Shown: piece by piece, positions 1 through 64,000 of the stretch | Layout: each line of letters opens with the position of its first letter | Position numbering within the stretch: position 1 is the stretch's first letter | Origin: Myxococcales bacterium | GTDB taxonomy: Bacteria > Myxococcota_A > Polyangia > Nannocystales > Nannocystaceae | Direction: 5' to 3' | DNA length: 64,000 bases | Assembly: GCA_020633315.1 (NCBI GenBank) | Contig: JACKDV010000004.1 | Location: 320,071 to 384,070, forward strand | Program-made: the position numbers and the translations under genes | Notes under the pieces: generated by a model | Databases searched by the model: none | What the model was told of the DNA's origin: nothing | Seen by the model: only the letters and a program-made list of their open reading frames with translations

Positions 1-3000
1 CAGGGCGGAGACAGTAACGCCACAGCGGGAGCCCGGTGGGGCCTATCTCGCTTCAATGGGGCCGCCCTGCGAGCAGGGCGGAGACCGGGGGTGCCGGGAA
101 CCGGGGTCACGGCGTTGATGGTGCTTCAATGGGGCCGCCCTGCGAGCAGGGCGGAGACCGGTGAACGTGAGGGCGTGCGGCGAGCCTGCGTGAGCTTCAA
201 TGGGGCCGCCCTGCGAGCAGGGGCGGAGACCTCTCGTTCGCGGCCATCGAGAGAGCGAGGTTCACGCTTCAATGGGGCCGCCCTGCGAGCAGGGCGGAGA
301 CCTCGATTGACTTGAAAGTCAATCAGGTTTTCAACAGTGCTTCAATGGGGCCGCCCTGCGAGCAGGGCGAGACAGCTGGTGGCGACCTCGCACTGCTCCT
401 CTCGGCGGAGCTTCACGGCCCGCCCTGCGAGCAGGGCGGAGACTGGAGCTGATCAAGCGCTCCAAGGCCCGGGGTGGGCTTCAATGGGGCCGCCCTGCGA
501 GCAGGGCGGAGACGGATGACCGTCACCGCGGCGCCCACGGCCGAGGCGGCTTCAATGGGGCCGCCCTGCGAGCAGGGCGGAGACAACGTGGAGCGCGTCG
601 AAGAGAGGAAGAACGATGAAGCTTCAATGGGGCCGCCCTGCGAGCAGGGCGAGACACCCCGCAAGGGAAGGCGCTCACGACTGTGGGCCGCTTCAATGGG
701 GCCGCCCTGCGAGCAGGGCGGAGACCCCACCGCATGAAGAACCGTGCGCAGAACATCCGCAAGCTTCAATGGGGCCGCCCTGCGAGCAGGGCGGAGAACT
801 CCCTCGCGCCGCACGATGTCGCCATACGATTCCATGCTTCAATGGGGCCGCCCGCCCTGCGAGCAGGGCGGAACACGCCATGTGATAGCCTCCGCCGTGG
901 CTATCTCACGCTTCAATGGGGCCGCCCTGCGAGCAGGGCGGAGACCGGCCCGCTCGACGTGACCCCGACGCTGCTGATCTGGCTTCAATGGGGCCGCCCT
1001 GCGAGCAGGGCGGAGACCTGGACAAGCGAGGCGCCCACGACCTCGCCGGAAGGCTTCAATGGGGCCGCCCTGCGAGCAGGGCGGAGACGTGACCACAGGG
1101 TACCTGAGTCCGACGGCGAGTGCGGCTTCAATGGGGCCGCCCTGCGAGCAGGGGCGGAGACCGAGGAGAAGAGCACCGACCGCCCCACCCGGGGAAGCTT
1201 CAATGGGGCCGCCCTGCGAGCAGGGCGGAGACCGGGCTCTTCGTTCAGGTTGCGCTGCGTCTGTCGTCGTGTGCTTCAATGGGGCCGCCCTGCGAGCAGG
1301 GCGGAGACGCCATGGCGGGCATGTCCGGCGGGTTCGTGGGCCAGCTTCAATGGGGCCGCCCTGCGAGCAGGGCGGAGACGAGGTGCTCGACCGCGAACGA
1401 CCTTGGCCGACGAGCGCTTCAATGACGCCGCCCTGCGAGCAGGGCGGAGACGCGGCGAAGCTTCATGGCTGGCGTGTCGATGGAGCTTCAATGGGGCCGC
1501 CCTGCGAGCAGGGCGGAGACGCCCTTGGGCGGCGGCCGGATCGGGTGCGGATCACGCTTCAATGGGGCCGCCCTGCGAGCAGGGCGGAGACAACGGCGTC
1601 AGGCTGCGCAAGCGGAGCGTCAGGCGGCGCTTCAATGGGGCCCGCCCTGCGAGCAGGGCGGAGACGGATGTCTGAGCGTGTCGGCTTGGTCGCGGCACCC
1701 CGCTTCAATGGGGCCGCCCTGCGAGCAGGGCGGAGACGGGTCGCCGGGAGCGTGGTCGGCGGCACGGGATCGGGGCTTCAATGGGGCCGCCCTGCGAGCA
1801 GGGCGGAGACACACCTTTCCTCGCCGACGTCCAGCTCGACCACGACCTGCTTCAATGGGGCCGCCCTGCGGAGCAGGGCGGAGACCTCCGGTCCCCAGTC
1901 GTCCGGGATGTCCGTGTCGGCTTCAATGGGGCCGCCCTGCGAGCAGGGCGGAGACGCGCCAGGAGCCCACACCCACGCACCCCGGAGGCTTCAATGGGGC
2001 CGCCCTGCGAGCAGGGCGGAGACGAGCCGGGCGAGGTGGTGCTCGACATCATCGAGGCGCTTCAATGGGGCCGCCCTGCGAGCAGGGCGGAGACAGGGTC
2101 GGGCCTTTGCGGTGTGAGCACTCCAAGCGTGGAAGCTTCAATGGGGCCGCCCTGCGAGCAGGGCGGAGACGCGAGCAGGTGGCACGCGATGATTCTGGGC
2201 GAGGTGCTTCAATGGGGCCGCCCTGCGAGCAGGGCGGAGACAGCTCGGCGAGCGAGCCGGGTCCACCCGTCGACCGTGCTTCAATGGGGCCGCCCTGCGA
2301 GCAGGGCGGAGACCTTGAGAACACGACGCCATGCCCAATCGCTACCGCGTGCTGCTTCAATGGGGCCGCCCTGCGAGCAGGGCGGAGACGATCCCGCTTC
2401 CGCGGCCTCGGTCGCCGTCACGCGGCTTCAATGGGGCCGCCCTGCGAGCAGGGCGGAGACACACGAGCTTTCGTTGCCCTCCAGGCATACTGCGAGGCTT
2501 CAATGGGGCCGCCCTGCGAGCAGGGCGGAGACTCGGTCAGACTCCAAACACGGCGCGATCGGCCTCGAGCTTCAATGGGGCCGCCCTGCGAGCAGCAGGG
2601 CGGAGACTTGCGTAGCTGGTACAGCAGCTACGCACAGCACGACAGCTTCAATGGGGCCGCCCTGCGAGCAGGGCGGAGACGCGCGGCAAGCGTCTGGAGA
2701 TGCGCCCCGTTGAGTACGCTTCAATGGGGCCGCCCTGCGAGCAGGGCGGAGACGGGCCTCTTGCCGCGGCGCGGCCAGCATTCAGGTCGGCTTCAATGGG
2801 GCCGCCCTGCGAGCAGGGCGGAGACGTGGTAGCTCTGTACGAGCTGCTCCCGCAGGTGGAGGCTTCAATGGGGCCGCCCTGCGAGCAGGGCGGAGACATC
2901 TCATGCACGGCCTCTGGCTCCTCGGGGTACCCATAGCTTCAATGGGGCCGCCCTGCGAGCAGGGCGGAGACTCAGCGGATCCCGACCTGGACCCCATCGA

Positions 3001-3831
3001 CCGCTGCTTCAATGGGGCCGCCCTGCGAGCAGGGCGGAGACGCCGATGTCGATCACCCACCGGCCGAGGTACTCGCGCACGCTTCAATGGGGCCGCCCTG
3101 CGAGCAGGGCGGAGACATCCTGGCCCGTCCCGAGTGGGGCCCCATCATCGGGCTTCAATGGGGCCGCCCTGCGAGCAGGGGCGGAGACCCGCACAGGCAT
3201 GGTCGAGGGTATGGATCAGGGGCTTCAATGGGGCCGCCCTGCGAGCAGGGCGGAGACACACCATGACCCGGCAGCTCTGGGGCCTGACCCTGCGGCTTCA
3301 TGGGGCCGCCCTGCGAGCAGGGCGGAGACCGCAGGCGATCCATCGAGTCGACCGGATGCTCCGCCCTGCCCCGCCTGCGAGCAGGGCGGAGACCGAGGCA
3401 TCGAGCGAGCGGTGCGGGACCGGGCTTCAATGGGGCGGCTGCGACAGGGCGGAGACCGAGGCGTTCCCGCGCGCAGGCGACCATGGGCTTCACGGGGCCG
3501 CCTGCGAGCAGGGCGGAGACAGGGAGCGGACCCTGACGGTGCGCAGCCCTGCGAGCAGGGCGGAGACGAAAATCCTCGACCGGACCCGTGGGCGGCCCTT
3601 CAATGGGCAGCCGCCCTGCGAGCAGGGCGGAGACGACCGATCCCGCGCATCAATCCCCGCGGCCGCCTGCGGGGACGAACACGGCCACTTCAATGCGGGC
3701 ATGAGCCCGCCCTGCGAGCAGGGCGCGGGCGAGCACGGGCGGAGACGAGGCCGATCCCTTGCCGCAGGTCGACCAATGGGAGCCGCCCTGCGCTTCGGAG
3801 AATGGGGCCGCCCTGCGAGCAGGGCGGAGAC
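1..3831 (-). CRISPR. CRISPR array of about 54 repeat units. It runs off the window at position 1. The 36-bp repeat on the + strand is GCTTCAATGGGGCCGCCCTGCGAGCAGGGCGGAGAC (reverse complement GTCTCCGCCCTGCTCGCAGGGCGGCCCCATTGAAGC). Spacers are 35-38 bp. The last ~9 units (3296-3831) are progressively degenerate.
   Basis: Read directly: the repeat recurs more than 45 times with a 72-74 bp period. The six-frame track shows its recurring translations (LQWGRPASRAET, FNGAALRAGRR, SMGPPCEQGGD). The strand call rests on the reverse-complement repeat ending ATTGAAGC, which resembles the ATTGAAA(C/G) 3' handle of I-C and I-G repeats, plus an 8-bp stem CCGCCCTG/CAGGGCGG. Polarity is not certain; see findings. 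Confidence 0.95.
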
Positions 3832-4421
3832 TGCCGGTCCGCAACAGCTTACCATCATTGCCATTCTCGACCACCAATTCACGCGACCACCAAAACCGAC
3901 ATATCCCCGGTCCCGTGTTCAACACCTATGCAGTTCCCAGACATCATCGTAGCCCCCCTTGGCACTCGGAATTCTCCACTTTGCACGCAAGACCGGGGTT
4001 TCGCACGGCGAGATGCCGCGTGATTTCCAGTCACCCTATCACACCCACCGACCCCCCCACCATACCGGAGATCCCGCGGCCATGCCCGCGCCAATGCCTC
4101 GCAGCACCTCCCCGGACCTCCCGCTCGCCGATTCCACAGGCCATCGAGACCTCCCGGAACATCCCCAACCCCATTGCACTGCGCCCCGTGACCTCCCGGG
4201 ACATCTCCAACCCCACCGCACGGCCCGTCGAGACCTCCTGGGCATCCCCAACCCCATTGCACTGCGCCCCGCGACCTCCCCGGGTCTCTCCAATCCCCCA
4301 TGCACAGCCCCGCCGGATCTCCCGGGACCTCGCGCCCCTGACCCCTTCGAGCCAATCGCACTTTTTCGTCGACCCGCAGTGATCGAATCCCGTCCTCGCG
4401 CCACGTTACCTCCACACCGTC
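3832..4421. promoter_or_regulatory. Non-coding flank between the array and cas4-cas1. It is AT-richer next to the last repeat and has a C-rich top strand. It would be the leader if the array is transcribed from the minus strand.
   Basis: No credible ORF. The two + strand ORFs (3759..4382, 3959..4525) are proline-rich, low-complexity translations of C-rich DNA. Composition shifts immediately after the last repeat. Confidence 0.4.
4140..4312. repeat. Two tandem imperfect direct repeats of about 83 bp (about 80 % identical). The core is CGAGACCTCC..ATCCCCAACCCCATTGCACTGCGCCCCG(T/C)GACCTCCCGGG.
   Basis: Seen by eye: copy A starts near 4145 and copy B near 4228, each with the shared core ATCCCCAACCCCATTGCACTGCGCCCCG. 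Confidence 0.7.
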
Positions 4422-6272
4422 ATGCCCGAGCGCATCCGCCATTCACCGCCCAGCGAGTCTGCCGATCTCGTCCCCGTACGAATGTGCAACGAGCTGGTCT
4501 ACTGCGAGCGTTTGTTCTACCTTGAGCACGTCCAGGGCTACTTCGTCGACTCCTCCGACACGGTGCACGGCCGCTCCCAGCACGAGCGCGCCGCGACCAA
4601 GGGCCGCACCACCACCGTCACCCCTCCCACGGCCGAGCCCGACCCCGACGACCCCACCCTCTCCGAGCTGCTCGAGGCTCCCCGCCGCTGCGTCACCCTG
4701 GAGTCCGCCAGCCTCGGCGTGCGTGGCCAGGTCGACCTCGTCGAGCTGCACGACGACGAGGCGGTGATCATCGAGGCCAAGCACGGTGCATCGCCGTCCC
4801 ACGACGACCACCGCTGGTACGACCATCCCCTGCCCTACCGCGCCTGGCCGGCCGACGTGGCCCAGCTCGGCCTCTACATGGCGCTGCTGCGCGAGTCGGG
4901 CGTGCCCTGCCACCGCGCCCAGCTGCTGTACCGCAAGGACCGTCACCGCACCGAGATCCCCTGGTCCGCGGAGCTCGAGCGCTTCGTCCACGCAGTGGTC
5001 CGGCGCGCCCGCGAGGTGGCAGCGCTGCCCAAGCCCCCGGCCCCGCTCGAGCTCAGCCCCAAGTGCCCGCGCTGCTCGCTGCACACCATCTGCCTCCCCG
5101 ACGAGCACCTCGCCCTCGCCCGCGAGGCGGCCGGACAGACCGTGCCGCCGCTGCGCCGCATCGTGCCCGGCGCGGACGACCGCGCGGTGCTCCACGTGCT
5201 CACTCCCGGCAGCGCCCTGCGCAAGGACGGCCAGGGCATTCGCCTCAGCGTGCGTGGGATCCCCGATCCGCAGCGGATCCTCGTCAAGGATCTGGCCCAG
5301 GTCGCCCTGTACGGGCCCAGCCAGATCACCGCGCAGTGCATGACGATGCTGCTGCTCGAGGACGTCCCCGTGGCCCACCACACGGGCTCCGGCCGCCTGC
5401 TGGGCATGACGATGCCGCTGGCCACCCGCAACGTCACCCTGCGTCGCGCCCAGTTCCGCACCGCCGACGATCCCGAGCGCTGCCTCGTCGCCGCCCGAGC
5501 CCTGGTCGTGGCCAAGATCCGCAACCAGCGAACCGTGCTCCGCCGCTACCGCACGGGTCACACCGCCGACGATCCCCTCGACGAGCGGCTCCCGGCCTGG
5601 GCCGATCCCACCGCCGACGATCCCGAGACCCAGGCCGCCGTGGAGCAGCGCGCCACCACCATCGGCGAGGCGCTCGCCCGCATGCGCAACGCCTGGCGCG
5701 GCGCCCAGCGAGCCACGGACATCGACGCCCTACGCGGCCACGAGGGCGACGCCGCCGCGACCTACTTCGGCGCCCTGCCCTCGATCCTGCCCGCCCCGTG
5801 GCCCGACGAGCTGCGCGGACGCTCGCGTCGCCCGCCTCGCGATCGCGTCAACGCCATGCTCGGCTTCGGCTACGCCATGCTCACCCGCGACGCCACCGCG
5901 GCCCTCGGTCGCGTGGGCCTCGATCCCATGGTCGGCCTGTTCCACACCACCATCCCCGGCCGCCCGGCCCTGGCCCTCGATCTGCTCGAGCCCTTCCGCC
6001 CCGCCTGGGTCGATGCCTCCATCCTGCGCCTGCTCGCCACGGGTGGGATCACCCCGGAGTGCTTCATCCGCTCCGGCGACGGTGTGTTCCTCACCGATCC
6101 CGGCCGCCGCGCCCTGGTGGCCGCCTACGAGCGCCGCGCCGACGAGCGGATCACCCACCCTCGCTTCGGCTACCGCATGAGCTACCGCCGCATGCTCGAG
6201 CTCGAGGCCCGCGTGCTCGCCAAGTGGATGGCCGGCGAGATCGACGAATTCTCTCCCCTGCTCACCCGCTAG
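4422..6272 (+). CDS. cas4/cas1: Cas4-Cas1 fusion protein (616 aa)
   Basis: The N-terminal part is Cas4-like (RecB-family nuclease) with an N-terminal Cys and a C-terminal Cys cluster (KCPRCSLHTIC) that fits a 4Fe-4S site. The C-terminal 330 aa are Cas1-like. It lies immediately upstream of cas2. A Cas4/Cas1 fusion is typical of type I-G (I-U). Confidence 0.85.
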   Translation: MPERIRHSPPSESADLVPVRMCNELVYCERLFYLEHVQGYFVDSSDTVHGRSQHERAATKGRTTTVTPPTAEPDPDDPTLSELLEAPRRCVTLESASLGVRGQVDLVELHDDEAVIIEAKHGASPSHDDHRWYDHPLPYRAWPADVAQLGLYMALLRESGVPCHRAQLLYRKDRHRTEIPWSAELERFVHAVVRRAREVAALPKPPAPLELSPKCPRCSLHTICLPDEHLALAREAAGQTVPPLRRIVPGADDRAVLHVLTPGSALRKDGQGIRLSVRGIPDPQRILVKDLAQVALYGPSQITAQCMTMLLLEDVPVAHHTGSGRLLGMTMPLATRNVTLRRAQFRTADDPERCLVAARALVVAKIRNQRTVLRRYRTGHTADDPLDERLPAWADPTADDPETQAAVEQRATTIGEALARMRNAWRGAQRATDIDALRGHEGDAAATYFGALPSILPAPWPDELRGRSRRPPRDRVNAMLGFGYAMLTRDATAALGRVGLDPMVGLFHTTIPGRPALALDLLEPFRPAWVDASILRLLATGGITPECFIRSGDGVFLTDPGRRALVAAYERRADERITHPRFGYRMSYRRMLELEARVLAKWMAGEIDEFSPLLTR

Positions 6273-6276
6273 CCCG

Positions 6277-6573
6277 ATGCGCCATCACTTCATCGTGGCC
6301 TATGACATCAGCGATCCCCAGCGCCTCCGCCAGGTCCACAAGACCGTGCGTGACTTCGGCACGCCGCTCCAGCTCTCCGTGTTCGCCTGTACCCTCTCTT
6401 CCCTCGACCGCGCCACCTTGCAGGCACGCCTGCTGACGATCATCGACACCACCGCCGACCAGGTGATGTTCGTGCGCCTCGCCCCGGTCCACCCCGGTGA
6501 CACCCGCCCCCCCGGCTGCGAGACCCTCGGCCGGCCCCTGCGAGCTCGGATCGACAGCGCCATCGTGACCTGA
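6277..6573 (+). CDS. cas2: Cas2 (98 aa)
   Basis: The N-terminus HFIVAYDISDPQRLRQVHKTVRDFGTPLQLSVFAC matches the Cas2 pattern (V.YDI...R..v.k.L..yG.r.Q.SVFeC). It starts 4 bp after cas4/cas1. Confidence 0.9.
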   Translation: MRHHFIVAYDISDPQRLRQVHKTVRDFGTPLQLSVFACTLSSLDRATLQARLLTIIDTTADQVMFVRLAPVHPGDTRPPGCETLGRPLRARIDSAIVT

Positions 6574-7104
6574 TCACCTCGGCCCACTTCGGGGCTCGCC
6601 GAACCCGAGACCCCTCTGCTCTACTCCGGTGCCCCGATATGCCAACCTGATCGACCGTCTTTAGTCACTCATCTCCCAGTCATGAACCCAGACGGATGAC
6701 CTGACTTCAACAGCGACGGCAATAGAGCCCCCTGGTACGAGATTCAGCTGATGACTGTCTCTCGCGCCGCGAAGACGCTCGATTTCTGTTGACAGAGTAG
6801 GTAGGTGGGGTTCACCCTCCGAGCATGGCAGGGTCAAAGTACTACGGAGGCGTCCGGCCCGTAAAGAGAATTTTCAGGAACCTCATCGAGGTACTGGCCT
6901 GGCTGCTCTTCCCCAACCCAGAACCTCCCCAACAGCCACCAAAACCTCCGCCTCAGAAGCCGCCTATCGGCTTCTAGAAAGTCCAACAACTTCCTCATGG
7001 ACACGGGGCGGCCCCATTGAAGTCGGGCCGGTCGTCTGCGGAGTACACCAGCCAACACCAATTTCCGCCCCGGTCCGCCTAGCCGACCACAGGTCCCCCC
7101 CGTC
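6574..7104 (+). promoter_or_regulatory. AT-rich intergenic region after cas2, about 530 bp. It is leader-like, contains a TTGACA hexamer near 6790, and is probably the promoter region of the cas7-cas5/6-cas3-cas8 operon.
   Basis: GC is markedly lower than the flanking genes and there is no credible ORF. The minus-strand ORF 6834..7214 is an artefact that reads through the repeat remnant. Confidence 0.5.
7001..7023 (+). repeat. Solitary degenerate CRISPR repeat remnant in the opposite orientation to the main array. A 17-nt stretch, GGGCGGCCCCATTGAAG, matches the reverse-complement repeat exactly.
   Basis: Read directly: ACACGGGGCGGCCCCATTGAAGTC versus repeat reverse complement ..CGCAGGGCGGCCCCATTGAAGC. 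The minus-strand ORF translation here contains LQWGRP, the peptide signature of the repeat. Confidence 0.75.
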
Positions 7105-8295
7105 ATGACCGCTCCCACGCCCACCGTCGATTCCCTCCACGCCGCCGTCACCGGTGACGTGGTGGCCTTCCGCCTCCGCGCCCGTCTCCAGCCCGCCGGA
7201 GGCCCCGGGGACAAGGTGTTCCCGCCGACCTACGCCACGGGCCAGGATGACCGCGACCACGAGACCAAGTACGCCACCGAGGAGCGCATGATCGACGGCC
7301 GTCGCGTGCCCTCGGTGCTGCTCGACTCGGTCGCCTCGCAGGCCAACCGCATGGAGCTGGCCCTGCTCCGGGCCCGTGAGCGCGACGGCCTGAGCCTGCC
7401 CCTGATCGCGGTGGACTTCGGGCCCACCCTGCCCGAGCTCGGCCGGATCAGCGCGCTCGAGGCCCCCCACCGCGTCTACGATGCGATCCTGCGCGATGCC
7501 ACCCTCGACGGCACGGCCTTCCGCGCCTCGGAGCTCGGCCGCCGCCTCACCGATGCCAGCCCGTCCGACGCCCGAGCGATGCTCGAGCACTGCCCCACCG
7601 CCCTGCTCTTCGGCGCCTGGGACTCCACCGGCCCCCGCGGCGGCCGAGGTCACAAGTTCCAGCGCGCGCTGGTCAGCGAGGTGGTCGGCATCGACTTCGC
7701 GACGGGCACCAAGGTGGGCAGTCGCATCGACCCGCTGCAGATCTCGGCCAGCGTGCGCCTGAGCATCCCCAAGGAAGACTCCGACGCATGGACCGTGGAC
7801 GCCACCGGCAAGTCCAAGCAGCGCCCGTCCGAGGTCAACCACTCCAACATCGCCCCCACCCGCGACGGGGAGGCCGGCGGGGTCACCCTCGACCACGCGC
7901 TGCACACCGCAGTGCTGTCCCTGCCCGCCCTGCGACGGCTTCGCTTCGGCAACTGGGACGACGCCCGCAGCGACGCCGCCCGCACCCTGCTGGCCGCGCT
8001 GGGCCTGCTCGCCCTCGTGCTGCAGCGCCGGGTCGGCTACGACTTCCGCAGCCGCTGCACCCTGGTGCCCGAGGGCCCCGTGGCGCTCGAGCAGGTGGGC
8101 GCCGACGGCAGCCGCGACCCCCTGCCCCTGTCGGTCGCCGAGGCCCGTGCCCTCTTCGATGCCGCGCTCGCCCGCGCCCGCGAGCAGGGCGTGCCCTGGG
8201 CCGAGGACGAGGTGGTGCTTCGGCCCATGCCCAAGCTGGTGCAGCTGGTCGAGGCGAGCCAGCAGCTCATGGCCGCGGGTGGCCCGGCGGACTGA
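7105..8295 (+). CDS. cas7: Cas7 of type I-G (Csb1 / GSU0053-like), 396 aa
   Basis: Its size and its position immediately upstream of the Csb2 homologue match the csb1-csb2 pair of I-G/I-U systems. I could not verify the family match by hand. Confidence 0.55.
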   Translation: MTAPTPTVDSLHAAVTGDVVAFRLRARLQPAGGPGDKVFPPTYATGQDDRDHETKYATEERMIDGRRVPSVLLDSVASQANRMELALLRARERDGLSLPLIAVDFGPTLPELGRISALEAPHRVYDAILRDATLDGTAFRASELGRRLTDASPSDARAMLEHCPTALLFGAWDSTGPRGGRGHKFQRALVSEVVGIDFATGTKVGSRIDPLQISASVRLSIPKEDSDAWTVDATGKSKQRPSEVNHSNIAPTRDGEAGGVTLDHALHTAVLSLPALRRLRFGNWDDARSDAARTLLAALGLLALVLQRRVGYDFRSRCTLVPEGPVALEQVGADGSRDPLPLSVAEARALFDAALARAREQGVPWAEDEVVLRPMPKLVQLVEASQQLMAAGGPAD

Positions 8296-9898
8296 GATGC
8301 TCTGCCTGCGCCTGGAGCTGCTCACGGGTCGCTATGTGGCCTGTGCGTTCAACGATCGCGATCGCGTGGAGTGGCCCCCCCACCCCGCGCGCGTGTTCTC
8401 GGCCCTGGTCGCCGCGCTGCACGACGGCGAGCCCCTCGAGGCGGAGCGGGCGGCCCTGCGCTGGCTCGAGTCGCTGCCGCCCCCCGCCCTGCACCACTCC
8501 CCCGCCTCGGTGCGTGACGCCAAGGTCTTCTACGTGCCCGTCAACGACAAGGCCCTCACCGACAAGGCCACCGTGAGCAACGCCTGGGCCCGCGTCCTCG
8601 ATCCTGCGCTGCCCCCCAAGGCGCGGGCCAAGGCCGAGGCACGCCTGGCCGACGCCTACGAAAAGGCCGGCGCCACCGAGGCCACGCGGCCCAAGAAGGT
8701 GCGCGAGATCGTCGACCACCTGCTGCCGCACAGCCGCACCAAGCAGCCCCGAGCCTTCCCCTCGGCGACCCCACACGACCCCGCGGTGTGGCTGTGCTGG
8801 GACGCCGAGCCCGAGCCCTCCGTCCGCGCCGGGCTGGAGGCGCTGCTGCGCCGGCTCGTCCGCCTCGGCCACAGCAGCTCCATGGTCGCGGCCCGCCTGG
8901 TCGACGATGCCCCGGCCCCGGCCTTGCGGCCCGACCCCGAGGGGCCCGAGCGGCTGCGCTGGGTGGGCCCGGGACAGCTGGCCGCCCTCGAGGCGCTCCA
9001 CGCCGCCGCCCCCTACTCCGAGCAGCGGGTGATGCCCTACGTGGTGGCCCGCTACCGCCACGCCGAGGCACGCACCGAGCCCGCGCGCTCGAGCTTTGCG
9101 GCCGACTTCCTCGTGCTGCGCCGGGTGGATGGACCGCGGCTGCCCGTGCTGGCCACCGAGCGCGTGGCCGATGCGGTGCGCCGGGCCCTGATGGCCCACG
9201 CCGAGGATCCCCGCGCACCGCTGCTGTCGGGCCACGCCCCCGACGGCGCGCCCCTGCAGGACGACCACCTGGCCGTGGTCCCGCTGCCCTTCGTCGGGGC
9301 TCGCCACGCCACCGGTGATCTGCTCGGCGTGGCGCTGGTGCCCCCCGCCGGGCTCTCGCGCGGCCAGCTGCGCCCGCTCCATGCCGCTCTGGCCCGCTGG
9401 GAGGCCGCGGGTGGCGAGCCCAGGGGGCAAGACCCGCGCTGCGTGCTCAACCTGGGTCGGCTCGGCCGGTGGACGCTCGAGCGCAGCCTCGAGCCCTCGC
9501 CGCTCCACAACCTGCGCGAGCCCGCCTGGACCCGCCTCGATCGCCGCTGGGTGAGCGTCACCCCGGTGCTGCTCGATCGCCACCCGGGCTCGCTCGGCGA
9601 CCCCAAGCCCTCGGCCCGGCGCCGGGCCGTGCGACGAGCCGACGAGATCATCTCCGCCGCCTGCGAGCGCATCGGGCTGCCGGCGCCCGAGCGCATCGAG
9701 CTCTCGCTCGATCCTCCGCTGCGCGGCACCGAGCCCGCCCCTCGCTTCGAGGCATGCCGTCGCGACCCCGCCGACCGCCGCCCGCTGCTGCACCTTCGGC
9801 TCACCTTCCCCCGGCCGGTCGGCGGCCCCGTGCTGCTGGGAGCCGGCCGCTACCGCGGCCTGGGCCTGCTGCGTCCCATGGGAGGCGAAGCCCCGTGA
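8285..9898 (+). CDS. csb2: Cas5/Cas6 fusion of type I-G (Csb2 / GSU0054-like), about 537 aa
   Basis: The N-terminus MLCLRLELLTGRYVACAFNDRDRVEWPPHPARVFSALVAAL matches the Csb2 signature (GRYHA...VEWPPSPwRLfrALVA). Start is taken at the internal Met, so the gene overlaps the end of cas7 by 11 bp. Confidence 0.8.
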   Translation, partial: RRTEMLCLRLELLTGRYVACAFNDRDRVEWPPHPARVFSALVAALHDGEPLEAERAALRWLESLPPPALHHSPASVRDAKVFYVPVNDKALTDKATVSNAWARVLDPALPPKARAKAEARLADAYEKAGATEATRPKKVREIVDHLLPHSRTKQPRAFPSATPHDPAVWLCWDAEPEPSVRAGLEALLRRLVRLGHSSSMVAARLVDDAPAPALRPDPEGPERLRWVGPGQLAALEALHAAAPYSEQRVMPYVVARYRHAEARTEPARSSFAADFLVLRRVDGPRLPVLATERVADAVRRALMAHAEDPRAPLLSGHAPDGAPLQDDHLAVVPLPFVGARHATGDLLGVALVPPAGLSRGQLRPLHAALARWEAAGGEPRGQDPRCVLNLGRLGRWTLERSLEPSPLHNLREPAWTRLDRRWVSVTPVLLDRHPGSLGDPKPSARRRAVRRADEIISAACERIGLPAPERIELSLDPPLRGTEPAPRFEACRRDPADRRPLLHLRLTFPRPVGGPVLLGAGRYRGLGLLRPMGGEAP

Positions 9899-12726
9899 GC
9901 GCTCCCCCGGCCACGCTCTCGGCCGACGACTTCGCCGCCTTCGTTCGCGAGGTGACGGGCCACGATCCCTTCCCCTGGCAGCGGCGATTGCTCCGTACCG
10001 TGCTCGACGACGGCTGGCCCGACCTGCTCGACCTCCCCACCGGGACCGGCAAGACCACCGCCATCCTCGTGGCCCTGTTCGCGCTCGCCCTGCACCCCCA
10101 GCGCTTCCCTCGGCGGATCGCCCTGGTGGTGGACCGGCGGATCATCGTCGATCAGGTCGACGGCTACGCCCGTCGGATCCGCACCGCCCTCGACGACGAC
10201 GCGCGCCCCACTGGCCGCCGCGTGGCCCAGCACCTGCGCGCGCTGGCCTCGGCCCCCGATGTCGACCCCGTCCGCGTGGTGCACCTGCGCGGTGGCATCC
10301 TCCGCGACGACGCCTGGCTGGGCACGCCCGACCAGCCCACCATCCTCGCCTCCACCGTCGACCAGGTGGGCTCGCGGCTGCTGTTTCGCGGCTACGGCGT
10401 GTCGGAGAGCATGCGCCCGGTCCACGCCGGCGTGCTGGCCCGCGACACCCTCTACCTGCTCGACGAGGTCCACCTCGCCACCGCCTTCGAGGAGACCCTC
10501 TCGCGGCTCCAGGGCACCTACGCCGCGTGGGCCGAGCGCCGCACCGGGCGACCGCTGACCGTCGTCCGCATGAGCGCCACCGCCCGCACCACGGGCCCGC
10601 CGGCGCGGACGAGCTTCGGCCTGGACGACGACGACCGCCGGCACCCCGTGCTCGCGCGGCGGCTCGGCGTGTCGCGCCTGGCCACGCTCGAGTGGGTGCC
10701 CACCCGCGCGGGCACCGACGCGAGCAGCCAGGCCCGCAACCGGGAGCTGCTGGCCCAGATCGCGATCGAGCGCGTCGAGCAGGCCCTCGCCGAGGGGGCC
10801 AGCTCGGTGGGCGTGGTGCTCAACCGCGTGGACACGGCCCGCCGCGCCGCGGCCCGGCTCGAGGGACGCGACGAGCTCGAGCTCGAGCTGCTCACCGGGC
10901 GCATGCGAGCCTGGGAGAAGACCGCCACGCAGGCGCGGGTGCAGCAGCGGGTGGGCGCCGGCGTGCCTCGCCCGAAGGGAGCGCGCCCGGTGGTGGTCGT
11001 GGCCACGAGCTGCATCGAGGCCGGCGCCGACCTGGACTTCGATGCGCTCGTCACCGAGGCCGCCAGCCTCGATGCCCTGCGGCAGCGCTTCGGCCGTCTG
11101 AACCGCCTGGGCGAGCACGGCCGTAGCTGGGCGTGGATCCTCGGGCGCAAGGATCAGCTCGGCGCCCGGGCCGAGCCCGACCCGATCTACGGCGAGGCCC
11201 TGCGCAACACCTGGGCCTACCTCGAACAGCTCGCCGACGACGGCCGCGTCGACTTCGGCCTCGAGGCCCTGCCCCTGCCGCCGCCCGACCGGGGCGCCAG
11301 CCTGCTGCCTCCGAGCCCGGAGGCGCCCGTGCTGTTCCCCAGCGTGCTCGACATGTGGGCCGAGACCCGGCCCGCGCCGCACCCCGACCCGGATCCCTCG
11401 CTGTGGCTGCACGGCAAGGGACGGCCGGCCGAGCGCGACGTACAGCTGGTGTTCCGGGCCGACCTGCCCCCAGCCACCGATGACGAGGCCGTGCGCTCGC
11501 GTGCAGCCGAGGCCCTCGAGCGCCTGCCGCCGGTGAGTGACGAGGCCGTCGACGTCCGCCTCGGCCGGGAGCTACGGGACGTGCTCGGCTCGGGTCCCGT
11601 GTGGCGCTGGACCGCCGCGGGGCTCGAGGCGGTCGGCCCCGATGCGCTGCGTCCCGGCGATACCGTGATCATGGACGCTCGCGCCGGCGGCCTGCGCCGG
11701 GGCACCTGGGATCCCGCCGCCGACCGGCCCGTGTCCGATCTGGCCGAGCGAGCGCTGTGGGCCACGCGGGGCCTGGCTCGGCTGCGGCTGTCGAAGGCCA
11801 CGCTGCCCGAGCCGCTCCACGCTGGTCTGCCGGCCCCGCCGAGCGCCGACGATCCCGAGGGCCTCGAGCCCACGCGAGCCGAGCACGAGGCATGGCTCGA
11901 CGGCCTGGCCGCTCGCCTCGATGGCGTCGATGCCAGCTGGCATCCGCTGCTGCGCGCCATCGCCGGGGCCGGTCGACACCGCCGGCTGCTCCTGGGCATC
12001 GACGGCGCGGGCCAGCCCATGGCGTGGGTCCTCGTAGCACCTCCCCGGCGTGCGGCCGAAGCCACCACCGAGGATGCGGTCTCCGCCTTCAGCGGGCTCG
12101 AGGTCGCGCTGCACGATCACCTCGCCGACGTGGAGGCATGGGCCGAAGCCTTCGCCACCGGGGCGGGGCTCGGGCCCGAGCTCGCGGCCGACCTCGCCCT
12201 CGCCGGCCTGCTGCACGACCTGGGTAAGGCCGACCCTCGCTTCCAGGCCCTGCTGCGCGGCGGCGATCCCATCGCGGCCGTCGGCGGCCCGCCCCTGGCC
12301 AAGTCGCGGCAGCTCGGCTCGGTGCAGACCCGGGCCCGTGCCGAGCAGCGCAGCGGCTGGCCCCCCGGGCTGCGCCACGAGCTGGTCTCGCTCGCCCTGC
12401 TCGACGCCAGCGAGGCCCTCCGCGCCCGCGCCCACGACCTCGAGCTGGTGCGCCACCTCGTCGCCAGCCACCACGGCTGGTGTCGCCCCTGGGTCCCCGC
12501 GATGCTCGACCCCGAGCCCACCGTGGTGCGGGTGCAGATCGCCGGCATCGCGGCCGAGGTCCGCACCGACGCGCTCGACGACGCCTTCGGGGCCCGGTGT
12601 GCCGCTCGCTTCCATCGCCTGTGTCGTCGCTACGGCTGGCACGGGCTCGCCTACCTCGAGGCCCTGCTGCGGCTGGGAGATCATCGCGCCAGCGCCACGC
12701 CGGGCGCCCGACCGGAGGCATCGTGA
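9895..12726 (+). CDS. cas3: Cas3 helicase with C-terminal HD nuclease domain (about 943 aa)
   Basis: It has Walker A DLPTGTGKT and a DEVH box (LLDEVHL). A C-terminal HD motif (LLHDLGKADPRFQ) is present. A C-terminal HD domain is characteristic of type I-G Cas3. The GTG start overlaps the csb2 stop (GTGA). Confidence 0.85.
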   Translation: MSAPPATLSADDFAAFVREVTGHDPFPWQRRLLRTVLDDGWPDLLDLPTGTGKTTAILVALFALALHPQRFPRRIALVVDRRIIVDQVDGYARRIRTALDDDARPTGRRVAQHLRALASAPDVDPVRVVHLRGGILRDDAWLGTPDQPTILASTVDQVGSRLLFRGYGVSESMRPVHAGVLARDTLYLLDEVHLATAFEETLSRLQGTYAAWAERRTGRPLTVVRMSATARTTGPPARTSFGLDDDDRRHPVLARRLGVSRLATLEWVPTRAGTDASSQARNRELLAQIAIERVEQALAEGASSVGVVLNRVDTARRAAARLEGRDELELELLTGRMRAWEKTATQARVQQRVGAGVPRPKGARPVVVVATSCIEAGADLDFDALVTEAASLDALRQRFGRLNRLGEHGRSWAWILGRKDQLGARAEPDPIYGEALRNTWAYLEQLADDGRVDFGLEALPLPPPDRGASLLPPSPEAPVLFPSVLDMWAETRPAPHPDPDPSLWLHGKGRPAERDVQLVFRADLPPATDDEAVRSRAAEALERLPPVSDEAVDVRLGRELRDVLGSGPVWRWTAAGLEAVGPDALRPGDTVIMDARAGGLRRGTWDPAADRPVSDLAERALWATRGLARLRLSKATLPEPLHAGLPAPPSADDPEGLEPTRAEHEAWLDGLAARLDGVDASWHPLLRAIAGAGRHRRLLLGIDGAGQPMAWVLVAPPRRAAEATTEDAVSAFSGLEVALHDHLADVEAWAEAFATGAGLGPELAADLALAGLLHDLGKADPRFQALLRGGDPIAAVGGPPLAKSRQLGSVQTRARAEQRSGWPPGLRHELVSLALLDASEALRARAHDLELVRHLVASHHGWCRPWVPAMLDPEPTVVRVQIAGIAAEVRTDALDDAFGARCAARFHRLCRRYGWHGLAYLEALLRLGDHRASATPGARPEAS

Positions 12727-13739
12727 CCCACGACGCACATCCCCTGCCCCTGCCTGGCCTGGACGGCCTCGATCCGCTGGGCTTCCTCGCGGCGCTGGGC
12801 TGCCTGGTGGCCACCACCGAGCACAGTCGGGCCGAGGGAGCGCGCGAGCCCTCGATGAGCTGGCAGCTGGGCGGACGACCGATCCCCGTGCTGCACGGAC
12901 CGTGGGGCCATGGGGACGCGTTGGTCGAGGTCCTCCACGACGACCTCCGCCGGCTGGCCGGGCGCGGGTCCGACGAAGAGTCGAGAGCTCCGAGGGATCC
13001 GTTCCTCGAGCTGTCGTATCCCGATGCCGACGGCAAGCCCGTGCACGATCTCAAGCCACCGCCCTCGGTGCTGCGGGAGCTCGCGCAGGGGCTGGTGGAT
13101 CAGGCCACGCCGGAGCGACGGCGGACGGTCGACTGGCTGTCCGCCGTGCTGACCGACGTGGCCGTGGATGGCAGCGGCGCGGCCAAGCCCTTTGCCCTGC
13201 ACTTCACCGCGGGCCAGCAGCGCTTCGGCGTGGTGGCGCTCGAGCTGCTCGACGGCAAGGCCGGGGCCAAGCCCGGCTCAGCGGGGCGGCCGGTCGACGC
13301 CGAGGACCTGCGGATCGCCCTGCACGGGCCGTGGCCCGACGATCGCACGCTCAAGGTGTTCGGCTGGAGCCCCACGCAGGATCGTGCCTATGCGCTGCGA
13401 GCCGTCGACCCCTCGGGCGACACCAAGCTCGGCACCCCCGGCGCCGACTGGCTGGCGCTGCGGGGGATCGGGCTGCTGAGCAGCGCGCCCGTGCGGGATC
13501 GGATCGCCACCAGCGGCGTGCACGGGAGCTGGAAGCGCGGCACCTGGAGCTACCCGCTGTGGCCGATGCCGCTGACGGCCGAGGTGGCACGATCGCTGCT
13601 GCGACATCCATCGGTGGCCCCGCCCGACGAGCGGCGAGGCAGCAGCACCCTGCCGCTCGGGGTGGAGGTGCTCACCTGCCGGATCACGCGCTCCGAGCAG
13701 GGTGGCTACGGAGCGCTGTCGCGACCCTCTCGGGGATGA
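12723..13739 (+). CDS. cas8u2: Cas8u2/Csx17-like large-subunit candidate. It is short, about 338 aa, and possibly truncated.
   Basis: The N-terminus ..LPGLDGLDPLGFLAALGCLVATTEH resembles the Csx17 N-terminal motif. It is the last gene of the cas operon and its GTG start overlaps the cas3 stop. Length is about half of typical Csx17 proteins. Confidence 0.45.
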   Translation: MTHDAHPLPLPGLDGLDPLGFLAALGCLVATTEHSRAEGAREPSMSWQLGGRPIPVLHGPWGHGDALVEVLHDDLRRLAGRGSDEESRAPRDPFLELSYPDADGKPVHDLKPPPSVLRELAQGLVDQATPERRRTVDWLSAVLTDVAVDGSGAAKPFALHFTAGQQRFGVVALELLDGKAGAKPGSAGRPVDAEDLRIALHGPWPDDRTLKVFGWSPTQDRAYALRAVDPSGDTKLGTPGADWLALRGIGLLSSAPVRDRIATSGVHGSWKRGTWSYPLWPMPLTAEVARSLLRHPSVAPPDERRGSSTLPLGVEVLTCRITRSEQGGYGALSRPSRG

Positions 13740-13898
13740 GCCGGCACGCCCCCACCCATTGGACCGGAACCTATGATCTCAGTCGCACGGTCGGGCACTT
13801 CATCGATCGCTGGCGACACTGCCCGACGTACCGGTCGAGCTGGTGCTCGCGGTGGACGAGCCGTCTCGCGTCGACATCCGACCCGATGGAGAATACTC

Positions 13899-14081
13899 AT
13901 GACAGCGAATTCGATATCCGACGCACCACTGCCCGATCGCCTCCGCCGGCTGCGAGACCTGCGGCTGGACGGCCTGGTGGAGCGTGACATCGCCGTACGC
14001 CTGGCCCTGCTGGCGATGCTGGCTGGCGAGCACCTACTGCTCATCGGGCCGCCTGGGACCGCCAAGAGCCTGATCTTCTAG
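13899..14081 (+). pseudogene. N-terminal fragment (60 aa) of a RavA/MoxR-type AAA+ ATPase gene, ending in a premature stop
   Basis: LPDRLRRLRDLRLDGLVERDIAVRLALLAMLAGEHLLLIGPPGTAKSLIF* aligns with the E. coli RavA N-terminus (..[38 protein letters not shown]) but stops inside the Walker A region. It is embedded in AT-rich non-coding DNA (13740-14275). Confidence 0.6.
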
Positions 14082-14274
14082 CGGAGGGCAAGCCCTCCAG
14101 TGGCTAGATTCACCCAGGTCTAGCGGCATGCGGCGATGATGGCGCGAGCTCACGGCGACGAGCAGCTCCTCCGAGCGATCCACATCGGGCACGGCGACGA
14201 TCGACGCGGATCCGTCACCACGATGTGACTTGCTGCATCGATGCATCGCTGGATAGCGTCGGCTCCGAGGTGAG

Positions 14275-16770
14275 GTGACCACGCGAGCGCGATCGATGGT
14301 GGAGGCGCTCCCCTCGGCGCCGCTGAATCTCGGTCGATATCGCCTACTCGGCGAGATCGGGCGAGGAGGCATGGCCGAGGTGTGGCTCGCCAGCACCACC
14401 GGCCCCACCGGTGTGCACAAGCTGCTGGTGATCAAGCGGCTCAAGCGAGGCCACGAGGACGAGCCCGAGCTCGTGACGATGTTCCTCGACGAGGCCCGCA
14501 TCGCGGTGCGCCTGGCCCACCCCAACGTGGTGCAGACCTACGAGGTCGACACCGACGACGGCCTGCCGTTCATCGCGATGGAGTACCTCGACGGTCAGCC
14601 GCTGCACCGGGTGCTCCGGCGCTTCGCGAGGCGAGGCGGCCTCTCCCGCGATCTTCGGCTGTGGATGCTGGCCGAGCTGCTGCAGGGCCTCCACCATGCT
14701 CACGAGCTGCGCGACTACGACGGGACCCCGCTGCGCGTCGTCCACCGCGACGTCAACCCGCAGAACGTCTTGGTCACCTTCCACGGCGAGATCAAGCTGA
14801 TGGACTTCGGCATCGCGAAGGCGATGGACTCGGTGGCGCACACCGACGTGGGCATGTTCAAGGGCAAGCTGGCCTACATGGCGCCCGAGCAGGCCCGCGG
14901 CGGCACCGAGCTCGACCGACGCGTCGACCTCTTCGCGGTGGGCGTGATGATGTGGGAGGCGCTGACCGAGGAGCGCATGTGGGGCGGACGCACCGACATC
15001 GAGATCGCCACCGCGCTCTGTGAGGGCTGGGTGCCGCCGCTGCCCGAGTCGGCGTCGATTCCCGATCCGCTCCGCGAGATCTGCACCAAGGCGATCGCCG
15101 TGGATCCCGACGCTCGATGGCCGGACGCCGCCTCGATGCACGAGGCGCTGCGAGACTGGCTCGACGAGCACGGCGGCGCCCCGAGCCCCGCGGCCCTCGG
15201 CCGGTCGATGGCCGAGTGCTTCACCGATGAACGCGCCCGCCGAGAGGTCCTGATCCAGCGCCACGCCCGTGATCCCACGGGAGCCGCCCCCGACCGCGGG
15301 TGGGATCCGCCTGTCTCCTCACCCGAGGACGAGACGCGCCGGATCACGCCGCCGCTCCCCACGACCCGCCCCGTCCCGATGGTGTCCGAGCCTCCCCCGT
15401 CCTCGACCCGGCCCCGCCGGTGGTGGGCGGCCGCGGCCCTGGTCGGAGCAGCCAGTCTCGCCGCCGTCGCGACGGCGCTCGTGCACGACTCGCCGGACGA
15501 CGCCGAGCCGACGGTGGCCTCCGATCCGAGGGAGGATCCCGAGGCGAGCACGAGGGCGTCCCCCACCGCCGAGCCCTCCTCGACGGGGACCCGCTGCACC
15601 ACCGAGGGTCCTCCCGTCGAGCTGACCGGTGAGCTGGAGGCCGACGCGACCCTCGGCTGCGATCGCCGATACCTGCTGCGCTACACCGTCCGCGTCCCGC
15701 GTGGAGTCACCCTCACCATCGAGCCCGGCACCACGATCCTCGGAGATCCGGTGACCAAGGGCACCCTGGTGGTCCAGCCCGGAGGGCGGCTGGTGGCCGA
15801 GGGGCGGGCCGACGCGCCCATCGTGCTCACGAGCGCCCTGCCCGAGGGACGACGGGCTCCGGGGGACTGGGGTGGAGTGCTGGTGCTGGGGCACGCTCCG
15901 ATCAACCTCCGCGACCACGCTGGCCAGCCGATCCTCGGCCGGGTGGAGGGCCTGACCGAGGGCGGGACCTTCGGCGGTGACGACCCGGACGACGACAGCG
16001 GGGTCCTCCGCTACCTCCGCATCGAGTACAGCGGAGTGGAGCTGGCCCCCAACAACGAGGTCAACGGCTTGACCCTCGCCGGGGTGGGCCGCGGGACCCG
16101 GCTCGACCACGTCCAGGTGCGACACACCGCCGACGATTGCTTCGAGTTCTTTGGCGGCACCGTCTCGGGCTCGCACCTGCTGTGCGACGACCCGGGGGAC
16201 GACGGCTTCGACTGGGATCTCGGCTACCAGGGAGAGCTGCGCTTCCTCGTCGTGCGGGCCCTAGACCCCGGGCGTGGGCAGCACGGGATCGAGGGAGACG
16301 GCGACCCCCGGGGTGAGCGGGCAGAGCCCCGCAGTCGCCCGCACGTCTCCAACGCGACCGTCTGCGGCACGACGAGCCGCGGGGCTCCGCGCTTCGGCAT
16401 GCTGCTGCGTCGGGGCACCGACGCCCGCGTCGAGCGCTCGGTGGTGCTGGGCTTCGACGCCACGATCGAGCTGCGCGATCGCTTCACCACCCTGACCCTC
16501 GAGGACTCGGTGCTCGGGCTCCCGCTGGTGGACCCGGCCGGCGCCGCCGAGCGACCGTTCGACCTCGAGGCGATGCTCCGCGCCCCCGAGCGTCTCCACG
16601 CGATCGGGGCACCGGCGGACCTCGACTGCGCGAGCCCGTCGATCGACGCCCTGCGACCGGAGCGACCCCTGCGAGCCGAGGATCCCGACGGCCAGACGAG
16701 CTACCGGGGGGCCTTCCGCGACCGCGACGATCGCTGGGACGAGGGCTGGGCGGTGTGGAGCGACGATTGA
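14275..16770 (+). CDS. Ser/Thr protein kinase (Hanks-type) with a C-terminal beta-helix-like domain, 831 aa
   Basis: Kinase motifs GEIGRGGMAEVW, HRDVNPQNVLV, DFGIAKA and YMAPEQ are present. The C-terminal 400 aa are Gly-rich repeats resembling a parallel beta-helix. Confidence 0.85.
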   Translation: MTTRARSMVEALPSAPLNLGRYRLLGEIGRGGMAEVWLASTTGPTGVHKLLVIKRLKRGHEDEPELVTMFLDEARIAVRLAHPNVVQTYEVDTDDGLPFIAMEYLDGQPLHRVLRRFARRGGLSRDLRLWMLAELLQGLHHAHELRDYDGTPLRVVHRDVNPQNVLVTFHGEIKLMDFGIAKAMDSVAHTDVGMFKGKLAYMAPEQARGGTELDRRVDLFAVGVMMWEALTEERMWGGRTDIEIATALCEGWVPPLPESASIPDPLREICTKAIAVDPDARWPDAASMHEALRDWLDEHGGAPSPAALGRSMAECFTDERARREVLIQRHARDPTGAAPDRGWDPPVSSPEDETRRITPPLPTTRPVPMVSEPPPSSTRPRRWWAAAALVGAASLAAVATALVHDSPDDAEPTVASDPREDPEASTRASPTAEPSSTGTRCTTEGPPVELTGELEADATLGCDRRYLLRYTVRVPRGVTLTIEPGTTILGDPVTKGTLVVQPGGRLVAEGRADAPIVLTSALPEGRRAPGDWGGVLVLGHAPINLRDHAGQPILGRVEGLTEGGTFGGDDPDDDSGVLRYLRIEYSGVELAPNNEVNGLTLAGVGRGTRLDHVQVRHTADDCFEFFGGTVSGSHLLCDDPGDDGFDWDLGYQGELRFLVVRALDPGRGQHGIEGDGDPRGERAEPRSRPHVSNATVCGTTSRGAPRFGMLLRRGTDARVERSVVLGFDATIELRDRFTTLTLEDSVLGLPLVDPAGAAERPFDLEAMLRAPERLHAIGAPADLDCASPSIDALRPERPLRAEDPDGQTSYRGAFRDRDDRWDEGWAVWSDD

Positions 16771-17058
16771 GCGGCGGAGGCTGAGCGCCGGTCGTCAGCC
16801 CTCGGGGTACGAGGTCCAGCCGTCGGTCCAGGGCACGGTGCCGGGCGCGAAGGCTCCGGCGTAGGCCGCTTGCTCGTCGAAGCGCGGGGCCTCCGGCATG
16901 CTCCCTGCCCCGAGCACCACGTTGCCCTGGAGCACCCGGCCCGGAGCCGATGGGACCCGCCACCATGGACAGCAGTCCATGGTGGCGGGCCCAATCCCGA
17001 GCAAGCCCGCGAGCTCGTGTCGTGGACCGGTGGCACCGGATCTGCAGGGTGGGCGAGC

Positions 17059-17538
17059 ATGCGAAAGCCCCTGTTCGCGACCATCCTCGTCCCCTTCTTC
17101 ATCAGCATCGCCTCGCCCGCCCGCGCCGCCTCGGATGTCGCCACGCTCCCCGCCTCGAGCAATCCAGGCGCGGACGATCTGCAAGAGTGGAGAGAGGCGT
17201 GGCAGAGCCTGAGCGCCGAGGATCGAAAGACCCTGAAGGACGCGTGGTCGACGGCCGCCGACACGCTGCAGAGCCTCACGCCCGAGCAACGCAGGGAGCT
17301 GCGTGCGGCCACGCGACAGCTGCTCAAGCGCCTGTCGGCCAAGGTTCGCGACCTCGACGAGGCCAAGCTGCAGGCGCTGCAGGAGGCCTTCCAGCGCTGG
17401 GTGGAGGCCTACCGAGCGCTCGATGCCGCGGACAAGCAAGCCGCGCTCGAGAAGCTTGCGGCTGGGATTGGCTCGCTTGAATCCGCCTCGACCGAGGCCA
17501 AGGCCAAGCTGCAGGCGCTGGCCGATGCGCTGCGGTAG
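17059..17538 (+). CDS. Periplasmic LTXXQ-motif protein (Spy/CpxP/ZraP family), 159 aa with signal peptide
   Basis: Signal peptide MRKPLFATILVPFFISIASPARAAS and an LTPEQRREL (LTXXQ) motif in a helical Ala/Gln/Leu-rich sequence. Confidence 0.7.
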   Translation: MRKPLFATILVPFFISIASPARAASDVATLPASSNPGADDLQEWREAWQSLSAEDRKTLKDAWSTAADTLQSLTPEQRRELRAATRQLLKRLSAKVRDLDEAKLQALQEAFQRWVEAYRALDAADKQAALEKLAAGIGSLESASTEAKAKLQALADALR

Positions 17539-17673
17539 GCGGGCGCGGCTCGCCCTCGATCCAAACGGAGAGGTCGTCGGTGGCCTCGCCCCGACGTCCC
17601 ACGACCGCGACGTCGGGGTCGGCAAGCACGCGCCTCGACCCACCAGCGACGCGAGCGATGGAGACTGTTCTCG

Positions 17674-18723
17674 ATGGTTTGGCTAGACTCCACTCTACCC
17701 GTGGGACGGACGCTCTCGACGAAGCTCCTGGTCGCGGTCTTGGCCACGGCATGCACCACGACCCACGGCGACGCAGGCGACGTCACGGAGGGCTCCGGCG
17801 AGGGCGACGGCGACAGCTCGGGCGCGGGCCTCCCGGACCTGGGCGACGACGATGGCGACGGCCCGGAGCCCGGCGCCTCATGGGAGGTCCTCGACTCGGG
17901 AGTCGACGTCGACCTCGACGCGGTCTGGGCCGCCGACGAGCGCGTACTGGTCGCCGGGGTCGGGGGCGCGATACTGGAATCGATCGACGCGGGTCGGACC
18001 TGGGAGGCGCTCGCCAGCGGGACTACGGCCGACATCCACGGAGTCTGGGTGACCGGGACCCACATCTATGCCGTCGGGGATGCGGGGACCATCGTCCACT
18101 CCGACGACGACGGCGAGACCTTCGTGACGGAGCTCAGCAACACCGAGCTCGATCTCTACTGCGTGTGGGCATCCGATCCGAGCAACGTGTTCGTGTCGGG
18201 TGAATCGGGCTTCACTCGGCGCTCGACCGATCTCGGGCTCAGCTGGGACTCGGTCAGCGGCCCCGCGCTCGGCGACGTCGTCGGCCTGTGGGGCGTGGAC
18301 GCCAGCCACGTCTTCGCCGCGAGCCAGACCGGGGTCTTGTTCTCGAGCGACGCCGGCGACAGCTGGGACCTCCGGGTCATCGGCAACTCCCACAACGATC
18401 TGTGGTCCGGGGACGGCGACCATCTCGTGGTCGTCAACGATGCGGGCCGGGTCACGACCTACAGCATCGCCGACGACGTCGCGACCAAGCACGTTCCGAC
18501 GGCCGCCCACCCGCTCCGCGCCGTCTGGGGTCGCGACCTCGCCACGATCGTCGCCGTCGGCGAGGGGGGCACGATCTTCGTCCCGAGCGATGGCGAGGGC
18601 GGAGACTGGGTCACCCAGACCTCGCCGGTCAGCGCCGACTTCCGGGATGTGTTCGGGACGACGCAGCGGATCTACGCCGTCGGCGAGGGCGGCACGATGA
18701 TCGTCCGCAGCGACGCTCCCTGA
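17674..18723 (+). CDS. Lipoprotein with BNR/Asp-box (Ycf48-like) beta-propeller repeats, 349 aa
   Basis: Lipobox LATAC. Repeated S/T-x-D-x-G-x-T-W/F modules (SIDAGRTWEAL, SDDDGETFV, STDLGLSWD, SSDAGDSWD). Confidence 0.7.
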   Translation: MVWLDSTLPVGRTLSTKLLVAVLATACTTTHGDAGDVTEGSGEGDGDSSGAGLPDLGDDDGDGPEPGASWEVLDSGVDVDLDAVWAADERVLVAGVGGAILESIDAGRTWEALASGTTADIHGVWVTGTHIYAVGDAGTIVHSDDDGETFVTELSNTELDLYCVWASDPSNVFVSGESGFTRRSTDLGLSWDSVSGPALGDVVGLWGVDASHVFAASQTGVLFSSDAGDSWDLRVIGNSHNDLWSGDGDHLVVVNDAGRVTTYSIADDVATKHVPTAAHPLRAVWGRDLATIVAVGEGGTIFVPSDGEGGDWVTQTSPVSADFRDVFGTTQRIYAVGEGGTMIVRSDAP

Positions 18724-19135
18724 GCCCGGGCCATCCACGCCCGTCGTCTCCACTCACCGTCGCCCCCGGCCGCCCCCCGGGGGCTGGAAGAACCAGGAAG
18801 CTCTCGATCGAGTCTTCACATCTTCACGAACCAAGGGAAGCGGTCGAAGAACGCGAGTCTGAGCTACCACGGCGACACGACATCTCTACTTTACCTTGAC
18901 ATCGACATCCGAGCTTTGGCAGTTTCGAGTGGACTCCATCGCCCCCGATGACGGAAGCCCGACCCACCCCAAGAGGCTTGCCAGACACCATGACGTTCCG
19001 CACCATCGATCCGGCTCGCACGGCGGTTTCCGTGCGCCGGCGCGCTCTCACGGGGAGGTGGCGTCGAGAGCGGCCCGGCCGCGGATGGCTACGAAACTAC
19101 CCGTGAGAGGCACGCCACCACAGGACGACTTCGCC

Positions 19136-20686
19136 ATGACAGCCCCCGTACTCAAGCTCCAAGTCTCGACGAGCACCCGTCCCCTCCACGACGACGTGCG
19201 AGAGTTCTTCCAGCAGCGACAGGCGTCGTTCGGCGCGATGAACCTGCTGTCACGACACCTGCCGGAGCAAGAGCGGGTGCACGAGCTGGTGAGGAACGTG
19301 ATGACGGTCGACTACGCGATCGGTCGAGCGTTCGACCTGCCGCTCTACACCGACCACATCCGGGGCTTCGCGGAGTATTGGGGACGGTCCGCCTCGCCCG
19401 TCACGCTGCTCGACAGCAAGCGAACCAACTACCTGGAGCACTTCGAGAAGCTCTCGACACTGAGCGATCGAGAGCTCGCGGCTGCGTTCGGCACAGCAGT
19501 GGGCGACTCGATGGACACGTTCAACCTGTTCACGCCCAAGCAGTGCAATCTGGCGTGTCGCGGCTGCTATGCGGCGTCCGTGGCCGTCGACAAGAAGCCG
19601 TACGACGACGAGCAAGTCAGCAGCTACTTCGAAGGGGCCAAGCGCATCATCGCCCAGGCGCGCGCCCTCGGTGCGAAGACGGTGTACACCTCCGGAGACG
19701 GGGAGCCGACGATCTTCCCCAAGTTCTTCGACTTGCTCGAGCACATCTCCGGGCTCGGCATGAAGTGGCTGTTCTTCACCGCCGGGCTGAGCTTCTCGAG
19801 CGAGAGCAACGCGGTCCTCACCTGGGAGCAGATTCGGCCCTACACCGCAGAGCACATCGTGCGGCGGATCGCCGCCGACATCGAAGCCAACGAGCAGCGC
19901 GGCGAGGCGAAGCCGGTCGCCAAGGCGCTGCTGCTCGAGTTGGCGCGCTACCGCGACTCGATCGAGATCTATCACTCGATGTGGAGCACCGACGCGCAGA
20001 CCAACACGAGCTGGCGTAGGCCGCGTCTGGGCGACTACGACTATGTCACGGTGGAGGTTCGCGGGCGGCCGATCAGCGTGCCCTCGAGCTTGCTCGACAT
20101 GATGGACGTGGTCTTCCCGGGCGAGCACCGGGCGAACCTCGGCATCGAGATGCCGGTGAGCCACGTGTCCGTCTCGGAGATGAGCGACATTGCCGCCTAC
20201 GTGGTCGACAACGGGCTCAAGAGCTACTTCGAGCCGGCCATCTCCACCGGGCACAACAAGGCCGAGAGCCTCGCTCGGGTCTCCGAGCAGGAGCGCTCCA
20301 TCCTCGCTCCCCTCATGGTCCGCTCGCTGTGCTCGTTCCGCAATCTGCACCAGCCGACCGTGAAGCTGTGGCACACGGGTACGCACAGCACGTTCCGGGT
20401 CAGCCCGGGAATGGGGGTCGACGTGCGCGATCTCGACAAGGCCGGCGTGCTCGATGCGATGCTGGTCGGCGAGGGCGACGGAGGGTTCTTCGCGGCCGCC
20501 CACGGCCCGCTCATCGTCCACACGAACTATGCGTTCGTGACCGGCTGCAAGTGCAACGAATTCTCGAAGCGCTTCGTGAGCGACCGAGAGAACCTCGGAC
20601 GTGAGTGGCGCGAGATCGCGGGGATCGTGGACTCTGCCCGGCTGACCCCCGCCAATGTCGAGCAGGCCCTCTTGGCCAAGGCCTGA
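19136..20686 (+). CDS. Radical SAM domain protein, about 516 aa. The start is uncertain; in-frame alternatives are at 18896 and 19085.
   Basis: CxxxCxxC motif CNLACRGC followed by a Gly-rich SAM-binding motif (YTSGDGEPT). A ~135-aa extension precedes the motif and there is no Cys-rich SPASM-like tail. GC is lower than in neighbouring genes. Confidence 0.7.
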   Translation: MTAPVLKLQVSTSTRPLHDDVREFFQQRQASFGAMNLLSRHLPEQERVHELVRNVMTVDYAIGRAFDLPLYTDHIRGFAEYWGRSASPVTLLDSKRTNYLEHFEKLSTLSDRELAAAFGTAVGDSMDTFNLFTPKQCNLACRGCYAASVAVDKKPYDDEQVSSYFEGAKRIIAQARALGAKTVYTSGDGEPTIFPKFFDLLEHISGLGMKWLFFTAGLSFSSESNAVLTWEQIRPYTAEHIVRRIAADIEANEQRGEAKPVAKALLLELARYRDSIEIYHSMWSTDAQTNTSWRRPRLGDYDYVTVEVRGRPISVPSSLLDMMDVVFPGEHRANLGIEMPVSHVSVSEMSDIAAYVVDNGLKSYFEPAISTGHNKAESLARVSEQERSILAPLMVRSLCSFRNLHQPTVKLWHTGTHSTFRVSPGMGVDVRDLDKAGVLDAMLVGEGDGGFFAAAHGPLIVHTNYAFVTGCKCNEFSKRFVSDRENLGREWREIAGIVDSARLTPANVEQALLAKA

Positions 20687-20696
20687 GGCGCGCCCG

Positions 20697-21386
20697 ATGA
20701 CCGTCGAAGCGCCCAGCTCTCCCCCTCCGTTCGACGTCGGAACGCTCGATTGCTACAACGGACGGTGGCTCGAGCAGTTCGACCGGGCCGAGGGAACCGA
20801 TCTCCGGCTGCAGGAGGAGGAGAAGCAAGCCTTCGACCAGCTCGTGACCGCGGCCGCCGCTGGGCCTCGCTCGTGGGGAGAGCTCCGCTACCTCGATGTC
20901 GGCACCTGCACGGGGCGCTATCTCGCATGGGCCGTCGACAAGGGGATCGCCGCGGTACACGGGCTCGATTGCTCGCGGCAGGCGGTCGCGTTCACCCGGC
21001 GCCGCTTCGGCACCCGCGTGCACGTCGTGGAGGGGGACATTCGAGTCGAGGGCATCGGCGGCCGCTTGGCGCTGGGGGACATGGATCTCGTGTCGATCAT
21101 GTTCGGCACGTTCAACCACTTCTCGAGCGCGCAGCAGCTCGTCGTGCTGAGCAACCTCCGCGACTGTCTGCGGATCGGCGGGAGCCTCGTGGTCTCGTCC
21201 TGGCAGCCGGGGCGTTGTGACTTCTCCATCTACGACACCAGGCAGCGGGAGCTGCTCGCATCGCGGGGGTTGTCTCCGGTACAATTGAGCGAGCTTGCCG
21301 CCGGCTGCGGGCTCGAAGTGGCCGAATGGATTCACACGAGCTCGAAGTTGGTGGCTCGCATTCGACGGGCAGCCCGTCGGACGTGA
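20697..21386 (+). CDS. Class I SAM-dependent methyltransferase, about 229 aa
   Basis: Motif I YLDVGTCTGRY (v.D.GcGtG). Start codon lies 8 bp after the radical SAM gene stop. Confidence 0.7.
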   Translation: MTVEAPSSPPPFDVGTLDCYNGRWLEQFDRAEGTDLRLQEEEKQAFDQLVTAAAAGPRSWGELRYLDVGTCTGRYLAWAVDKGIAAVHGLDCSRQAVAFTRRRFGTRVHVVEGDIRVEGIGGRLALGDMDLVSIMFGTFNHFSSAQQLVVLSNLRDCLRIGGSLVVSSWQPGRCDFSIYDTRQRELLASRGLSPVQLSELAAGCGLEVAEWIHTSSKLVARIRRAARRT

Positions 21387-21449
21387 CCGGGCTCGCGGGT
21401 CCCTTCGACCGAGCTCCTCGGGGGCGCTCGGTCTTCGCGAGGGGGTCGC

Positions 21450-23396
21450 GTGGAGTACCGTAGAGACATCGATGGTCTGCGAGCGATCGCGGTGATCCCG
21501 GTCGTGCTGTTCCACGCGGGCGTCGCGTGGATGCGCGGCGGATTCGTGGGCGTCGACGTGTTCTTCGTGATCAGCGGGTACTTGATCACCACGTTGATCG
21601 TGCGAGAGCGCGCCAGCGGCAGCTTCTCGTTCGCACACTTCTACGAGCGCCGCGCGCGGCGGATCCTGCCCGCGCTGTTCGTCGTGGTGGTCGCGTGCGT
21701 GCCCTTGGCGTGGGTGACGATGAGCCCCAGCCAGTGGGGGAGCTTCAGCCGCAGCGTCGGGGCGGTCTCCGTGTTCTCCGCCAACGTCGTGTTCATCTTC
21801 CAGACGACGGGATACTTCGGAGTCGAGGCAGAGATCCAGCCCCTGCTCCACACGTGGAGCCTCGCGGTCGAAGAGAAGTTCTACCTCGGGTACCCCTTGA
21901 TCGTGGCTCTGGCGTGGAAGCTCGGACGGCACCGAGTCGCGGTCGTCCTGTGGGTGCTCGCTGTGCTCAGCTTCGGGCTGTGCCTGGTGGGCTACCGAAT
22001 CGACGCGAACGTGACCTTCTTCCTCGCTCCCCCTCGAGCCTGGGAGCTCCTCGCCGGCGCGCTGGCGGCCCTGCACCTCGAGCGCCACCCCGGCCCGTCC
22101 AACGCCGTGCTGCGTCGTGGCGGCCTCGTCGGCTTGCTGTGCATCCTCGTGGCCGTGGTCGTCTTCGACGACCAGACGCCGTCTCCCAGCCCCTACACCT
22201 TGCTGCCCGTGCTGGGGACGGTGCTCGTCATCCTCGACAGCGATCGCGGCTCCGCGTCCTCGAGGGTGCTCTCGAGGCCCTGGCTCGTCGGCATCGGGCT
22301 CGTCAGCTACAGCTTCTACCTGTGGCATCAGCCGCTCTTCGCGTTCGCACGCCTGCACCTCGGGGACCCGGGCGCGGGCGTCTACGCCGGCCTCGCCGTG
22401 GTTGCGCTCGGGCTGGGCTGGGCGAGCTGGAGGCTCGTCGAGCGGCCGTTCCGCGACCGGAGCAACTTCACTCGCCGTCGAGTGTTCGCGATGGCGCTGG
22501 CGGGCAGCCTCGCGCTCGCCGCGTTCGGCTGGCTCGGTCACCGGGGGGTGCTGACGAGGGAGCCCGGGGAGCAGTTCGACCACCTGATGCGCTCGGCGGT
22601 CCACAGCCCGCGGCGGGCGTCCTGTCACACGGGCGGCTTCTTCTATCTCGAGCCTCGATCCGCGTGTGAGTACGAGACGGGGAGTCTGAGCTGGGCTGCC
22701 ATCGGGGACAGCCACACGGTCGAGATCGCCTACTCGCTGGCCTCGAAGCTGTCTGCGCGCGACCAGAGCCTGCTGCACCTCAGCTTCAGCGCGTGCAAGC
22801 CGTCCTACGGCGTCGACGACGACGAGCCGTGCACGACGTGGACCCACCAAGCGGTCGACGAGATCCTGGGCCGGGAGTCCGTACGGAACGTGCTGGTGGT
22901 CTATCGGCTGGCGGATTGGCTCGACCCCGCTCGCGACGAGCCCGAGCGCCGCGCCGCGTGGAATTCGTACGTGGCGATGATCCGTCGGCTCGCCGAGACG
23001 CGGACCGTGTACGTCGTCTTGCCGGTACCCGAGCTGCCACGAACGATGGAGCTCATGGCGCTCGAGCACGAGTTTCCCCCGGGGCAGCCGCTCGAGTCAC
23101 TGGTCGTGCCGGGCCGGGAGCTCGCGGACCTTCCGGCCCATGTCGAGTCGATCCGCGAACGCATTCGAGCCGAAGACTTCGGCGATGACGTCGTCTTCGT
23201 CGACCCTCGCGACTCGCTGTGTGACGCTCGACGGTGCTACGCGGCTCGAGGCGGGCTCGCGCTGTACTTCGACTCTCACCACGTCTCGGTCTCGGGGGCG
23301 AGCTCGATCGCCGAGGACATCATTCGGATCCATGACGACCGCCAGCGGAAGGTCGGTGGGCACGCCGGACGCGGCGCAGAGTCGGACGAGCGCTGA
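21450..23396 (+). CDS. Acyltransferase family 3 (OafA/YrhL-type O-acyltransferase) with a C-terminal SGNH-like domain, 648 aa
   Basis: The N-terminus RRDIDGLRAIAVIPVVLFHAG...VDVFFVISGYLIT is the acyltransferase_3 signature. It has about 10 predicted TM helices followed by a ~300-aa soluble domain. Confidence 0.8.
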   Translation: MEYRRDIDGLRAIAVIPVVLFHAGVAWMRGGFVGVDVFFVISGYLITTLIVRERASGSFSFAHFYERRARRILPALFVVVVACVPLAWVTMSPSQWGSFSRSVGAVSVFSANVVFIFQTTGYFGVEAEIQPLLHTWSLAVEEKFYLGYPLIVALAWKLGRHRVAVVLWVLAVLSFGLCLVGYRIDANVTFFLAPPRAWELLAGALAALHLERHPGPSNAVLRRGGLVGLLCILVAVVVFDDQTPSPSPYTLLPVLGTVLVILDSDRGSASSRVLSRPWLVGIGLVSYSFYLWHQPLFAFARLHLGDPGAGVYAGLAVVALGLGWASWRLVERPFRDRSNFTRRRVFAMALAGSLALAAFGWLGHRGVLTREPGEQFDHLMRSAVHSPRRASCHTGGFFYLEPRSACEYETGSLSWAAIGDSHTVEIAYSLASKLSARDQSLLHLSFSACKPSYGVDDDEPCTTWTHQAVDEILGRESVRNVLVVYRLADWLDPARDEPERRAAWNSYVAMIRRLAETRTVYVVLPVPELPRTMELMALEHEFPPGQPLESLVVPGRELADLPAHVESIRERIRAEDFGDDVVFVDPRDSLCDARRCYAARGGLALYFDSHHVSVSGASSIAEDIIRIHDDRQRKVGGHAGRGAESDER

Positions 23397-23752
23397 TCGT
23401 CGGGACGGCGCCGGTCCCAGGTGGACTTCCTCCGAGAACGTGGACGCCCGACTTGGGCCACTTCAGCTCTCTGCAGGGTCTCGTAGTGACGACCTCGGTG
23501 CTGCGACTCGAGGGCGCGCATTCGCTCGTGCTCGGAATCGAGACACCGGTCATCGGGGTGTCACGAGTCGGCGTCGTGATCGTCACATGGTGCCGATCCT
23601 CGACCCTGCGCCTACATGGACCGAACGTGCCGCTCACTTCCAAGGTATCCGCCCCCTTCTTTCCGCGGCAGGGGCAGCAGTATACCGAGACCATGCTCGG
23701 TCTCCCCCACTCCCCCACTCTCCCCGTTGCCAAGCGAGCACCGCATTGGTCG

Positions 23753-24967
23753 ATGCTCGGCATCTGCATCGCGCTGGCCTCCTGCGCGGCCGACTCGTTG
23801 CCCACCGGACCGGGGAGCTCCTCGTTCCGCACGCTGTCCACCACCAACCTGACGACGTCGCAAGAGGGCGACATTCCGATCCTCATCACCGTTCCCCACG
23901 GAGGCGACCAGACGCCGGCGGACGTCGACGAGCGCATGATCAGCTACAGCGGGCTCGTGAAGTCCCGGGAGTTGTACCTGCGCGACATCGCCGTGGGGGT
24001 CGCCACGCGGCTGGAGAACGTCCACGGCATCACTCCCTACGTCGTGATCGGCGAGTCGCACCGCAAGTACATCGACTACAACCGCGACGACACCATCGCG
24101 GTGACCGGGGGCCCGCCGGAGAACGAGGCCTACGAGGACACCGACGCCGAGACCTACTACGACGAGTACCACGACCAGATCGACGCGTTCGTGAGCGACA
24201 TCGACAGCACCTACGGCGGCGGGCTGCTCATCGACCTCCACGGGACCACCTCGGTCTCCGACAAGATCCTCCGCGGCACCCGCAACGGCGACGCGATCTG
24301 GGGGCTGCTCTCGGGCTACGCCGTGAGCTCCATCTCGGCCAGCGAGGAGTACGCGGGGCAGACCGCGGTCATGGCCCACGACGGCGACCTCGGCACGCAG
24401 TGGAAGTCCTTCGGCACCAGCGAGTGGATCGAATTCGATCTGGGCTCGAGCGTGAGCATCGGCAGCGTGGAGATCGCCATCCCCGACGGCGCCACCCGGA
24501 CGTACGACTTCGAGATCGAGGTGTGGAACGGATCGTCCTGGGTGGTCGCCTACGACGGCACCAACACCCAGAGCACGAGCGACTTCGAGATCTACGAGTT
24601 CTCGTCCCCGATCACGGGCAGCAAGGTGCGGGTGTCCTGCCACGGCAGCAGCTACAGCAACGCCAACTACATCAAGGAGATCCGCATCCAGGAGCTCGGC
24701 TGGGATCCGATCGTGGGCCCCAACAGCGTGTGGGGCGAGCTGGCCGACGCCGGCTACTCGCTCGAGCCCACCAACTCCGAGTATGGCACCGGGGCGGAGA
24801 CGACCCTGATCGGCGGCTTCACGGTGGATCACCACGGCAGCGAGAACGGGGGCCTCGACGCGTTCCAGATGGAGATCGGCCTCGACTACCGCGACACCCA
24901 GGCGGAACGGGACGACCTCATCGTGGACCTCGCCGACGCGATCGACACCTACCACGACAACTACTGA
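23753..24967 (+). CDS. Lipoprotein: N-formylglutamate amidohydrolase-like (zinc-hydrolase fold) protein with an inserted F5/8 type C (discoidin) domain, about 404 aa
   Basis: Signal and lipobox MLGICIALASC. PILITVPHGG...IDLHG hydrolase motifs. A discoidin-like segment (GQTAVMAHDGDLGTQWKS..EWIEFDLG). The start could be the Met at 23693. Confidence 0.6.
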   Translation: MLGICIALASCAADSLPTGPGSSSFRTLSTTNLTTSQEGDIPILITVPHGGDQTPADVDERMISYSGLVKSRELYLRDIAVGVATRLENVHGITPYVVIGESHRKYIDYNRDDTIAVTGGPPENEAYEDTDAETYYDEYHDQIDAFVSDIDSTYGGGLLIDLHGTTSVSDKILRGTRNGDAIWGLLSGYAVSSISASEEYAGQTAVMAHDGDLGTQWKSFGTSEWIEFDLGSSVSIGSVEIAIPDGATRTYDFEIEVWNGSSWVVAYDGTNTQSTSDFEIYEFSSPITGSKVRVSCHGSSYSNANYIKEIRIQELGWDPIVGPNSVWGELADAGYSLEPTNSEYGTGAETTLIGGFTVDHHGSENGGLDAFQMEIGLDYRDTQAERDDLIVDLADAIDTYHDNY

Positions 24968-25082
24968 CCACGGCCGTGAGGGCCCGTCTCCACCGCGAGC
25001 CGGGCCCCATCCGCTTCGGGACCGATCGGGGGACCCTCGGGCCGCCCCCGCCCAGGCAGGCGGGAGCCGGCCGCGGCTCGGC

Positions 25083-25460
25083 TCAGAGCGTGGAGATCCA
25101 GGCCCGTGCTTCCTCGCGCTCGGCGACGGGCCAGGCTCGGACCTCGCCGGAGATCAGCGGTCCGAAGAGGCGGACCGCCCCCAAGAAGACCGGGTGATCG
25201 GTCACGACGGCGATGCGCTCGAAGTCTCGGAGGTGCTCCCCCCCGACGCGCGCGTCGTCCCACAGCGCGTGCGCGGTGTATCCCTCGAACCCCTCGCCGA
25301 GCTCGTAGTAGAAGCGCACCTTGTGTCCGGAAGCCCTCGCGGCCTCGAGCCCCGCCTCCAGGGCCGGGACCAGGGTCTTCGTGTAGTCGTCGTGAGTCAC
25401 GTGGCCCGACGCACGCAGGGCCACGACTCGATCCGTGCCGATGTCGATGTTCTCGATCAT
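25083..25460 (-). CDS. STAS/SpoIIAA-like (DUF3478-like) small protein, about 125 aa
   Basis: MIENIDIGTDRVVALRASGHVTHDDY..KVRFYYELGEGFEG..FERIAVVTDHPVF pattern typical of SpoIIAA-like or STAS/SEC14-like small proteins. Confidence 0.5.
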   Translation of the reverse strand: MIENIDIGTDRVVALRASGHVTHDDYTKTLVPALEAGLEAARASGHKVRFYYELGEGFEGYTAHALWDDARVGGEHLRDFERIAVVTDHPVFLGAVRLFGPLISGEVRAWPVAEREEARAWISTL

Positions 25461-25743
25461 GATGCCTCGAGTGATCTTCGATCGGCACCGAGGGAGATTC
25501 AACCCATCCTCGAGGAGGCGCTCGACCGCCACGTCCCATGGGCACCGCTCTCGGTGAGCTCGACCCAGAGCACGCGATCGTCATCGAGCGTGATGAGGCC
25601 CGCACGCGCGAAGCGACTCGCTTCGATGTCGAGACTCGGATGAACGGCGGGCGACGAGGTCGATTTCCTGGGCTCGGACGGCTCCAGCCCGGGGATGGCC
25701 TCGAGCACCCTCTCGTCGGCGCGATCGACTACCATCGACGACG

Positions 25744-26889
25744 ATGACGAGAGAGATCGGCAGACGGTGGATCGGGGTCGCATTGCTCCCGCTGGGCCTG
25801 GGCCTGGCGTGCCGCGGAACCACGCCTTCACCCGCCGACGGCGGCGAGACGCCGTCGCCGCTGGCGCTCGGTCCCGAGGCTCCGGCCGCCGAATCGTCCG
25901 CAGCATCGCCGGATGTCGGGACCCCGCCCGGTGCGGACGCCGACGGCCCGGAGCCCGCCGCGGCCGGTCTCGTGCCCGGCGAGTCGGATGACGAGGGGGA
26001 GGAGGACGATCCCCGCGGCTTCACGCCGGTCGACATCGACAGCGTGGCCCATGTCGAGGAGGTCACTCTTCCCGCGACGGGCCGGGCCGCGCTGGGCATC
26101 GACACGCTGGGGCTCGACGACGTGTACTGGGCCGAGCGACGCGACGACCGGCTGGTCATCGACACCATGTACTTCGACGAGGCCGAGCTCGAGGCGATGG
26201 TGGAGCCGGTCGCGGCGGCGGAGCGTGACGACCGGCCCCCTCCGCCACCGCAGGCTCGTCCGCCCGGCCTCGTGACCTTCCGCCCTGGTGAGAGCATGCA
26301 AGTGATCGCGCCGGGCGAGCGGGTGACCTGGGCGCTGCGGGCGTTCTCGGTCGAGCTGGGCGCCTCGAACGGCTACCTGCTGGCGTACTTCGGCAAGGAG
26401 AGCCGGCGCGTGCCCGAGGCGCTGGTGCTGCGCACGAAGGAGGCCCATCCCGGCGCGGTGCTCCGGGCTCCCCGTACCACCCCGGCCGACGCCGCGCTGC
26501 TGGCCGTCGTGCGTGGCTGGGTCGGGGCCGATCCGGTCGCGACGCGCCTGGACGCCTCCCAGGTGCGCCGGGCTCCAATCGGGGCCCCCGGCGGCGAGGG
26601 CCAGCTCGTCGCGGTCTCGGTGCTGCTGGACGTCGAGAACCCCGAGGACGACTACCCCGGCCACTGGTCGGCCCTGGTGGTGCTGGACCCCGAGGGCGGG
26701 ACGTACCCGGTGGTCCGACCGCAGCGGCGCGGGCACGAGCTGCAGCCGGCCTACCTGGTCGACCTAGACGGAGATGGCATCGACGCGATCGTGTTCCGCA
26801 GCGACGACGTGCACTCCGGCTACACGTACCTGGCGGTCTGGGATGGAAGTGCGTATCGCAACCTGCGGCTGACCGGCTCGGGAGGGTAG
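25744..26889 (+). CDS. Hypothetical lipoprotein with an acidic Pro/Ala-rich linker, 381 aa
   Basis: Signal and lipobox LPLGLGLAC. No recognisable catalytic motifs. Confidence 0.55.
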   Translation: MTREIGRRWIGVALLPLGLGLACRGTTPSPADGGETPSPLALGPEAPAAESSAASPDVGTPPGADADGPEPAAAGLVPGESDDEGEEDDPRGFTPVDIDSVAHVEEVTLPATGRAALGIDTLGLDDVYWAERRDDRLVIDTMYFDEAELEAMVEPVAAAERDDRPPPPPQARPPGLVTFRPGESMQVIAPGERVTWALRAFSVELGASNGYLLAYFGKESRRVPEALVLRTKEAHPGAVLRAPRTTPADAALLAVVRGWVGADPVATRLDASQVRRAPIGAPGGEGQLVAVSVLLDVENPEDDYPGHWSALVVLDPEGGTYPVVRPQRRGHELQPAYLVDLDGDGIDAIVFRSDDVHSGYTYLAVWDGSAYRNLRLTGSGG

Positions 26890-27080
26890 GCATCTGCGGC
26901 CGCGATACCGCACGCCTCCTTCGGACCCGCCATCGCCCCCTCATCGAGATCGGCGACGTGTGTGGATTCGCCGACGGCACCCCTGCTCCCGCCGTCGGCG
27001 GGCGACCGCGCGAGCTCCCACCAGCCGCGGCGTCGACGGTGGCGACGCCTTCGTGTAGGCTCGTTCGAGGAGTCCCGACC

Positions 27081-27335
27081 ATGGCGATGCAAGGCGTACG
27101 CAAGGTGTTCTTCGTGGGTCCGGACCGCAACGACCCCACGTGCAAGGTGGCGACGATGGAGCTGACCTGCGGATGCAAGGTGACCCAGTCGATCAAGGGC
27201 TCGTGGCTGCGGGAGCTGAGCGAGGCGGGCTATGTGGTCGACGGCGAGGTCGCCTGCCCCAAGGGGCACGAGCTGCCGGCATCGCTCAAGACCAAGTCCA
27301 CCCTCATCGATCGCGCGCTCGGCCGGCGCCGCTGA
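27081..27335 (+). CDS. Small Cys-rich hypothetical protein (84 aa)
   Basis: GAGGAG ribosome-binding site 9 bp upstream of the ATG. Cys pattern C..x..CGC..CPKGH suggests a zinc-binding module. Confidence 0.45.
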   Translation: MAMQGVRKVFFVGPDRNDPTCKVATMELTCGCKVTQSIKGSWLRELSEAGYVVDGEVACPKGHELPASLKTKSTLIDRALGRRR

Positions 27336-27491
27336 GCACCCGAGTCGGGCTCCAGGCCGTCGAGCATCAGGGCGGCGAGCTCGGCTGCGCCAGCCACCGC
27401 TCCACCTCGTCGCAGCGGCCAACGCCCCGTCGTTGCACCGAGCTCGCGACCCCCTCGGATCGGGCGCTCGCCTGCTCCCCTCGGGATGAGC

Positions 27492-28259
27492 TCACAGCGG
27501 CTCGAGCTCGGGCGGCAGCTCGTCCTCCATCAGCCATGCATCCACGGTCGCCGAGAACAGCTCCGGCCGCTCTCCCGACCAGGCATGGTGACACCCAGGG
27601 GCGAGCCTCGCCTCGGCGTGGGGCAGCCGCTGCTCGAGCACCCGCTGCGACTCGATGGTCAGCGCCTGCTCCTCGGCGCCCGCGAGCAACAAGGTGGGCG
27701 CCTCGATCCGCCCCAGTCCCGGCGGCAGGAAGTCCCCGAGCAGCTGGTCGTTGATCCGAAAGAACGACCGCCGGTCCAGCGCCAGCCCGGCCTCGTGGAA
27801 CCCCTCGCGCGCCTCGGCCGGCAGCTTCAGCGCCCGAGCCACCAGCCCCTCGGCTCCCGGCAGCTGGGTCAGCGCCCCGACGGCCAGGCTCGCCCACGTC
27901 ATCCACCGCGACAGCGGCCGCGCGAGGGCCCCGGTGAGCACCGCCCTCCCCACCCGCTCGGGCGCCGACGCCAGCAGGTGCAGCCCGGTGATCGCTCCGA
28001 GCGACATCCCCACGACGTGAGCCCGCTGGTCGATCCCCAGCTCGTCGAGCACCGCCACCAATTCCATCGCCGTGTCATCGAACGAGATCCACTCGATCCC
28101 GTGGCTGCCACCGTGCCCAGGGAGGTCGACGACCACCGACCGGTAGTCGGGCAGGGCCTCGAGCTGCGGATGCCACATCCAGCCCGAGACGAGCGCGCCG
28201 TGGATCCACAGCACGGGCTCGCCCTCGGGATCTCCGTAGACGCGATGCTCCAGGGTCAC
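27492..28259 (-). CDS. Alpha/beta-hydrolase fold protein, about 255 aa (GTG start inferred)
   Basis: HGALVSGWMW (oxyanion region) and nucleophile elbow HVVGMSLGA (GxSxG). The upstream part of the 368-aa ORF is low-complexity read-through. Confidence 0.65.
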   Translation of the reverse strand: MTLEHRVYGDPEGEPVLWIHGALVSGWMWHPQLEALPDYRSVVVDLPGHGGSHGIEWISFDDTAMELVAVLDELGIDQRAHVVGMSLGAITGLHLLASAPERVGRAVLTGALARPLSRWMTWASLAVGALTQLPGAEGLVARALKLPAEAREGFHEAGLALDRRSFFRINDQLLGDFLPPGLGRIEAPTLLLAGAEEQALTIESQRVLEQRLPHAEARLAPGCHHAWSGERPELFSATVDAWLMEDELPPELEPL

Positions 28260-28670
28260 CTCGCGGAGCGTGCCACGGATCCTCCGCCCCTCGTGCCGAC
28301 CGCGGGCGCAGTTCTTGCCGCTCGGCCGGCCGTGGCCAGCCGAAGCGAGCGCCGTAGATACCGTCACCTCGAGCCAAGGCTCCCCGGGCTCGCGATCGGC
28401 GGCTCGCTTGGTTGTGACCTCCCTGTTGCGCAGCGTGGGATCGAGCGGGGTCACCGGGACGGTCGCCCGACTCCCGACTTCCCCGTGGAGCCGCGTGCCC
28501 TCGCTGGGCTCCGGGGCATCGCCCGCCCCGCCGTCTGCTGGGATGGATCGGCCAGCTCCACGAGCTGGTGTGACACGGCCGCGCTCGAGCGCAATCATTT
28601 CGGAGGCGACGATGCATGGCCCTGCGCGCGGCTGCTAGGGTCCGAGTCACCAGTGCATCTTCGTGGACGC

Positions 28671-29798
28671 ATGATCTCGATCGTCGCGGCGCTCGGCCTC
28701 CTCGGGCCGATTCCAGGCTGCGGGCAGCTCATCATCGATCTCGTGCTCCGGCCCAGGGTCGACTTCGAGGCGCAGCCGCTGAGCCCTCGGCCGAGCTACG
28801 AGCAGACCGAGGCGTGGTTGGCCCACCCCAGCGTGGACGACCCGAGCGATCGGCTGCCCGAGGGGATCGAGCCGGTCCCCGACGCCGAGCGCCCCGCGGC
28901 TCTGTTCTTCGTCGCCCCCACCACCTGGTTCGGCAAGCAGGCATGGAATGACCCCCTCGACGACGACAAGACCCAGACCTTGACCCGCACCATGCTCGCC
29001 GGCGAGGCCTCGCCGTTCTCTGCGGCCGCGAGGATCTACGCTCCTCGCTACCGTCAGGCCACCGCGTACGCATTCACCGTGAGCAACGACGACGCCATCG
29101 CGGCCCGCGAGCTGGCGTATGGCGACGTGCTCGCCGCCTTCGACTACTTCGTGGAGCAGCTCGAGCCGGGACGCCCGTTCCTGCTCGCGAGCCACAGCCA
29201 GGGGACGGCGCACGCCATGCGCCTGATCGAGGAGCGCATCGCTGGCACTCCGCTCGCCGAGCGCTTCGTTGCGGGCTACCTGCTGGGCTACCGACTTCCC
29301 ACCGACGTCTTCTCGCGCACGATGCCGGGCATCGAGCCCTGCACCCGCCCCGGGCAGACCCGCTGCGTCGTCGCGTGGGATACGGTGGCCGAGGGTGCCG
29401 ACATGGCCCCTTCCGTGGGGCACCCGTACGCGGGGTCGTGGGAGCCGGAAGACGGCAAGGCGCCGACCTGCATCAACCCGCTGTCGTGGCGTGACGACAG
29501 CGCTCGGGTCGACGCCACCGAGCACGCAGGGGCCGTCCCAATCGACATGCGAGCGTTCTGGAAGGCGCTCCGCAAGAAGCGGCCTCGACTCGAGGTCCCC
29601 GATCCCCTGCCGGCCGTGCTGCCCCAGCGCATCAGCGCCCAGTGTCACGAGGGGCTGCTGTGGGTCTCGGACCCGGACGATCGGAGGTTCAAGCAGGTGG
29701 CCAAGAGCTACCACTCCTCGGACTTCTTGCTGTTCTGGCTGGACCTACGCCTCGACAGCACCGAGCGGGTGGAAGCCTGGCTCGGACGCGTCCCATGA
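28671..29798 (+). CDS. DUF3089-like alpha/beta-hydrolase (lipase-like) protein, 375 aa
   Basis: LASHSQGT nucleophile-elbow motif. The upstream part of the 770-aa ORF is a non-ATG start artefact. Confidence 0.6.
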   Translation: MISIVAALGLLGPIPGCGQLIIDLVLRPRVDFEAQPLSPRPSYEQTEAWLAHPSVDDPSDRLPEGIEPVPDAERPAALFFVAPTTWFGKQAWNDPLDDDKTQTLTRTMLAGEASPFSAAARIYAPRYRQATAYAFTVSNDDAIAARELAYGDVLAAFDYFVEQLEPGRPFLLASHSQGTAHAMRLIEERIAGTPLAERFVAGYLLGYRLPTDVFSRTMPGIEPCTRPGQTRCVVAWDTVAEGADMAPSVGHPYAGSWEPEDGKAPTCINPLSWRDDSARVDATEHAGAVPIDMRAFWKALRKKRPRLEVPDPLPAVLPQRISAQCHEGLLWVSDPDDRRFKQVAKSYHSSDFLLFWLDLRLDSTERVEAWLGRVP

Positions 29799-29834
29799 CC
29801 GCCTTGCCGCGGCCCGCTGCCACCCGCGCCGCGG

Positions 29835-31004
29835 CTAGCCGAAGCGAACGCTGTAGATCGGCGGCAGGTTGTTGGCCACCGTCTGCCAGTGCTCGCCGCG
29901 GTCCTCGCTGATGTAGAGGTTGCCCGTGGTGCTGCCGAAGGCGAGGCGATCGCCGTCGCACGCGAGCGCGTGCCGGTACACCACGTCGTAGGCGTTCTGC
30001 TGGGGCAGCCCCTGGCGCTGCGCCTGCCAGCTGCGACCACCGTCGGTGGTGCGGGCCACGAACAGGCCGCCGTCGATCGCCATGCGCTGGGCGTCGGCCT
30101 TGCCGGGCACGACCCACGCGGTCCGGCCTTCGCGGGGGTCGACCGCCACCGGGAAGCCGAAGTGCACGCCCTGCTCGGGCTGGCTGACCTTGGACCAGGT
30201 GGCCGCGCCGTCGGAGCTGTAGAACACGCCACAGTGGTTCTGCTGCCACATGTGGTCGGGGTCGCCGGCGCACAGCTCCACGTAGTGCGGGTCGTGACCC
30301 CACTCGGCGTCGGGATCGGGCAGGTAGTCCATCATCAGCCCCTTGTTGCGGCTGCGCCAGCTCTGGCCGCCGTCGGTGCTCTCGAGCACGCCCGCGGTGG
30401 AGATGGCCACCAGGATGCGCTCGGGTCGACGCGGATCGACCACGATCGAGTGGATCCCCGGGGCGAACTCGCCTCCCTCGGACGCGGGCGTGCCGAACCA
30501 CGCGGTGCGACCGCTGCCGTCGCCCGCGAACAGATCGCCGCCCCGCGACTCGTGGTTCCACAGCGGGAGGTTGAGCTCGAAGCTCTCGCCGCCGTCGCGG
30601 CTGACGAACAGGCCCCCGGGGATCGTGCCCACGTAGATCCGCCCGTCCCCACCGAAGGCGAGGATCCACAGCTTGAGCACGGTGGCGTCCAGGTAGCGCA
30701 CCCGGGTGTCGTCCTCGATGGTGGGATCGGGAGGCGCGATGTAGCGGGCCCCCTCGGGGTACTTGATCTGAGCGGCGTCCTCCCAGGTGGCACCATCGTC
30801 GGTCGAGCGCGACAGCTTGGCCCCCCAGTGGCCGTGGCCCAGCGCCGCCCACAGCGTGCCCGTGTTGGGATCGCGGGCGACGAAGTTGGAGCCCGCCCCC
30901 GCGTGGCCGCTGAGCTGGGGGACCCATCGGTCCTCGGACCGACGCACGATGAAGGTTCCCTTGCGGGTTCCCAGGAGGATCGATGTGGTCTGCACGATGC
31001 TCAA
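29835..31004 (-). CDS. BNR/Asp-box repeat beta-propeller protein (sialidase/Ycf48-like), 389 aa
   Basis: Repeated Asp-box-like motifs (STDDGATWED, SRDGGESFE, STDGGQSWRS, SSDGAATWSK, TTDGGRSWQA, SEDRGEHWQT). Confidence 0.75.
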   Translation of the reverse strand: MSIVQTTSILLGTRKGTFIVRRSEDRWVPQLSGHAGAGSNFVARDPNTGTLWAALGHGHWGAKLSRSTDDGATWEDAAQIKYPEGARYIAPPDPTIEDDTRVRYLDATVLKLWILAFGGDGRIYVGTIPGGLFVSRDGGESFELNLPLWNHESRGGDLFAGDGSGRTAWFGTPASEGGEFAPGIHSIVVDPRRPERILVAISTAGVLESTDGGQSWRSRNKGLMMDYLPDPDAEWGHDPHYVELCAGDPDHMWQQNHCGVFYSSDGAATWSKVSQPEQGVHFGFPVAVDPREGRTAWVVPGKADAQRMAIDGGLFVARTTDGGRSWQAQRQGLPQQNAYDVVYRHALACDGDRLAFGSTTGNLYISEDRGEHWQTVANNLPPIYSVRFG

Positions 31005-31279
31005 CCTCCACTGAGGGCCTGCGCGATGAACACGCGCGAGTCGGGGCCCACCGGATCGCTCAGCCGGCGACGATCCGCGATCATCTCGTCGCCGACGAAG
31101 ACGTTGACGTGCCGGCGCAGCCGGCCTCGCTCGTCACACACGTAGAAGGCAAAGCCCGGCGCCATGGCCTCGAGCCGGTCGATCACCTCGGCCACCGTGC
31201 TCGCCTCCACGAGCAGCTCCCGCCCGGCGAGGACGGGGAAGAAGGCATGCAGGTGGGTGGTGAGCTCGACCTTGGTCAT
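31001..31279 (-). CDS. MoaD/ThiS-family ubiquitin-like beta-grasp protein ending in Gly-Gly, 92 aa
   Basis: MTKVELTTHLHAFFP...RRHVNVFVGDEMIADRRRLSDPVGPDSRVFIAQALSGG* has a MoaD/ThiS-like length and topology with a C-terminal GG. The stop overlaps the start of the downstream BNR gene (ATGA). Confidence 0.6.
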   Translation of the reverse strand: MTKVELTTHLHAFFPVLAGRELLVEASTVAEVIDRLEAMAPGFAFYVCDERGRLRRHVNVFVGDEMIADRRRLSDPVGPDSRVFIAQALSGG

Positions 31280-31404
31280 CGCAGAGCGCGCGGCGCGGGG
31301 ACGCCCGCTGATTGGACCACCCTCGCGGGCGGAATTCATCGGTCGGGGGCCCTAGGAATTTCGAGAAAAGAGGCCCGCGAGCGGCGGACGATGCGCTACC
31401 CCGC

Positions 31405-32229
31405 TCAGGCGGGCAGGGGCTCGACCCCGGTGATGTCGCAGCTCAGCTCGTAGAACCGGCGGCACAGGGTCTCGTCGGAGGCCGCGGGGCTGCGCGGCGC
31501 GACCTTGGAGTGGGAGAAGTACTGGCCGGTGACCCCCTCCACCTCGGGGCTCAGGGCGAGGAACACCGAGGTCTCGGAGGCCTTGGCCGGGCTGTCGTGG
31601 CCCTCCATCTGGAAGCCCTGGGTGAGCAGCTTGGTGGAGACCACCCCGGGGTGGAGCGCATTGACGGTGATCCCCACCCCCAGGCGCGCGGCGAGCTCGA
31701 CGGTGAACAGCACGTTGGCCAGCTTCGACGCCGCGTAGGCCCCGTAGTGGGTGAAGCCGTGGGTGAGCTGGATGTCCTCGAGGTCGATGGTGCCGCGGGT
31801 GTGGGCGATGGAGCTGACGTTGACGATGCGAGCCCCGCCCGCCCGCTGGAGCGCCGGCAGCAGGCGGTGGGTGAGCAGGAAGGGGGCGAAGTGGTTGACC
31901 GCCATCGTCAGCTCGAGCAGGTCCTCGCTGAGCTTGCGCTCGCGCGCGTAGATCCCCGCGTTGTTGAGCAGCACCTGCAGCGGCTCGTCCCGCGCCAGCA
32001 GCTCGTCGGCCATGCCCCGCACCGAGTCGAGCGAGGCGAGGTCGGCCACCACCGGCGCGGGCTGGGGCCGCCCGCCCAGCGCCTGCAGCTCGTCGTGGGC
32101 CTCGGCCGCCTTGGTCGCGCTGCGTCCGTGCACGATCACCCGCGCGCCTCGCCGCACGAGCTGGCGCGCGGTCTCACGGCCGATGCCGTCGGTGGATCCG
32201 GTGACGAGGACGAGCGGAGAGTCGGTCAT
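31405..32229 (-). CDS. Short-chain dehydrogenase/reductase (SDR) family oxidoreductase, 274 aa
   Basis: TGSTDGIGRETARQL (TGxxxGIG cofactor motif); NAG motif; YAASK catalytic motif. Confidence 0.85.
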   Translation of the reverse strand: MTDSPLVLVTGSTDGIGRETARQLVRRGARVIVHGRSATKAAEAHDELQALGGRPQPAPVVADLASLDSVRGMADELLARDEPLQVLLNNAGIYARERKLSEDLLELTMAVNHFAPFLLTHRLLPALQRAGGARIVNVSSIAHTRGTIDLEDIQLTHGFTHYGAYAASKLANVLFTVELAARLGVGITVNALHPGVVSTKLLTQGFQMEGHDSPAKASETSVFLALSPEVEGVTGQYFSHSKVAPRSPAASDETLCRRFYELSCDITGVEPLPA

Positions 32230-32600
32230 GGTGCCGGCGATGATGCCAGTCCCACGCACGAAGGAGGCCCGCGACCCGGAGACCATCGCTGGTCGTCATC
32301 GGGAAGCGGGCCCGGGGGCCGAGCGGCTCGGCCGAGGAATTGGAAGCGCACGCGATCGGAAGGAGCAGCGGAGCGGCAGGATCGCAGAGCAGAGCGGGGA
32401 GCCGGGCAGCGTGCGCGACCGTCACCTTGTCACCGCCGCCGCCCGCCGGTCAAGGAAGCGGCGAATCGCCGAGGGTCCACCGCCCGCGAACGTGGGCCAG
32501 CCCAACCTCCATGCACGAAGGGGTCGCGCTCCAAGGAGCCGCGCTCCCCAGCGCTTGATCTTCTCGGGATCCTCGATTCGAGCCACTCGAGCGGTCGGGA

Positions 32601-34367
32601 TCAGGGCTCGTCGCTCGGCGAGGGCTCCGTGCCGCCGGGCTCGTTGGCCGCGACGGCCTCGTTGGCCGCGACGGCCTCGTTGGCCGCCGTCGCCTCGTTG
32701 GCGGCGCCGGCCTCCTCGACCTCGGCCGCCATCCCGATGCCCTCGCGAGGCTCGGTCTCGCTCGCGCTCGCATCGGCGACCGCCTCCGCGGCCTCGCCGT
32801 CGTCCGCCTCGTCCGAGCCACCGTCGTCCGAGCCACCGTCGTCCGCCTCGCCGTCCGAGCCGTCGTCGTCGGGCTCGGGATCCGGCTCGAGCTCGGCCTC
32901 GAGCGCGCGGGCGCGGGGCTCGGCCCCTCGCTCCTGCCGACAGCGATCGCACATGCGATCGAGCGGCAGCGGATCGGAGGGGCTCGGCTCCACGGCCACC
33001 AGCCCCTCTCGATAGAACCACACGCCGTCGCACAGCGGCACCACGCAGGGCATCACCTCCATGCCCGCGACCGACTCCACGTCGACCAGCAGCGCGCCGC
33101 CCTTGCTGCACTCGTCGCACAGCCGGATCGGATCCTGGCGTCGCCCCGCGAGGAAGTCCTGGAGCTGGGCGCCCGTCTTGTAGGTCCAGGTTCGCTCGCA
33201 GCCCGGGCGCCCGCACGCGACCTCGCGATCGGGGTGCGAGCGGCAGAACTCCCGGCAGGTGTCGCACATGCGCCGGGGCAGCGACGGCTCGGCGTCGAGA
33301 TCCTCGGTGTGCAGCAGGGCCCACGCCCGCAGCTGCACCTCGCGATCGAGGGTGACCGTGCGGGTGCAGCCGTGCACCTTGCAGGGAGCCTCGCGGGGCT
33401 CGAGCCGAGCGAGCTTGTCCTGACACGGCCCGCACAGCCGCGGCGGCGGCTCGTGGATGTCGGGACGCCGACGCCGGCGATTCCGACGACCTCGCCGCTT
33501 GCCGCCCCCGCGGCCAGAGGCTGGCTCGGCCGCGTCTTCCTCGGCTTGACGACGCGCCCACACGCGGTGCTTGAGCTGCGCATCGCGGGTCCAGGTCCAG
33601 TGACGGCCGCAGCCCTCGAGCCGACACGGCACCTCGCGGTCGGCGAGGTCCTTCTCCTCGGCGATGCAGTGCGGGCAGACCTTGCGCGGCGGCTCGACCG
33701 TGCCCCCCGTGCGCTGCATCGCCTTGCGCTGCATCGCCGTGGTCCAGGTCCAGGTGTGCTCACAGCCCGGGTTGGCGCAGGGCAGCTCGCGATCCTCGAT
33801 CGACGAGAGCGCGGCCCGGTGCTCGTTGCACATGCGCTTGGGCGGCGGCTGGCCGAACGCCTGCATCTGCTCCTGGGCCGTCCACGACCAGGTGTTGGGG
33901 CAGCCGTCGATCATGCACGGCACCTGGCGCTCGTCGAGGTGGCTGAACAGCCCGGCCGCGAGGGCCTGCCACGGCGCGGCCGCATCGTTGGGCGCAGCCT
34001 CGGGGGCTGGTCCCTCGGAGGTCGGTGCCACCTCGGCCGCGGGCGAGCCCTCGCCGGCGCGCGCCTCGGGGCCGCTGCCCTTGCGGCGTCCGCGTCGGCG
34101 CCTCCGCTTGCGCCGCGGGCCCTCCGAGGCATCACCGCCATCGGCGCCACCACGGGGCTCGGCCTCTTGCTCGTTGTTCCGCTCGCCTTCCACGCGCTGC
34201 TCTCTTCGACGGCCAAGCACACGGACCGCGAGCCCGACGACCGGCGAGGCAGTATCCCCCCACGATTTCGCGGCGTAAAGGGGTTCGATCCGGCCTGCGG
34301 CGCCCCGCCGACGTCGGCGAGCCACGCCCGCGGCGAAAAACGCCACGGGCGCCCACCGTGACCCCAC
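32601..34367 (-). CDS. Zinc-ribbon repeat protein, 588 aa. It has six ~60-aa modules of the form PC..GC...WTW....Q...C..C, an Arg-rich N-terminus and an acidic, repetitive C-terminal tail.
   Basis: Repeated modules (PCMIDGCPNTWSWTAQEQ, PCANPGCEHTWTWTTAMQ, PCRLEGCGRHWTWTRDAQ, PCKVHGCTRTVTLDREVQ, ACGRPGCERTWTYKTGAQ, ...). An 18-bp DNA tandem repeat (GCCGCGACGGCCTCGTTG) near 32640-32710 encodes EAVAAN repeats. Confidence 0.6.
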   Translation of the reverse strand: MGSRWAPVAFFAAGVARRRRRGAAGRIEPLYAAKSWGDTASPVVGLAVRVLGRRREQRVEGERNNEQEAEPRGGADGGDASEGPRRKRRRRRGRRKGSGPEARAGEGSPAAEVAPTSEGPAPEAAPNDAAAPWQALAAGLFSHLDERQVPCMIDGCPNTWSWTAQEQMQAFGQPPPKRMCNEHRAALSSIEDRELPCANPGCEHTWTWTTAMQRKAMQRTGGTVEPPRKVCPHCIAEEKDLADREVPCRLEGCGRHWTWTRDAQLKHRVWARRQAEEDAAEPASGRGGGKRRGRRNRRRRRPDIHEPPPRLCGPCQDKLARLEPREAPCKVHGCTRTVTLDREVQLRAWALLHTEDLDAEPSLPRRMCDTCREFCRSHPDREVACGRPGCERTWTYKTGAQLQDFLAGRRQDPIRLCDECSKGGALLVDVESVAGMEVMPCVVPLCDGVWFYREGLVAVEPSPSDPLPLDRMCDRCRQERGAEPRARALEAELEPDPEPDDDGSDGEADDGGSDDGGSDEADDGEAAEAVADASASETEPREGIGMAAEVEEAGAANEATAANEAVAANEAVAANEPGGTEPSPSDEP

Positions 34368-34385
34368 CCTATACTGGGCGCGCCC

Positions 34386-34640
34386 ATGATCGAGATCCTC
34401 GTCGGAGCCCTCGTCGCCGGCGGCACCTACCTTGCCGCCAAGAAGAAGAAGGCCTCCACCGGCAAGTCCGTGGCCGCAGCCGCAGCCACCGGCGTGGCCT
34501 CGGGCGCAGCCACCGCGGCGACGCTGTTCGTGCTCTCGGCGATGTGGCCCCTGCTGCTCATCGGCGGCGTGGCCGGGGGCGCGTACTACCTGGGCAAGAA
34601 GAAATCGCTCAAGGCCCTGCCGCCCTCGTCCAGCGGCTGA
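34386..34640 (+). CDS. Small membrane protein (84 aa, two TM segments, Lys-rich loops)
   Basis: Hydrophobic segments IEILVGALVAGGTYLAA and LFVLSAMWPLLLIGGVAGGAYYL. TATACT-like -10 element upstream. Confidence 0.45.
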   Translation: MIEILVGALVAGGTYLAAKKKKASTGKSVAAAAATGVASGAATAATLFVLSAMWPLLLIGGVAGGAYYLGKKKSLKALPPSSSG

Positions 34641-34669
34641 GTGGCGCGGCCTCCTCGGACCCGCGGCCT

Positions 34670-35491
34670 TCAGGCAATCCAGCCGAGGTACACGTAGACG
34701 ACGGGCGCCACGTAGACCATCGCGTCGATGCGGTCGAGCATGCCGCCGTGTCCGGGCAGCAGGTTGCTCGAGTCCTTGACCCCGAAGGTCCGCTTGATCA
34801 TCGACTCCACCAGATCACCGGCCTGGCCGCAGACGTTGGCCACCAGCCCCAGCCCCAGCGCATGGGCGATGGGCAGCTCGGGAGCCAGCCACAGCGAGCC
34901 CAGGCCCACCGTGGCGAGCAGCGAGCCCAGCACGCCGCCGAACGCCCCCTGGATGGTCTTCTTGGGGCTGACCGCCTCGTAGAGCTTGTGCTTGCCGAAC
35001 GCACGCCCGAAGAAGTAGGCGACGGTGTCGGAGAAGAACGCGATCGCCAGGGTGATCACGATCCAGTGCGGCTTGCCCATCTGCTTGAGCAGCGGCACCA
35101 CGCTCATCAGCAGCGGCACGTAGACCAGGCCCGAGAGGCACACGCCGAAGTGGCGGCCCGCGTCGGGGAGCTGGGCGGGGCGGGCCAGCGCCGAGAAGCC
35201 GACGGCGATGGCCGAGAGCATCAGCAGCGGCGCCAGCACCCGCCCGGGGTCGAAGGCCACCGGCAGCACCACCATCGCCACCGCGAGCAGCCCGGTCACC
35301 ACGCGCAGCAGGCCGCCCCGATCCGCGTCGGTCACGGGCAGGGCCATGCGCAGGTACTCGTCCATGCTCACCCACGCCACCGCGGCCGCGAACACCGTGA
35401 CCGCCCACGGGGTGGGATCGAGGTAGATCGCGGCCAGCACCACCGGCACCAGCACCGCGGCCGTGGCCACCCGCTTGGCGAGGTTACCCAC
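34670..35491 (-). CDS. cdsA: Phosphatidate cytidylyltransferase (CDP-diglyceride synthetase)
   Basis: C-terminal signature SPKKTIQGAFGGVLGS...GHGGMLDRIDAMVYVAPVVY. GTG start inferred 2 bp after the uppS stop. Confidence 0.75.
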   Translation of the reverse strand: MGNLAKRVATAAVLVPVVLAAIYLDPTPWAVTVFAAAVAWVSMDEYLRMALPVTDADRGGLLRVVTGLLAVAMVVLPVAFDPGRVLAPLLMLSAIAVGFSALARPAQLPDAGRHFGVCLSGLVYVPLLMSVVPLLKQMGKPHWIVITLAIAFFSDTVAYFFGRAFGKHKLYEAVSPKKTIQGAFGGVLGSLLATVGLGSLWLAPELPIAHALGLGLVANVCGQAGDLVESMIKRTFGVKDSSNLLPGHGGMLDRIDAMVYVAPVVYVYLGWIA

Positions 35492-35493
35492 GG

Positions 35494-36297
35494 CTACCCA
35501 CTGCTGGAGGCCGCCGAGGTGCCCTCTTCGTCCCCCGCCGCGGGGCGGGCGGGCAACCGGGCGATCTGATCCGAGGTGAGGCCGAAGCGGCGCTCCCGGC
35601 TCCCGAAGTCCCGCAGGGCCGCCTCGAGGTCGGCGCGCTCGAACTCGGGCCAGAGCTTCTCGGTGAAGTGCAGCTCCGCGTACGCGATCTCCCACAGGAA
35701 GAAGTTGGAGATCCGGTGCTCGCCGCTGGTGCGGATGAGCAGGTCCATCGGCGGCAGGAGGTTGGAGGACTCGAGGTAGGAGCCGAACACCTCGGGGTCG
35801 ACGGTGGCCGGGTCGAGCTTGCCCGCCACCGCGGCCCGGCACATGGCCGCCGCCGCCTTGGCGATCATCTCGCGGCCGCCGTAGCTCAGCGCGAGGCACA
35901 GCACCATGTCGTCGTTGTCCGCCGAGGCGCTCATCAGCTCCACCAGCGGCGAGCGGACGTAGTCGGGCAGGCGCTGGGTGTCTCCCACCGTGGTGAGGCG
36001 GATGCCGTTGTCGAGGATCTCCGACCGCTCCTGGATCAGGTAGCGGCGCAGCAGCTGCATGAGGTGGAAGACCTCCTCGGGCGGCCGATCCCAGTTCTGG
36101 CTGGAGAACGCGAACAGGGTCAGCGCCTGCACCCCGATCTTGCGCGCGGCTCGCACCACCGTGCGCACCGAGTCGGCCCCCCGAGCATGGCCCTCCTCGC
36201 GAGGCAGCCCGCGAGAGCGAGCCCAGCGGCCGTTCCCGTCCATGATGATGCCGACATGACGGGGCAGCGGGCCCGGGATGGACTCGAGGTCGGACAT
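35494..36297 (-). CDS. uppS: Undecaprenyl-diphosphate synthase (cis-isoprenyl transferase)
   Basis: HVGIIMDGNGRWA and LTLFAFSSQNWDRP motifs. Classic uppS-cdsA gene order. Confidence 0.9.
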   Translation of the reverse strand: MSDLESIPGPLPRHVGIIMDGNGRWARSRGLPREEGHARGADSVRTVVRAARKIGVQALTLFAFSSQNWDRPPEEVFHLMQLLRRYLIQERSEILDNGIRLTTVGDTQRLPDYVRSPLVELMSASADNDDMVLCLALSYGGREMIAKAAAAMCRAAVAGKLDPATVDPEVFGSYLESSNLLPPMDLLIRTSGEHRISNFFLWEIAYAELHFTEKLWPEFERADLEAALRDFGSRERRFGLTSDQIARLPARPAAGDEEGTSAASSSG

Positions 36298-36598
36298 GCT
36301 AGTGCGGCGAGATACCACGGGGCCCGACCCCGGAAAAGCCCTACTCCGGCACGGATGCCGTGGACGGCCCGCTCGTGGGAGCGGACGGACCGGACGGGGG
36401 CTCGAGCGGCGACCGACCGAAGGGCCGAGCGCGAGAGATCACACCCGGAATGTGCGCTCCTGGATCGGGGTTGGGGGCCCGTCTCGCGCGATCCCTCGCT
36501 TGCCGCGCTTCTTCGCCCTGGCTTAACCTGCGGGCCCCGCGGCGAGACGCCTCGCCTCCTGCACTCCAACCGGGACCATCCTGGGGAAAGCGACCAGC

Positions 36599-37033
36599 AT
36601 GAGCAGCGTCGAAGACCTCGATTCCTTCTTCATTCAGACCGGTCTTCAGTACGAGCAGATCGGCAAGAGCACCTGGGTCATCACCCCCGACAGCGCGCAT
36701 CCGGCACAGATCGGCGTCAGCGCCGACCCTCCCGTGGTCGTGTTCTCGATCGTGATGTTCACCCTCGGCGGGCAAGAGGAGGACCACGAGGGTCTGTTCC
36801 GCTGCCTGCTCGAGCTCAACGCCGAGCTGCTCCACTCCTCGTACTCCCTACAGGGTGATAGAGTCGTTCTGTCCGGGGCGCAGCAGCTGGAGAACCTCGA
36901 CTTCAACGAGTTCCAGGCCATGATCGACGACATGTGCATGGCGCTGGACAACCACTGGGACAAGCTCGCAACCTGGGGCCGACCCGCGAGCCAGAGCCAG
37001 GACACCGGCGCGGCCGCCGAGGGGAGCGCGTAG
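36599..37033 (+). CDS. YbjN-like putative chaperone or sensory-transduction regulator, 144 aa
   Basis: YbjN-family fold pattern and the conserved position immediately upstream of pspA. Confidence 0.45.
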   Translation: MSSVEDLDSFFIQTGLQYEQIGKSTWVITPDSAHPAQIGVSADPPVVVFSIVMFTLGGQEEDHEGLFRCLLELNAELLHSSYSLQGDRVVLSGAQQLENLDFNEFQAMIDDMCMALDNHWDKLATWGRPASQSQDTGAAAEGSA

Positions 37034-37034
37034 C

Positions 37035-37871
37035 ATGGGACTGTTTTCACGGCTGGGCACGCTGATCCGCTCGAACATCAACGAGCTGATCAACAAGGCC
37101 GAGGACCCCGAGAAGATGCTCAATCAGGTCCTCGTCGACATGAAGTCGCAGTTGATCGAGGCCAAGAAGCAGGTCGCGGTCGCGATCGCCGACGAGAAGC
37201 GCCTCAAGAAGCAGTACCAGCAGGAGGCCGCCAAGGCGGCGGAGTGGGAGCGCAAGGCGATGCTGGCCATCAAGGCCGGCGACGACAACCTCGCCAAGGC
37301 CGCGCTGGCGCGCAAGGGCGAGCACGACGAGGTCGCCGAGACCCTCAAGCAGCAGTGGGAGGCGCAAAAGCAGTCGGTCGAGCAGCTCAAGCTCGCCCTG
37401 CGCGGCCTCGACACCAAGATCGAGGAAGCCAAGCGCAAGCGCAACATCCTGGTCTCGCGGCAGAAGCGGGCCGAGGCGCAGCGCACGATCAACGAGACCC
37501 TCTCCAACATCAACTCCACCTCGGCGTTCGACACCTTCGAGCGCATGTCCGATCGCGTCACCCAGCTCGAGGCCGAGGCCGAGGCCACGGCCGAGATCGG
37601 CGGTGCCCTGCCCGAGGCCTCGCTCGAGTCGCAGTTCAAGGCGCTCGAGGCCAGCACCGGGGTGGACGACGAGCTCGCCCGCCTCAAGAACAAGATGGCC
37701 CTGCAGGCGGCCGAGGAGGAGCGCAAGGCGATCGGCGGCAGGGTGGACGAGCCTGCTCCCAGCGCCAGCACGGCCGACGTCGCGAGCGACGAGGAGGTCG
37801 AGAGCGCCTCCAAGGCGGCCGAGATCGACGCGCAGCTCGAGGAGCTCAAGCGCAAGCTCGCCGACGCGTAG
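37035..37871 (+). CDS. pspA: PspA/IM30 family (phage-shock protein A-like) protein, 278 aa
   Basis: The N-terminus MGLFSRLGTLIRSNINELINKAEDPEKMLNQVLVDMKSQL is the canonical PspA/Vipp1 start, followed by long coiled-coil heptads. Confidence 0.9.
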   Translation: MGLFSRLGTLIRSNINELINKAEDPEKMLNQVLVDMKSQLIEAKKQVAVAIADEKRLKKQYQQEAAKAAEWERKAMLAIKAGDDNLAKAALARKGEHDEVAETLKQQWEAQKQSVEQLKLALRGLDTKIEEAKRKRNILVSRQKRAEAQRTINETLSNINSTSAFDTFERMSDRVTQLEAEAEATAEIGGALPEASLESQFKALEASTGVDDELARLKNKMALQAAEEERKAIGGRVDEPAPSASTADVASDEEVESASKAAEIDAQLEELKRKLADA

Positions 37872-37879
37872 CGACGTCC

Positions 37880-38095
37880 ATGCCCCCCGCGGTCAGCGGG
37901 GGCGGACGGTGCACCACGCTTCCCCCCGCAAGCGGGGGGATCTCGTCGCCTTCGGAGGGACGAGCGCGGCTCGGCGGTCGTCCCTTCCGCGTCCACGAAC
38001 CCTCGAGCTTTGGTGAGCGGAAGGCCCGGTGTGAGGAGCAGGCCATCGGAGGGGACGAGCGCGGCTCGGCGGTCGTCCCTTCCGCGTCCACGGTG
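37880..38095. repeat. Intergenic repeat and hairpin element downstream of pspA. It has two GC-rich hairpins (CCCCCGC-ggtca-GCGGGGG and CCCCCCGCaaGCGGGGGG) followed by a 44-bp direct repeat (GGAGGG(G)ACGAGCGCGGCTCGGCGGTCGTCCCTTCCGCGTCCACG), each copy containing its own inverted repeat.
   Basis: Read directly: copies near 37954-37997 and 38048-38092. Likely a terminator plus a REP-like element. Confidence 0.7.
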
Positions 38096-38170
38096 TCGCG
38101 CTCACGCCCGGCGGGTCGCGGGAGGCAAGGACGGCAGGAAACGATCGGAGGGCTCGGGGGTGGGCATCGC

Positions 38171-38725
38171 ATGTCCCGTAGGGTGACGTTCCATGCCGGG
38201 GTCTGGCCGGGCCTGCTGATTCCCCTCGTGCTCGGGGGCTGCCCGCACAGCGACGTGGGCAGCCCCTGCAACCATGGGGCGGCCTTCGTGCCGCAGAGCC
38301 AGACCATCACCTTTCCCGCGCTCGCCTGCGACCAGCTGCTGTGCGTGTATGCGGAGGACACCGAGCCCCCGCAGGAGGGCTGCGAGTCCAACGAGGAGTG
38401 CGGCTCGGCGGGAGGTGACGACCGCTTCGTGTGCGTGGAGGGGCACTGCGAGCTCGACCAGCGCCACGTGATGGCCCGCTCGATGTGCTCGCAGCAGTGC
38501 GACGCCGATGCGGACTGCGAGGGCGGCGACCCCGACTCGGCGTGCAGCAGCGGCTTCGCCTGCGCGCGGATCCAGGGGCTAGGGGATCACTGCTGCGAGA
38601 AGCTGTGCGTCTGCCGGGACGACCTCGACGTGGCCGCCGCCGCGGCGCTCGAGCGCGAGTGCAGCGCGGACGCGGCCATGGGCTGCTGCGATCGCGAGCC
38701 GCACCCCGAGGCCTGCGGGAGCTGA
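38171..38725 (+). CDS. Cys-rich secreted lipoprotein (about 184 aa, about 24 Cys)
   Basis: Signal and lipobox LVLGGC. Many CxxC/CC pairs (CESNEECGS, HCCEKLCVC). Confidence 0.55.
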   Translation: MSRRVTFHAGVWPGLLIPLVLGGCPHSDVGSPCNHGAAFVPQSQTITFPALACDQLLCVYAEDTEPPQEGCESNEECGSAGGDDRFVCVEGHCELDQRHVMARSMCSQQCDADADCEGGDPDSACSSGFACARIQGLGDHCCEKLCVCRDDLDVAAAAALERECSADAAMGCCDREPHPEACGS

Positions 38726-38779
38726 GCCCGGGGCGGGGCGGCCCGAGCCTCGCCCGTGCCGCCCCACACGTCGCGCGCC

Positions 38780-39316
38780 TCAGCCCTTCTTGGCCGCGCC
38801 CTTGCCCTCCCCGCCTTGCTTGGCCTTGGCCTTCTTGCCCTCGGCCTTGCCTCGCTTGCCCTTGGCGCCGCGCAGCAGCCCGCGGAAGCCGTGGCGCTCG
38901 ACCGCCTGCGCCATCTGGGCTCGTTGCTCGGGGGTGAGCAGCGCATGCACCTCCATCATCGCGTCGAAGGCCCGGGCGCGCAGCTCGTGCTCGTGGGTCT
39001 CGATGGCAGCGAGCGTGGCCTGCATCGCCTTCTCGTCGGGCTTGGCCTTGGCCAGCTCGGCCGCGAGCTTGGCCTGCAGCCGCTCGATCGCCTCGCGGTC
39101 GGCCTTGGTGTCGGCGCGCAGCTCGGTCATGACCGCCTGCAGCTCCTGCTTCTGTTGATCGCTGCACTCGAGGCGCTCGCACAGGCCTCCGTGGGATCGC
39201 TCGGCACGGGCGTCCGCGCCATCGGGCTTGGCCACGGCCACGCTGCCCAGGCCCAGCAGGGCCAGGCCGCCGATGGCCGGAAGGAGGATGCGGGTCTTGG
39301 GGCTCCACAGCTTCAT
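38780..39316 (-). CDS. Periplasmic LTXXQ-motif protein (Spy/CpxP family), 178 aa, with a Lys/Gly-rich C-terminal tail
   Basis: Signal peptide MKLWSPKTRILLPAIGGLALLGLGSVAVA. LTPEQRAQM motif. GAGGAG ribosome-binding site before the ATG. Confidence 0.7.
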   Translation of the reverse strand: MKLWSPKTRILLPAIGGLALLGLGSVAVAKPDGADARAERSHGGLCERLECSDQQKQELQAVMTELRADTKADREAIERLQAKLAAELAKAKPDEKAMQATLAAIETHEHELRARAFDAMMEVHALLTPEQRAQMAQAVERHGFRGLLRGAKGKRGKAEGKKAKAKQGGEGKGAAKKG

Positions 39317-39591
39317 GGTCGATCTCCTCGGTGGTCGATCGGTCGGACGACGGGCCTCGTGGGATGGTGTGGGCCCGGCGATCCTCCGCGCTCGTCTGCC
39401 CAGCATGCCCGGCGGGGCGCCCTGCGGCCGTCCACCTGCGGTAAACGCGAGGTAAACCGGAACGCCCCTCCGCGCCCGTCGGCGGCCTCCCGCGGGGGGC
39501 CGTCCTTGCGAAGCCAGCGGCGGCGGGCACACTGGGGGCGGACGCGTCCGTTGCCCCCCGCTTGGCAGAATGTGATATCAGGCGCAAACGG

Positions 39592-39810
39592 ATGAGTAAG
39601 GAAGACTCAATCGAGTTCGAGGGCAAGGTCGTCGAGGTCCTCAGTGGGGGAACCTTCAAGGTCGAGGTCGGCGACGATCACTACGTCATCGCCAAGCTGG
39701 CCGGCAAGATGCGGCGCTATCGGATCCGCGTGGTGCTGGGCGACAAGGTCACCGTCGCCGTGTCGCCCTACGATCCCACGCGGGGCCGCATCACGTACCG
39801 GCCTCGCTAG
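39592..39810 (+). CDS. infA: Translation initiation factor IF-1
   Basis: MSKEDSIEFEGKVVEVLSGGTFKVEV...AKLAGKMRRYRIRVVLGDKVTVAVSPYDPTRGRITYR is near-identical to the IF-1 consensus (72 aa). Confidence 0.95.
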   Translation: MSKEDSIEFEGKVVEVLSGGTFKVEVGDDHYVIAKLAGKMRRYRIRVVLGDKVTVAVSPYDPTRGRITYRPR

Positions 39811-39888
39811 CGGGAGGGTCGTGACGCAGGGCTCCGTAGGGACCGGCACTGCGTACGGACCGTCCCCCGCTCGACACGGGAGCCGCCC

Positions 39889-42800
39889 GTGACGAGCTCG
39901 CGCCCCACCGATCCCTCCTCTCCCGAGAGCCAGGCCTGGCTCCGTCAGGTCCGCGCCAACGTCAAGGCTCAGCTCTTCGGGCCCCCGCTGTCGAGCGATC
40001 CGCCCAGCGTCCCCAGCCAGGAGCGGACCGAGCTCGGCGAGGGCGAGCAGGCGAGCCGCGAGGAAGTGGCCGAGCCCACCCGCATCGGCCGCTTCGTCGT
40101 CATCAAGCGCATCGGCGAGGGCGGCATGGGCATGGTCTACGCCGCCTACGACGACACCCTCGATCGCAAGGTGGCCGTCAAGCTGCTGCACCCGCGCGGC
40201 TCCGAGGCCAGCCCCGACGCCCAGGCCCGCCTGATCCGCGAGGCCCAGGCCCTCGCCCGCCTCTCGCACCCCTCGGTCATCCACGTCTACGAGGTCGGCA
40301 CCTGGCAGGACCAGGTCTACGTGGCGATGGAGTTCGTCGACGGCACCACCCTGGCCCACTGGCAGCGGCAGGAGGGGCGCACCTGGAGGGAGGTGCTCGA
40401 GGCCTACGTGGCGGCGGGGCGCGGGCTCGCGGCCGCCCACGCGGCGGGCATCGTGCACCGCGACTTCAAGGCGGCCAACGTGCTCGTGCGCACCGACGGC
40501 GCCGTGCGGGTCGTGGACTTCGGGCTCGCGCGACAGGAGATGGAGCTGAGCTCGCGCCCGGCCGAGCTCTCCGAGGAGACGCCCAGCCTCTCGCTGCCCT
40601 CCGGCGAGAGCATGACCTCCCCCGACGCGCCACTCACCCGCACCGGCGTCATCATGGGCACGCCGGCCTACATGGCGCCCGAGCAGCACCTGGGCCAGCG
40701 CGCCGACCTGCGCAGCGATCAGTTCTCCTACTGCGTGTCGCTGTACGAGGCGCTCTACGGCTTTCGGCCGTTCCCCGGCGAGACCCTGCCCAAGCTGCGC
40801 CGCAACGTGCTCGCGGGGCGCTTCGAGCAGCCGCCGCGCTACACCGACATCCCGCCCCGGATCTTCCGCGTGCTCGAGCGCGGCCTGCAGGTGCACCCCG
40901 ACGATCGCTACCCGTCGATGGAGCCCCTGCTCGACGAGCTCACCCACGATCCCCGGGTCGCGCTGCAGCGCGTGGCCTGGGGCCTGCTGGTGGTGGCGCT
41001 GGTGGGCGCGGTGGGCCTGCTGTGGTGGTCCGAGCGCGAGGAGCGGGAGGCCCGGTCCGAGGGCGAGCGCCTGCGCGCCCAGTTCGAGCGCGCGCGGGTG
41101 CTCAACGCCGAGGACGAGCTGCGCCGCGCCCAGTCCCGCTCGGTCTCGGAGAAGTACGACGACCTGCTGCTCGCCTACGCCCGCGAGGTGATCGACGACG
41201 ATCCCACCGCGGCCCTCGCCACGCTCAAGCACCTCACCCCCACCAACGACGGCTGGCTGCCCGCGGCCCGCACCATCGCCGCCGACGCGATCCAGCGCGG
41301 GGTGATCCACCGGACCCTCGAGCCCGGCCTGGGCCGGCTGGCCCGAATCGCCTTCGCCGAGGACGGCTCGCTGGTGATGGCGGGCAAGGGCCTCGCGCGG
41401 TGGGACTCGACCACCGGCGAGCTGCAGTACCTCGAGACCCCCGTCGCGCCGCTGCGCGACCTGGCGATCACTCCCGAGGCCACCCGCATCGCCGCGGTCG
41501 GCCGCGACGACGCGCTCTACCTGTGGACCCGCGGCCAGGGCACCTCCGATCCCGGCACCATGCGCCGCATCCCCGACGCCGACGGGCCCCTGGTGGCGGT
41601 GGCCCTGTCCCGCGACGGCCAGCGCATCGCCACCGGGGCCGAGGACGGCACGGTGCGCCTGCTCGACTGGGACGGCCGCAGCACCCGGGCCATGCGAGAT
41701 CACAAGGGGGCGATCCGCTCGCTCGACTTCTCGGCCGACGGCAGCATGCTGGCCAGCGCCAGCGACGACGGCACCATCCGGCAGTGGTTCCTCGAGCGCG
41801 AGACCCACTGGAGCCTCGAGCACGGCCCCGGGGTGAGGGACGCCCGCTTCGACGGCCAGGGCATCGCGATCTGGTCGGTGTCGGAGGACGGCGAGGTGCG
41901 GCGCTGGTCCACGGCCAAGGGCAAGCCGCTGCCGGTCTCCGGCTACGACGGCGTGACCCTGCTGCAGCGCAGCCCCTCGGGCGAGCACACCCTGGTCTGC
42001 CGGGGCGATCGCGAGCTGATGCTGCTCGGCGACGGCGACCCCCAGCCGCTGCGCGGCGTGCATGCCATCGTCAACGCGATCGCGGTCTCCGACGACGGCG
42101 CGTGGGCGGCCGCGGCCACCGGCGAGCAGGTCCGGCTGTGGCGCCTGACCGGGATCGGCGACCTCGGCACCCAGCCCGACGGCTCGCGCATCACCCCCAC
42201 CGCGGGACCCCTCACCGCGCTGGCCTTCTCGCGGGCGGGAGGGCTGCTGGCCTCGGCCACCCGCCAGGGCCTGGTGCAGCTGTGGTCCGAGCAGGGCGAC
42301 CCCCGCGGCGACCTCGGCCAGCACAGCCGCACCGTGATCGACCTGGGCTTCTCGCCGCAGGGCCACGAGCTGGCCGCCATCGACGAGGACGGAGGCATCA
42401 TCGTGTGGTCGGTGGCCGATCGCGACCAGCCGCCGGTGCAGCTACGGCGCGAGGGCTCCCGGCGCTCGGCCGCCTGGGCGTGGTCACCCGACGGCGAGAC
42501 GATCGCCGCGCCGCGCTGCGACGGCATGGAGCACTGCGAGGTCGCGCTCTACCCGATCACCGGCGAGGAGCCGCAGGCCCTCGCCGTCACCGACTCGCCC
42601 GCGATCACGCTGCGCTACTCGCCCTCGGGGCTCACCCTGCTCAGCGATCATCCCACCGACGCCTGGCTGTGGGCCCTGCCCGAGGGGCGCGGCCGTCCGC
42701 TCGAGTGGCCCGACGGGGTCCCGGCTGGCGAGCGCCTCGCCTTCGCCTACGTGCACGGGGGCCTGCGCATGGCGACGGCCGAGGTGCTGCGCGACGAGGA

Positions 42801-43299
42801 GGCCCGCATGCTCTCCACCACGCTGCGGGTGTGGCACATCGGCCAGGAGAGCGGCGACGTGCACCTGCTGTTCGAGGAGCCCGAGCTGCGCACCCTGCTG
42901 GTCGACACCGAGCGACGCACCCTGCTGCTGCGCACCCACGACGACAACGATCTGCTGTGGCGGCTGGCTGGCGATCACTTCCGCCTGCTGCCGTCGGTGG
43001 GCACCGGGCACGAGCGCCTCATCGTCTCTCCCGACGCCCGCGTGCTGCTGCTGCGCCCCCGCTACGAGCGCGGGCGGGCTCCCGACAGCCTGTGGGTCGA
43101 CGTGGAGTCGGGGCAGACCCGACGCTTCTCTCGACGCAACGACCCCATGGCCTGGTCGGCGCGGGGCACCGTGGCCGACGTCTACGGCCGCCGCGGGCTG
43201 CGGACCTGGAGCGACCCCACCCCCGACGAGATCGGCCTGTTCCTGCGCTGGCTCGACGATGCCACCGACGCCAAGGTGGACCCCACCCTCATCCGCTGA
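39889..43299 (+). CDS. Ser/Thr protein kinase fused to a WD40 beta-propeller region, 1136 aa
   Basis: Kinase motifs IGEGGMGMVY, HRDFKAANVLV, DFGLAR, YMAPEQ. A TM segment (LLVVALVGAVGLLWW). Multiple WD40-like units (GAIRSLDFSADGSMLASASDDGTIRQW ...). Confidence 0.85.
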   Translation: MTSSRPTDPSSPESQAWLRQVRANVKAQLFGPPLSSDPPSVPSQERTELGEGEQASREEVAEPTRIGRFVVIKRIGEGGMGMVYAAYDDTLDRKVAVKLLHPRGSEASPDAQARLIREAQALARLSHPSVIHVYEVGTWQDQVYVAMEFVDGTTLAHWQRQEGRTWREVLEAYVAAGRGLAAAHAAGIVHRDFKAANVLVRTDGAVRVVDFGLARQEMELSSRPAELSEETPSLSLPSGESMTSPDAPLTRTGVIMGTPAYMAPEQHLGQRADLRSDQFSYCVSLYEALYGFRPFPGETLPKLRRNVLAGRFEQPPRYTDIPPRIFRVLERGLQVHPDDRYPSMEPLLDELTHDPRVALQRVAWGLLVVALVGAVGLLWWSEREEREARSEGERLRAQFERARVLNAEDELRRAQSRSVSEKYDDLLLAYAREVIDDDPTAALATLKHLTPTNDGWLPAARTIAADAIQRGVIHRTLEPGLGRLARIAFAEDGSLVMAGKGLARWDSTTGELQYLETPVAPLRDLAITPEATRIAAVGRDDALYLWTRGQGTSDPGTMRRIPDADGPLVAVALSRDGQRIATGAEDGTVRLLDWDGRSTRAMRDHKGAIRSLDFSADGSMLASASDDGTIRQWFLERETHWSLEHGPGVRDARFDGQGIAIWSVSEDGEVRRWSTAKGKPLPVSGYDGVTLLQRSPSGEHTLVCRGDRELMLLGDGDPQPLRGVHAIVNAIAVSDDGAWAAAATGEQVRLWRLTGIGDLGTQPDGSRITPTAGPLTALAFSRAGGLLASATRQGLVQLWSEQGDPRGDLGQHSRTVIDLGFSPQGHELAAIDEDGGIIVWSVADRDQPPVQLRREGSRRSAAWAWSPDGETIAAPRCDGMEHCEVALYPITGEEPQALAVTDSPAITLRYSPSGLTLLSDHPTDAWLWALPEGRGRPLEWPDGVPAGERLAFAYVHGGLRMATAEVLRDEEARMLSTTLRVWHIGQESGDVHLLFEEPELRTLLVDTERRTLLLRTHDDNDLLWRLAGDHFRLLPSVGTGHERLIVSPDARVLLLRPRYERGRAPDSLWVDVESGQTRRFSRRNDPMAWSARGTVADVYGRRGLRTWSDPTPDEIGLFLRWLDDATDAKVDPTLIR

Positions 43300-43532
43300 G
43301 CCTACCGCCAAGAACACTGTTCTTGACCCAACCCGGGGCGTTTCCGCGATCGTCGTGAACCTCACGAATCGGTCGGGCATCCACCTGCACGGACCTGCAA
43401 CCGGGGGCGGGGCGACCCGTCTTGTCGGTGTCGGACGAGACACCCGAGTCGAGCCTGGGCCCCGCCCTCGCCCCTCGCCTGGTGTCCGCCCGCCGGTCGT
43501 GTCGTGACCGGATGCGCTGGAGAGCTTGACCC

Positions 43533-44573
43533 ATGGCTGCCGAGTACATCGAGAAGATCCAGGAGCTCGCGGGGCGCTTCCGCGACGACGAGCGCAACCT
43601 GACCCTGTACTTCCCCGACCTCGAGACCGCCCCGGCGGGCGACAGCTACAACCGCGTGTTCGGCCCGCCGGTGGGGCTCACCGACGATCGCTGGCCCACC
43701 TTCCCCGAGCTGGGCGAGCTGATGCAGCAGGCCAACTGCATCAAGCACTGGGATCCCCGCGACCAGCGGATGGAGCACGTGTTCACGATCGACCTGCGAG
43801 GCATCCGCCTGCTGGGCGCCCCCGAGCACGCCGCCGCGATGATGCTCTTCCTGAGCAACGCGAGCTTCCACCGCGCGTGCGCCGACGGCAACCGCCACAC
43901 CGAGGTGCTGTTCCTCGACCACGAGGAGGCCGAGCGCGGCCTGTACCGCGGCCGCCTGCCCGAGCGCTCGCTGTACCGCTGGAGCCGTCGCTTCAGCCTG
44001 GTGCCCATCGAGGTGCCCGGCGAGGTGTTCGACGTGCCCGAGCTCGACCTGCTGCCCGACGATCTGCTGGTGGAGCTGTTCGAGGCCATCCGCGAGGCAC
44101 CGGCCCGCCTGGGCGGCTGCCCGATCTCGATGGACGACGGCCCCGAGCTCCGCGGTGGCTGGAGCGAGAGCACCCCCACCCTGCCGTGGAGCGAGCCGCA
44201 GCGCAGCAGCCTCACCGTGCCCTACGCCGGTCGCTCCAAGCCGCGGCTCGCCGACAGCAGCCTCACCATCCCCTACGCTCCCTCCACGCCGACGATCGAC
44301 GAGAGCAGCCGGACCATCCCCTACGATCTGCGCTCGCTCGACCGTCGCCCCACCGTGGTGGAGGGCAGCGGGCTGCTCGACGGCGGTCGCTTCGACTCCT
44401 ATGCCGATCGCGATCCCGCCAGCGCCCTGACCTTCGGGCACCGCACGACCCCCCGCGCGTCCAACCGCAGCACCTTCCTCATGCAGTTCCAGCGCCGCTT
44501 CGCCGACGTGAACCTGGGACGGCCCGGGGTGATGTACGTGTCGCGCCGCAGCGCATACGTCCCCACCCACTGA
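43533..44573 (+). CDS. Hypothetical protein, 346 aa, with C-terminal short repeats (SSLTVPYA / SSLTIPYA / SSRTIPYD)
   Basis: Long ORF with normal amino-acid composition. No motif recognised. Confidence 0.5.
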   Translation: MAAEYIEKIQELAGRFRDDERNLTLYFPDLETAPAGDSYNRVFGPPVGLTDDRWPTFPELGELMQQANCIKHWDPRDQRMEHVFTIDLRGIRLLGAPEHAAAMMLFLSNASFHRACADGNRHTEVLFLDHEEAERGLYRGRLPERSLYRWSRRFSLVPIEVPGEVFDVPELDLLPDDLLVELFEAIREAPARLGGCPISMDDGPELRGGWSESTPTLPWSEPQRSSLTVPYAGRSKPRLADSSLTIPYAPSTPTIDESSRTIPYDLRSLDRRPTVVEGSGLLDGGRFDSYADRDPASALTFGHRTTPRASNRSTFLMQFQRRFADVNLGRPGVMYVSRRSAYVPTH

Positions 44574-44745
44574 GCCGGGCCCGGCGCGGACGAGCGACGA
44601 TTTCTCGTCGCTCGGGGCCCCTGCCGGGGACCGGGGACCGTAGCTGCGCGAATGGCACGAAAGTACCAAGACGCTCGATTCCGCACATTAGCCGCGGGGC
44701 CGGTGCGAATGGAAGTTCTTGGTACCGTTTGCGCGGCCGGCTCCC

Positions 44746-45360
44746 ATGCTCACTCCGGAGATCATCGCGCGGATGCTCGACGCATCCGAACGGGAGCGTC
44801 GGGAGCTGCACCAACAGGTCGTCGAGGCCGTCCATCGGACCACCCACTTCACGCTGCTCGCGTGTCAGGGACCCCCGTCCATGGTGGAGGACCTGGTCCA
44901 CGAGATCCTCGCATACCTGTTCCGCCGCAATGGCGCGGTGCTCCGCAGCTGGGATCCCCAACGGGCCAGCTTCCGCGGCTACCTCGGGATGATCGCCAGC
45001 CGCTTCGTGCGGCGTCGGCTCGGCAACCGGCTGGTGATCATCTCGCTGGGCGACATCGGGCTCGCCGAGGTCGACGACGCCGACATCGACGATCTGCTGG
45101 CCTACCGCGCCGCGCTCGAGGAGATCCTCGCCTGGCTCGACGCCCGCAACGGCGACCACGATCGCGAGCGCTTCAACGCCCTGTTCATCGACGGGCGCTC
45201 TGCTGCCGACATCGCCGCTGGTGAAGGCGTCACGGCCGATGCCATCTACACATGGAAGTCACGACTGCGCGGGCGCATCGCCAAGGCGTTCCCCCACGTG
45301 GTCGAGCTCCTTCGCAGTGGCGCTCGCAGCGGTAAACGGCACGGAGGGGACGAGTCATGA
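44746..45360 (+). CDS. ECF-type RNA polymerase sigma-70 family factor, about 204 aa
   Basis: Region-2-like segment (FRGYLGMIASRFVRRR) and a region-4 HTH (ADIAAGEGVTADAIYTWKSRLR). Confidence 0.7.
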   Translation: MLTPEIIARMLDASERERRELHQQVVEAVHRTTHFTLLACQGPPSMVEDLVHEILAYLFRRNGAVLRSWDPQRASFRGYLGMIASRFVRRRLGNRLVIISLGDIGLAEVDDADIDDLLAYRAALEEILAWLDARNGDHDRERFNALFIDGRSAADIAAGEGVTADAIYTWKSRLRGRIAKAFPHVVELLRSGARSGKRHGGDES

Positions 45361-45412
45361 CACACTGCGTGGTGTCAGCGTTCGGTGAGCACTCTCCTAG
45401 GGGGGTACGGGC

Positions 45413-46264
45413 ATGAACGGCTTCCCACCCGACGGCCCCGATGCCGACGAGCCGGCACCGGAGTCGATCCTGGAGGACCTCGGACGCCTGGCTCGAGCCA
45501 AGCGTGATCGCGGGGACCAGGCGCCCGCGAGCTACGAGCCGCCCAGCCCCGCCAAGGTCCAGGCATTCCTCGACGAGCTGTTGGGCACCAGCGATCCCGA
45601 GGTGGCCGACGAGCGACCGAAGCCGCCCAAGCCTCGGCGTGTCGTGGGCAAGGATCGCCCGACCCGTGCGAGCTCGACCAAGAACGGCGAGAGCCCCTCG
45701 CACTGGCTCGGGTACCTGGTCACCGCGATCGCCACCGCGGCCGCGATCGTCCTCGTGGTTCGCAGCGTGCCCGAGCCCTCGCCCACCCCCGAGGAGCCAC
45801 CGGTGCCGACGGCGAGGGTGGAGGAGGCGAGCCCCCCTCCCTTCGGCTCCTGGCGCATCGACGGCGGCAGCCCTCCGCCCGACCACCAGGGCCCCGCCAA
45901 GCGGATGCAGGTGTGCTCCGATCGTCCCATGCGGCTCACGGTGGCCGTGGCCAGCGACGCGACGATCGACCCCGAGGCGCCGCTGCAGCTCGTGCTCGTG
46001 GCCACGCCCGCGGAGGGCCCCAGCCATCGCTTGCTCTTCGACATCGACGGCGACCAGCGCTTCGCGTGGGAGGATGGCGGCCGCGCGCTCGTGCTGCACG
46101 GGACCCTGGGCTCGCTGGCCCCGCTGACTCCGGGGACCTGGGTGCTCGAGCCCCGCATCGGCAGCCCGGGCGCATGTGCCACGCACGACGACTCCCGCCG
46201 CTGCACCTTCCTGCCCGCGATGGCGATCGAGGTGGACGGAGATGACTGTGCCGGGGCCGAGTAG
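45413..46264 (+). CDS. Putative anti-sigma factor, 283 aa, with a single TM helix
   Basis: It lies directly downstream of the ECF sigma gene. It has a cytoplasmic N-terminal domain, then a TM segment (WLGYLVTAIATAAAIVLVV), then a periplasmic domain. Confidence 0.55.
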   Translation: MNGFPPDGPDADEPAPESILEDLGRLARAKRDRGDQAPASYEPPSPAKVQAFLDELLGTSDPEVADERPKPPKPRRVVGKDRPTRASSTKNGESPSHWLGYLVTAIATAAAIVLVVRSVPEPSPTPEEPPVPTARVEEASPPPFGSWRIDGGSPPPDHQGPAKRMQVCSDRPMRLTVAVASDATIDPEAPLQLVLVATPAEGPSHRLLFDIDGDQRFAWEDGGRALVLHGTLGSLAPLTPGTWVLEPRIGSPGACATHDDSRRCTFLPAMAIEVDGDDCAGAE

Positions 46265-49172
46265 GGCCCTGTTCCGGCCGGTACTGAGCATCTCGCTCGC
46301 CATCGCGTTGTCGTGGATCGCCGGTGACCTCGGCCCGAGGCAGACAGCCTCCGATGACCTCGCCCCCGTGACCGAGCTCGAGCCCGAGGCGGGCGACCTC
46401 GCCCCCAAGCCGCCCGGGCTCGAGGTGCTGTGGGGCGGCTGCAAGGAGCTCGAGCTGCCCCCCACCCCCGACGAGCCCACGACCTGCGTCATGCTCGTCA
46501 AGCCCGTCCCCGCCGCGCGGCCGGGGCTGCTGCGGCTGTGGCTGCCCTCCGCGGTCTCGAGCCCGCGGCTCACCCTCGCCGGGCATCCGCTGGTGGCAGA
46601 GGAGGAGGAGGTCGACAGCGGCACCAGCCTCGCGGTCCGCCTGCCCCACTCGGGACGCCTGGTGCTCACCGGCACGATCGCCGGCCGAGCCACGGAGCTC
46701 CTGGTCCTCGACGTGGAGCAGCGACCGCTGGTCACCCATCGCCTCAAGCAGCGCCTCGACGACGCGGTGGGCAAGCCCGAGCTCCAGCAGGCGCTGGAGC
46801 AGGAGTGGAGGGAGGCGCTCGCCGGGGAGACGCGCCTCCGCGAGCGCCTGGTGCTCACCCGCTACCTGCAGTTCGTGACCTTCGACCAGGGCCGCTGGCT
46901 GGACTCGGCCCGACTGGCCGAGGAGGCGGCCCGCATGGCCCACACCCTCGGCCTGGCCCGGCAGGAGTGCGACAGCGCGTGGGCGGCCGTGTTCAACTAC
47001 AGCCAGGAGCTGGGGCTCCACGCCGAGGCCGATCGGGTCCTCGCGACGAGCTGCCGCTACGAGCATCGCGTGCCCGACCTGGTGATGGTGGGCACCTACT
47101 TCCGCAGCATCGTCGACCTCAACCGCGGCAACCTGGCCGGGGTGCGGCGCACGGTGGAGCAGGGGATCGACATCGCCCGCCGGCTCCGCTGGGCCAAGTG
47201 GGAGCGGATCGCCCTCTATCCCCTGGTGCAGGCCCTGTCGGGTCAGGGGCGCTTCACCTGGGCCCGACGGCTGATGGATCGCTCGGCCGAGCTCGCCTCC
47301 CGGGTCGAGCCCGCCAGCGAGGTGGAGGCGTGCGAGGGCGAGCTGGGCGAGCTGCTGCTCCGCGGCCAGATCGAGCTCCGCGAGGCGCGGATGCTGGGCC
47401 GTCGCCCCTCGGCCGCGCGCGCGCCATTCGAGCGCGCCGTGGCCCTCGCCGCCGACGAGCACCGCTGTCCCGCCCACGACAACATCCGGGGGATCGCGGC
47501 GGGGATCCAGCTCGAGCTGGCCTGGGTCGAGCTCGAGGAGGGCGATCTCGACGCGGCCCGGCAGCACCTCGATGCGGTCGCCCTCGGCGTGCTCGACCCC
47601 GAGAAGCGACGCAGCCACCACCTGCTGCACACCGAGCTCGCCCTCGGCCGCGGTGAGCTCGCGGCGGCCCGGCGCTGGCTCGACCAGCTTGAGGCGCTCG
47701 TCGCGAAGGGCGAGGGAGACGACGCCGAGCCCCCGCGGGATCGCTGGCATCGCCTGGTGCTCAGCGCCCGCCTGCACCGGGCCCAGGGGCACCGCCGACG
47801 CGCGATCGAGACGCTCACCCTGGCCCAGGAGGAGCTGGGTCGCAGCGCTCGTGCGGTGGGCAGGGGAGTGGATGCCGACCGCTACGTGGCCATGCGCCGC
47901 GACAGCGGCGAGCTGCTGGTGCGGCTGCTGCTCGAGGAGGGGCTCGTGGAGCCCGCCCTGTGTGCCGCCCGGATGACCCGCATCCTCGGGCTGCTCGGAC
48001 CCACCACCACGGAGACCGAGGCCCCGCCCGCCGCCGCCGATACGCCTGCCACCACTGCCGGCGCCACCGCGGATCCCCGCGATCGACTCGAGCGCTACTC
48101 CTGGTACCTCCCAAGCGACATCCCGGTCGACGAGCGGATCGCGGTCGAGGCAGGGCTCGACGAGCTGATGTCGGCTCGCCCCGCCACCACCACGGTGCAC
48201 TGCGAGGATCTCCCCTCGCCGGCGCCCGGCGAGGTCTCGCTGCTGCCCTTCCGGGACGCGGAGCGCTGGGTGGTCTTCGCCTGGGATGGGAGCGGCTCGG
48301 TGATCGCCCACCCGCTGCCGCCCGGTCCCCTGCCTCACGATGCGGCCGGGCTCGGCGAGCGACTCGTCGACCCGGTCGCGCCCCTGCTCGCCGACGCCCG
48401 ACGCCTGCGCGTCGTCGCTCCGCCCGAGCTGGCCGAGCTGAGCCCCGCGAGCCTGCAGTGGAACGGAGCGCCCATCGGTGACGCGATGACGGTGGTGACG
48501 GCGGTCGACCTGCCGGTGGAGCCACGCGAGGCCCCGAGCGAGGCCTCGGTCGCCCTGGTGTACTCCGACCCCCAGCGGCTCCTGCTCGAGCACTACGACG
48601 CGATCGAGGGACGCTTCGGACGCTGGGCCACCCAGCTCGGCACCGGCGGCATGAGCATCGCGATGCTCCACCGACCGTCGCAGGGCCACGTCTCGCTCCG
48701 CGAGGTGCTCGAGGGCAGCGAGGACACCGAGCTGACCGTGCTCTACGGCTTCTCGTCCGCACATCCCTCCCGCTACTCGATGCTCGTCGAGCCGGGCGAG
48801 CACGACATCGATCGGACCACCTTCAACCTCGGCGCGACCGGCCTGCTGCGCGCCGACATCCTCGCTCAGCAAGGGCACGCGCCGCTGCACGTGATCCTGG
48901 CGCACTGCCACTCGGCGACGATCGATCCCTATGGGATCTCGGGCGCGGTGGGCCTGGCCCAGAGCTACGTGCAGGCCGGCTCCGAGTGGGCCGTGGGCAC
49001 GACGAGCGAGCTGCACCCCACCACGGTGGTGCGGCTCGTCGATGCGCTGCTCGATGCCTACCCCGAGGACGCGAGCGTGGAGAGCATGGCTCGCGTGCTG
49101 CAGCGAGTGGAGCACCGCCTCGTCACCGAGGGGTCGCTCGACGCCGGCAAGCTCCGCCTGTGGGTGCGCTGA
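46242..49172 (+). CDS. TPR-repeat protein with a C-terminal CHAT (caspase-like, clan CD) protease domain, about 976 aa
   Basis: N-terminal signal or TM segment, then about 600 aa of TPR-like helical repeats. The C-terminal CHAT signature includes the catalytic Cys context HVILAHCHSA..GLAQSYVQAGSEWAVGT and an upstream His (FSSAHP). It overlaps the anti-sigma stop by 23 bp. Confidence 0.7.
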   Translation: MTVPGPSRALFRPVLSISLAIALSWIAGDLGPRQTASDDLAPVTELEPEAGDLAPKPPGLEVLWGGCKELELPPTPDEPTTCVMLVKPVPAARPGLLRLWLPSAVSSPRLTLAGHPLVAEEEEVDSGTSLAVRLPHSGRLVLTGTIAGRATELLVLDVEQRPLVTHRLKQRLDDAVGKPELQQALEQEWREALAGETRLRERLVLTRYLQFVTFDQGRWLDSARLAEEAARMAHTLGLARQECDSAWAAVFNYSQELGLHAEADRVLATSCRYEHRVPDLVMVGTYFRSIVDLNRGNLAGVRRTVEQGIDIARRLRWAKWERIALYPLVQALSGQGRFTWARRLMDRSAELASRVEPASEVEACEGELGELLLRGQIELREARMLGRRPSAARAPFERAVALAADEHRCPAHDNIRGIAAGIQLELAWVELEEGDLDAARQHLDAVALGVLDPEKRRSHHLLHTELALGRGELAAARRWLDQLEALVAKGEGDDAEPPRDRWHRLVLSARLHRAQGHRRRAIETLTLAQEELGRSARAVGRGVDADRYVAMRRDSGELLVRLLLEEGLVEPALCAARMTRILGLLGPTTTETEAPPAAADTPATTAGATADPRDRLERYSWYLPSDIPVDERIAVEAGLDELMSARPATTTVHCEDLPSPAPGEVSLLPFRDAERWVVFAWDGSGSVIAHPLPPGPLPHDAAGLGERLVDPVAPLLADARRLRVVAPPELAELSPASLQWNGAPIGDAMTVVTAVDLPVEPREAPSEASVALVYSDPQRLLLEHYDAIEGRFGRWATQLGTGGMSIAMLHRPSQGHVSLREVLEGSEDTELTVLYGFSSAHPSRYSMLVEPGEHDIDRTTFNLGATGLLRADILAQQGHAPLHVILAHCHSATIDPYGISGAVGLAQSYVQAGSEWAVGTTSELHPTTVVRLVDALLDAYPEDASVESMARVLQRVEHRLVTEGSLDAGKLRLWVR

Positions 49173-49321
49173 GGATCGAGGCACGACGCCTCGACGATCT
49201 ACATCTCTAGCTCTCGTCGCGATCGATTTCGGGCAGAAACGATCGACTGGGAACACTACTCGTGCAGACGCGGCCGACACTTGGGTCGGTCGCGGGCTCC
49301 CACCACGAAGAGAGGTATGCA

Positions 49322-49645
49322 ATGCCCCAGTGCCCGCAATGTCGCGGGGACCTGATCGAAGACACGGGTAACGACGTGTGGATCGTGGTCTTCTCGACTC
49401 TCACCACCACCGCCGCCGGTCTCGACACCGACTCGTTCGAGATCCACGTAGTCCTTTCCGACTCCACCACGGTCGACAAGGGGCTCCCGGACAACTCGGG
49501 TGTCGTCAGCGGCGATCGGACCGTCTACACCTGGACCTTCGCCTCGCCCGGGACCCCGGTCTCCGGGACCATCGAGGTGGAGCACTCCTCCCTCGGCCTG
49601 CTGGTCCAGGCGCTGGACGTGTCCGAGATGGGCGCGGCGGCCTAG
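49322..49645 (+). CDS. Small hypothetical protein with an N-terminal zinc-ribbon (CPQC), 107 aa
   Basis: GAAGAGAGG ribosome-binding site upstream of the ATG. Normal composition. Confidence 0.45.
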   Translation: MPQCPQCRGDLIEDTGNDVWIVVFSTLTTTAAGLDTDSFEIHVVLSDSTTVDKGLPDNSGVVSGDRTVYTWTFASPGTPVSGTIEVEHSSLGLLVQALDVSEMGAAA

Positions 49646-49718
49646 CCGTCTCCCCACTGACGGTCCTGGCCTCGCTCCCGGGGCCAGGGCCGTCACCTTC
49701 GTCGACGCCAGCGAGCGG

Positions 49719-51320
49719 CTACAGATCGACCCAGGTCCCCGTCACCGCGGGTGCCGGATCGAGCTCGTAGCGACGCCGTGCCGTGAGCCGGGGCTCGGTG
49801 GTACCCGCGATCGGCTCGAGATCGAAGCCGGTCAGCTCGCGCCGCAGGTCGCCCGACTCGAGATCGAAGTCGAGCTCCCCGCTCACCCCGTGCAGGTCCA
49901 CGTCGCCGCCCGCGGCGAGAGTCTGCTGCACCGTGGTGATGAACGACAGCCCCTCGCCGAACGACACCTGGGTGCCCGACTCGTTGCTCAGGCGCGCCAT
50001 CGCCTCGGCGATCTGGGAGCCCGTGCCCTCGCCCCCCGACAGGGAGCTCAGCGCGAGCAGGGTGACCATGGTGGCGTCGTAGGCCAGCCCCGCGTCGAGC
50101 CCCGCCTCGGAATCGGGGAAGCGGATCTCGTAGCGGATGGCGAAGGGGCCGTAGTCGTCGGGGTCGCGGTTGGTGTGGGCGATCCCCTCCATCCGCGCCA
50201 TCAGGGTGGTGCGGAAGCCCTCGCTCACGCCCTCGACGATCGTCTCCGCCACGGACACGCCCTCGCTGCTGAGCATGAAGGTGGGCAGGGGCGGCCGCGG
50301 ATCGGCGCTCGACCAGGCGTCGAGGTAGAAGAGGATCAGCTCCCGCGCCTCCACGCTGCCGAGCACCACGATCACGTCGGGATCGAGCTCGAAGGTGTCG
50401 GCCACCCGAGCCCCGTACTCCGACAGCAGGGACTGCGAGTCGGGGAAGGTGTCGATCGGGGAGTAGAGCAGCGTGCCCAGGCCGTTGGCCGGCAGCACGC
50501 CCTGCAGCCGCGGGGCCAGATCCTCGAGCAGGCCCTGGCCGTAGCGATCGTTCTTGACCAGGGCCACCACCCGCTCGGGCGGGGGATCGAGGGCTGCGAT
50601 CCGATCGGCGATGCCCGCGGCCTGGACCGCATCGTTGCCGGCGGTGCGCCACACCAGGTCGAGGTCGACGAGCTGGCCCAGCAGCCGCGCCGAGGCGGTG
50701 GGGCTGATGAGGAACACCCCGGCCGGCGCGGTCACGTTGGCGACGCCCACCGTCTCCTCGGAGAGCGCGGGGCCCACGATGGCCTGGATGCCCGCGGCCG
50801 CGAGCTCCTCGGCGGCCGCGGCCGCGTCGCTGGCCCGCCCGCGGGAATCGCAGGCCACCCAGCCCACCCGCTTGCCCCCGGGCAGCGTGGTGGTGCCGTC
50901 GAAGTCCTCGATCGCGAGCTGCATCGCGTTCTCGAGCGGGATGCCCATCGAGGCGTAGGTCCCCGTGTGCGGCAGGATCGAGCCGAGGTACACGATCTGA
51001 TCGGGCATCACGCCCTCGGGGCGGACCCGCAGCGCGCAGTGCTCCGTCTCGAGCGGGGCACACACGCCCGCGGAGCCGCACACCACCGACTGGTCGAACA
51101 CCGCGAAGCAGTCGGAGTCCGCGCTGCAGTCGACCGAGGAGGGAGGCGTGGGCGCGACGCACTCGTGGTCGCGGCACACCAGCTCCAGGTCCTGGGCGTT
51201 GGTACAGTCGAGATCCGAGACGCACTCGGGGAGGTCGACGATCAGCGAGCAGCTCGAGCCGGCACCAAGACCGAGCCCCGCTGCGAGGAAGGCGATGCAC
51301 CGTGCTCGTCGCATGCTCAT
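49719..51320 (-). CDS. Lipoprotein: periplasmic substrate-binding protein (LivK / Peripla_BP_6-like) with an N-terminal Cys-rich extension, 533 aa
   Basis: Lipobox LGLGAGSSC. The central region is typical of branched-chain amino-acid-type binding proteins. Confidence 0.6.
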   Translation of the reverse strand: MSMRRARCIAFLAAGLGLGAGSSCSLIVDLPECVSDLDCTNAQDLELVCRDHECVAPTPPSSVDCSADSDCFAVFDQSVVCGSAGVCAPLETEHCALRVRPEGVMPDQIVYLGSILPHTGTYASMGIPLENAMQLAIEDFDGTTTLPGGKRVGWVACDSRGRASDAAAAAEELAAAGIQAIVGPALSEETVGVANVTAPAGVFLISPTASARLLGQLVDLDLVWRTAGNDAVQAAGIADRIAALDPPPERVVALVKNDRYGQGLLEDLAPRLQGVLPANGLGTLLYSPIDTFPDSQSLLSEYGARVADTFELDPDVIVVLGSVEARELILFYLDAWSSADPRPPLPTFMLSSEGVSVAETIVEGVSEGFRTTLMARMEGIAHTNRDPDDYGPFAIRYEIRFPDSEAGLDAGLAYDATMVTLLALSSLSGGEGTGSQIAEAMARLSNESGTQVSFGEGLSFITTVQQTLAAGGDVDLHGVSGELDFDLESGDLRRELTGFDLEPIAGTTEPRLTARRRYELDPAPAVTGTWVDL

Positions 51321-51333
51321 CGGGTCCTTCGGG

Positions 51334-52179
51334 TCAAAAGCGCAGCGTGGCCGCGATCCCGGCGCCTCGTCGCGAGGCCCAGGGCGACAGTCGGGCGCGA
51401 CCGGCCACGCCCTCGGCGGGCTTGCGCTTGACGGAGACGATCACCAGCACCAGGCCCGTCACCGCCATCGCCCCGCCCACGCCGAACAGCACGTCGGCGC
51501 CGAGGGCCAGGCCGCGGCCCTTGTCCACGGTGTCGCTGCGCTCCTCGTAGGTGTGCTGGTCGGCGAGGGCATTGCTGCGCGACAGGGCCAGGCCCCCCAG
51601 CGCGCCTGCGGCCCCCAGCGCCGCGCCGCCCGTACCGAGCAGCACGTAGCCGGCGATCCGCATCGGCGGGGTGCGCTTGCGTGGCTCGGGCTCGGGCTCC
51701 GGCTCCGGCTCGCTCACCGGCTCCGGCTCGGGCTCGGGCTCCGGCTCGCTCACCGGCTCGGGCTCGGGCTCCGGCTCCTTGACCGCGGTCTCCTCGAGGA
51801 TCGCTCGCAGCACCCGCAGGCGCTCGAGCCCCTTCTCGCGGGCCTCCAGCGGCACGCCGGGCTCCTTGACGAAGCGCTCGTAGTACTCGACCGCGCTCTC
51901 GAGGTTGCCCTGCTCCTCGCGGATCCGGCCGATGTTGAACAGGTAGTTGGGCTCGGGCTGCAGCGCGTAGGCCTGCTCGAACAGCTCGACCGCCTCGTCG
52001 TACTCCTTGGCCTGGAACTTCTCCACCGCCTCGGAGTTGAGCGCGTCCACCTGCTCCTGCACGGAGGGGCCGGCCCAGGCCACGGAGGGGACGGCCGCGA
52101 GGCCCAGGGCGAGCGCGACCGTGCCCGCGACGACCGACCGCAGGGTGCGGCCGGGATGGCTGTGAGAGCGCTGGTTCAC
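51334..52179 (-). CDS. TPR-repeat membrane protein with signal peptide, a (PEPEPEPVSE)n linker and a C-terminal TM segment, about 281 aa
   Basis: GTG start overlaps the TGA stop of the upstream kinase (GTGA). Signal peptide VAGTVALALGLAAVPSVAWA. A 48-bp DNA tandem repeat at about 51660-51790. Confidence 0.5.
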   Translation of the reverse strand: MNQRSHSHPGRTLRSVVAGTVALALGLAAVPSVAWAGPSVQEQVDALNSEAVEKFQAKEYDEAVELFEQAYALQPEPNYLFNIGRIREEQGNLESAVEYYERFVKEPGVPLEAREKGLERLRVLRAILEETAVKEPEPEPEPVSEPEPEPEPEPVSEPEPEPEPEPRKRTPPMRIAGYVLLGTGGAALGAAGALGGLALSRSNALADQHTYEERSDTVDKGRGLALGADVLFGVGGAMAVTGLVLVIVSVKRKPAEGVAGRARLSPWASRRGAGIAATLRF

Positions 52180-54917
52180 TTGCCTCCGACGGGCAGGAAG
52201 ATACCGTCGTCCTTGCCCTGCTTCGAGTCCATGAAGACCTCGGGCTTGGGCTTGGGCTTGGGCTCGGTCTTCGCAAAGGGATCGGGCGTGGCCGAGGTCT
52301 TGGGCTCGGTCGAGGTCTTGGGCTCGTCGGTCCGGGGCTTGGTGCGCTTGCTGCCCTTGCCCTTGGTGTCGCCGGGAGCCGGCGTGGGCTCGCTCGGAGA
52401 CGACTCGGCCGGCACCAGCTCGGCGGTCACGGCACCATTGGCTCCGGGTCGGACGTCGATGGTGGTCTGCCAGGCCACGTGGCCCTCGGCGGTCACGCGC
52501 ACCCGATGCGCCCCCAACGGCAGCTCGAGGTGGACGGGGGCCTCGCCTCGATCCTCGCCGTCGACCTCCACCCGCGCCCCTTCGATCGCGCGGACCTCCA
52601 CGGTGCCCACGTCGGCGGCGGGCTCCTCGTCGCCCGGCGCCGCCGCGACCGCACCGTCCTTGGGCGACTCGCCGGGCACCGGCGCCGCGACCTGGGCCGG
52701 AGGATCGCGCGGCGCTTCCTCGCCGCCATTGAGGATGAGGTAGGCGAACAGCCCGCCCAGGGTGAGCGCGGCCAGGCCGGCCACCGCGACGATCACCCCG
52801 AGCCTCATGCCCCCATCGGAGGCCGCGGGCGGCATGCCCACGAAGGTGGCCGGCTGCCCCAGGGCATCGGAGGCAAAGGGCACCGTGGGCGAGGCCGTCT
52901 CGGGTGAGGTGCCGACCGAGCCGGTGTCCTCGTTGAGGCCGACGACGTCGTCGTCCTCTTCCTCCTCCACGGAGATCGACAGGGCGTCGGAGACCTCGGC
53001 GTCGAGCAGCGGCGGGATGGTGGTGCGCCGGGCGGTGTTGCGCTCGTCGTCGAGCTCGAGCTCGAGGCGCTCCACCGCTTCCTTGGCGTCGGCCTTGGTC
53101 ACCCGCACGGTGGCGGCCCCCGGGCGATTGCCCGACTTGATCGGGGCCCGGGTCACCGGGGCATCGGAGATCGGAGCGCCCACCGGCGGGCTGGTGGTCA
53201 GCGGCTCGGGACCCGACTCCACCCGCGGCAGCGGCCGCGCCGCAGAGCCCAGCCGCGGCATGGGTCGCGCACCCGAGCCCGACTTGGGCAGCGACCGCAT
53301 ACCAGAGCCCGGCGTGGGCGGCGTGGGCGGCAGCGGTCGCACGCCGGAGCCCGGCGTGGGCGGCGTGGGCGGCAGCGGTCGCATACCAGAGCCCGGCGTG
53401 GGCGGCGTGGGCGGCAGCGGTCGCATCCCGGAGCCAGACCTCGGCCGCGGCTGCGCCCCCGAGTCCGGCGTGGGCGGCAGCGGTCGCGCCCCAGAGCCAG
53501 GCTTCGGCAGCGGCACCGCCCCAGAGCCCGCGTCGCTCGGCAGCGGTCGCACCCCAGAGCCCGTCCTCGGCAGCGGCACCGCCCCAGAGCCCGCGTCGCT
53601 CGGCAGCGGTCGCGCGCCCGAGCCCGGCTTGGGCCGAGGCATCAGCCCCGAGCCCGTGGGCGAGCGCAGACGGGAGCCTCCCGGCGGAGGTGGTGGTGGA
53701 GGCGGAGGCGGCATCGCCCGCGCCCCCGAGCCCGGCGTGGCCACTCGCGGCCGTGGCCTCACCCCCGAGCCCGTCGGAGATCTCTTGCGCCTCGGCAGCT
53801 CCTGCTGGGCCTTCTCCTTGAGCGCGGCGATCTCCTCCTCGGCCAGCTTGAGCGGGGCCTCGCCCGTCCGCGCCGCCTTGCGCAGCAGCGGTCGGGTCCA
53901 CTCCGCGCTGTCGGAGGTGTCCGACTTGAGCGCGGCGATGTTCGCCGCGCCCGAGCTCATGCGCGCCGCCCAGTAGGTCTCGGCCGCCACCCGGCTCTTG
54001 GCGGTGGCCTCGGGCAGCTCGAACAACGGCGCCGGCACGATCTCGAACAGCGCCTCCGCCATCGCGGTGGCGTCGACCGGTCGATCGTCGGGCTCCTTGG
54101 CCAGGCAGCTCTCGATCAGCTCGACGAGCTTGGGGGGGATGCGGTGGTTGGTGGGCAGGCGCTCGACGAGGCGCTTGGGCTTGCCGTGCACGTGGTTGAC
54201 GAGCACCGCCGCGTCGTTGTCCCCCGAGATCGGGGTCTCCCCCGTGAGCATCAAGAAGAACAGCACCCCGAGCGCGTACACGTCGACGCGGACGTCGATC
54301 TTCTCGCCACGGATCTGCTCGGGGGACATGTACGCCGCCGTGCCGATCACGTGGGCCTTGGTGACGTCGTCCTCCTCGTCCTCCTCGATCAGCCGGGCGA
54401 GGCCGAAGTCGAGCATCTTGACGTGGTTGGCCTTGCCCCCGTGCTCGCACAGCATGATGTTGGGCGGCTTGATGTCGCGCATCATGATGCCGCGCTCGTG
54501 CACGTAGCCGACCCCCATGAGGATCTGCGAGACGATGGGGACGAACTCCTCGAGCGGCAGGCGCTTGCGGCGATTGAGGTAGCGCCGCAGCGGCTCGCCG
54601 CGGATGAACTCCATCACGATGTACGTGCGGCCCTCGAAGTGGCCGTGGTCGTACATCTTCACCACGTTAGGGTGATCGAGCTCGGCCATCCGCTTGGCCT
54701 CGCGGTCGAAGCGGACCACCGCGTCGCGGTCCTCGGCCCAGTGCGGCGCGAGCACCTTGACCACCACCTCACGATCGCCGTCCTGCGTGTCGGTGGAGAG
54801 GTAGACCAGCCCCACCCCGCCCCGACCGATGAGCCGCTGGATCACATAGCGATCACCGACCGTCTTCCCGAGGAGAGGGTCATGGGAGAGCGAGTTGGTG
54901 GCCGACTGCGTCACCAT
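52176..54917 (-). CDS. Ser/Thr protein kinase with Pro-rich SGxRPLP repeats, a TM segment and a C-terminal PEGA domain, 913 aa
   Basis: Kinase motifs IGRGGVGLVY, MRDIKPPNIML, DFGLAR, YMSPEQ. Repeats coded by about 60-bp DNA tandem repeats (53240-53600). PEGA-like VEVDGEDRGEAPVHLELPLGAHRVRV. Confidence 0.85.
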   Translation of the reverse strand: MVTQSATNSLSHDPLLGKTVGDRYVIQRLIGRGGVGLVYLSTDTQDGDREVVVKVLAPHWAEDRDAVVRFDREAKRMAELDHPNVVKMYDHGHFEGRTYIVMEFIRGEPLRRYLNRRKRLPLEEFVPIVSQILMGVGYVHERGIMMRDIKPPNIMLCEHGGKANHVKMLDFGLARLIEEDEEDDVTKAHVIGTAAYMSPEQIRGEKIDVRVDVYALGVLFFLMLTGETPISGDNDAAVLVNHVHGKPKRLVERLPTNHRIPPKLVELIESCLAKEPDDRPVDATAMAEALFEIVPAPLFELPEATAKSRVAAETYWAARMSSGAANIAALKSDTSDSAEWTRPLLRKAARTGEAPLKLAEEEIAALKEKAQQELPRRKRSPTGSGVRPRPRVATPGSGARAMPPPPPPPPPPGGSRLRSPTGSGLMPRPKPGSGARPLPSDAGSGAVPLPRTGSGVRPLPSDAGSGAVPLPKPGSGARPLPPTPDSGAQPRPRSGSGMRPLPPTPPTPGSGMRPLPPTPPTPGSGVRPLPPTPPTPGSGMRSLPKSGSGARPMPRLGSAARPLPRVESGPEPLTTSPPVGAPISDAPVTRAPIKSGNRPGAATVRVTKADAKEAVERLELELDDERNTARRTTIPPLLDAEVSDALSISVEEEEDDDVVGLNEDTGSVGTSPETASPTVPFASDALGQPATFVGMPPAASDGGMRLGVIVAVAGLAALTLGGLFAYLILNGGEEAPRDPPAQVAAPVPGESPKDGAVAAAPGDEEPAADVGTVEVRAIEGARVEVDGEDRGEAPVHLELPLGAHRVRVTAEGHVAWQTTIDVRPGANGAVTAELVPAESSPSEPTPAPGDTKGKGSKRTKPRTDEPKTSTEPKTSATPDPFAKTEPKPKPKPEVFMDSKQGKDDGIFLPVGGK

Positions 54918-55240
54918 TGGTCGAACGGATGAGCGCCAAGGCTCGGCGAGCGGCGAGCACGAGGGAGCGCAGGAACGAGCTACGCATTTCGTGGTCCGCC
55001 GGGCGCATTTTCCAACATTTATGTGCCCAACGTCGCGGTTTCAGCGACTAGGTGGTAGCTTTCGTGACAATGTAGAACCTGAACCTACGCAGCAAAACGT
55101 TGTTATCCGCCGAAAGCTTGGAAATCGGAGAAACCGACCGACCGACCGATGATCCATCCTCGGAAGTCACGATTCGATCGGCCAAGGCCAGGCGCGGTCA
55201 ACGCCCGGGCTGTCGGTCGACGATGCACTAGCATCCACTC

Positions 55241-56077
55241 GTGTCGCCTTCCGACACCGTCGTCGCTCCCCGCTTCGCGGGCACCGGCACCGTCGTGGCT
55301 CCCACGCCGGACGAGCCCCTGTTCGAGCTGCGAGGGATCCACAAGGCCTTCGGCGAGCTCGTGCTCTTCGAGGACACCTCGCTCACCGTGCGGCGAGGCG
55401 AGACCTTGTCGATCATCGGTGAGAGCGGCTGCGGCAAGAGCGTGTGGCTCAAGATGATGATCGGCCTGGTGCCGATCGACGCGGGGGAGATCTACTTCCG
55501 CGGCGACAACGTGCTGCTGATGGGCAACGAGGGCCTGGCCCGCCTGCGCCGCAGCGTGGGCTACCTGTTCCAGAACGGCGCGCTGTTCGACTCGATGACC
55601 GTGCTCGACAACGTGGGCTACGCCCTGCGCGAGCACACCACGATGGGCGACGAGCAGATCCGCGAGCGCGTGATCACCTGCCTGGAGAAGGTCAACCTCA
55701 GCCGCCGCATCCTCGATCAGTGGCCGGCCGAGCTCAGCGGCGGCATGCGCAAGCGCGTGGCGCTGGCCCGCGCCATCGCCATCGAGCCCGAGGTGGTGCT
55801 CTACGACGAGCCCACCCAGGGCCTCGATCCGCAGAGCATCACCATCATCGCCGAGCTCATCAGCGAGCTGCAGCGCGACCTCGACATCACCAGCGTGCTG
55901 GTCACCCACGACATGCGCTGTGCCTTCAGCGTCAGCGACCGCATCGCGATGGTGCACGAGCGCGGCTTCCCCTACGTGGGCACGCCCACGCAGCTCGGCG
56001 AGAGCACGGCCCCTGCGGTGCAGGAGTACATCTCCGAGGCCCTCGAGGAGCTGCAGAGCGCCACCCCCCCCGAGTGA
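55241..56077 (+). CDS. ABC transporter ATP-binding protein (MlaF/Ttg2A-like), 278 aa
   Basis: Walker A GESGCGKS, signature LSGGMRKRVALARA, Walker B VVLYDEPTQGLD. Confidence 0.85.
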   Translation: MSPSDTVVAPRFAGTGTVVAPTPDEPLFELRGIHKAFGELVLFEDTSLTVRRGETLSIIGESGCGKSVWLKMMIGLVPIDAGEIYFRGDNVLLMGNEGLARLRRSVGYLFQNGALFDSMTVLDNVGYALREHTTMGDEQIRERVITCLEKVNLSRRILDQWPAELSGGMRKRVALARAIAIEPEVVLYDEPTQGLDPQSITIIAELISELQRDLDITSVLVTHDMRCAFSVSDRIAMVHERGFPYVGTPTQLGESTAPAVQEYISEALEELQSATPPE

Positions 56078-56211
56078 GGGGGCCTCGGCCGACCACGGCC
56101 CGCCGCTCGCGGAGCGGCGTCTCGCGACCGCAGGCGGCTCCCGGAATTTCGGCCGATTTCGCGGCCCGAGGCGGCCGTACGCCGCGACCCGCGTGTTATT
56201 AGTGGTAGACG

Positions 56212-58176
56212 ATGGCAGAGCCCAACGAGTTCGTGTTCAACGGCGTCGATGGCTCGACCGGCGGTCCCCTCACCCGGCCCATGACCCCCGAGGAGGTCGC
56301 GGCCCTGGCCCTGGGCAAGGGTCGCGACGAGATCGACGACGACGCGACCGAGCACCACGAGAACGTCGAGAACTACCTGCCCCGCGCCGACGTGGACCCG
56401 CAGGATCTGGCGCAGGCGGGCTGGGGCATGATCTTCGCCCACGGGGCCGACCCCAAGATCCGCGAGGCCCTGCAGCCGCTGCTCGACTACCGTCGCGAGC
56501 AGGCGAGCCGGATCGACGAGCGCCGCTTCCGGCTCGTCGACGAGACCATGGGCTACCGCCCCGACGAGGGCAAGAAGAAGCTCCTGCGGCGCCTCAAGGC
56601 GCCCACCTCCGGCCCGGTCGAGCCCGATCGGCTGCCCTACTACCTGCTGCTGGTGGCGAGCCCGGCCGAGATCCCCACCGAGCTGCAGGCCCAGCTCGCG
56701 CTCCAGTACGCGGTGGGCCGCCTGTGCTTCCAGACCCCCGACGGCAAGACCGACTACGACGCCTACGACAGCTACGCCCGCAGCGTGATCGCCAGCGACC
56801 GGGGCGAGGTGGCGGTGGCGCGACGCTTCGGCCTGTTCGGGGTCAAGCACGATCGCGCCACCACCCTCAGCGCCGAGGGGCTGGTCGCCAACGTCCACCG
56901 CTACCTGGGCGAGCACTTCCCCGACTGGACCGTGGACCAGCGGCTGGAGGCGGAGGCGACCAAGGCCCAGCTCGGCACGATGCTCGGGGGCGACCAGACC
57001 CCGGCCGTGCTGTTCACGGCCAGCCACGGCATGGGCTTCCCCATGGGCGACTCCCGCCAGCTCGCGCACCAGGGCGCGCTGCTGTGCCAGGACTGGGACA
57101 AGAAGCCGGGGCGGGTGAGCGAGAGCTCGTACTTCGCCGGTGACGACGTGTCGGCCTCGGCCAAGCTCGCCGGCCTCATCGCGTTCTTCTTCGCCTGCTA
57201 CGGCGGCGGCACGCCGCAGCTCGACGCGTTCTTCCACCGCGCCGGCAAGGCCAGCGCGATCGCTCCGCGCCCCTTCTTCGCCCAGCTCCCCACCCGCCTG
57301 CTCGGCCACCCCCAGGGCGGCGCGCTCGCGGTGGTGGGGCACATCGAGCGGGCCTGGGGCTGCTCGTTCTTCGACGCCAAGTCCGGCTACCAGACCGCGG
57401 TGTTCGAGAGCTTCCTCTACGAGCTGCTCAGCGGCAAGCGCATCGGCAACGCCATGGAGCGCTTCGGCCAGCGCTACGGCGAGCTGTCGGCCGGGCTCGT
57501 CGACAAGCTCGAGGATCTCAAGTACGGCAGCAAGGAGGTCTCCGAGACCGAGGTCGCCAACGACTGGACCGAGAACAACGACGCGCGCAACTACCTGCTG
57601 CTGGGCGATCCCGCGGTCCGTGTGCCCGTGGTCGACGACGCCGAGGTGGCCCCGCGCCCCACCATCGAGGCCCGCAGCACCCCCGTGACCCAGTCGTCCT
57701 CGGGCGTGGCCCAGGCGCCCCCCGAGGGAGCCGGCGACGGCGTGAGCTACGGGTGGTTCTCCCGCGACAAGGACGAGGGGGCCGAGGCCGTCGCCGCCGA
57801 GGAGGGCGCCCCCCCGGAGGCCGCCGCCTCGGGCGGCGCGCTGGATTCCCTGCGGGGCTTCGTCGCCAAGCTCGGCGAGCGGATCTCCAGCGCCCTCGAC
57901 GACATGGCCCACCTCGAGATCAAGACCTACGTGACCAGCGAGATGGACCGCATCCAGGTGCGGGGCGACGACGTGGAGGGCGCCCAGCTGCGCGCCTACA
58001 CCCGCATCGCCCTCGACGGCGACATGGTGGTGTGCCTGCCCGAGCGCGACGGAGAGATCGACCGGGCCATCCTCGAGATCCACCAGCGCATGGTCCAGCA
58101 GGCGCAGACCACCCGCACCGAGCTGATGAAGACCATCGTGCAGGCCGCGGCCAGCCTGATGGGGCCCACCAAGTGA
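56212..58176 (+). CDS. Caspase/gingipain-like (clan CD, C25-like) cysteine peptidase homologue with N- and C-terminal extensions, 654 aa
   Basis: His-Gly after a hydrophobic strand (AVLFTASHGMG). About 60 aa later, Ala-Cys after a hydrophobic strand (LIAFFFACYGGG). A downstream YLLLGDPA motif. This is the His...Cys dyad arrangement of clan CD peptidases. Assignment is by motif only. Confidence 0.45.
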   Translation: MAEPNEFVFNGVDGSTGGPLTRPMTPEEVAALALGKGRDEIDDDATEHHENVENYLPRADVDPQDLAQAGWGMIFAHGADPKIREALQPLLDYRREQASRIDERRFRLVDETMGYRPDEGKKKLLRRLKAPTSGPVEPDRLPYYLLLVASPAEIPTELQAQLALQYAVGRLCFQTPDGKTDYDAYDSYARSVIASDRGEVAVARRFGLFGVKHDRATTLSAEGLVANVHRYLGEHFPDWTVDQRLEAEATKAQLGTMLGGDQTPAVLFTASHGMGFPMGDSRQLAHQGALLCQDWDKKPGRVSESSYFAGDDVSASAKLAGLIAFFFACYGGGTPQLDAFFHRAGKASAIAPRPFFAQLPTRLLGHPQGGALAVVGHIERAWGCSFFDAKSGYQTAVFESFLYELLSGKRIGNAMERFGQRYGELSAGLVDKLEDLKYGSKEVSETEVANDWTENNDARNYLLLGDPAVRVPVVDDAEVAPRPTIEARSTPVTQSSSGVAQAPPEGAGDGVSYGWFSRDKDEGAEAVAAEEGAPPEAAASGGALDSLRGFVAKLGERISSALDDMAHLEIKTYVTSEMDRIQVRGDDVEGAQLRAYTRIALDGDMVVCLPERDGEIDRAILEIHQRMVQQAQTTRTELMKTIVQAAASLMGPTK

Positions 58177-58769
58177 GCGCCCACGCCACCGCGCTCGCCG
58201 AGCTCGACCAGCACCTCGACGCCCGCCTCGACTCGCTGCGGCGTCGCGCCGAGGCCGGAGACGCGCTGTCCTTCGCCGCCCCGGGGACCGCCGAGGACGA
58301 CGAGCTGTGGGAGCTGGTGCGGATCGCCAACGGCGACGACACCGAGTCGCTGAGCTTTGCCGCGGGCGAGGAGGGCCGGCTGGCCCGCGCCCGACGGGAG
58401 CTGCAGGAGCTGCTCGAGCGGGCCGTGGACTCGGTCACCCAGCTCGCCGTCACCGACTCCCGCGCCGGGAGCTCGCGCGCCCACACCCGCGTGGGCTGGA
58501 CCGGGACCATCACCACCCACGTCGACGGCGGGGCCCCGGCCGCCCTGCTGCGGGCCCACGCGGCCGCGGTGGAGGGCGCGGTGTCCCGGAGCCTGCTGCG
58601 CCTGGAGCTGCTCACCCGCATCGCCGTCGCGGCGGGACGGATCGCCCGGCTGCTCACCAACCCGGGCTCGGCCGTGATGGCGCTGCCCATCGCCTACCGC
58701 TGCGTGCGCGACCTCTACGATCGGCTCCGGGGCGACGCCACCCCCGACGACGGCTCGCCCTGGCCGTAG
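58173..58769 (+). CDS. Hypothetical Ala/Arg-rich protein, about 198 aa, translationally coupled to the upstream peptidase-like gene
   Basis: GTG start overlapping the upstream TGA (GTGA). Coherent helical composition. Confidence 0.4.
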   Translation: MSAHATALAELDQHLDARLDSLRRRAEAGDALSFAAPGTAEDDELWELVRIANGDDTESLSFAAGEEGRLARARRELQELLERAVDSVTQLAVTDSRAGSSRAHTRVGWTGTITTHVDGGAPAALLRAHAAAVEGAVSRSLLRLELLTRIAVAAGRIARLLTNPGSAVMALPIAYRCVRDLYDRLRGDATPDDGSPWP

Positions 58770-58782
58770 CCGTCGGTGTGGC

Positions 58783-59442
58783 TCAGCCCGGCGCGGATGC
58801 GATCACGTGCAGCTCGATGCGACGGTTGACCAGGTTGGCCTCGCGATCGCGAGGGGGCACCAGCGGCCGCTCGCCCTCGAAGCCCACCGACTGCAGCCGC
58901 GTCCGCTCCACGCCGCGCTCGACGAGCTCATGGAGCACCGCGTCCGCGCGACGCTGGGTGATCTTGCGGGCATACTGCCCGTCGCGCGGGGTGGCGTTCT
59001 TGTGCCCCTCGATGCGCAGCTCCAGCGAGGGGTAGCGCAGCAGCAGCTCCGCGAGCTGGTCGATCATGGGCAGGCTCGCCGGCTTGACGTCCTCGTGATC
59101 GGGCGGGAACTCGATGCGCGGGGTGAGGATGCGGCTGCGATCGGCGAGCAGGCACGGCGCCGACGGTCGATGCCGCTCGTCGATGCCCTCGGCGCACAGA
59201 TCCTCGGGGCGGATCACCAGCTCGGCCGGGGTGGCCGGCGCCTCGGGCTCCGAGGCCTCGGGCTCCGGCGCCTCGGGCTCCCGCTCGGCTGTCTCCGCCT
59301 CCGTCGGAGTCTCCACGACGGACGACGGAGCCTCGACCGGCGTCGTCGAGGTGGGGGAGCCCTCGCCCCTGAGGCAGCCCCCCGTGCTCGCGAGGAGCAC
59401 CACGAGCCCCACAAGACCCGCGCGACGACGAGAGCCGATCAT
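58783..59442 (-). CDS. OmpA-family peptidoglycan-binding lipoprotein, 219 aa
   Basis: Lipobox LASTGGC. An acidic Pro/Glu linker. OmpA C-terminal motifs (LRIEGHKNAT..YARKITQRRADAV..NRRIELHV). Confidence 0.75.
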   Translation of the reverse strand: MIGSRRRAGLVGLVVLLASTGGCLRGEGSPTSTTPVEAPSSVVETPTEAETAEREPEAPEPEASEPEAPATPAELVIRPEDLCAEGIDERHRPSAPCLLADRSRILTPRIEFPPDHEDVKPASLPMIDQLAELLLRYPSLELRIEGHKNATPRDGQYARKITQRRADAVLHELVERGVERTRLQSVGFEGERPLVPPRDREANLVNRRIELHVIASAPG

Positions 59443-59727
59443 CGTCGTCGATCATAGCGCGAGCACGGAGCGCGACCGCTCCTCGAGCGCCATGGAGCCC
59501 CACGGCCGATGCAGAGACCATACGGCGCCCGAGCTCCGCGCTCCGCCGACGTACGAGCCCCGGGTGCCCGGCCGACCCGCGCGCCCGGGGAGCGTCTTCG
59601 AAGGTCGCGTCGGGTGAGCCGTCCCTCCTGCCCCGGGGGACTCGTCGACGAACGGTCGCCGATCGGTGACCCCGGCGTGACGCCGACATGGCCCACTCCC
59701 CCTCGTGCCGATCGATCGTGGTCCCGC

Positions 59728-60603
59728 ATGAGCGCACGACCCCCCTGGCTCGCCCGACTCGCGCAGCAGGAAGACCTCAACTTCCTGCTCACCAACCGGA
59801 TCCCACGGCGCCAGCTCACGCTGTTGATGGGATGGTTCAGCCGGCTCGAGCACCCCTGGGTCCGCGATCTCTCGCTGTGGGCGTGGCGTCGCCTCGCCCC
59901 GGACCTCGACCTCTCCGACGCCCGCAAGTCCCGCTTCCGTAGCCTGCACGACTGCTTCACCCGCGAGCTCCGCCCGGGAGCGCGGCCGATCGACCTCGAT
60001 CCCGAGGTGATCGTCTCTCCCTGCGATGGCCTCGTCGGAGCCCACGGGCGGGTCGAAGGCACTCGCCTCTACCAGGTCAAGGGCTTCCCATACTCGCTGG
60101 ACGATCTTCTGCCCGACCCCGAGCTCGTCGCGCACCATGCCGACGGCTGGTACGTCACGCTCCGGCTGCGCTCGACCTTCTACCATCGCTTCCACGCCCC
60201 AGTGGCCGGGAGGGTGCGGGAGGTCCAGTACGTCTCGGGCGACACCTGGAACGTCAACCCCATCGCCCTGCGACGAGTGGAGCGGCTGTTCTGCAAGAAC
60301 GAGCGCGCGGTGATCCCCATCGAGCCCGCGCGCCCGGGCGTTCGGCTCACGCTGGTCCCGGTGGCTGCGATCTGCGTGGCCAGCCTGCGCCTGCACTTCC
60401 TCGCGCGCACCCTGGATCTTCGTCATCGAGGTCCCAATCGCTTCGTTTGCGACGTGAGCGTGGCCAAGGGTGACGAGCTCGGCTACTTCCAGCACGGCTC
60501 CACCATCCTCGTGTTCGCGCGAGGAAACGTGGAATTCGCCCCGCAGATCCGCGAGGGCCAGCTCGTCCGCGTGGGCCAGCCCCTGTTTCGCCGACGACGG
60601 TAG
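59728..60603 (+). CDS. psd: Phosphatidylserine decarboxylase proenzyme-like protein
   Basis: A C-terminal FQHGSTIL motif (the GST self-cleavage site of pyruvoyl-dependent Psd). Overall Psd-like length. Confidence 0.65.
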   Translation: MSARPPWLARLAQQEDLNFLLTNRIPRRQLTLLMGWFSRLEHPWVRDLSLWAWRRLAPDLDLSDARKSRFRSLHDCFTRELRPGARPIDLDPEVIVSPCDGLVGAHGRVEGTRLYQVKGFPYSLDDLLPDPELVAHHADGWYVTLRLRSTFYHRFHAPVAGRVREVQYVSGDTWNVNPIALRRVERLFCKNERAVIPIEPARPGVRLTLVPVAAICVASLRLHFLARTLDLRHRGPNRFVCDVSVAKGDELGYFQHGSTILVFARGNVEFAPQIREGQLVRVGQPLFRRRR

Positions 60604-60747
60604 CGGGAGCCGCTGCGCTCCGTCGCCCGCGGCGACCCGGCAGTCACACGGGCGAGGCCATCGCGTCACTCGACCGTCCCGCCTCCGAATCTGCCGGTGG
60701 CCGGGCCCCCGCGACAGCTGCTATCAAGCAGCCGAGTCGACGCTCGC

Positions 60748-61263
60748 ATGGAGGACCCGGCCCGAAGGCATCGCTTGGTCGCCGCGATCCCGTCCATCCT
60801 CGTGCTCGCGGCCTTCATCGATCATGCGCTCTACCTCCATCCCGTCTTGGAGGTGAGCAAGTGGAAGGGCGGTGGGATGGGCGTCTACTGCACGACCTAC
60901 GAGAAGCGCATGGTCACCTGGGTGCGGATCGGCGGGCGCTCGTTCCTCGTCAAGTCGACACTCCATCCCCACTACAAGATCTACACCAGCTGGCACACTT
61001 TCGTGCCCTACGAGACCGACGAGCTGCTGCGAGACTACGCGCGACAGCAGCTCGCGCACGAGTACCTGCCCATCGAGGCGCCGGCCGGCGACCCCCTCCC
61101 TCGTCGTGCCCTGCGTCGCGAGGAGCTCGACCCCGGAGCCGATCCCACCCAGGCCACGCGGGCCGACGCGGTCCTCGTGCAGATCTGGCGCTACGAGTAC
61201 CGATCGCCCACCGAGGGGCAGTGGAGGCTCGCCAAGACCATCGAGGAGTCGCCCCGTGGGTGA
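60748..61263 (+). CDS. Hypothetical protein with an N-terminal TM helix, about 171 aa
   Basis: ORF with TM segment LVAAIPSILVLAAFIDHALY. Confidence 0.4.
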   Translation: MEDPARRHRLVAAIPSILVLAAFIDHALYLHPVLEVSKWKGGGMGVYCTTYEKRMVTWVRIGGRSFLVKSTLHPHYKIYTSWHTFVPYETDELLRDYARQQLAHEYLPIEAPAGDPLPRRALRREELDPGADPTQATRADAVLVQIWRYEYRSPTEGQWRLAKTIEESPRG

Positions 61264-62209
61264 GCGGGCCGAGGCGTGGGCATCCTCGGCGAAGGTCCAG
61301 CTCGGCCTGATGGCGGTGCTGCACGTCAACCTCGGGCTGTGGTCGCTGTTCATCGAGGCCGAGGGCGCTCGCCCCGAGATGACCCTGCGCAACCTCGTCT
61401 TCGTGCTGGGCGCTGCCTTCACCGCGTGGGTGCTCGTCCGCCACCACCGGCTGCTGCGCCGAGCCACCTGGGTCGCCTACCTCGCGTTCTCCTCGTTCTG
61501 CCTGCTGTCGACCCTGCCGTACTCGAGCAACCTCTACTTCTTGTGGGTGTTCATCGACGTCTTCATGGTCGCGCTGTTCTCCGCGGTGTCGAGCCCCCCA
61601 CGCCGGCAGCAGGTGATGGCCGGGGCCTTTCGCGGCCTCATCGTCACCATCTTCACCGTCGCCCTGCTGCAGAAGCTGATCACCCCGACCTTCATGGACG
61701 GCAGCTTCTACTACCAGGCGTTCTCCTCCGGCTTCTTCGGGTTCCAGCTCGGCCCCTTCGCCGAGCGCTGGCTGCTCCAGGAGGGCCTCGCAGAGCACGC
61801 GCTCAGGAGCGCGACCGAGGAGCTCGTGGCCATCGGCCCCCACGCGGCGGTGGGCGACACCGTGCCCGTCTCCATCCTCCAGTCCCCGTTCCTGCTGCAG
61901 GTGGCGCGCTCGATGGTGTGGTCTACGATCGTCGTGGAGGGCACCTGCTTGCTGCTGTTCGCCTTCAATCGCCGCGAGGAGCTCGAGCACCTCAACCACC
62001 TCGCCTTCCTCGCCTTCCTGGCGGGCACCTACTCGATCGTCCCCATCATCTATGACTGGGGCCTGACCTTCGCGATGCTGGGCCTGGCGACCGCGAGCCG
62101 CAGATGGAAGCCCTACTACCTCCTGGCCGCCCTCGCCCTCCTCGCCAACGCGCTCTTGTTCGCCGGGGCCACGGCCGAGCTGTTCCGACGCTACGAGAGC
62201 ATCCTGTGA
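61256..62209 (+). CDS. Polytopic integral membrane protein, about 317 aa (the start could instead be the ATG at 61310)
   Basis: Multiple hydrophobic helices. GTG start overlapping the upstream gene end. Confidence 0.45.
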   Translation: MGERAEAWASSAKVQLGLMAVLHVNLGLWSLFIEAEGARPEMTLRNLVFVLGAAFTAWVLVRHHRLLRRATWVAYLAFSSFCLLSTLPYSSNLYFLWVFIDVFMVALFSAVSSPPRRQQVMAGAFRGLIVTIFTVALLQKLITPTFMDGSFYYQAFSSGFFGFQLGPFAERWLLQEGLAEHALRSATEELVAIGPHAAVGDTVPVSILQSPFLLQVARSMVWSTIVVEGTCLLLFAFNRREELEHLNHLAFLAFLAGTYSIVPIIYDWGLTFAMLGLATASRRWKPYYLLAALALLANALLFAGATAELFRRYESIL

Positions 62210-62433
62210 TCTCGGCGTCACCCTCCTGCTGCGCACCGCCCCGAGTCGCTCGCGTGTTCCTTGGATGTCGCACGAGGTCGCGCAAGGTCTCCGTACTCGT
62301 GACCCGACGGTCACCCTAGGCTCCGACGAACCGTCTACAACCTCGGCGTACGGCGGTGTCGCCGTACCTCGGTGATCCAAGCCCTCATGCCATCGGATGA
62401 GGGATTCCGTCGGGTGATCGCAGAGGTGTCCAC

Positions 62434-63606
62434 ATGATGATCGCGATCGCGAGTGATGCCTGGGAGCCCCAGATCAACGGTGTCGTGCGCACGTGGCAGG
62501 CCATTCGAGCGGAGCTGCGGGCCCTCGGACACGAGGTAGCGGTGCTGAGCCCCTCGCGCTTCAGCACCGTGCCCGCCCCTCGCTACCCGGAGATCCGGAT
62601 CGCGCTGATGCCGGGGCGCAAGCTCCCCCGCATCATCGACGAGCTCCGGCCCGACGTCATCCACATCGCCACCGAGGGCCCCGTGGGACAGGCCACGTGG
62701 CGTCACTGTCGAAGGCACGGGATCCCGTTCACGACCAGCTTCCACACCCACTGGGCCCAGTACAACCGCCAGTACTTCGGGATCCCCGAGCGCTTCACCT
62801 GGCGCCTGCTCCAGGGCTTCCACGGCCACGCGGCCACCTGCCTCGTTCCCACCGAGCGCATCAAGCAGGAGCTGATCCGGCGGGGCCTCGACAACGCCGA
62901 GGTGATCTACCGCGGCGTGGACACCAGCATCCACTATCCGCTACGGGACGACGAGCCCGACCCCCTGGAGCACCTGCCCCGCCCGGTGCTGACCTACGTG
63001 GGTCGCATCGCGATGGAGAAGAACATCCACGCGTTCCTCGACCTCGATCTCCCGGGGACGAAGGTCGTGGTGGGGGACGGTCCCCTGCGCGAGTCCCTGG
63101 CCGCCCGCTACCCGCAGGTGTGGTGGGCAGGGTACAAGACCGGGCGCGAGCTCGGGCGCCACTACGCGGGCTCCGACGTGGTGGTGCTGCCCAGCCGCAC
63201 CGAGACCTTCGGCCTCGTGGCCCTGGAATCCGCGGCCTGCGGGACTCCGGTGGCCGCCTACCCCGTCGGCGGACCCGGTGACGTGGTGGTGGACGGCGTG
63301 ACGGGAGCCCTCGACGTCGACCTCCGCAAGGCCGTCGAGCGCGCGCTCGAGCTGCCACGCGAGCGATGCTCCGCGCACGCCCAGCAGTTCACGTGGCGGC
63401 GCTGCGCCGAGGTGCTCCTGCGTCACCTCCGGCCCGCCAACGTGCTCGAGCGCTCCCGGGTGCGCCGCGACGCGATGACCCGCGTCGTCGGCTTGGCCCA
63501 CAGCAGCATCGCGGTCACGAGCCTGGCGACCTACGGCGAGACGATCCGCCGCCGCGTCCTCCCGCCCCGCGACCACTACCTCGACGGCCACCTCGCGGCG
63601 GAGTGA
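62434..63606 (+). CDS. Glycosyltransferase family 4 (GT4, GT-B fold), 390 aa
   Basis: A C-terminal E-x7-E motif region (TETFGLVALESAACGTPVAAYPVGG). Typical GT4 layout. Confidence 0.8.
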   Translation: MMIAIASDAWEPQINGVVRTWQAIRAELRALGHEVAVLSPSRFSTVPAPRYPEIRIALMPGRKLPRIIDELRPDVIHIATEGPVGQATWRHCRRHGIPFTTSFHTHWAQYNRQYFGIPERFTWRLLQGFHGHAATCLVPTERIKQELIRRGLDNAEVIYRGVDTSIHYPLRDDEPDPLEHLPRPVLTYVGRIAMEKNIHAFLDLDLPGTKVVVGDGPLRESLAARYPQVWWAGYKTGRELGRHYAGSDVVVLPSRTETFGLVALESAACGTPVAAYPVGGPGDVVVDGVTGALDVDLRKAVERALELPRERCSAHAQQFTWRRCAEVLLRHLRPANVLERSRVRRDAMTRVVGLAHSSIAVTSLATYGETIRRRVLPPRDHYLDGHLAAE

Positions 63607-63667
63607 GCGACATCGCGTCCGCGGGCGTCCCCCGCCCTCGGCCGCTCCGTGACGGCACAGTGCGACC

Positions 63668-64000
63668 ATGTTCCCCGGCTGGACCAGCACCACCCTCTAC
63701 GTCCTCGCGATCATCGCGACCGTGCTCGCGGCGGCTCGCATCCTTCGCCGGCTGCAGCTCTCGCTGGCCAAGCACCCCTCGCTGCGCGGGCACGCCAAGC
63801 TGTCGCGTCGCATCGCGCGGATGCTCCCGTTCTTCGAGTACGGGCCCGACGAGATCTTCCGGGTCGACGGCGCGCCGCCCGAGGTCGAGGCCCAGCGGCG
63901 CGAGGCCTTCGAGCGGCTGGGCACGCAGCTCCGCGAGCGGGCCCCCGAGACCCTGGCGGCCAGCGCCGAGCTGCGGGGCCACATCTCCGACGTGGGGTTC
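63668..64000 (+). CDS. 5' part of a gene continuing beyond the window. It encodes a hypothetical protein with an N-terminal TM helix.
   Basis: ATG at about 63668 followed by an open frame to the window end (MFPGWTSTTLYVLAIIATVLAAARIL...). Confidence 0.35.
   Translation, partial: MFPGWTSTTLYVLAIIATVLAAARILRRLQLSLAKHPSLRGHAKLSRRIARMLPFFEYGPDEIFRVDGAPPEVEAQRREAFERLGTQLRERAPETLAASAELRGHISDVGF

What the first reader, a model, noticed from the sequence alone, without database searches (positions are those of the whole stretch)
1..13739. Type I-G (I-U) CRISPR-Cas locus with a permuted gene order
The order here is array, cas4-cas1, cas2, AT-rich gap, cas7 (csb1), cas5/6 (csb2), cas3 with C-terminal HD, then a short cas8u2. 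The reference I-G arrangement is cas3-cas8u2-cas7-cas5/6-cas4/1-cas2-leader-array. Here the adaptation module sits between the array and the effector genes, and the effector pairs are swapped. Four gene junctions use overlapping start/stop codons. The separate, promoter-containing gap before cas7 suggests two transcription units.
Basis: partly seen in the sequence, partly recalled or inferred. Interest (0 to 1): 0.6.

Follow-up and report, generated by a model that had tools for sequence, protein, structure and literature searches.

The report
Ordinary type I-G CRISPR locus, self-regulating
This is a complete type I-G CRISPR-Cas immune locus of a myxobacterium whose "unusual" gene order is the normal one for a known variant with a short large subunit, and the gap before its effector genes probably holds a small CRISPR-like RNA that lets the system repress its own promoter.

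Summary
They are cas4-cas1, cas2, cas7/Csb1, Csb2 (cas5-cas6), cas3 with a C-terminal HD domain, and a 338-aa large subunit.

The order cas7-csb2-cas3-short cas8g is not a local permutation. All 64 related loci that could be read in full have it, and none of the 80 fetched shows another order. The order is published for myxobacteria; Bifidobacterium type I-G has the same gene set. Only the adaptation module moves. The upstream, same-strand position seen here is the Nannocystaceae form.

Only two of the four junctions overlap. The array reads on the opposite strand, diverging from cas4-cas1.

New here: the cas2-cas7 gap holds a lone repeat tail (7006-7023) followed by a spacer-like stretch. Its first 23 nt match a TTA-flanked site 160 nt upstream at 19 positions. 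Twelve other loci of this variant carry similar elements with TTN-flanked partial targets. Their mismatches cluster at positions 6, 12 and 18. This fits a CreR-type autorepressor, which is a known kind.

Overall this is a new member of known kinds, of modest interest.

The parts
1..3831 (-). CRISPR array, cut by the left edge of the window. The 36-nt repeat in crRNA sense is GTCTCCGCCCTGCTCGCAGGGCGGCCCCATTGAAGC. About 45 regular spacers of 32-40 nt. The roughly 8 units nearest cas4-cas1 (3290-3831) are degenerate.
   Evidence: orientation from the TTGAAGC tail (PMC11237760) and from relatives, whose degenerate repeats lie at the far end
3832..4421 (.). Leader of the array plus the upstream region of cas4-cas1, which are divergent. 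Lower G+C at 3840-4020. Contains a 42-nt tandem repeat (4.3 copies) at 4144-4326.
4422..6272 (+). cas4-cas1 fusion (616 aa)
   Evidence: NF049935 cas4g_cas1g, 568.5 bits against a cut-off of 560, E 1.3e-170; PF01930 and PF01867; PADLOC Cas1g
6277..6573 (+). cas2 (98 aa)
   Evidence: TIGR01573 and PF09827; PADLOC Cas2g 1.8e-21
6789..6794 (+). Exact TTGACA, a candidate -35 box of the effector operon, 44 nt upstream of the self-target
   Evidence: no matching -10 box was found; inferred only
6839..6864 (-). Predicted target of the crRNA-like RNA. The minus strand reads 5'-TTA|CGGGCCGGACGCCTCCGTAGTAC. That is a TTN-type PAM followed by 23 nt, 19 of which match the pseudo-spacer.
   Evidence: 0 of 400 random windows reach 19/24; the maximum was 16; found independently as inverted repeat I1
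7006..7023 (+). Lone pseudo-repeat, GGGCGGCCCCATTGAAGt. Its first 17 nt are identical to the 3' end of the array repeat in crRNA sense, including the 8-nt handle.
   Evidence: It is the only such match outside the array in the 64-kb window, on either strand
7024..7063 (+). Pseudo-spacer of about 37-40 nt, CGGGCCGGTCGTCTGCGGAGTACACCAGCCAACACCA...
7064..7077 (+). Second, partial pseudo-repeat, TCCGCCCCGGTCCG. It matches 10 of 12 positions of the repeat's 5' part. It can pair with 6998-7011 to enclose the handle and pseudo-spacer in a 13-bp stem.
7105..8295 (+). cas7 (Csb1, 396 aa)
   Evidence: TIGR02570, 63.7 bits against a cut-off of 38; PF09617 2e-54; PADLOC Cas7g 1.6e-48
8297..9898 (+). csb2 (cas5-cas6 fusion, 533 aa). 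The ATG is 1 nt after the cas7 stop codon.
   Evidence: TIGR02165, 282.8 bits against a cut-off of 45; PADLOC Cas56g 2.2e-120; start site
9895..12726 (+). cas3 (943 aa), helicase with a C-terminal HD nuclease domain. GTGA overlap with csb2.
   Evidence: TIGR02621 cas3_GSU0051, 716.8 bits against a cut-off of 400; TIGR01596 and PF18019 HD at residues 881-1006 of the long ORF; PADLOC Cas3g 3.9e-234
12723..13739 (+). Short Cas8g-type large subunit (338 aa). GTGA overlap with cas3.

Best explanation
The region is a complete, apparently intact type I-G (formerly I-U) CRISPR-Cas locus of a Nannocystaceae-like myxobacterium. It belongs to the known variant in which the large subunit is a short (about 300-345 aa) Cas8g homologue encoded directly after cas3.

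Shown:
- In this variant the effector operon always reads cas7(csb1)-csb2-cas3-cas8g. Only the adaptation module (cas4-cas1, cas2) and the array change place between lineages.
- The arrangement here is array on the opposite strand, leader, then cas4-cas1, cas2 and the effector genes. This is the form shared by the Nannocystaceae relatives.

Inferred from the families and from published type I-G work:
- Csb2 cuts the array transcript into crRNAs with an 8-nt ATTGAAGC handle.
- Cas7, Csb2 and the short Cas8g form the surveillance complex with Cas3 as an integral part.
- DNA next to a TTN motif is the target.

Inferred from sequence statistics, with probability about 0.6:
- The 531-nt cas2-cas7 gap carries a degenerate mini-array (pseudo-repeat 7006-7023, pseudo-spacer from 7024, partial second pseudo-repeat 7064-7077).
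- Its RNA would guide the complex to a TTA-flanked, partly matching site at 6839-6861, close to a TTGACA box.
- Because pairing stops after about 23 of about 37 nt, the complex would bind without cutting. It would then repress the effector operon, as CreR RNAs do in other type I systems.
For: Family matches: all seven products pass the curated cut-offs of type I-G or general Cas models and get type I-G names in PADLOC.

Organism: the best named homologues of the last protein come from Paraliomyxa, Enhygromyxa and Nannocystaceae genomes assembled from metagenomes.

Gene order:
- Among 80 loci from species-representative genomes, 78 have cas3 directly upstream of the short cas8g.
- 64 show the full cas7-csb2-cas3-cas8g order, and none shows another order.
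- The adaptation module lies downstream in 25, upstream and divergent in 12, upstream on the same strand in 7 (all Nannocystaceae-type), and convergent in 1. It is absent within 10 kb in 19.
- The literature reports the same order in myxobacteria (PMC11237760), and Bifidobacterium lactis type I-G has the same gene set (PMC9335239, PMC12915315).

Mini-array in the window:
- The 17-nt repeat tail in the gap is the only one outside the array.
- The pseudo-spacer matches its target at 19 of 24 positions. The maximum in 400 random windows was 16.
- The similarity starts exactly at the first spacer base and is flanked by TTA.

Mini-arrays in other loci:
- Thirteen further loci have a repeat tail on the cas strand 155-1067 nt upstream of cas7.
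- Twelve of these plus the window were tested. In 12 of these 13 loci the best nearby match of the following 37 nt is flanked by TTN. With shuffled pseudo-spacers this holds in 12 of 260 cases, and the TT dinucleotide frequency is 3.7%.
- In the 10 best pairs, mismatches pile up at positions 6 (7/10), 12 (5/10), 18 (8/10) and 24 (9/10). They are almost absent at positions 1-5, 7, 8, 11 and 13. This is the 5+1 pairing rhythm of type I complexes.
- A TTGACA-like box lies within or near most of the ten best-matching targets examined.
- A long-range stem enclosing the handle and pseudo-spacer recurs in 7 loci with different sequences.
Against: Locus:
- No typing program could be run. Expression and activity are unknown.
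- The leader-proximal repeats (3290-3831) are degenerate. This is atypical and could mean that spacer uptake has stopped.

Regulatory RNA:
- The nearest relatives do not have it. L081 has only 55 nt between cas2 and cas7. L003, L006, L007, L008 and L051 show no convincing repeat tail.
- The first pseudo-repeat lacks its own hairpin and the second is only partial.
- The window's mismatches fall at positions 9, 12, 15 and 18. Only two of these are flipped-out positions.
- No consensus -10 box was found.
- The fold of the element is not better than shuffles (z -1.3).
- A second partial inverted copy at 6689-6710 is unexplained.

Confidence: 0.8

Rival explanations
1. A canonical type I-G locus (cas3-cas8-cas7-csb2-cas4/1-cas2-array) was scrambled locally, giving a unique permuted arrangement that might alter function.
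For: The order does differ from the Geobacter/Thioalkalivibrio reference described in PMC9638904 and PMC10333696. The adaptation module does move between lineages.
Against: The effector order cas7-csb2-cas3-short cas8g is invariant in all 64 fully readable related loci, from Myxococcota, Burkholderiales, Acidobacteria, Actinobacteria and Planctomycetes. It is already described for myxobacteria (PMC11237760). The short large subunit is a separate sequence family, not a truncated Csx17. The difference is therefore old and marks a variant.
Confidence: 0.05
2. The repeat tail and spacer-like stretch in the cas2-cas7 gap are an inert relic of an array or of a recombination event. The match to 6839-6861 is a leftover inverted duplication with no regulatory role.
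For: The element is absent from the nearest relatives. Both pseudo-repeats are incomplete. The fold is not significant. Another partial inverted copy exists at 6689-6710. Lone repeat-like sequences are common in type I-G loci (46% of 235 loci, PMC10120712), and many may be debris.
Against: The similarity begins exactly at the first spacer base and is flanked by TTA, in a genome where TT is rare. The same design recurs in 12 other loci with TTN flanks and mismatches at every sixth position, which is hard to get without selection.
Confidence: 0.3
3. The element is the antitoxin half of a CreTA-type addiction module. The crRNA-like RNA would repress a small toxin gene lying between the target and the pseudo-repeat, rather than the cas operon.
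For: CreA and CreR elements look alike and both sit in cas intergenic regions (10.1101/2023.03.10.532045). About 140 nt lie between the target and the pseudo-repeat. A 7-codon ORF starts at 6997 (read from the sequence).
Against: The mini-ORF has no ribosome-binding site and ends inside the pseudo-repeat. In other loci the target-to-repeat distance is as short as 40-59 nt (L013, L042, L044), which leaves no room for a toxin gene.
Confidence: 0.05
4. The 338-aa protein is an accessory of Cas3, as the NCBI name 'Cas3-extension family' suggests. It would not be the large subunit of the surveillance complex, which would then work without any Cas8.
For: It is always encoded directly after cas3, often with overlapping codons. 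NCBI curators named it after Cas3. It lacks the Cas11-like helical C-terminal domain described for Csx17 (PMC9638904).
Confidence: 0.15

Closest known systems
Myxobacterial type I-G loci with csb1-csb2-cas3-cas8u1 (Sorangium and Nannocystineae; PMC11237760)
   Same: Same gene families and same effector order. Same 36-nt repeat ending in TTGAAGC. Type I-G is reported as the commonest subtype in Nannocystineae. Sorangium loci L012, L014, L016, L018, L019 and L021 contain the same short large subunit at 42-44% identity.
   Different: In Sorangium the adaptation genes are mostly divergent from the effector operon, or downstream of it in L019. Here they lie upstream on the same strand, and the array diverges from cas4-cas1.
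Bifidobacterium animalis subsp. lactis type I-G (PMC9335239, PMC12915315, 10.1101/2022.08.19.504415)
   Same: Leader and array, cas4-cas1 fusion, cas2, csb1, csb2, a third small effector protein (Csb3) and cas3. It is active in interference. The crRNA has an 8-nt handle. cas4-cas1 is transcribed separately from the rest.
   Different: The PAM is TAT/TAC rather than TTN. I could not test directly whether B. lactis Csb3 belongs to the same family. A Bifidobacteriaceae genome assembled from a metagenome (L010) does encode a member at 45% identity. No regulatory mini-array is reported there.
Reference type I-G of Geobacter sulfurreducens and Thioalkalivibrio sulfidiphilus (Csx17/Cas8g1; PMC9638904)
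   Different: The reference order is cas3-cas8g-cas7-csb2-cas4/1-cas2-array. Its large subunit has about 650-700 aa with a Cas11-like helical C-terminal domain. Here the large subunit has 338 aa, is mixed alpha/beta throughout, is encoded after cas3, and matches no Csx17 sequence model.
CreR / crRNA-like regulatory mini-arrays (10.1101/2023.03.10.532045; PMC10120712)
   Same: A degenerate repeat plus a spacer-like sequence in a cas intergenic region. Partial, PAM-flanked complementarity to a site next to the promoter of the effector genes. Similar elements were noticed by eye for subtype I-U. Lone repeats occur in 46% and mini-arrays in 4% of 235 type I-G loci.
   Different: Repression has been shown experimentally only for types I-B, I-E, V-A and I-F, not for I-G. 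Here the two pseudo-repeats are inner halves that can pair with each other across the pseudo-spacer. I did not find this feature described in the papers I read.

Membership tests
Type I-G (I-U) CRISPR-Cas | Csb2, a Cas5-Cas6 fusion (the signature gene) | tested here: met
   TIGR02165, 282.8 bits against a cut-off of 45, full-length match 1-492/492; PADLOC Cas56g 2.2e-120
Type I-G (I-U) CRISPR-Cas | Cas4-Cas1 fusion protein | tested here: met
   NF049935 cas4g_cas1g, 568.5 bits against a cut-off of 560; Cas4 domain at residues 20-226 and Cas1 at 257-616
Type I-G (I-U) CRISPR-Cas | Cas7 of the Csb1/GSU0053 family | tested here: met
   TIGR02570, 63.7 bits against a cut-off of 38; PF09617 184.5 bits
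Type I-G (I-U) CRISPR-Cas | Cas3 of the GSU0051 family with the HD nuclease at the C-terminus | tested here: met
   TIGR02621, 716.8 bits against a cut-off of 400; HD models match residues 881-1006 of the 1085-aa ORF, downstream of the helicase region
Type I-G (I-U) CRISPR-Cas | No separate cas5, cas6 or cas11 gene | tested here: met
   The six cas genes abut or overlap, apart from the 531-nt gap. The only long ORF that crosses the gap is an antisense one (6964-8325) overlapping cas7
Type I-G (I-U) CRISPR-Cas | 36-nt repeat with a hairpin and a TTGAAGC/ATTGAAAC-type 3' tail | tested here: met
   GTCTCCGCCCTGCTCGCAGGGCGGCCCCATTGAAGC on the minus strand; this motif is described for myxobacterial type I-G in PMC11237760
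Type I-G (I-U) CRISPR-Cas | TTN protospacer-adjacent motif | tested here: inconclusive
   No protospacers of real spacers were found. The only evidence is the TTA or TTN flank of the pseudo-spacer targets here and in 11 other loci
Csx17 (Cas8g1/Cas8u) large-subunit family | Sequence match to the Csx17 model, and a length of about 650-700 aa with a Cas11-like C-terminal helical domain | tested here: not met
Short Cas8g family (NCBIfam NF049934 'Cas3-extension'; PADLOC PDLC01514 'Cas8g, CAS-I-U large subunit') | Match above the curated cut-off, and a gene directly after cas3g | tested here: met
   251.8 bits against a cut-off of 65, model positions 1-297/299; PADLOC 2e-53; GTGA overlap with cas3; 991 homologues, the 120 listed being 238-355 aa long
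Canonical type I-G gene order (cas3-cas8g-cas7-csb2-cas4/1-cas2-array) | cas3 and cas8g precede cas7 and csb2, and the array follows cas2 on the same strand | tested here: not met
   The order here is array(-), cas4/1, cas2, cas7, csb2, cas3, cas8g
Short-Cas8g type I-G variant (csb1-csb2-cas3-cas8u1) | Effector operon cas7-csb2-cas3-short cas8g | tested here: met
   Same order in 64 of 64 fully readable related loci; described in PMC11237760
CreR-type crRNA-like regulator | Lone repeat-like sequence in a cas intergenic region, in crRNA sense | tested here: met
   7006-7022 is identical to the last 17 of 18 repeat bases before the final C, and is unique outside the array
CreR-type crRNA-like regulator | Spacer-like sequence with partial, PAM-flanked complementarity starting at spacer position 1 | tested here: met
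   19 of 23 positions match, with 8 contiguous at the PAM-proximal end and a TTA flank. None of 400 random windows reached this score
CreR-type crRNA-like regulator | Target within or next to the promoter of the effector cas genes | tested here: inconclusive
   TTGACA lies 44 nt upstream of the target. No -10 box or start site is known. TTGACA-like boxes adjoin the targets in most other loci
CreR-type crRNA-like regulator | Effector-dependent processing of the RNA and repression of the promoter | not testable with these tools
   Needs RNA sequencing or reporter assays
CreR-type crRNA-like regulator | Recurrence in related loci | tested here: met
   Twelve other short-Cas8g loci carry such an element. 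In the 13 loci tested, including the window, the flank is TTN in 12, against 12 of 260 controls, with mismatches at positions 6, 12, 18 and 24. The element is absent in the closest Nannocystaceae relatives

The most novel reading that the evidence does not exclude
A sizeable fraction of type I-G systems with the short Cas8g (13 of the roughly 64 loci with readable upstream regions) autoregulate their effector operon through a crRNA-like RNA encoded just upstream of cas7. This RNA has a design that I did not find described. Only the inner halves of two repeats are kept. They pair with each other across the handle and pseudo-spacer, so one composite stem could serve Csb2 both for cutting the 5' handle and for holding the 3' end. 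The window would carry a young, lineage-specific copy of such a regulator.
Probability: 0.45. Interest if true: 0.5.

Novelty: new member of a known kind. Interest (0 to 1): 0.3.

Why it matters
The finding as stated does not change anything. It is one more example of a documented type I-G variant. Its value is as a correction: the Geobacter-type order should not be taken as the only type I-G arrangement.

The side result is more useful. It gives statistical, cross-species evidence that type I-G effector complexes are steered to their own promoters by degenerate mini-arrays. The evidence is the TTN flanks and the mismatches at every sixth position. This supports a TTN motif and the 5+1 pairing rhythm for the short-Cas8g variant without any experiment. 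It extends CreR-type autoregulation to a subtype where it has only been glimpsed. It also offers ready-made guide and target pairs for testing type I-G binding without cleavage.

Tried and rejected
- Sequence search of the short large subunit against PDB chains found no meaningful hit; the best E-value was 0.78.
- I looked for targets of the pseudo-spacer outside the gap, in the leader region, downstream of the locus and in the whole window. Only short chance matches turned up.
- I looked for the element in the closest relatives (L001, L003, L005-L008, L051, L081), using their own repeats and relaxed motifs. Nothing convincing was found.
- The consensus promoter and terminator scan of 3700-7200 found no sites.
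- The Rfam scan of 1-14500 found nothing above threshold. There was only a weak CRISPR-DR16 hit on the minus strand, at 22.9 bits against a threshold of 35.
- The array spacers were compared with the rest of the window and with the 80 loci. There were no self-targets or shared spacers.
- MAFFT could not align the 3' arms of the mini-arrays. Pairs were therefore counted in an anchored register with a script.
- I considered that the gap element marks an inversion breakpoint of an ancestral cas2-leader-array unit. I dropped this as the sole explanation. Relatives with the same gene arrangement have no such remnant and keep a conserved leader on the cas4-cas1 side.
- I considered a frame-shifted longer large subunit (ORFs 12050-13987 and 12480-13739). 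I rejected it. The alternative frame has no family match, and the family model starts right after the GTG at 12723.

Full report
**What is there.** The window has about 72% G+C.

A CRISPR array runs from its left edge to 3831. It has 50 repeats with at most five errors, several more decayed units, and spacers of 32-40 nt. Read on the minus strand, the 36-nt repeat is GTCTCCGCCCTGCTCGCAGGGCGGCCCCATTGAAGC. That is an 8-bp hairpin followed by the TTGAAGC tail that a survey of myxobacterial CRISPR systems reports for type I-G (PMC11237760). The array is therefore transcribed away from the cas genes, and the leader lies in 3832-4421.

Six cas genes follow on the plus strand:
- cas4-cas1, 4422-6272
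- cas2, 6277-6573
- cas7/csb1, 7105-8295
- csb2, 8297-9898
- cas3, 9895-12726
- a 338-aa gene, 12723-13739

The cas2-cas7 gap is 531 nt with about 60% G+C. Two junctions overlap (GTGA at 9895 and at 12723). The other two are gaps of 4 nt and 1 nt.

**Typing.** Every product passes a curated NCBIfam cut-off:

| Product | Model | Bits | Cut-off |
|---|---|---|---|
| Cas4-Cas1 | cas4g_cas1g | 568.5 | 560 |
| Cas2 | cas2 | 34.6 | 24.5 |
| Cas7g | Csb1/Cas7g | 63.7 | 38 |
| Csb2 | Csb2 | 282.8 | 45 |
| Cas3g | Cas3g | 716.8 | 400 |

The HD models match the C-terminal quarter of Cas3. Pfam agrees. PADLOC names the products Cas1g, Cas2g, Cas7g, Cas56g, Cas3g and Cas8g. No typing program was available, but no evidence points to another subtype.

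**The last gene.** It has no Pfam hit and no Csx17 hit.
- It matches NCBIfam NF049934, "type I-G CRISPR-associated protein, Cas3-extension family", at 251.8 bits against a cut-off of 65.
- It also matches a 287-position PADLOC profile labelled Cas8g, the large subunit of CAS-I-U, at 2e-53.
- It has 991 detectable homologues. The 120 listed are 238-355 aa long. The closest named ones come from Paraliomyxa, Enhygromyxa and other Nannocystaceae, which places the window in that family.
- An AlphaFold2 model built on 51 sequences is confident (pLDDT 91.9) and is mixed alpha/beta to its end.
- Foldseek and a sequence search of the PDB found nothing.

My reading is that this is a Cas8g homologue that corresponds to the alpha/beta N-terminal domain of Csx17 and lacks the Cas11-like helical domain. 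Which domain is matched is inferred from the length and the secondary structure. One caveat applies: the deposited Csx17 chain was built from a predicted model fitted into a low-resolution map (PMC9638904). That paper also notes that three size variants of Cas8g exist.

**Is the order unusual?** I fetched 80 loci that encode this short protein from species-representative genomes. They come from Myxococcota, Burkholderiales, Acidobacteria, Pseudonocardiaceae, Acidimicrobiia, Planctomycetes, Bifidobacteriaceae and others. I mapped the six window proteins on them.
- cas3 lies directly upstream of the short cas8g in 78 loci. The other two are cut by a contig end.
- The full cas7-csb2-cas3-cas8g order is visible in 64 loci, and no locus has another order.
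- Only the adaptation module moves. It is downstream on the same strand, followed by the array, in 25 loci. It is upstream and divergent in 12, upstream on the same strand in 7, and convergent in 1. It is not seen within 10 kb in 19.
- The seven upstream same-strand cases are the Nannocystaceae-type relatives. A further relative (L081) is arranged the same way. In six of the seven the array lies on the opposite strand about 360-520 nt before cas4-cas1, as in the window; L005 has no array in the sequence held.

The literature already says this. In myxobacteria csb1-csb2 is followed by cas3-cas8u1 or by cas3-csx17 (PMC11237760). The Bifidobacterium lactis system, which has been shown to work, has a leader and array, cas4-cas1, cas2, csb1, csb2, csb3 and cas3 (PMC9335239, PMC12915315). 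The "permutation" is real only relative to the Geobacter/Thioalkalivibrio example.

**The gap.** Searching for half repeats outside the array gave a single hit in 64 kb. It is GGGCGGCCCCATTGAAG at 7006-7022, on the cas strand and in crRNA sense.
- The 37 nt that follow behave like a spacer with a self-target. Their first 23 nt match the minus strand at 6839-6861 in 19 positions.
- The match starts exactly at the first spacer base and the site is preceded by 5'-TTA.
- None of 400 random windows of equal size reached 19 of 24; the maximum was 16. The repeat finder reports the same pair independently.
- TTN is the published type I-G motif (PMC9638904).
- After the pseudo-spacer comes TCCGCCCCGGTC, which resembles the 5' part of the repeat.
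- An exact TTGACA lies 44 nt upstream of the target. The consensus scan found no complete promoter.

**Recurrence elsewhere.** A repeat tail on the cas strand lies 155-1067 nt upstream of cas7 in L013, L022, L023, L025, L028, L035, L042, L044, L045, L048, L050, L052, L060 and L076. Twelve of these plus the window were carried into the PAM test; L022 and L035 gave no self-target above background.
- In 12 of these 13 loci the best nearby match of the following 37 nt is flanked by TTN. This holds in 12 of 260 cases for shuffled pseudo-spacers, and the TT frequency is 3.7%.
- In the ten best pairs the mismatches concentrate at positions 6 (7/10), 12 (5/10), 18 (8/10) and 24 (9/10). Positions 1-5, 7, 8, 11 and 13 almost never differ. 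This is the pattern expected if a type I complex, which flips out every sixth base, reads these sites.
- The ten best-matching targets lie 40-410 nt upstream of the pseudo-repeat. Most contain or adjoin a TTGACA-like box.
- In seven loci, including the window, the stretch before the CCCC-ATTGAAG tail pairs with the stretch that starts with TCCG 39-42 nt into the pseudo-spacer. Positions 1-9 are paired in six or seven of the seven loci, with several different pair types.
- Part of this complementarity is inherited from the palindromic repeat. Even so, the stems extend beyond the repeat-derived part. In the window they carry a compensating A-T to G-C change relative to the array repeat.

**Mechanism.** Some steps are shown: family membership, gene order, the existence of the lone repeat, and its PAM-flanked partial self-match.

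Other steps are inferred from published type I-G work. Csb2 processes the crRNA. Cas7, Csb2 and Cas8g form the complex with Cas3 integrated. Interference depends on a TTN motif.

A further step is inferred from the statistics above. The gap encodes a CreR-like RNA that guides the complex to its own promoter region. Pairing limited to about 23 of about 37 nt would allow binding but not cutting, which gives negative feedback on the effector operon.

Such regulators are proven for types I-B, I-E, V-A and I-F. They were noticed by eye for type I-U (10.1101/2023.03.10.532045). Lone repeats occur in 46% and mini-arrays in 4% of 235 type I-G loci (PMC10120712).

**Doubts.**
- The closest relatives lack the element. 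L081 has only 55 nt between cas2 and cas7. The window's copy is therefore young or accidental.
- Its mismatches (positions 9, 12, 15, 18) fit the sixth-position rule only in part.
- The local fold is not better than shuffles.
- A second partial inverted copy of the handle plus pseudo-spacer at 6689-6710 is unexplained. It matches 17 of 22 positions, and the background maximum was 16.
- The array units nearest the leader (3290-3831) are decayed. In relatives the decayed units are at the far end. Spacer uptake may have stopped here.

**Verdict.** This is a correctly typed but ordinary type I-G locus of a documented variant. The claimed permutation is the norm for that variant. The probable self-regulating mini-array is a new member of a known class and gives the region modest extra interest.

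Noticed in passing
window 3290-3831: The roughly eight repeat units nearest cas4-cas1 (the leader side, judging by repeat orientation) are heavily degenerate, with indels and half repeats. In relatives L003, L006 and L051 the degenerate units are at the far end and the cas-proximal repeats are perfect.
   Followed up: partly
window 4144-4326: A 42-nt tandem repeat (4.3 copies, consensus CGAGACCTCCCGGGCATCCCCAACCCCATTGCACTGCGCCC) lies between the leader and the cas4-cas1 start. It accounts for most of the extra length of this intergenic region (590 nt, against about 360 nt in most relatives). The longer motif tested (CCCCAACCCCATTGCAC) occurs nowhere else in the window. Its function is unknown.
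   Followed up: partly
window 6689-6710 (minus strand): A second, inverted partial copy of the handle plus the first 15 nt of the pseudo-spacer (TTGAAGTCAGGTCATCCGTCTG). It matches 17 of 22 positions, and the background maximum was 16 in 400 windows. It has no TTN flank, and no target was found for the sequence that follows it.
   Followed up: partly
window 1-3300: About ten otherwise regular repeats carry one- to three-base insertions or deletions, often in G or C runs (for example CAGGGGCGGAGAC, CAGGGCGAGAC, GCAGCAGGGCGG). This could be real variation or long-read assembly error. The cas genes show no frameshifts.
   Followed up: no
window 14275-16770; L081 9604-12732: A Ser/Thr protein kinase gene follows the cas locus, both in the window and in the 67%-identical relative L081 (there with TPR repeats). 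This suggests a conserved chromosomal neighbourhood rather than recent transfer of the locus.
   Followed up: no
L082 1796-6647: In a 74%-identical Nannocystaceae relative, the short cas8g is followed by ThiF-like, SMODS nucleotidyltransferase and TIR-CHAT genes. This looks like a CBASS-like defence neighbourhood.
   Followed up: no
L022 20-160: A Burkholderiales locus has two complete repeats with one spacer (a true mini-array) 230-300 nt upstream of cas7. I found no self-target above background for either following sequence.
   Followed up: partly
L008 3192-4380; L051 3138-4366: Two related loci have gaps of about 1.2 kb between cas2 and cas7, with no clear repeat tail. The content of these gaps was not examined.
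   Followed up: no

Follow-up and report, generated by a model that had tools for sequence, protein, structure and literature searches.

The 64-kb stretch of DNA analysed in this study (64,000 nucleotides, referred to below as the window) carries a type I-G CRISPR-Cas locus, the features of which are listed in Table 1. An array of 36-nt repeats covers window positions 1-3831 and extends past position 1 out of the window, and the cas genes lie to its right. The gene content is that of type I-G, i.e., a Cas4-Cas1 fusion, Cas2, Cas7g/Csb1, Csb2, and Cas3g with a C-terminal HD domain, and the NCBIfam models matched in the cas locus were NF049935, TIGR01573, TIGR02570, TIGR02165, TIGR02621 and NF049934. 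Among the six cas-locus proteins scanned (4422-13739), none gave a model match to the large subunit Cas8g/Csx17. The same gene set was found in the relatives L029 and L030, and the missing Cas8g looks like a clade-wide variant and not a defect of the present locus. The nearest genomes are those of Nannocystaceae (Enhygromyxa, Nannocystis, Paraliomyxa), with Cas4/1 identities of 52-69%. An identical Cas2 was present in 14 same-species short-read metagenome contigs, none of which extends to the leader. Independent same-species short-read contigs were 99.75-100% identical to the window over 4519-9905, with no indels, and differed from it by substitutions alone, 0 to 6 per contig.

Table 1. Features of the type I-G locus, with positions in the window
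Feature	Position	Strand	Description
Intact type I-G array part	1-3257	-	45 full repeats and 1 repeat cut by the window edge
Scrambled leader-proximal block	3258-3831	-	574 nt; 8 damaged units and 2-3 repeat fragments
Leader-adjacent repeat R1	3792-3831	-	First 31 nt perfect, CTCC insertion before GAAGC
Conserved leader core	3832-4030 (end approximate)	-	Shares homology with the sequence next to the array in all related loci
Variable non-coding stretch	4031-4421	.	42-bp tandem repeat at 4144-4326, about 4.3 copies
cas4g/cas1g fusion	4422-6272	+	Pfam; NCBIfam NF049935, 568.5 bits against a cut-off of 560; divergent from the array
cas2	6277-6573	+	Pfam, NCBIfam
cas7g/csb1	7105-8295	+	Pfam, NCBIfam type I-G models
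csb2 (cas5-cas6 fusion)	8297-9898	+	Pfam, NCBIfam type I-G models
cas3g	9892-12726	+	Pfam, NCBIfam type I-G models
'Cas3-extension' protein	12723-13739	+	338 aa; follows cas3g

A strain-polymorphic insert of 469 bp (6626-7094) lies between cas2 and cas7; it was present at 100% identity in five independent short-read contigs and absent from two others and from the relatives. The insert ends in a degenerate mini-CRISPR on the + strand (6988-7095), which consists of a pseudo-repeat with the 3' half of the array repeat and one mismatch (PsiR1, 6988-7023; the sole such match outside the array), a pseudo-spacer of 36-37 nt (PsiS, 7024-7060) and a second pseudo-repeat keeping 11 of 15 nt of the repeat 5' part (PsiR2, 7061-7095). 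The retained stem arms, CGGGGCGG and CCGCCCCG, are mutually complementary, and the arms of the array repeat, CAGGGCGG and CCGCCCTG, differ from them by a compensatory pair. The insert also holds, on its minus strand and 160 nt upstream of PsiS, a partial target of this pseudo-spacer (6861 to 6825), with no mismatch over the initial 8 nt and 19 matches over the initial 23. This target is preceded by TTA, consistent with the type I-G TTN PAM, and covers the beginning of an ORF of 50 aa that encodes a hydrophobic helix and for which no homologue was found. The mini-CRISPR and its target have the architecture of a CreA/CreR/CrePA module and could be considered a candidate for one. Neither pseudo-repeat is able to form a hairpin of its own, and the processing of the mini-CRISPR is therefore uncertain.

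On the + strand the repeat of the array reads GCTTCAATGGGGCCGCCCTGCGAGCAGGGCGGAGAC (36 nt), and in its minus-strand form GTCTCCGCCCTGCTCGCAGGGCGGCCCCATTGAAGC. Between the 45 full repeats and the edge-cut one of the intact part lie 45 inter-repeat spacers of 32-40 nt, which gives a period of 68-76 nt. An 18-nt half-repeat was matched 45 times in the window against 0.00 matches expected by chance, and a search of Rfam returned only a sub-threshold match to CRISPR-DR16, on the minus strand. Most of the intact-part repeats (33 of 45) are perfect, while the other 12 carry lesions of 1-4 nt, adding up to about 9 indels or duplications and about 4 substitutions. By repeat half, on the minus strand, 9 of these lesions lie in 5' halves and 4 in 3' halves. 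Lesioned repeats become rarer from left to right, with 6 of 13, 4 of 14 and 2 of 18 in successive thirds (trend p about 0.05). Searches of phages, plasmids, IMG/VR, the related loci and the remainder of the window gave no protospacers. The array sequence, that of the damaged block included, rests on one metagenome-assembled contig, and scans of metagenomes with a 22-mer of the leader and with the 36-nt repeat gave no match in either case. Exact look-ups with Cas4/1, with the protein P0001 and with an ORF of the leader likewise returned no record.

Transcription from the minus strand had been proposed in the original prediction, and the array is indeed predicted to be read from that strand, leftward from a leader at 3832-~4030. 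This call holds on account of three independent lines in agreement, i.e., repeat geometry, the arrays of relatives and leader homology. In the one type I-G system that has been studied biochemically, Csb2 cuts the 36-nt repeat 4 nt 3' of the hairpin, which leaves an 8-nt 5' handle (PMC9638904). The minus-strand repeat has the same geometry; it folds into an 8-bp stem with a 4-nt loop at positions 5-24, which is followed by CCCC and then by ATTGAAGC, the predicted 8-nt handle. On the + strand just 4 nt follow the hairpin and no 8-nt handle could therefore be formed.

The arrays of 13 related loci (L002-L008, L010, L011, L013, L014, L017 and L031) were examined for comparison. In 12 of them the array precedes cas4/1 and is oriented as in the window, and in the remaining one, L013, it sits downstream of cas2. 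The handle end of the repeat faces away from the cas genes and the cas-proximal repeats are clean in all 13 arrays, and the cas-distal end is truncated or degenerate wherever it was captured (L008, L010, L013, L014, L017 and L031). In L006 a single-base variant of the repeat occupies the 23 cas-proximal units, as would be expected from growth at the cas-proximal end. In the present window the lesion gradient of the intact part also fits growth at the leader end, whereas the leader-proximal block runs counter to it: the damaged end of the array is the one adjoining cas4/1. The original prediction had called a decayed leader-proximal end anomalous, which was borne out by its absence from all 13 related arrays.

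The stretch of 590 nt to the right of the array contains no coding frame. The original prediction had placed the leader in the whole of 3832-4421; the leader does begin directly to the right of 3831, but only 3832-~4030 belongs to the conserved core, and 4031-4421 is variable. The alignment with related I-G leaders that had been suggested revealed homology to the array-adjacent sequence in 11 aligned loci over approximately 200 nt, and the window aligns from the first post-repeat base. The core has a GC content of 57%, compared with 71% for the window, and carries the motifs CGCAAC, CACGC, GTGTTCA...TTCCCAGACA and GAATTC..CTTTGCACGCAAGACCGGGG..GCCGCGTGA, which recur in the closer relatives L029-L031 and L033. 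It thus has the properties of a leader, being non-coding, lower in GC, adjacent to the first repeat and conserved at a fixed register. In the window (3831 to 3979) as in L031 (343 to 491), CTTTGCACGCAA lies 148 nt from the end of the repeat, and the leader was therefore not separated from the array by rearrangement, as had been offered in the original prediction as one way out. Judged from these alignments the leader is in place and the leader-repeat junction is ancestral. The variable stretch, which presumably holds the cas4/1 promoter, corresponds in position to unrelated tandem repeats in the relatives. A promoter and terminator scan of 3200-4500, which may not fit myxobacterial promoters, returned no sigma-70 consensus site and no terminator, and a six-frame protein query with 3258-4130 had no match in the protein collection.

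A quite different reading would be that of a + strand array, with its leader beyond position 1 and an ordinary trailer abutting cas4/1. Decay normally marks the trailer, and the other end of the array lies outside the window. The reading is, however, hardly credible in view of the 4 nt after the hairpin on that strand, with no room for an 8-nt handle, of the conserved family leader at 3832-~4030, and of the decayed end of the relatives, which is the cas-distal one wherever captured.

About nine decayed units at 3296-3831, with spacers of 25-54 bp, had been described in the original prediction, in good agreement with the 8 damaged units and 2-3 fragments found here; the spacer range was close enough to the 12-52 nt measured for the spacer remnants. 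The regular pattern is lost between 3295 and 3831. On the minus strand the units start with GTCTCC / GTCTCCGCCCTGCTCGCA at 3831, 3746, 3634, 3567, 3520, 3456, 3393 and 3329, with periods of 85, 112, 67, 47, 64, 63, 64 and 72 nt. They keep the GTCTCC...CGCA half of the repeat and are damaged in the 3' stem arm and the ATTGAAGC handle. Two fragments, at 3774-3792 and ~3654-3680, retain just the 3' half. Damage takes the form of indels, partial duplications and truncations and is accompanied by shortening of the neighbouring spacers. The leader-facing 5' 18 nt are perfect in 6 of the 8 units and carry one indel each in the other 2, whereas the 3' half (3' stem arm, CCCC and handle) is damaged in all 8 (Fisher p = 0.007 for the comparison with the 5' half). 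The half-bias of the lesions is thus reversed between the block and the intact array (p = 0.036).

Several of the lesions are common to neighbouring units. A shortened G-run in the 3' stem arm is found in units 3393, 3456 and 3520, in the form CAGG-CGG in 3393 and 3520 and CA--GCCG in 3456; units 3456 and 3520 moreover both have 30-nt spacers with a CCTCG end. Units 3567 and 3634 have a CTGC insertion in common, and unit 3746 and the fragment 3774-3792 have GGC-T-C in common. Similarity among the block spacers was weak to moderate and involved three of them, with 3 of 21 pairs at or below the 1.5% tail of the null, and these more-alike pairs hint at duplication of units. The lesions show no nested order toward the leader, and truncated units stand farther from the leader than near-complete ones. 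In R1 the hairpin is kept and the spacer-less fragment 3774-3792 follows directly; its CTCC insertion was seen in no other unit. Some of the lesions create or extend hairpins, e.g., in unit 3393 (-29 kcal/mol), although by our own estimate their number is not above that expected by chance in DNA of 70% GC.

The damage of the block is not trailer-type ageing. The original prediction had treated it as decay, which fails here, for the leader-facing halves are no more mutated than the rest and the damage is structural and restricted to the opposite half. Ordinary trailer degeneration resembles the block in having truncated and mutated repeats at one array end, but it is diffuse and affects 1-2 repeats, whereas the block consists of about 10 units at the leader end with structural damage specific to one half of the repeat. 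It abuts a conserved leader, which also sets it apart from trailer-type decay. Uniform neutral decay was rejected on the basis of the clean leader-facing halves. An edge effect of a tandem array, through unequal crossing-over, was rejected as well, the central spacers all being unique.

The leader-facing halves also provide an estimate of the relative age of the block. They carry 2 lesions in 144 nt, compared with 9 in 810 nt for the intact repeats; the leader-facing 18 nt of the block are thus as clean as those of the other 45 repeats, and the block therefore does not look older than the array. The damage would then come from a distinct process acting close to the leader, and not from age. 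It could nevertheless be supposed that an older block was left behind by growth elsewhere, either through ectopic insertion of spacers at the first intact repeat (~3257-3295) once the first repeat had become damaged, or through fusion of two arrays, in which a deletion would have brought a decayed array beside cas together with another that was active but had lost its own leader. The lesions of the intact part do thin out toward 3257 (p about 0.05), as if the youngest units were there. In type II-A, ectopic integration of spacers occurs after loss of the leader-anchoring sequence, and its outcome resembles the present one in that a fossil block would separate the leader from the part that still grows. 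Here, however, neither the leader nor its junction with the first repeat is disrupted and the block is not older-looking, two tandem arrays or a second leader were seen in none of the relatives, and the same lesion gradient is predicted by the main explanation given below. The supposition of an older block was accordingly considered quite improbable.

The possibility that the block is an artefact of metagenome assembly or consensus building at a strain-variable array end, the real array being normal, is the strongest of the competing readings but was considered somewhat unlikely. A long-read or hybrid consensus over differing newest spacers could give rise to garbled repeats and short chimeric 'spacers'. 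The window derives from a metagenome-assembled genome (MAG), NCBI annotating its Cas4/1 just from 'MAG: Myxococcales bacterium'; a hybrid Nanopore/Illumina study of activated sludge with 51 Myxococcota MAGs and a mean N50 of 574 kb (PMC8518188) could possibly be the source. The species is strain-heterogeneous across samples, both in SNPs and in the presence or absence of the 469-bp insert, and the anomaly lies exactly at the expected hypervariable end, at which none of the 13 related arrays has one. Lesions across the whole array are moreover dominated by indels, yet the same-species contigs show substitutions alone over 4519-9905. On the other hand, a consensus of strains should leave both repeat halves clean, whereas one half is clean and the other damaged. 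Lesions that recur in neighbouring units and are absent from the 45 other repeats also speak against systematic base-calling error, and the unique flanks are free of indels over 5.4 kb (4519-9905). A poorly polished assembly, as judged by frameshifts, was rejected, no frameshifted gene being present in the 64-kb window.

It was also considered whether the degenerate units could be functional regulators of the CreA/CreR type, giving rise to crRNA-like RNAs that direct the effector to partly matching sites, e.g., cas promoters. Degenerate mini-CRISPRs with such a role are found beside cas genes in several type I subtypes, and CreA/CreR candidates were put forward for type I-U, the former name of I-G (10.1101/2023.03.10.532045). 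Like these mini-CRISPRs (10.1101/2023.03.10.532045; 10.1101/2024.01.05.574328), the block has degenerate repeats near cas genes, but it is without a PAM-flanked partial target in the window, and it is the element at 6988-7095, a good candidate elsewhere in the locus, that does fit. The best matches of the block spacers within the window were 17-18 of 23 nt, without a TTN PAM and equal to those of control spacers. The wrong half of the upstream repeats is kept and the 5' handles are damaged, and ten tandem units contrast with the usual one-spacer architecture. A regulatory role of the block is therefore very improbable.

The explanation which is favoured here, tentatively and at somewhat less than an even chance, is a real local rearrangement at the integration end of the array in which acquisition is now stalled. 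Loss of acquisition at the leader end is plausible. Transcription of the pre-crRNA would start in the conserved leader, between the array and the divergent cas4/1, and proceed leftward. Local structural mutation, in the form of small indels, partial direct or inverted duplications and truncations, would have hit 8-10 units, and duplication of whole units probably added to the damage. These lesions would lie almost exclusively in leader-distal repeat halves and in the first part of the spacer next to each. The most likely cause would be error-prone events at the spacer-side (second) integration site or in its repair, slippage and template switching over the palindromic repeat, or both, productive acquisition having stalled in the lineage. 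Most block units would then be unable to give properly handled crRNAs, and the 45 downstream spacers would be expressed only through read-through of the block. Since the unique CTCC insertion of R1 was never copied, the normal site appears to have gained no spacer after the last lesion arose.

A more specific version, which is judged unlikely, holds that the adaptation machinery itself damaged the array and killed it from its growing end. Repeated faulty second-site attacks or half-site integrations by Cas4/1-Cas2, followed by error-prone repair, would scramble leader-distal halves and spare leader-facing ones in the repeats nearest the leader. Inaccurate duplication of the repeat through altered ruler determinants has been reported for types I-E and I-B as well. 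In type II-A it was observed in laboratory mutants in which the second-site 'ruler' determinants were altered (PMC6895254), and the block shows the same asymmetry, although its lesions, unlike in the simple model for these mutants, are not nested toward the leader. Nested inheritance, whereby each acquisition would copy a first repeat already mutated, was therefore rejected, as the order of the lesions does not agree with it. No single mechanism reproduced this order.

Apart from its scrambled leader end, the locus is an ordinary type I-G array of an uncultured marine-type myxobacterium and not a new kind of system. It is like the type I-G arrays of other Nannocystaceae (Enhygromyxa salina, Paraliomyxa miuraensis and Nannocystis MAGs) in its 36-nt repeat ending in ...CCCATTGAAGC on the transcribed strand, in its position upstream of and divergent from cas4g/1g-cas2-cas7g-csb2-cas3g, and in its homologous leader of about 200 nt and spacers of about 35 nt. 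Unlike these relatives, in which the cas-proximal end is clean and the far end decayed where captured, it has 8-10 scrambled units next to the leader. The scrambling is real in the present sequence, and it may mark either a dead acquisition end or a fault of assembly.

Orientation predictors use repeat degeneracy as a mark of the trailer, and here this rule would lead to the wrong strand, whereas repeat geometry and leader homology give the right one; the locus is thus a useful counter-example for any call of orientation that relies on degeneracy. Should the block be an artefact, it would warn against reading the leader-proximal array ends of MAGs at face value. If the block is real, the damage specific to one half of the repeat would point to the spacer-side integration step as a source of mutation, and the locus would show an array put out of action from the leader end with intact cas genes and leader.

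In the intact part of the array (window 1-3257, minus strand), lesions were present in 12 of the 45 otherwise intact repeats, chiefly as homopolymer-length changes and 3-4-nt duplications, and were more frequent leftwards. The related arrays were far cleaner (e.g., 117 of 119 repeats were perfect in locus L008). Repeat variants also occurred in relatives: 23 leader-proximal units of locus L006 (about 6700-8398) all carried a variant, and in locus L017 (9094-9494) a variant was found in six units beside the leader, yet the leader-adjacent repeat had the consensus sequence; the L017 pattern is not accounted for by simple copying of the first repeat. Several spacers of the window's array were internally palindromic (302-338, 876-909, and 2608-2644, the last being TGCGTAGCTG...CAGCTACGCA), which may reflect acquisition from hairpin-forming sites of their targets.

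The conserved leader (window 3832-4030), as aligned across related loci, contained three copies of the GCACGC/GCGTGC motif, two of which formed an inverted pair around 3984-4022, and the palindrome-like element CCGACATGTCG, which reads CCGACATATCC in the window; both the motif copies and this element are candidates for protein binding. A promoter scan of window 3200-4500, which may not suit myxobacterial promoters, detected no sigma-70 consensus in the leader. Tandem repeats at the place equivalent to that of the 42-bp repeat (see table) were present in loci L031 (555-640), L029 (about 200-235), and L033 (about 283-315), all with other periods and unrelated to that of the window. From these sequences, the stretch between the leader core and cas4/1 looks like a hot spot of repeat expansion.

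Features between the conserved leader core and cas7 (window coordinates)
Feature	Position	Location
42-bp tandem repeat, about 4.3 copies	4144-4326	between conserved leader core and cas4/1 start
Polymorphic insert, 469 bp	6626-7094	between cas2 and cas7
Partial target of mini-CRISPR "spacer"	6825-6864	inside the insert
Small hydrophobic ORF, 50 aa	6825-6977	in the insert
Mini-CRISPR, degenerate repeat-spacer-repeat unit	6988-7095	terminal part of the insert

The gene order of the clade's type I-G locus (window 4422-13739; L029, L030) was cas4/1-cas2-cas7g-csb2-cas3g-"Cas3-extension", the last encoding a 338-aa protein (NF049934), and no recognisable Cas8g/Csx17 gene was found in these loci. A Ser/Thr kinase gene lay downstream in the window (14275-16770) and in L029. 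The insert was strain-polymorphic, being carried by five short-read contigs and missing from two others, and the relatives were without it. Both pseudo-repeats of its mini-CRISPR had lost their own hairpin, and the "spacer" of 36-37 nt matched a TTA-flanked partial target at all of its first 8 positions and at 19 of its first 23. This target overlapped the start of the small ORF, for which no homologue was found, and a perfect TTGACA (6791-6796) lay upstream of both. Judged from its sequence, the insert has a CreA/CreR/CrePA-like architecture within a type I-G locus, CreA/CreR being a degenerate mini-CRISPR type that guides the effector to partially matching sites such as cas promoters.

Follow-up and report, generated by a model that had tools for sequence, protein, structure and literature searches.

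A degenerate mini-CRISPR upstream of cas7 in a type I-G locus, carried on a strain-variable cassette, may encode a self-repressing crRNA-like RNA

The solitary repeat remnant between cas2 and cas7 of the type I-G CRISPR-Cas locus described here is probably the first pseudo-repeat of a degenerate mini-CRISPR. With a probability that we place at roughly 60%, this element encodes a crRNA-like RNA of the CreR/crlRNA kind, through which the locus would repress transcription of its own cas7-csb2-cas3 genes. All coordinates refer to the window, the whole 64-kb stretch of DNA that was analyzed.

The main type I-G array (1-3831, minus strand) continues past the start of the window, and its crRNA sense is on the minus strand. 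Its 36-nt repeat reads GTCTCCGCCCTGCTCGCAGGGCGGCCCCATTGAAGC on that strand; 35 copies were located at up to 3 mismatches in an edit-distance scan, and the spacers are 37 nt long. Degenerate repeats make up the 8 copies closest to cas4 (about 3290-3831); in the relatives L003 and L007 they are located at the far end of the array. A leader and divergent promoter region follows (3832-4421, minus strand), and then, on the plus strand, the cas4g/cas1g fusion gene (4422-6272; NF049935, 568 bits), cas2 (6277-6573; TIGR01573), and the effector operon, with cas7g (csb1) as its first gene (7105-8295; TIGR02570), followed by csb2 (about 8297-9898) and cas3g (about 9928-12726). The assignment to type I-G is based on matches to NF049935, TIGR02570, TIGR02165, and TIGR02621, all above the curated NCBIfam cut-offs, and on the presence of the Cas4/Cas1 fusion, Cas7g (Csb1), Csb2 (a Cas5-Cas6 fusion), and Cas3g; NCBIfam and Pfam profile searches of the locus gave no match for a large subunit. 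The best-named relatives of Cas7 come from Enhygromyxa, Paraliomyxa, and Pseudenhygromyxa, which makes a Nannocystaceae-like myxobacterium the probable host. A conserved motif at 3969-4002 recurs in the interval between array and cas4 in four relatives (L001, L002, L005, and L006), always about 137 nt away from the last repeat, which indicates that the real leader lies on the array side (3831-4421).

The gap between cas2 and cas7 measures 531 bp, and its GC content is 0.56-0.57 across 6600-6999, compared to 0.70-0.79 in the flanking genes. A 17-nt segment of the repeat, GGGCGGCCCCATTGAAG, is matched at 17 of 17 positions at 7006-7022 on the plus strand, where 0.04 matches with up to 2 mismatches would be expected by chance. 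This is the only copy outside the array, and it is opposite in orientation to the 44 array copies, all of which are on the minus strand. Measured from the 3' end of the repeat, identity extends to 18 of 19 positions over 7004-7022, the last repeat base (7023) being T in the remnant and C in the repeat; the start of cas7g (7105) lies 81 nt further on. The lower GC content, the solitary 17-nt match in inverted orientation, and a distance to cas7 of about 80 bp had all been noted in a preliminary description of this DNA, and all three are confirmed here. The remnant keeps the 3' 19-20 nt of the repeat and not its leader-adjacent 5' end, and what precedes 7004 bears no relation to the 5' half of the repeat.

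The remnant is one part of a larger unit. Pseudo-repeat 1 (7004-7023, plus strand) reads CGGGGCGG-CCCC-ATTGAAGT, that is, the 3' half of the repeat stem, a 4-nt linker, and an 8-nt 5' handle; the 5' stem half is missing. Compared to the resident repeat, the stem half is CGGGGCGG in place of CAGGGCGG, and the handle is ATTGAAGT in place of ATTGAAGC (ATTGAAG, then T for C). It is followed by a 37-nt pseudo-spacer (7024-7060, plus strand; CGGGCCGGTCGTCTGCGGAGTACACCAGCCAACACCA) of the same length as the array spacers, and by pseudo-repeat 2 (7061-7076, plus strand; ATTTCCGCCCCGGTCC), which corresponds to the 5' part of the repeat only, agrees with the repeat 5' end at 11 of 16 positions, and lacks the 3' stem half. 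This second repeat-like piece had been overlooked in the first reading of the sequence, as had a partial match of the pseudo-spacer to a nearby site (19 of 23 positions, 6839-6861). In its order of pseudo-repeat, pseudo-spacer, and pseudo-repeat, and in its handle and spacer length, the unit corresponds to a mini-array of the CreR/crlRNA type; neither pseudo-repeat forms a hairpin of its own, and the processing and loading hairpin expected of such a mini-array is therefore absent.

The two incomplete repeats appear to be related in another way. The stem half of pseudo-repeat 2, CCGCCCCG at 7065-7072, is exactly complementary to CGGGGCGG at 7004-7011 in pseudo-repeat 1, and in RNA folding the two half-stems pair with each other across the pseudo-spacer (z = -2.7). 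At one base pair the half-stems depart from the resident repeat in a compensated manner, T:A in the repeat being C:G in the element. Because the change is compensated, the sequences suggest that the unit descended from a related repeat variant and was not copied from the resident repeat; alternatively, selection may keep the two halves paired. In type I-G, cleavage by Csb2 takes place 4 nt 3' of the hairpin base, and the RNA retains an 8-nt 5' handle (PMC9638904). On this basis the predicted guide RNA starts at A7016 and its spacer part at 7024, and the predicted transcript carries the 8-nt handle AUUGAAGU, the 37-nt guide, and a repeat-like 3' tail.

A protospacer-like target for the pseudo-spacer is found on the minus strand at 6825-6861; it precedes the guide by about 160 bp and cas7 by 244 bp. 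Guide positions 1-23 (6861 down to 6839) match at 19 of 23 positions, with mismatches at positions 9, 12, 15, and 18 and an intact 8-nt seed; the match begins at guide position 1, there is no complementarity past position 23, and the rest of the protospacer is unmatched. Directly 5' of protospacer position 1 is a PAM, 5'-TTA-3' (6862-6864, minus strand), which fits the TTN motif given for type I-G in PMC9638904 with reference to PMC6547450. Partial pairing beside a valid PAM is the feature that separates regulatory crRNA-like RNAs from immune crRNAs (bioRxiv 10.1101/2023.03.10.532045; bioRxiv 10.1101/2024.01.05.574328; PMC10120712), and PAM-proximal partial complementarity of this kind is present here.

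Several comparisons bear on the significance of the match. The site at 6839-6861 is the best 23-nt match to the pseudo-spacer in the 64-kb window, and together with the pseudo-spacer it forms the top inverted repeat of the region in the output of an independent repeat finder. The next best site in the window matches at 18 of 23 positions, so that for this locus alone the match is modestly above its nearest competitor. When the guide was shuffled, at least 16 of 20 matches within 1 kb arose in 0.4% of trials (P 0.004, the PAM not being counted), and the TT dinucleotide has a background frequency of 2.6% within that 1 kb. Chance was rejected as the origin of the guide-target match because the register is exact, because a PAM is present, and because of the class-level controls described below.

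Those controls were derived from a comparison set of 80 type I-G loci, fetched via Cas7g alignment. In many of them a lone repeat 3' end (..CCCCATTGAAGN) is found 80-800 bp upstream of cas7, on either strand. In these lone-repeat loci, 15-18 of the next 20 nt agree with a site nearby, and TTN flanks 18 of the 19 best sites. A blind scan of 75 I-G loci, in which handle-like sites were counted if they lay outside arrays and within 1 kb upstream of cas7, yielded 22 such sites, 13 of which have a target with at least 15 of 20 matches and a TTN PAM; the control rate for a target of this quality was 37 in 20,462 start points. For hand-picked elements, a target was detected in 18 loci; in every one of them it lies upstream of cas7 and also, read along the strand of the pseudo-repeat, upstream of that pseudo-repeat. 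Overlap between a target and a consensus promoter is seen in some loci, for example L052 (TTGACA-17-TAAACT), and in locus L071 the target lies 55 nt upstream of one.

The distribution of mismatches in these loci is strongly structured. Pooled over 16 non-redundant loci, positions 6, 12, and 18 are mismatched in 65% of cases and the remaining positions of 1-18 in 10% (Fisher 2e-15); for positions 19-30 the figure is 63%. The Cas7 backbone of the I-G complex presents five bases and flips every sixth (PMC9638904), and the 6/12/18 profile can be understood as the footprint of this flipping. A further implication of the profile is that selection acts on no more than about 18 nt of pairing. Guide and target co-vary in six related Dehalococcoidia loci, where both loci keep their own match at 64 of 92 differing positions and every guide fits its own target best.

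As judged from sequence, the element in the window fits this class in handle, register, PAM, seed, and position, and its hairpins are more degenerate than those of the class. Most of the other I-G examples have hairpins in both pseudo-repeats and a spoiled handle in the second, and the mismatches of the window's guide (9/12/15/18) depart from the cleaner 6/12/18 pattern. The suggestion in the preliminary description that the remnant might belong to a decayed second array thus came close in structural terms, since the unit is a degenerate mini-array; what it carries is the signature of a regulatory guide rather than that of plain decay.

Guide (7004-7076) and target (6825-6864) are both contained in a 469-bp accessory cassette (6626-7094, plus strand), which is polymorphic for presence and absence. 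Contigs encoding an identical Cas2 or Cas7 (L086-L092) fall into two alleles. Four of them, the metagenome contigs L087-L090, carry the cassette and are 100% identical to the window over the aligned cas2-cas7 gap (6561-7115); in the other three (L086, L091, and L092), whose flanks are 99.75-99.8% identical to those of the window, the dinucleotide GC replaces 6626-7094. The cassette is also absent from L081-L083 and from L001-L006. In the outgroup L083, the left-flank motif CTCTGCTGTACT is followed directly by cas7, which indicates that the 469 bp are a derived insertion. Given that the cassette is missing from three contigs that are 99.75-99.8% identical, the alignments identify it as a recent insertion and not as an old scar.

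The setting into which the cassette was inserted is older. The order array (minus strand), leader, cas4-cas1, cas2, cas7 is common to all eight clade relatives and to 3 closer contigs. The cas2-cas7 gap in relatives is 8 bp (L081, with a Cas7 that is 83% identical), 107 bp (L083), or 80-330 bp, and none of the eight clade relatives has a repeat remnant upstream of cas7. With regard to the origin of the cassette, blastn against phage and plasmid collections gave no match, nothing convincing in the way of terminal inverted repeats or a target-site duplication was seen at its ends, and an Rfam search of 3500-7400 at E values up to 1 returned nothing. An exact-pattern scan for the handle plus seed, CCATTGAAGNCGGGCCGGNCGNC, gave 0 matches in viral contigs and 5 in metagenome contigs, all of them attributable to chance, with no cas homologue on the contigs that were fetched.

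Taken together, these features can be accommodated in a model of negative feedback. The cas2-cas7 region would be transcribed rightward, either by read-through from cas4/1-cas2 or from a promoter within the cassette, possibly at a TTGACA (6789-6794, plus strand) that reads as a candidate -35 element. No good -10 element follows this hexamer, and a strict scan of 6400-7300 for sigma-70 promoters and terminators returned nothing; the target lies downstream of the lone TTGACA, and the spacing from the -35 to the PAM is 73 nt, which resembles the 67 nt in L031. The resulting RNA would be loaded into the I-G Cascade of the same locus (Cas7g, Csb2, and a large subunit), and its guide can form pairs at 19 of positions 1-23 of the TTA-flanked site (6861-6839). 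As in the CreR/CreA systems that have been tested, Cascade would be expected to bind this site without licensing cleavage by Cas3, and the bound complex would block RNA polymerase heading into cas7-csb2-cas3. Effector output would consequently drop when Cascade is abundant and recover when crRNAs or anti-CRISPRs titrate it. Guide and target reached the locus together, on the 469-bp insertion.

It is important to note the features of the element that temper this model. Among them are the lack of a consensus promoter in the cassette, the small margin over the next best match in the window, and the mismatches at 9, 12, 15, and 18. Processing and Cascade loading of the predicted RNA are also uncertain, because the pseudo-repeats lack hairpins of their own while most I-G examples keep them, and because Csb2 binds the 3' hairpin (PMC9638904). 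In addition, the copies of the cassette are all identical, and covariation of guide and target within the lineage is therefore absent.

A possibility that we consider unlikely is that the element is an inert relic. The cassette would then be a dead fragment of the cas7-upstream regulatory block of another I-G locus, its guide and target still similar for want of time to decay, and would do no more than separate cas2 from cas7. Such a reading would account for the loss of both hairpins, for mismatches at non-periodic positions (9 and 15) in excess of those in typical members, and for the fact that near-identical strains live without the cassette. A weaker copy of the handle within the cassette, TTGAAGT at 6704-6710 on the minus strand, would likewise suggest decay, as it has no target. 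What argues against a relic is the nature of the parts that are intact, namely the handle, PAM, 8-nt seed, and register, which are those that matter for binding. Moreover, the stem halves are still perfectly complementary by virtue of a compensated change, and the cassette is identical in four independent assemblies.

As an observation in its own right, the minus-strand TTGAAGT copy was returned by the repeat finder with 17 of 22 matches to the handle and guide start. No PAM-flanked target was found for the 37 nt downstream of it, and it is treated here as a decayed copy.

CreTA modules are Cascade-repressed toxin-antitoxin systems and are found in Haloarcula (type I-B) and Acinetobacter (type I-F). 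The cassette resembles them in being a self-contained module within a cas cluster, in combining a pair of degenerate repeats with a pseudo-spacer whose partial match lies beside a neighboring small gene, and in that guide and target travel together. It is conceivable on these grounds, and in our estimate rather unlikely, that the cassette is an addiction module in which the guide-like RNA and Cascade silence a toxin, either the product of a 50-codon candidate ORF between target and pseudo-repeat (6825-6977, plus strand; MAGSKYYGG...) or an RNA from that interval. If Cascade were lost or inhibited, the toxin would be freed, and the cassette, guarding the effector genes in a selfish manner, would spread or persist. 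That guide and target sit in one discrete cassette, gained and lost whole, fits such a self-contained module better than it fits control of a cas promoter already in place. The far end of the 37-nt protospacer coincides exactly with the ATG of the ORF (6825), the ORF encodes a short hydrophobic helix and contains rare AGA/AGG/ATT/GTA codons, locus L057 has an ORF of similar size at the same position, and CreT toxins that are proteins are known (bioRxiv 10.1101/2024.01.05.574328).

The candidate toxin gene itself is where the comparison with CreTA falters. The ORF has no exact record, no Pfam family, and no homologue in a set of 5.8 billion proteins; gene callers left it uncalled in the four cassette-carrying contigs, and it has no ribosome-binding site. 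In most other I-G examples, furthermore, the space between target and pseudo-repeat (27-100 nt in L031, L062, L052, and L032) is too small for a toxin.

A more elaborate and still less probable version of this scheme would make the cassette a mobile, self-contained guard module, in which a leaderless small-protein or RNA toxin starting at the far end of the protospacer is silenced by the crRNA-like RNA. The half-hairpins would pair across the guide, so that Csb2 could excise the 5' handle and remain attached. If true, type I-G would have its first CreTA-type addiction cassette, caught as a gain/loss polymorphism between near-identical strains, and the split hairpin would represent a new way of building a processable guide.

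The interpretation first offered in the preliminary description, in which the region is the ancestral junction of cas2, leader, and first repeat and the array was carried across cas4-cas1 by an inversion that broke inside a repeat, appealed to the lower GC content and has a parallel in canonical I-G loci with leader and array directly after cas2 in the same orientation (L010, L011, and L014), but is scarcely tenable, given that the region is absent from strains 99.8% identical and from all closer relatives, that 6574-7104 has no blastn match (word size 7, E up to 1) to 3831-4421 or to the leaders of relatives, that the wrong half of the repeat is kept, that the terminal repeat of the array (3796-3831) is not the reciprocal half, and that the clade-wide gene order is older than the cassette.

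Self-repression of cas genes by crRNA-like RNAs has been demonstrated experimentally in types I-B, I-E, and V-A, and in type II-A through tracr-L. For type I-G, we know only of passing bioinformatic mentions. The preferred reading, autorepression by a crRNA-like RNA, therefore concerns a known kind of element with a fresh member in type I-G; less ordinary are its presence or absence at the level of strains and its hairpin-less pseudo-repeats with complementary halves. The closest parallel is with CreR, the Cas-regulating crRNA-like RNAs tested in types I-B, I-E, and V-A; the same study mentions creA-like elements in subtype I-U (now I-G) in one line, from a manual search (bioRxiv 10.1101/2023.03.10.532045). 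In both CreR and the window, a degenerate mini-CRISPR is situated upstream of the effector cas genes, and the pseudo-spacer has a PAM-proximal partial match to a PAM-flanked site that is also upstream of those genes; by analogy, the outcome expected in both is binding without cleavage, and hence autorepression. In contrast to CreR, the element described here belongs to subtype I-G and is known from its sequence, both of its pseudo-repeats are without hairpins, and the whole module is a strain-level presence/absence polymorphism. Its target, moreover, is located in an inserted cassette downstream of cas2 and is not demonstrably a cas promoter, so that repression may take the form of a roadblock. 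From CreTA the cassette differs in the lack of a supported toxin gene, as the candidate ORF has neither homologues nor a ribosome-binding site.

A table in Shmakov et al. 2023 (PMC10120712) gives standalone repeats in 46% and a mini-array in 4% of 235 I-G loci, and the element belongs to the same class of object. Type I-G is confined to that table and is not taken up in the text of the study, which is not known to describe TTN-flanked targets, the 6/12/18 profile, or the position upstream of cas7 for this subtype. A further comparison can be drawn with Racr and Cracr, which are viral crRNA-like anti-CRISPR RNAs (bioRxiv 10.1101/2024.10.29.618823). By analogy, the unit in the window resembles them as a compact single-repeat guide unit that would redirect Cas proteins to a promoter-proximal site and that resides on DNA that is gained and lost. 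Unlike them, it is chromosomal and inside a cas locus, it has no match in viral contigs or in phage and plasmid collections, and its target is within the same cassette and not a resident promoter.

More generally, type I-G gains a testable signature from these comparisons, consisting of a TTN PAM and about 18 nt of pairing with every sixth position free, placed upstream of cas7 and seen in about one in five of the loci examined. Wild strains that are about 99.8% identical and differ by the whole guide and target module represent a natural experiment, in which both the costs and the benefits of autoregulation by a guide RNA, or of guarding by a toxin, should be directly measurable. For annotation, solitary repeats beside cas genes should be checked for self-targets before they are ascribed to decay.

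Finally, the cas2-cas7 gap holds regulators of another kind in the clade. In the relatives L007 and L008, the same gap is occupied by a gene for a wHTH-WYL-WCX regulator, which suggests that the cas2-cas7 junction is a place where control of the effector operon gets installed. The regulator in these relatives is a protein, in contrast to the proposed RNA-guided control in the window, and there is no sequence relationship between the two.

A second handle-like copy lies within the cassette, the 469-bp insert between cas2 and cas7 that holds a degenerate mini-array and its target. On the minus strand, positions 6689–6710 of the window comprise a second TTGAAGT and the sequence following it, with 17/22 similarity to the stretch at 7017–7038, which spans the handle (the crRNA 5′ end) and the start of the guide; the orientation is inverted, and the two copies are positioned roughly symmetrically relative to the cassette ends. 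No PAM-flanked target was found for the 37 nt downstream of this second TTGAAGT. Of the two pseudo-repeats, the degenerate repeat-like pieces flanking the pseudo-spacer, the second in most I-G mini-arrays preserves a perfect hairpin and carries a spoiled handle (ATTGACCG, ATTGCAAC, ATTGGCGA and similar, as in loci L036, L044, L050, L058, L069, L075, and L080), which would prevent production of a second guide.

Alleles with and without the cassette (contigs L086–L092) trace to sister samples that share a study (WANG18-1 SAMN08389233 versus SAMN08389189, and ERZ27309295 versus ERZ27309125), and therefore both coexist in related communities. In two clade relatives, L007 (8917–9939) and L008 (8851–9948), the position equivalent to the cassette, within a 1.2-kb cas2–cas7 gap, is occupied by a gene for a wHTH–WYL–WCX protein, a typical CRISPR-associated transcription regulator. 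L008 also contains a tandem duplicate of the array/cas4–cas1/cas2 module (1–8811) upstream of a single effector operon, with arrays at 1–2051 and 5556–6330 and cas4/1–cas2 copies at 2402–4532 and 6681–8811. The relative L005 (Paraliomyxa miuraensis, 9046–10000) seems to have lost its adaptation module: cas4/cas1 is cut down to its first 135 codons and cas2 is absent, so that cas7 follows almost directly downstream of the 60-repeat array.

In the window, the eight repeats closest to cas4/cas1, at the leader-proximal end of the array (3290–3831), are degenerate, with edit distances of 3–13 and shortened spacers. In contrast, the degenerate repeats of the relatives L003 and L007 are located at the far end of the array. 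The leader–repeat junction of the window's array may be damaged, and the array may therefore have lost the ability to acquire spacers. Several repeats (190–230, 340–375, 835–870, and elsewhere in the array) vary in the length of a G or C run through insertion or deletion of one base, as in GCAGGGGCGGAGAC and GGGCGAGACA; these differences look like homopolymer sequencing errors rather than biology.

Beyond the array, a conserved motif of about 30 nt (gaattctccactttgcacgcaagaccgggg, 3969–4002), roughly 137 nt from the last repeat and common to the array–cas4 intervals of L001, L002, L005, and L006, probably belongs to the leader or to a divergent promoter. The C-rich stretch that separates the leader from the start of cas4/cas1 contains a roughly 84-bp direct repeat (4135–4330; 109 nt at 80% identity, with an offset of 84).

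Downstream of cas3g, the window encodes an ORF (12050–13987) that matched no NCBIfam or Pfam profile and is presumably the large subunit Cas8g/Csx17. The next gene (14275–16770) resembles a PASTA-type Ser/Thr kinase and also matched defence-associated kinase models, weakly.

Follow-up and report, generated by a model that had tools for sequence, protein, structure and literature searches.

The window, by which we mean the whole 64,000-nucleotide stretch of DNA analysed here (~70% GC), carries three + strand open reading frames (ORFs) that encode a putative sigma factor (gene 1), a single-pass membrane protein (gene 2), and an exported TPR-CHAT-like protein (gene 3), with a fourth, small gene directly downstream (Table 1). 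A sequence-only reading of this DNA had proposed three same-strand genes, and this layout stands: the ORFs have coding-type third-position GC (0.84–0.92), and public gene calls for a Myxococcales MAG contain exact products of genes 1–3, named by NCBI "sigma-70 family RNA polymerase sigma factor", "hypothetical protein H6712_10665", and "CHAT domain-containing protein", respectively. That reading also had the start of gene 3 overlapping the end of gene 2. With the ATG at 46242, the overlap is indeed 23 nt, and this start is backed by an upstream GAGG-type site and by an N-terminal hydrophobic segment common to the homologues. The NCBI call for gene 3 is shorter (934 aa), and with that start the overlap is gone. 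Gene spacing within the cluster is tight, no + strand terminator was found inside it, and genes 1–3 are a co-transcribable triad. A simple sigma-70 scan found nothing, and a shared bipartite ECF-type −35/−10 motif, sought in 12 regions upstream of sigma or small genes, did not emerge above shuffled controls.

Table 1. Features of the gene cluster, in positions of the window (aa, residues of the protein named)
Feature	Position	Strand	Basis
Gene 1, divergent ECF-type (group IV) sigma factor, 204 aa	44746–45360	+	Profile match to solved ECF sigmas
Gene 2, single-pass membrane protein, candidate anti-sigma, 283 aa	45413–46264	+	Hydropathy, AF2 model
Gene 2 cytoplasmic helices, aa 16–32 and 46–57	45458–45583	+	AF2 model, pLDDT about 60–74
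Gene 2 TM helix, aa 98–117	45704–45763	+	Hydropathy peak 2.22 at residue 98
Gene 2 Pro-rich low-confidence linker between TM helix and Ig-like domain		+	AF2 model
Gene 2 periplasmic Ig-V-like beta-sandwich, aa 144–275	45842–46237	+	AF2 model pLDDT 80–93, Foldseek
Gene 3, exported TPR-CHAT-like protein, 976 aa	46242–49172	+	Profiles, predicted fold
Gene 3 signal/anchor helix, aa 8–27	46263–46322	+	
Gene 3 beta-sandwich, aa 63–162	46428–46727	+	
Gene 3 TPR solenoid, aa 166–585	46737–47996	+	
Gene 3 disordered linker, aa 586–651		+	
Gene 3 CHAT-fold domain, aa 652–976	48195–49169	+	
Codon of F837, catalytic-His position of the canonical family	48750–48752	+	MAFFT and profile-profile alignments
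Codon of C889, equivalent of the catalytic Cys (DdvA C907)	48906–48908	+	Invariant in alignment
Gene 4, small clade-specific protein, 107 aa, invariant N-terminal CPxCxG motif	49322–49645	+	HMM, conserved position

Products of genes 1, 2, and 4

By profile comparison, gene 1 is a divergent ECF-like sigma factor, as the earlier reading had it. Taken alone, the protein stays below cut-off against both Sigma70_r2 (E=0.0027; 17.9 bits versus 24) and TIGR02937 (26.1 versus 42.9). A profile built from four gene 1 orthologues or paralogues (A3) matches the solved ECF sigma 9isn_F end to end (E=5.5e-5, positions 11–192 against 16–192) and further matches SigH, CnrH, and SigE, while three of its four members match Sigma70_r2 and two match Sigma70_r4_2. 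Identity between gene 1 and its orthologues in two clade loci (L001 and L004) is 38–40%, and the NCBI form of the protein is 195 aa long, with a start at 44773.

Gene 2 had been taken for a single-pass membrane anti-sigma candidate, of which the membrane topology is borne out by one strong hydrophobic helix, while the anti-sigma role is suggested by gene order, topology, and gene fusions (described below), with a cytoplasmic part that matches no known anti-sigma domain. Its sequence had no match in Pfam, NCBIfam, PADLOC, or PDB, and a 12-sequence profile of canonical gene-2-type N-termini likewise found no sequence match to known anti-sigma domains. The N-terminus lacks Cys and any HxxxCxxC motif, and with it the zinc-binding H/C motif that marks the ZASD of DdvA, the fused Myxococcus xanthus protein discussed below. 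Foldseek searches with the predicted structure returned Ig V and nanobody domains (E~1e-4), every match falling to the Ig-like domain; the models of genes 2 and 3 are of medium quality, being built from alignments of 4–5 sequences. Across the clade, C168, C255, C264, and C279 of gene 2 are invariant, and these four ectodomain cysteines, together with paired invariant cysteines in gene 3, fit an oxidising periplasm. Gene 2 is a candidate for a new type of anti-sigma factor.

Gene 4 (NCBI "hypothetical protein H6712_10675") has coding-type third-position GC as well (0.84), lacks a hydrophobic segment, and matches nothing in Pfam or PDB. In the window and in every clade locus that reaches this far (L001, L004, L084-86, L087, L088, and L089/90), it comes immediately after the CHAT gene, and its HMM matches only those loci among about 90 loci searched (~0.6 Mb). 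Judged by this distribution, gene 4 is the fourth gene of the module and is carried by one clade alone, that in which the CHAT domain lacks the catalytic His.

The TPR-CHAT protein and its missing histidine

The proposed export, TPR region, and C-terminal CHAT fold of gene 3 are supported by its N-terminal helix, by matches of the TPR region to solved TPR proteins, and by a model whose fold matches the TPR-CHAT proteins DdvA, separase, and craspase, with DdvA as the top Foldseek match (E~2e-9). Against the CHAT model (PF12770), gene 3 alone reaches E=2.3e-4 and 21.1 bits, below the gathering cut-off of 24. CHAT homology is nevertheless secure by transitivity, because hhalign joins the gene 3 clade to canonical relatives (E=1.6e-49) that themselves pass the CHAT model (1e-32 and 9e-19), and the predicted fold agrees. 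At the N-terminal hydrophobic helix, canonical relatives carry a lipobox-like "VAGC" or "LAQC".

Of the His/Cys dyad, which had been proposed as the check on a caspase-like protease, the Cys is present and the His is not. Both MAFFT alignments (one of 154 and one of 8 sequences) and a profile-profile alignment set the canonical "LLHYAGHA" against "LTVLYGFS" of gene 3, placing F837 at the catalytic His. This His is kept in 146 of the 154 sampled family sequences and is absent from all eight members of the window's clade and from the Paraliomyxa orthologue (9/9 examined), which have Phe, Leu, or Thr at the position; the His-less sequences form an exclusive clade. The equivalent of C889 is invariant (154/154 sequences), and residues 884–913, which include it, are more conserved than any other run of 30 residues in the clade (mean column conservation 0.86). 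The model has pLDDT <50 at residues 806–872 and 889–901. On these alignments, conventional proteolysis by the CHAT domain of the window is improbable. The strong conservation of the Cys loop speaks against a dead site and would allow for catalysis of a non-canonical kind. Because the His is missing throughout the clade, a caspase-like protease acting on the sigma/anti-sigma pair, as the sequence-only reading had suggested, is not the default interpretation here and lacks support in that form. In the His-containing majority of the family, CHAT-mediated cleavage of the anti-sigma is plausible.

Conservation, gene fusions, and the DdvS/DdvA precedent

Co-conservation of the genes, which that reading had named as a check, is evident both within the window's clade and beyond it. 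Seven other distinct clade loci have the same gene order: sigma, TM protein, CHAT, and small gene follow one another wherever the contig is long enough (L001, L004, which is Paraliomyxa miuraensis, L084-86, L088, and L089/90), and L087 has the CHAT/small-gene pair. In the wider family, sigma-like and one-TM genes lie upstream of canonical CHAT genes in eight of nine informative metagenome loci. Of 14 loci examined, 13 have a gene with the layout of gene 2 flanked by the sigma and CHAT genes. An arrangement that recurs in L001, L004, and L084-L090, and, in diverged versions, in many metagenome loci, goes well beyond coincidence. The family counts 1,335 cluster representatives at E<=1e-30.

Further, seven relatives (P0009, P0082, P0084, P0087, P0088, P0109, and P0116) join a gene-2-like N-terminus, consisting of a cytoplasmic segment, a TM helix, and a beta domain, to a TPR-CHAT body with no second signal peptide, which ties genes 2 and 3 together functionally. 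Two of them, P0009 and P0088, follow immediately on sigma-like genes (E=2.7e-53 and 2.7e-11). These fused relatives, too, lack the ZASD motif.

Fusions of genes 2 and 3 behind a sigma gene are also the reason why the window looks like a split relative of a DdvS/DdvA-like envelope signalling module. [quoted passage not shown] DdvA combines an N-terminal zinc anti-sigma domain (CHCC), a TM helix, a linker, and TPR-CHAT in one polypeptide, and CHAT cleavage is a hypothesis there, with H862A and C907A showing no phenotype under the conditions tested (PMC11506125). The likeness extends to the phylum, to an ECF-type sigma gene that comes first (about 0.9 kb upstream of the exported TPR-CHAT gene in the window), and to a membrane-anchored partner with a large periplasmic TPR-CHAT body, while the fused relatives reproduce the whole order of cytoplasmic domain, TM, linker, and TPR-CHAT after a sigma gene. 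The differences are equally clear: in the window the anti-sigma-like and TPR-CHAT parts are encoded separately, and both proteins have an export or anchor signal of their own; a CHCC zinc domain is missing from the cytoplasmic part; the Ig-like domain and the beta-sandwich are absent from the published domain description of DdvA; H862 has no equivalent (F837); and there is a fourth small gene and no defence island nearby. At the sequence level, the resemblance is confined to the C-terminal half of CHAT, the best PDB match of the family profile being DdvA (8rot_B, residues 829–983, E=2.1e-11), and the profile of the His-less clade alone detected no PDB CHAT.

Two other published systems link CHAT proteins to sigma factors. 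Craspase comprises Cas7-11, the TPR-CHAT protein Csx29, Csx30, and the RpoE-like CASP-sigma (PMC10028731); it is cytoplasmic, RNA-guided, and encoded in a type III-E CRISPR locus with an intact His-Cys dyad, whereas the window is free of Cas genes and encodes an exported protein (export helix and conserved Cys pairs) that lacks the His. Genes for CHAT, subtilase, and carboxypeptidase proteins have been reported around ECF54 of Actinobacteria (PMC8999054, PMC7826278). This published ECF-CHAT association, for which proteolytic control was proposed, resembles the window by neighbourhood, and no sign emerged that its sigma is related to that of the window; it belongs to another phylum and is described as lacking an anti-sigma.

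Proposed mechanism and alternatives

We give somewhat better than even odds to a four-gene envelope-to-transcription signalling module that works like a split DdvS/DdvA, with a CHAT domain that is most likely non-catalytic or non-canonical. In this model, the short cytoplasmic part of gene 2, with its two helices, would keep the ECF-like sigma at the inner membrane, and the Ig-like periplasmic domain of gene 2 would dock onto the exported TPR-CHAT protein, which would serve as receptor or shield in the periplasm. Once the TPR-CHAT subunit senses a periplasmic cue, the contact between the two proteins would change and open gene 2 to envelope proteases, such that site-1 and then RseP-type site-2 cleavage would release the sigma. 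In most of the wider family, where the His-Cys dyad is intact, the CHAT domain may itself make the first cut, as proposed for DdvA; in the window's clade (F837) it would most likely be a non-catalytic or non-canonical binding or sensing module around the invariant Cys loop. The small cytoplasmic CPxCxG protein could be under the control of the sigma as one of its targets, or serve as an additional partner in the cytoplasm.

For a non-catalytic gene 3, the closest functional analogy is the RseA/RseB/DegS/RseP pathway, in which the periplasmic domain of the single-pass anti-sigma of sigma-E is guarded by RseB until RseB is displaced and proteolysis follows; there is no homology, RseB being a small lipid- or LPS-binding protein and not a TPR-CHAT protein. 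Catalytically inactive caspase-fold proteins also have precedents in the pseudo-protease domain of separase and in cFLIP, a pseudo-caspase partner, though these are eukaryotic, cytoplasmic, and without a sigma-factor link, and the window keeps a strongly conserved Cys.

The main alternative is a CHAT domain that has kept cysteine protease activity and makes the site-1 cut in the linker or Ig domain of gene 2, with H888 or H883, of which H883 is shared by most clade members, as a substitute general base. The invariant C889 and the conservation around it would fit such activity, as would the "P(R/L)HVILA(H)C" stretch, which puts a His near the Cys in most members (H888 adjoins C889), and the long Pro-rich linker of gene 2, which resembles the DdvA linker proposed as a cleavage site (PMC11506125). 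However, no clade member has His at the canonical position, which is occupied by Phe, Leu, or Thr; H888 is replaced by Leu in P0007 and by Ala in P0021, and H883, six residues upstream on the same strand, by Arg in P0021. We know of no clan-CD peptidase that works without the canonical His, and we consider this alternative unlikely, at about one chance in five.

Less probable still, at roughly one in eight, is that genes 2–4 are outputs of the sigma regulon and that the sigma is controlled otherwise, e.g., transcriptionally or by a neighbouring Ser/Thr kinase. Conserved ECF neighbours can be targets as well as regulators (PMC7826278), gene 2 has no recognisable anti-sigma domain, and Ser/Thr kinases flank the window locus (39889–43299 and 52176–54917) and those of L001, L002, L004, and L091; yet kinase adjacency, seen in just 7 of 92 loci, does not characterise the family, a one-TM protein whose N-terminus is cytoplasmic, encoded right behind a sigma gene, is the classical anti-sigma layout, and the gene 2–gene 3 fusions recreate the proven DdvA anti-sigma architecture beside a sigma gene. 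We attach the lowest probability, under one in ten, to a phage-defence regulator that switches on an immune island upon a periplasmic phage cue. DdvA is the closest solved structure and architecture, the DdvS regulon confers phage resistance (PMC11506125), and a Peptidase_C25-like ORF lies about 7 kb downstream, as the ddvS-ddvA operon likewise has a C25-type peptidase, but PADLOC matched none of five proteins (those of genes 1–4 and a 346-aa protein encoded upstream), and the DdvA authors place just a subset of DdvA-like pairs near defence genes (PMC11506125). Among the Pfam-scanned neighbours (about 27–58 kb), there were kinases, a periplasmic binding protein, PspA, a Spy-like protein, UppS, an SDR, and an ABC ATPase, and no CBASS, CRISPR, Cas-like, or other defence genes.

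A bolder form of the split-module reading, which we hold only tentatively, is that of a bacterial pseudo-caspase clade that has given up His-Cys proteolysis under constraint on a lone-Cys pocket and that controls an ECF sigma non-proteolytically. Here, gene 3 would be a ligand- or redox-sensing periplasmic lid on an undescribed Ig-domain type of anti-sigma, acting with a new small cytoplasmic CPxCxG protein, and the clade would fall within a very large uncharacterised family of split sigma/TM/TPR-CHAT modules, numbering at least 1,335 clusters (50% identity) and seemingly centred on Myxococcota, of which DdvS/DdvA would be only a distant fused cousin.

On the split-module reading that we favour, the logic of DdvS/DdvA also exists in a split three-protein form, and that form is abundant. 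For annotation, the label "CHAT domain-containing protein" should not be taken here to mean "protease", gene 2, now called "hypothetical", is a candidate for a novel kind of anti-sigma factor, and the module has a fourth partner gene that is unannotated. Separable subunits are simpler to produce than a membrane protein of 991 aa, and Paraliomyxa miuraensis offers a culturable host. Nature has provided fused and unfused versions, and versions with and without the catalytic His, which together form a natural comparison set for asking whether signalling by TPR-CHAT sensors needs proteolysis.

Gene order and the first two gene products

The sequence-only reading had placed an operon of an ECF sigma factor, an anti-sigma factor and a TPR-CHAT protease at 44746-49172, and its three same-strand, tightly spaced genes are borne out by the open reading frames, by coding-type third-position GC (0.84-0.92, the same as in neighbouring real genes, in a window of ~70% GC), and by public gene calls. 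The exact products are present there on a 587,987-bp contig of a Myxococcales MAG, named as a sigma-70 family sigma factor (gene 1), hypothetical protein H6712_10665 (gene 2) and a CHAT domain-containing protein (gene 3). Genes 1 and 2 are separated by 52 nt, no terminator-like sites were found on the + strand within the gene cluster, and an Rfam scan of the window gave no match. The proposed overlap of the gene 3 start with the gene 2 end depends on the start codon: it measures 23 nt if gene 3 begins at ATG 46242, which has a GAGG-type site upstream and is supported by an N-terminal hydrophobic segment common to the homologues, whereas the shorter NCBI call (934 aa) would remove it.

Features of the module, its surroundings and related loci (window positions unless a locus, L, is named)
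Feature	Position	Strand	Remarks
Gene 1, sigma	44746-45360	+	204 aa
Gene 2, membrane protein	45413-46264	+	283 aa
Gene 3, TPR-CHAT	46242-49172	+	976 aa
Gene 3-gene 4 spacer	49173-49321		relatively AT-rich, also in L084, L088, L004
Gene 4, small protein	49322-49645	+	107 aa, directly downstream of gene 3
Gene 4 homologues	L001 10739-11074; L004 ~9865-10158; L084 8402-8728; L087 2954-3274; L088 6927-7256; L089 3893-4234		~107 aa
Gene 2 homologue	L088 2958-3877		two overlapping frames, 2958-3602 and 3410-3877
Upstream paralogous module	L001 302-5593; L004 ~240-4855
9-mer ATGGCACGA	44652-44660; L084 ~3968; L001 ~10619; L088 ~2968		intergenic
346-aa protein	43533-44573	+	directly upstream of gene 1
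PspA/IM30 homologue	36924-37871	+	E=7.5e-55
Spy/CpxP-like protein	38780-39577	-	LTXXQ / Metal_resist
Ser/Thr kinase	39889-43299	+
Ser/Thr kinase	52176-54917	-
Peptidase_C25-like ORF	56209-58176	+	weak match, E=9e-6

Taken alone, gene 1 was sub-threshold for both Sigma70_r2 (17.9 bits against a cut-off of 24) and TIGR02937 (26.1 against 42.9). A profile built from four sequences, gene 1 and relatives, aligned end to end with solved ECF sigma factors (9isn_F, E=5.5e-5; also SigH, CnrH, and SigE), and the relatives matched Sigma70_r2 and r4_2; because of these profile matches we assign gene 1 to the ECF-type sigma factors as a divergent member, in agreement with the original claim. ECF54 was set aside as a literature precedent, since it is actinobacterial and described without an anti-sigma factor (PMC7826278, PMC8999054). 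Promoter searches were negative, with an uninformative alignment of three sigma upstream regions and a bipartite-motif count no better than in shuffles. The 9-mer ATGGCACGA recurs in four loci of the window's clade (the nearest relatives, L001, L004, and L084-L090), lying variously before or after the sigma gene, or before the small gene. The 9-mer was rejected as a promoter because the single occurrence in the window is matched by one or more in 34% of shuffles, which is not statistically compelling, and because the bases downstream misfit a sigma-54 -12 element.

Gene 2, the candidate anti-sigma factor, is predicted to comprise two cytoplasmic helices, one TM helix at residues 98-117 (hydropathy 2.2), and a Pro-rich linker modelled with low confidence, together with a well-predicted periplasmic Ig-V-like beta-sandwich bearing four invariant Cys. 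It matched no known families, including PADLOC and PDB profiles, and a PDB profile search with its N-terminus was likewise negative. The divided gene 2 homologue of L088 (MAG GCA_020431265.1) probably reflects a frameshift or assembly error.

Co-conservation, fusions, and a fourth gene

A word-indexed protein search yielded 4-5 relatives each for the CHAT protein, its clade profile, and gene 2, and the CHAT family became visible only with an exhaustive HMMER search of cluster representatives using a four-sequence profile (28,151 representatives at E<=1e-3; 1,335 at E<=1e-30), the best 150 of which are mostly ~900 aa and matched over nearly their full length. Gene 3 alone scored a sub-threshold 21.1 bits for CHAT (cut-off 24); canonical members, the His-containing majority of the family, strongly passed Pfam CHAT (1e-32 and 9e-19) and align with the window's clade over 838 columns (hhalign E=1.6e-49). 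The best PDB match of a 63-sequence family profile was DdvA of M. xanthus (8rot_B, 991 aa; E=2.1e-11, C-terminal half of CHAT only), followed by craspase CHAT proteins (about 3e-3), while a clade-only CHAT profile found no PDB CHAT. A genome scan with two sequences found solely Paraliomyxa, and metagenome scans returned nothing with clade-specific patterns and 79 loci with canonical ones.

The order sigma / TM protein / TPR-CHAT is kept in the closest relatives, namely L001 (a 13-kb assembly; identities of 40%, 55% (C-terminal part), and 41% for genes 1, 2, and 3), L004 (Paraliomyxa miuraensis SMH-27-4, Myxococcota; orthologous locus on NZ_JAOVZF010000140.1), L084-86, whose flanks, among them the 346-aa gene and oppositely oriented binding-protein / TPR genes, are also syntenic, L088, and L089/90; the L087 contig ends just upstream of the CHAT gene, so that this and the small gene remain. 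Among the nine loci with a full-length CHAT gene and sufficient upstream DNA in a sample of canonical metagenome loci, eight carry two genes upstream of CHAT: a sigma-like gene (profile E 1e-21 to 1e-32) and, positioned between this and CHAT, a gene whose product has a single TM helix separating a cytoplasmic N-terminus from a beta-rich ectodomain. The three-gene arrangement is thus co-conserved, and a profile of the canonical N-termini weakly matched the clade's gene 2 proteins (E about 1e-4 to 2e-4).

Several genomes hold tandem modules (L001, L004, L009, and L018). The paralogous module that directly precedes the orthologous one in L001 and L004 encodes an Ig-domain-like protein, an N-terminally extended sigma-like protein, a TM protein, and a 944-984-aa CHAT protein; at this place the window carries the 346-aa protein, which has no family match, keeps its place only in L084, the closest relative, and lies outside the conserved module.

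In seven representatives (1,027-1,177 aa), a gene-2-like N-terminus of cytoplasmic segment, TM helix, and beta domain is fused to the TPR-CHAT body, with the join beginning past the signal-peptide position. Both of the fusions that were looked up lie directly downstream of a sigma-like gene (E=2.7e-53 and 2.7e-11), the same two-gene layout as in DdvS/DdvA, which pairs an ECF sigma factor with an anti-sigma factor whose cytoplasmic domain is joined through a TM helix and a flexible linker to a periplasmic TPR-CHAT part (PMC11506125). Such fusions are classical Rosetta-stone evidence for joint action of genes 2 and 3 and for a periplasmic location of gene 3.

Gene 4 encodes a small protein with an invariant N-terminal CPxCxG motif and no hydrophobic segment (GC3 0.84); the 86-aa NCBI call is truncated at the N-terminus and lacks the motif. 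It lies downstream of CHAT in every locus whose CHAT protein lacks the catalytic His and, among the loci compared, only there; this distribution matches that of the His loss exactly, which is why we count gene 4 among the genes of the module. Its HMM matched nothing in canonical loci, and Pfam and PDB profile searches found no relative. The spacer ahead of it contains repeated palindromic (A)TCGATCGA-type motifs in four of seven loci, and a CACC(A/C)CGA..AG(A/G) stretch is conserved just before the small gene start.

The catalytic dyad

The His/Cys dyad, on which the protease call of the sequence-only reading had been made to depend, is half retained. Across a 154-sequence alignment the catalytic Cys is invariant ('LSGCETG'; C889 in the window, 'ILAHCHS'), but the catalytic His of 'LLHYAGHA', present in 146 sequences, is replaced in the window and its nearest relatives, eight sequences reading 'L(A/T)(V/L)LYG(F/L)G' or 'FFGTG', a share (8/154) that is overstated because the best-150 list is biased to the query profile. 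Profile-profile alignment sets F837 opposite the His position, and the Paraliomyxa orthologue is likewise His-less. The eight sequences form an exclusive clade in a neighbour-joining tree, a pattern compatible with one loss event. The CHAT protein of the upstream paralogous module retains His ('IGH') and Cys ('ESC') in both L001 and L004.

With His lost clade-wide, we read the window's CHAT domain as non-canonical and most likely non-proteolytic. That it is still an active protease would fit the Cys side of the dyad, where residues 884-913 are the most conserved 30-residue stretch within the clade (0.86 vs 0.62 for the whole CHAT domain) and the site, judged by sequence, is not decaying; given F837, we regard such activity as unlikely. 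Both AF2 models were built on alignments of little depth, and their confidence is low near the active site.

Genomic surroundings and a model for the module

Pfam assigned the neighbours as two Ser/Thr kinases, a periplasmic binding protein, PspA, a Spy/CpxP-like protein, UppS, an SDR, an ABC ATPase, and a weak Peptidase_C25-like ORF. These scans gave no support for a defence-system reading and no sign of a defence island, and neither did PADLOC, which matched none of the module's four products nor the 346-aa product encoded upstream. The two large kinases around the module are fused, one to WD40 propellers and the other to a PEGA domain, and kinases also flank L001, L002, L004, and L091; with kinases adjoining no more than 7 of 92 family loci, Ser/Thr-kinase control was rejected as a trait of the family. 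The PspA/IM30 and Spy/CpxP-like genes are of envelope-stress type and lie 5-8 kb upstream of the putative envelope-sensing sigma module. The C25-like ORF (gingipain-type, clan CD) is ~7 kb downstream, and a C25-type peptidase also occurs in the M. xanthus ddvS-ddvA operon.

DdvS/DdvA is the closest known system. The window module differs from it in being split into two polypeptides, in lacking the zinc anti-sigma domain (ZASD) and the catalytic His, in having Ig-like and beta-sandwich domains and a fourth gene, and in not adjoining defence genes. Craspase (Csx29 / Csx30 / sigma) has the fold and the connection to a sigma factor in common with the module, but it is a cytoplasmic system tied to CRISPR (PMC10028731). 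Fused DdvA-like anti-sigmas with an N-terminal ZASD have been reported in Myxococcota (PMC11506125), and the literature searched contained no account of a split family lacking the ZASD, nor of its His-less clade.

The analysis shows the order of the genes, their folds and topology signals, their co-conservation, the fusions among relatives, and the loss of His; beyond these, we propose that gene 2 would sequester the sigma factor through its cytoplasmic part with the two helices, that its Ig-like ectodomain would touch the exported TPR-CHAT subunit, and that a periplasmic cue altering this contact may expose gene 2 to proteolysis and so free the sigma factor. For DdvA, CHAT was proposed, not demonstrated, as the site-1 protease; neither H862A nor C907A had a phenotype under the conditions tested, and RseP could cleave once the TPR-CHAT domain was removed (PMC11506125). 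The CHAT domain could be a site-1 protease in the His-containing majority, whereas in the window's clade the TPR-CHAT subunit would more likely be a sensor or shield, possibly functioning, by analogy, as RseB does on RseA.
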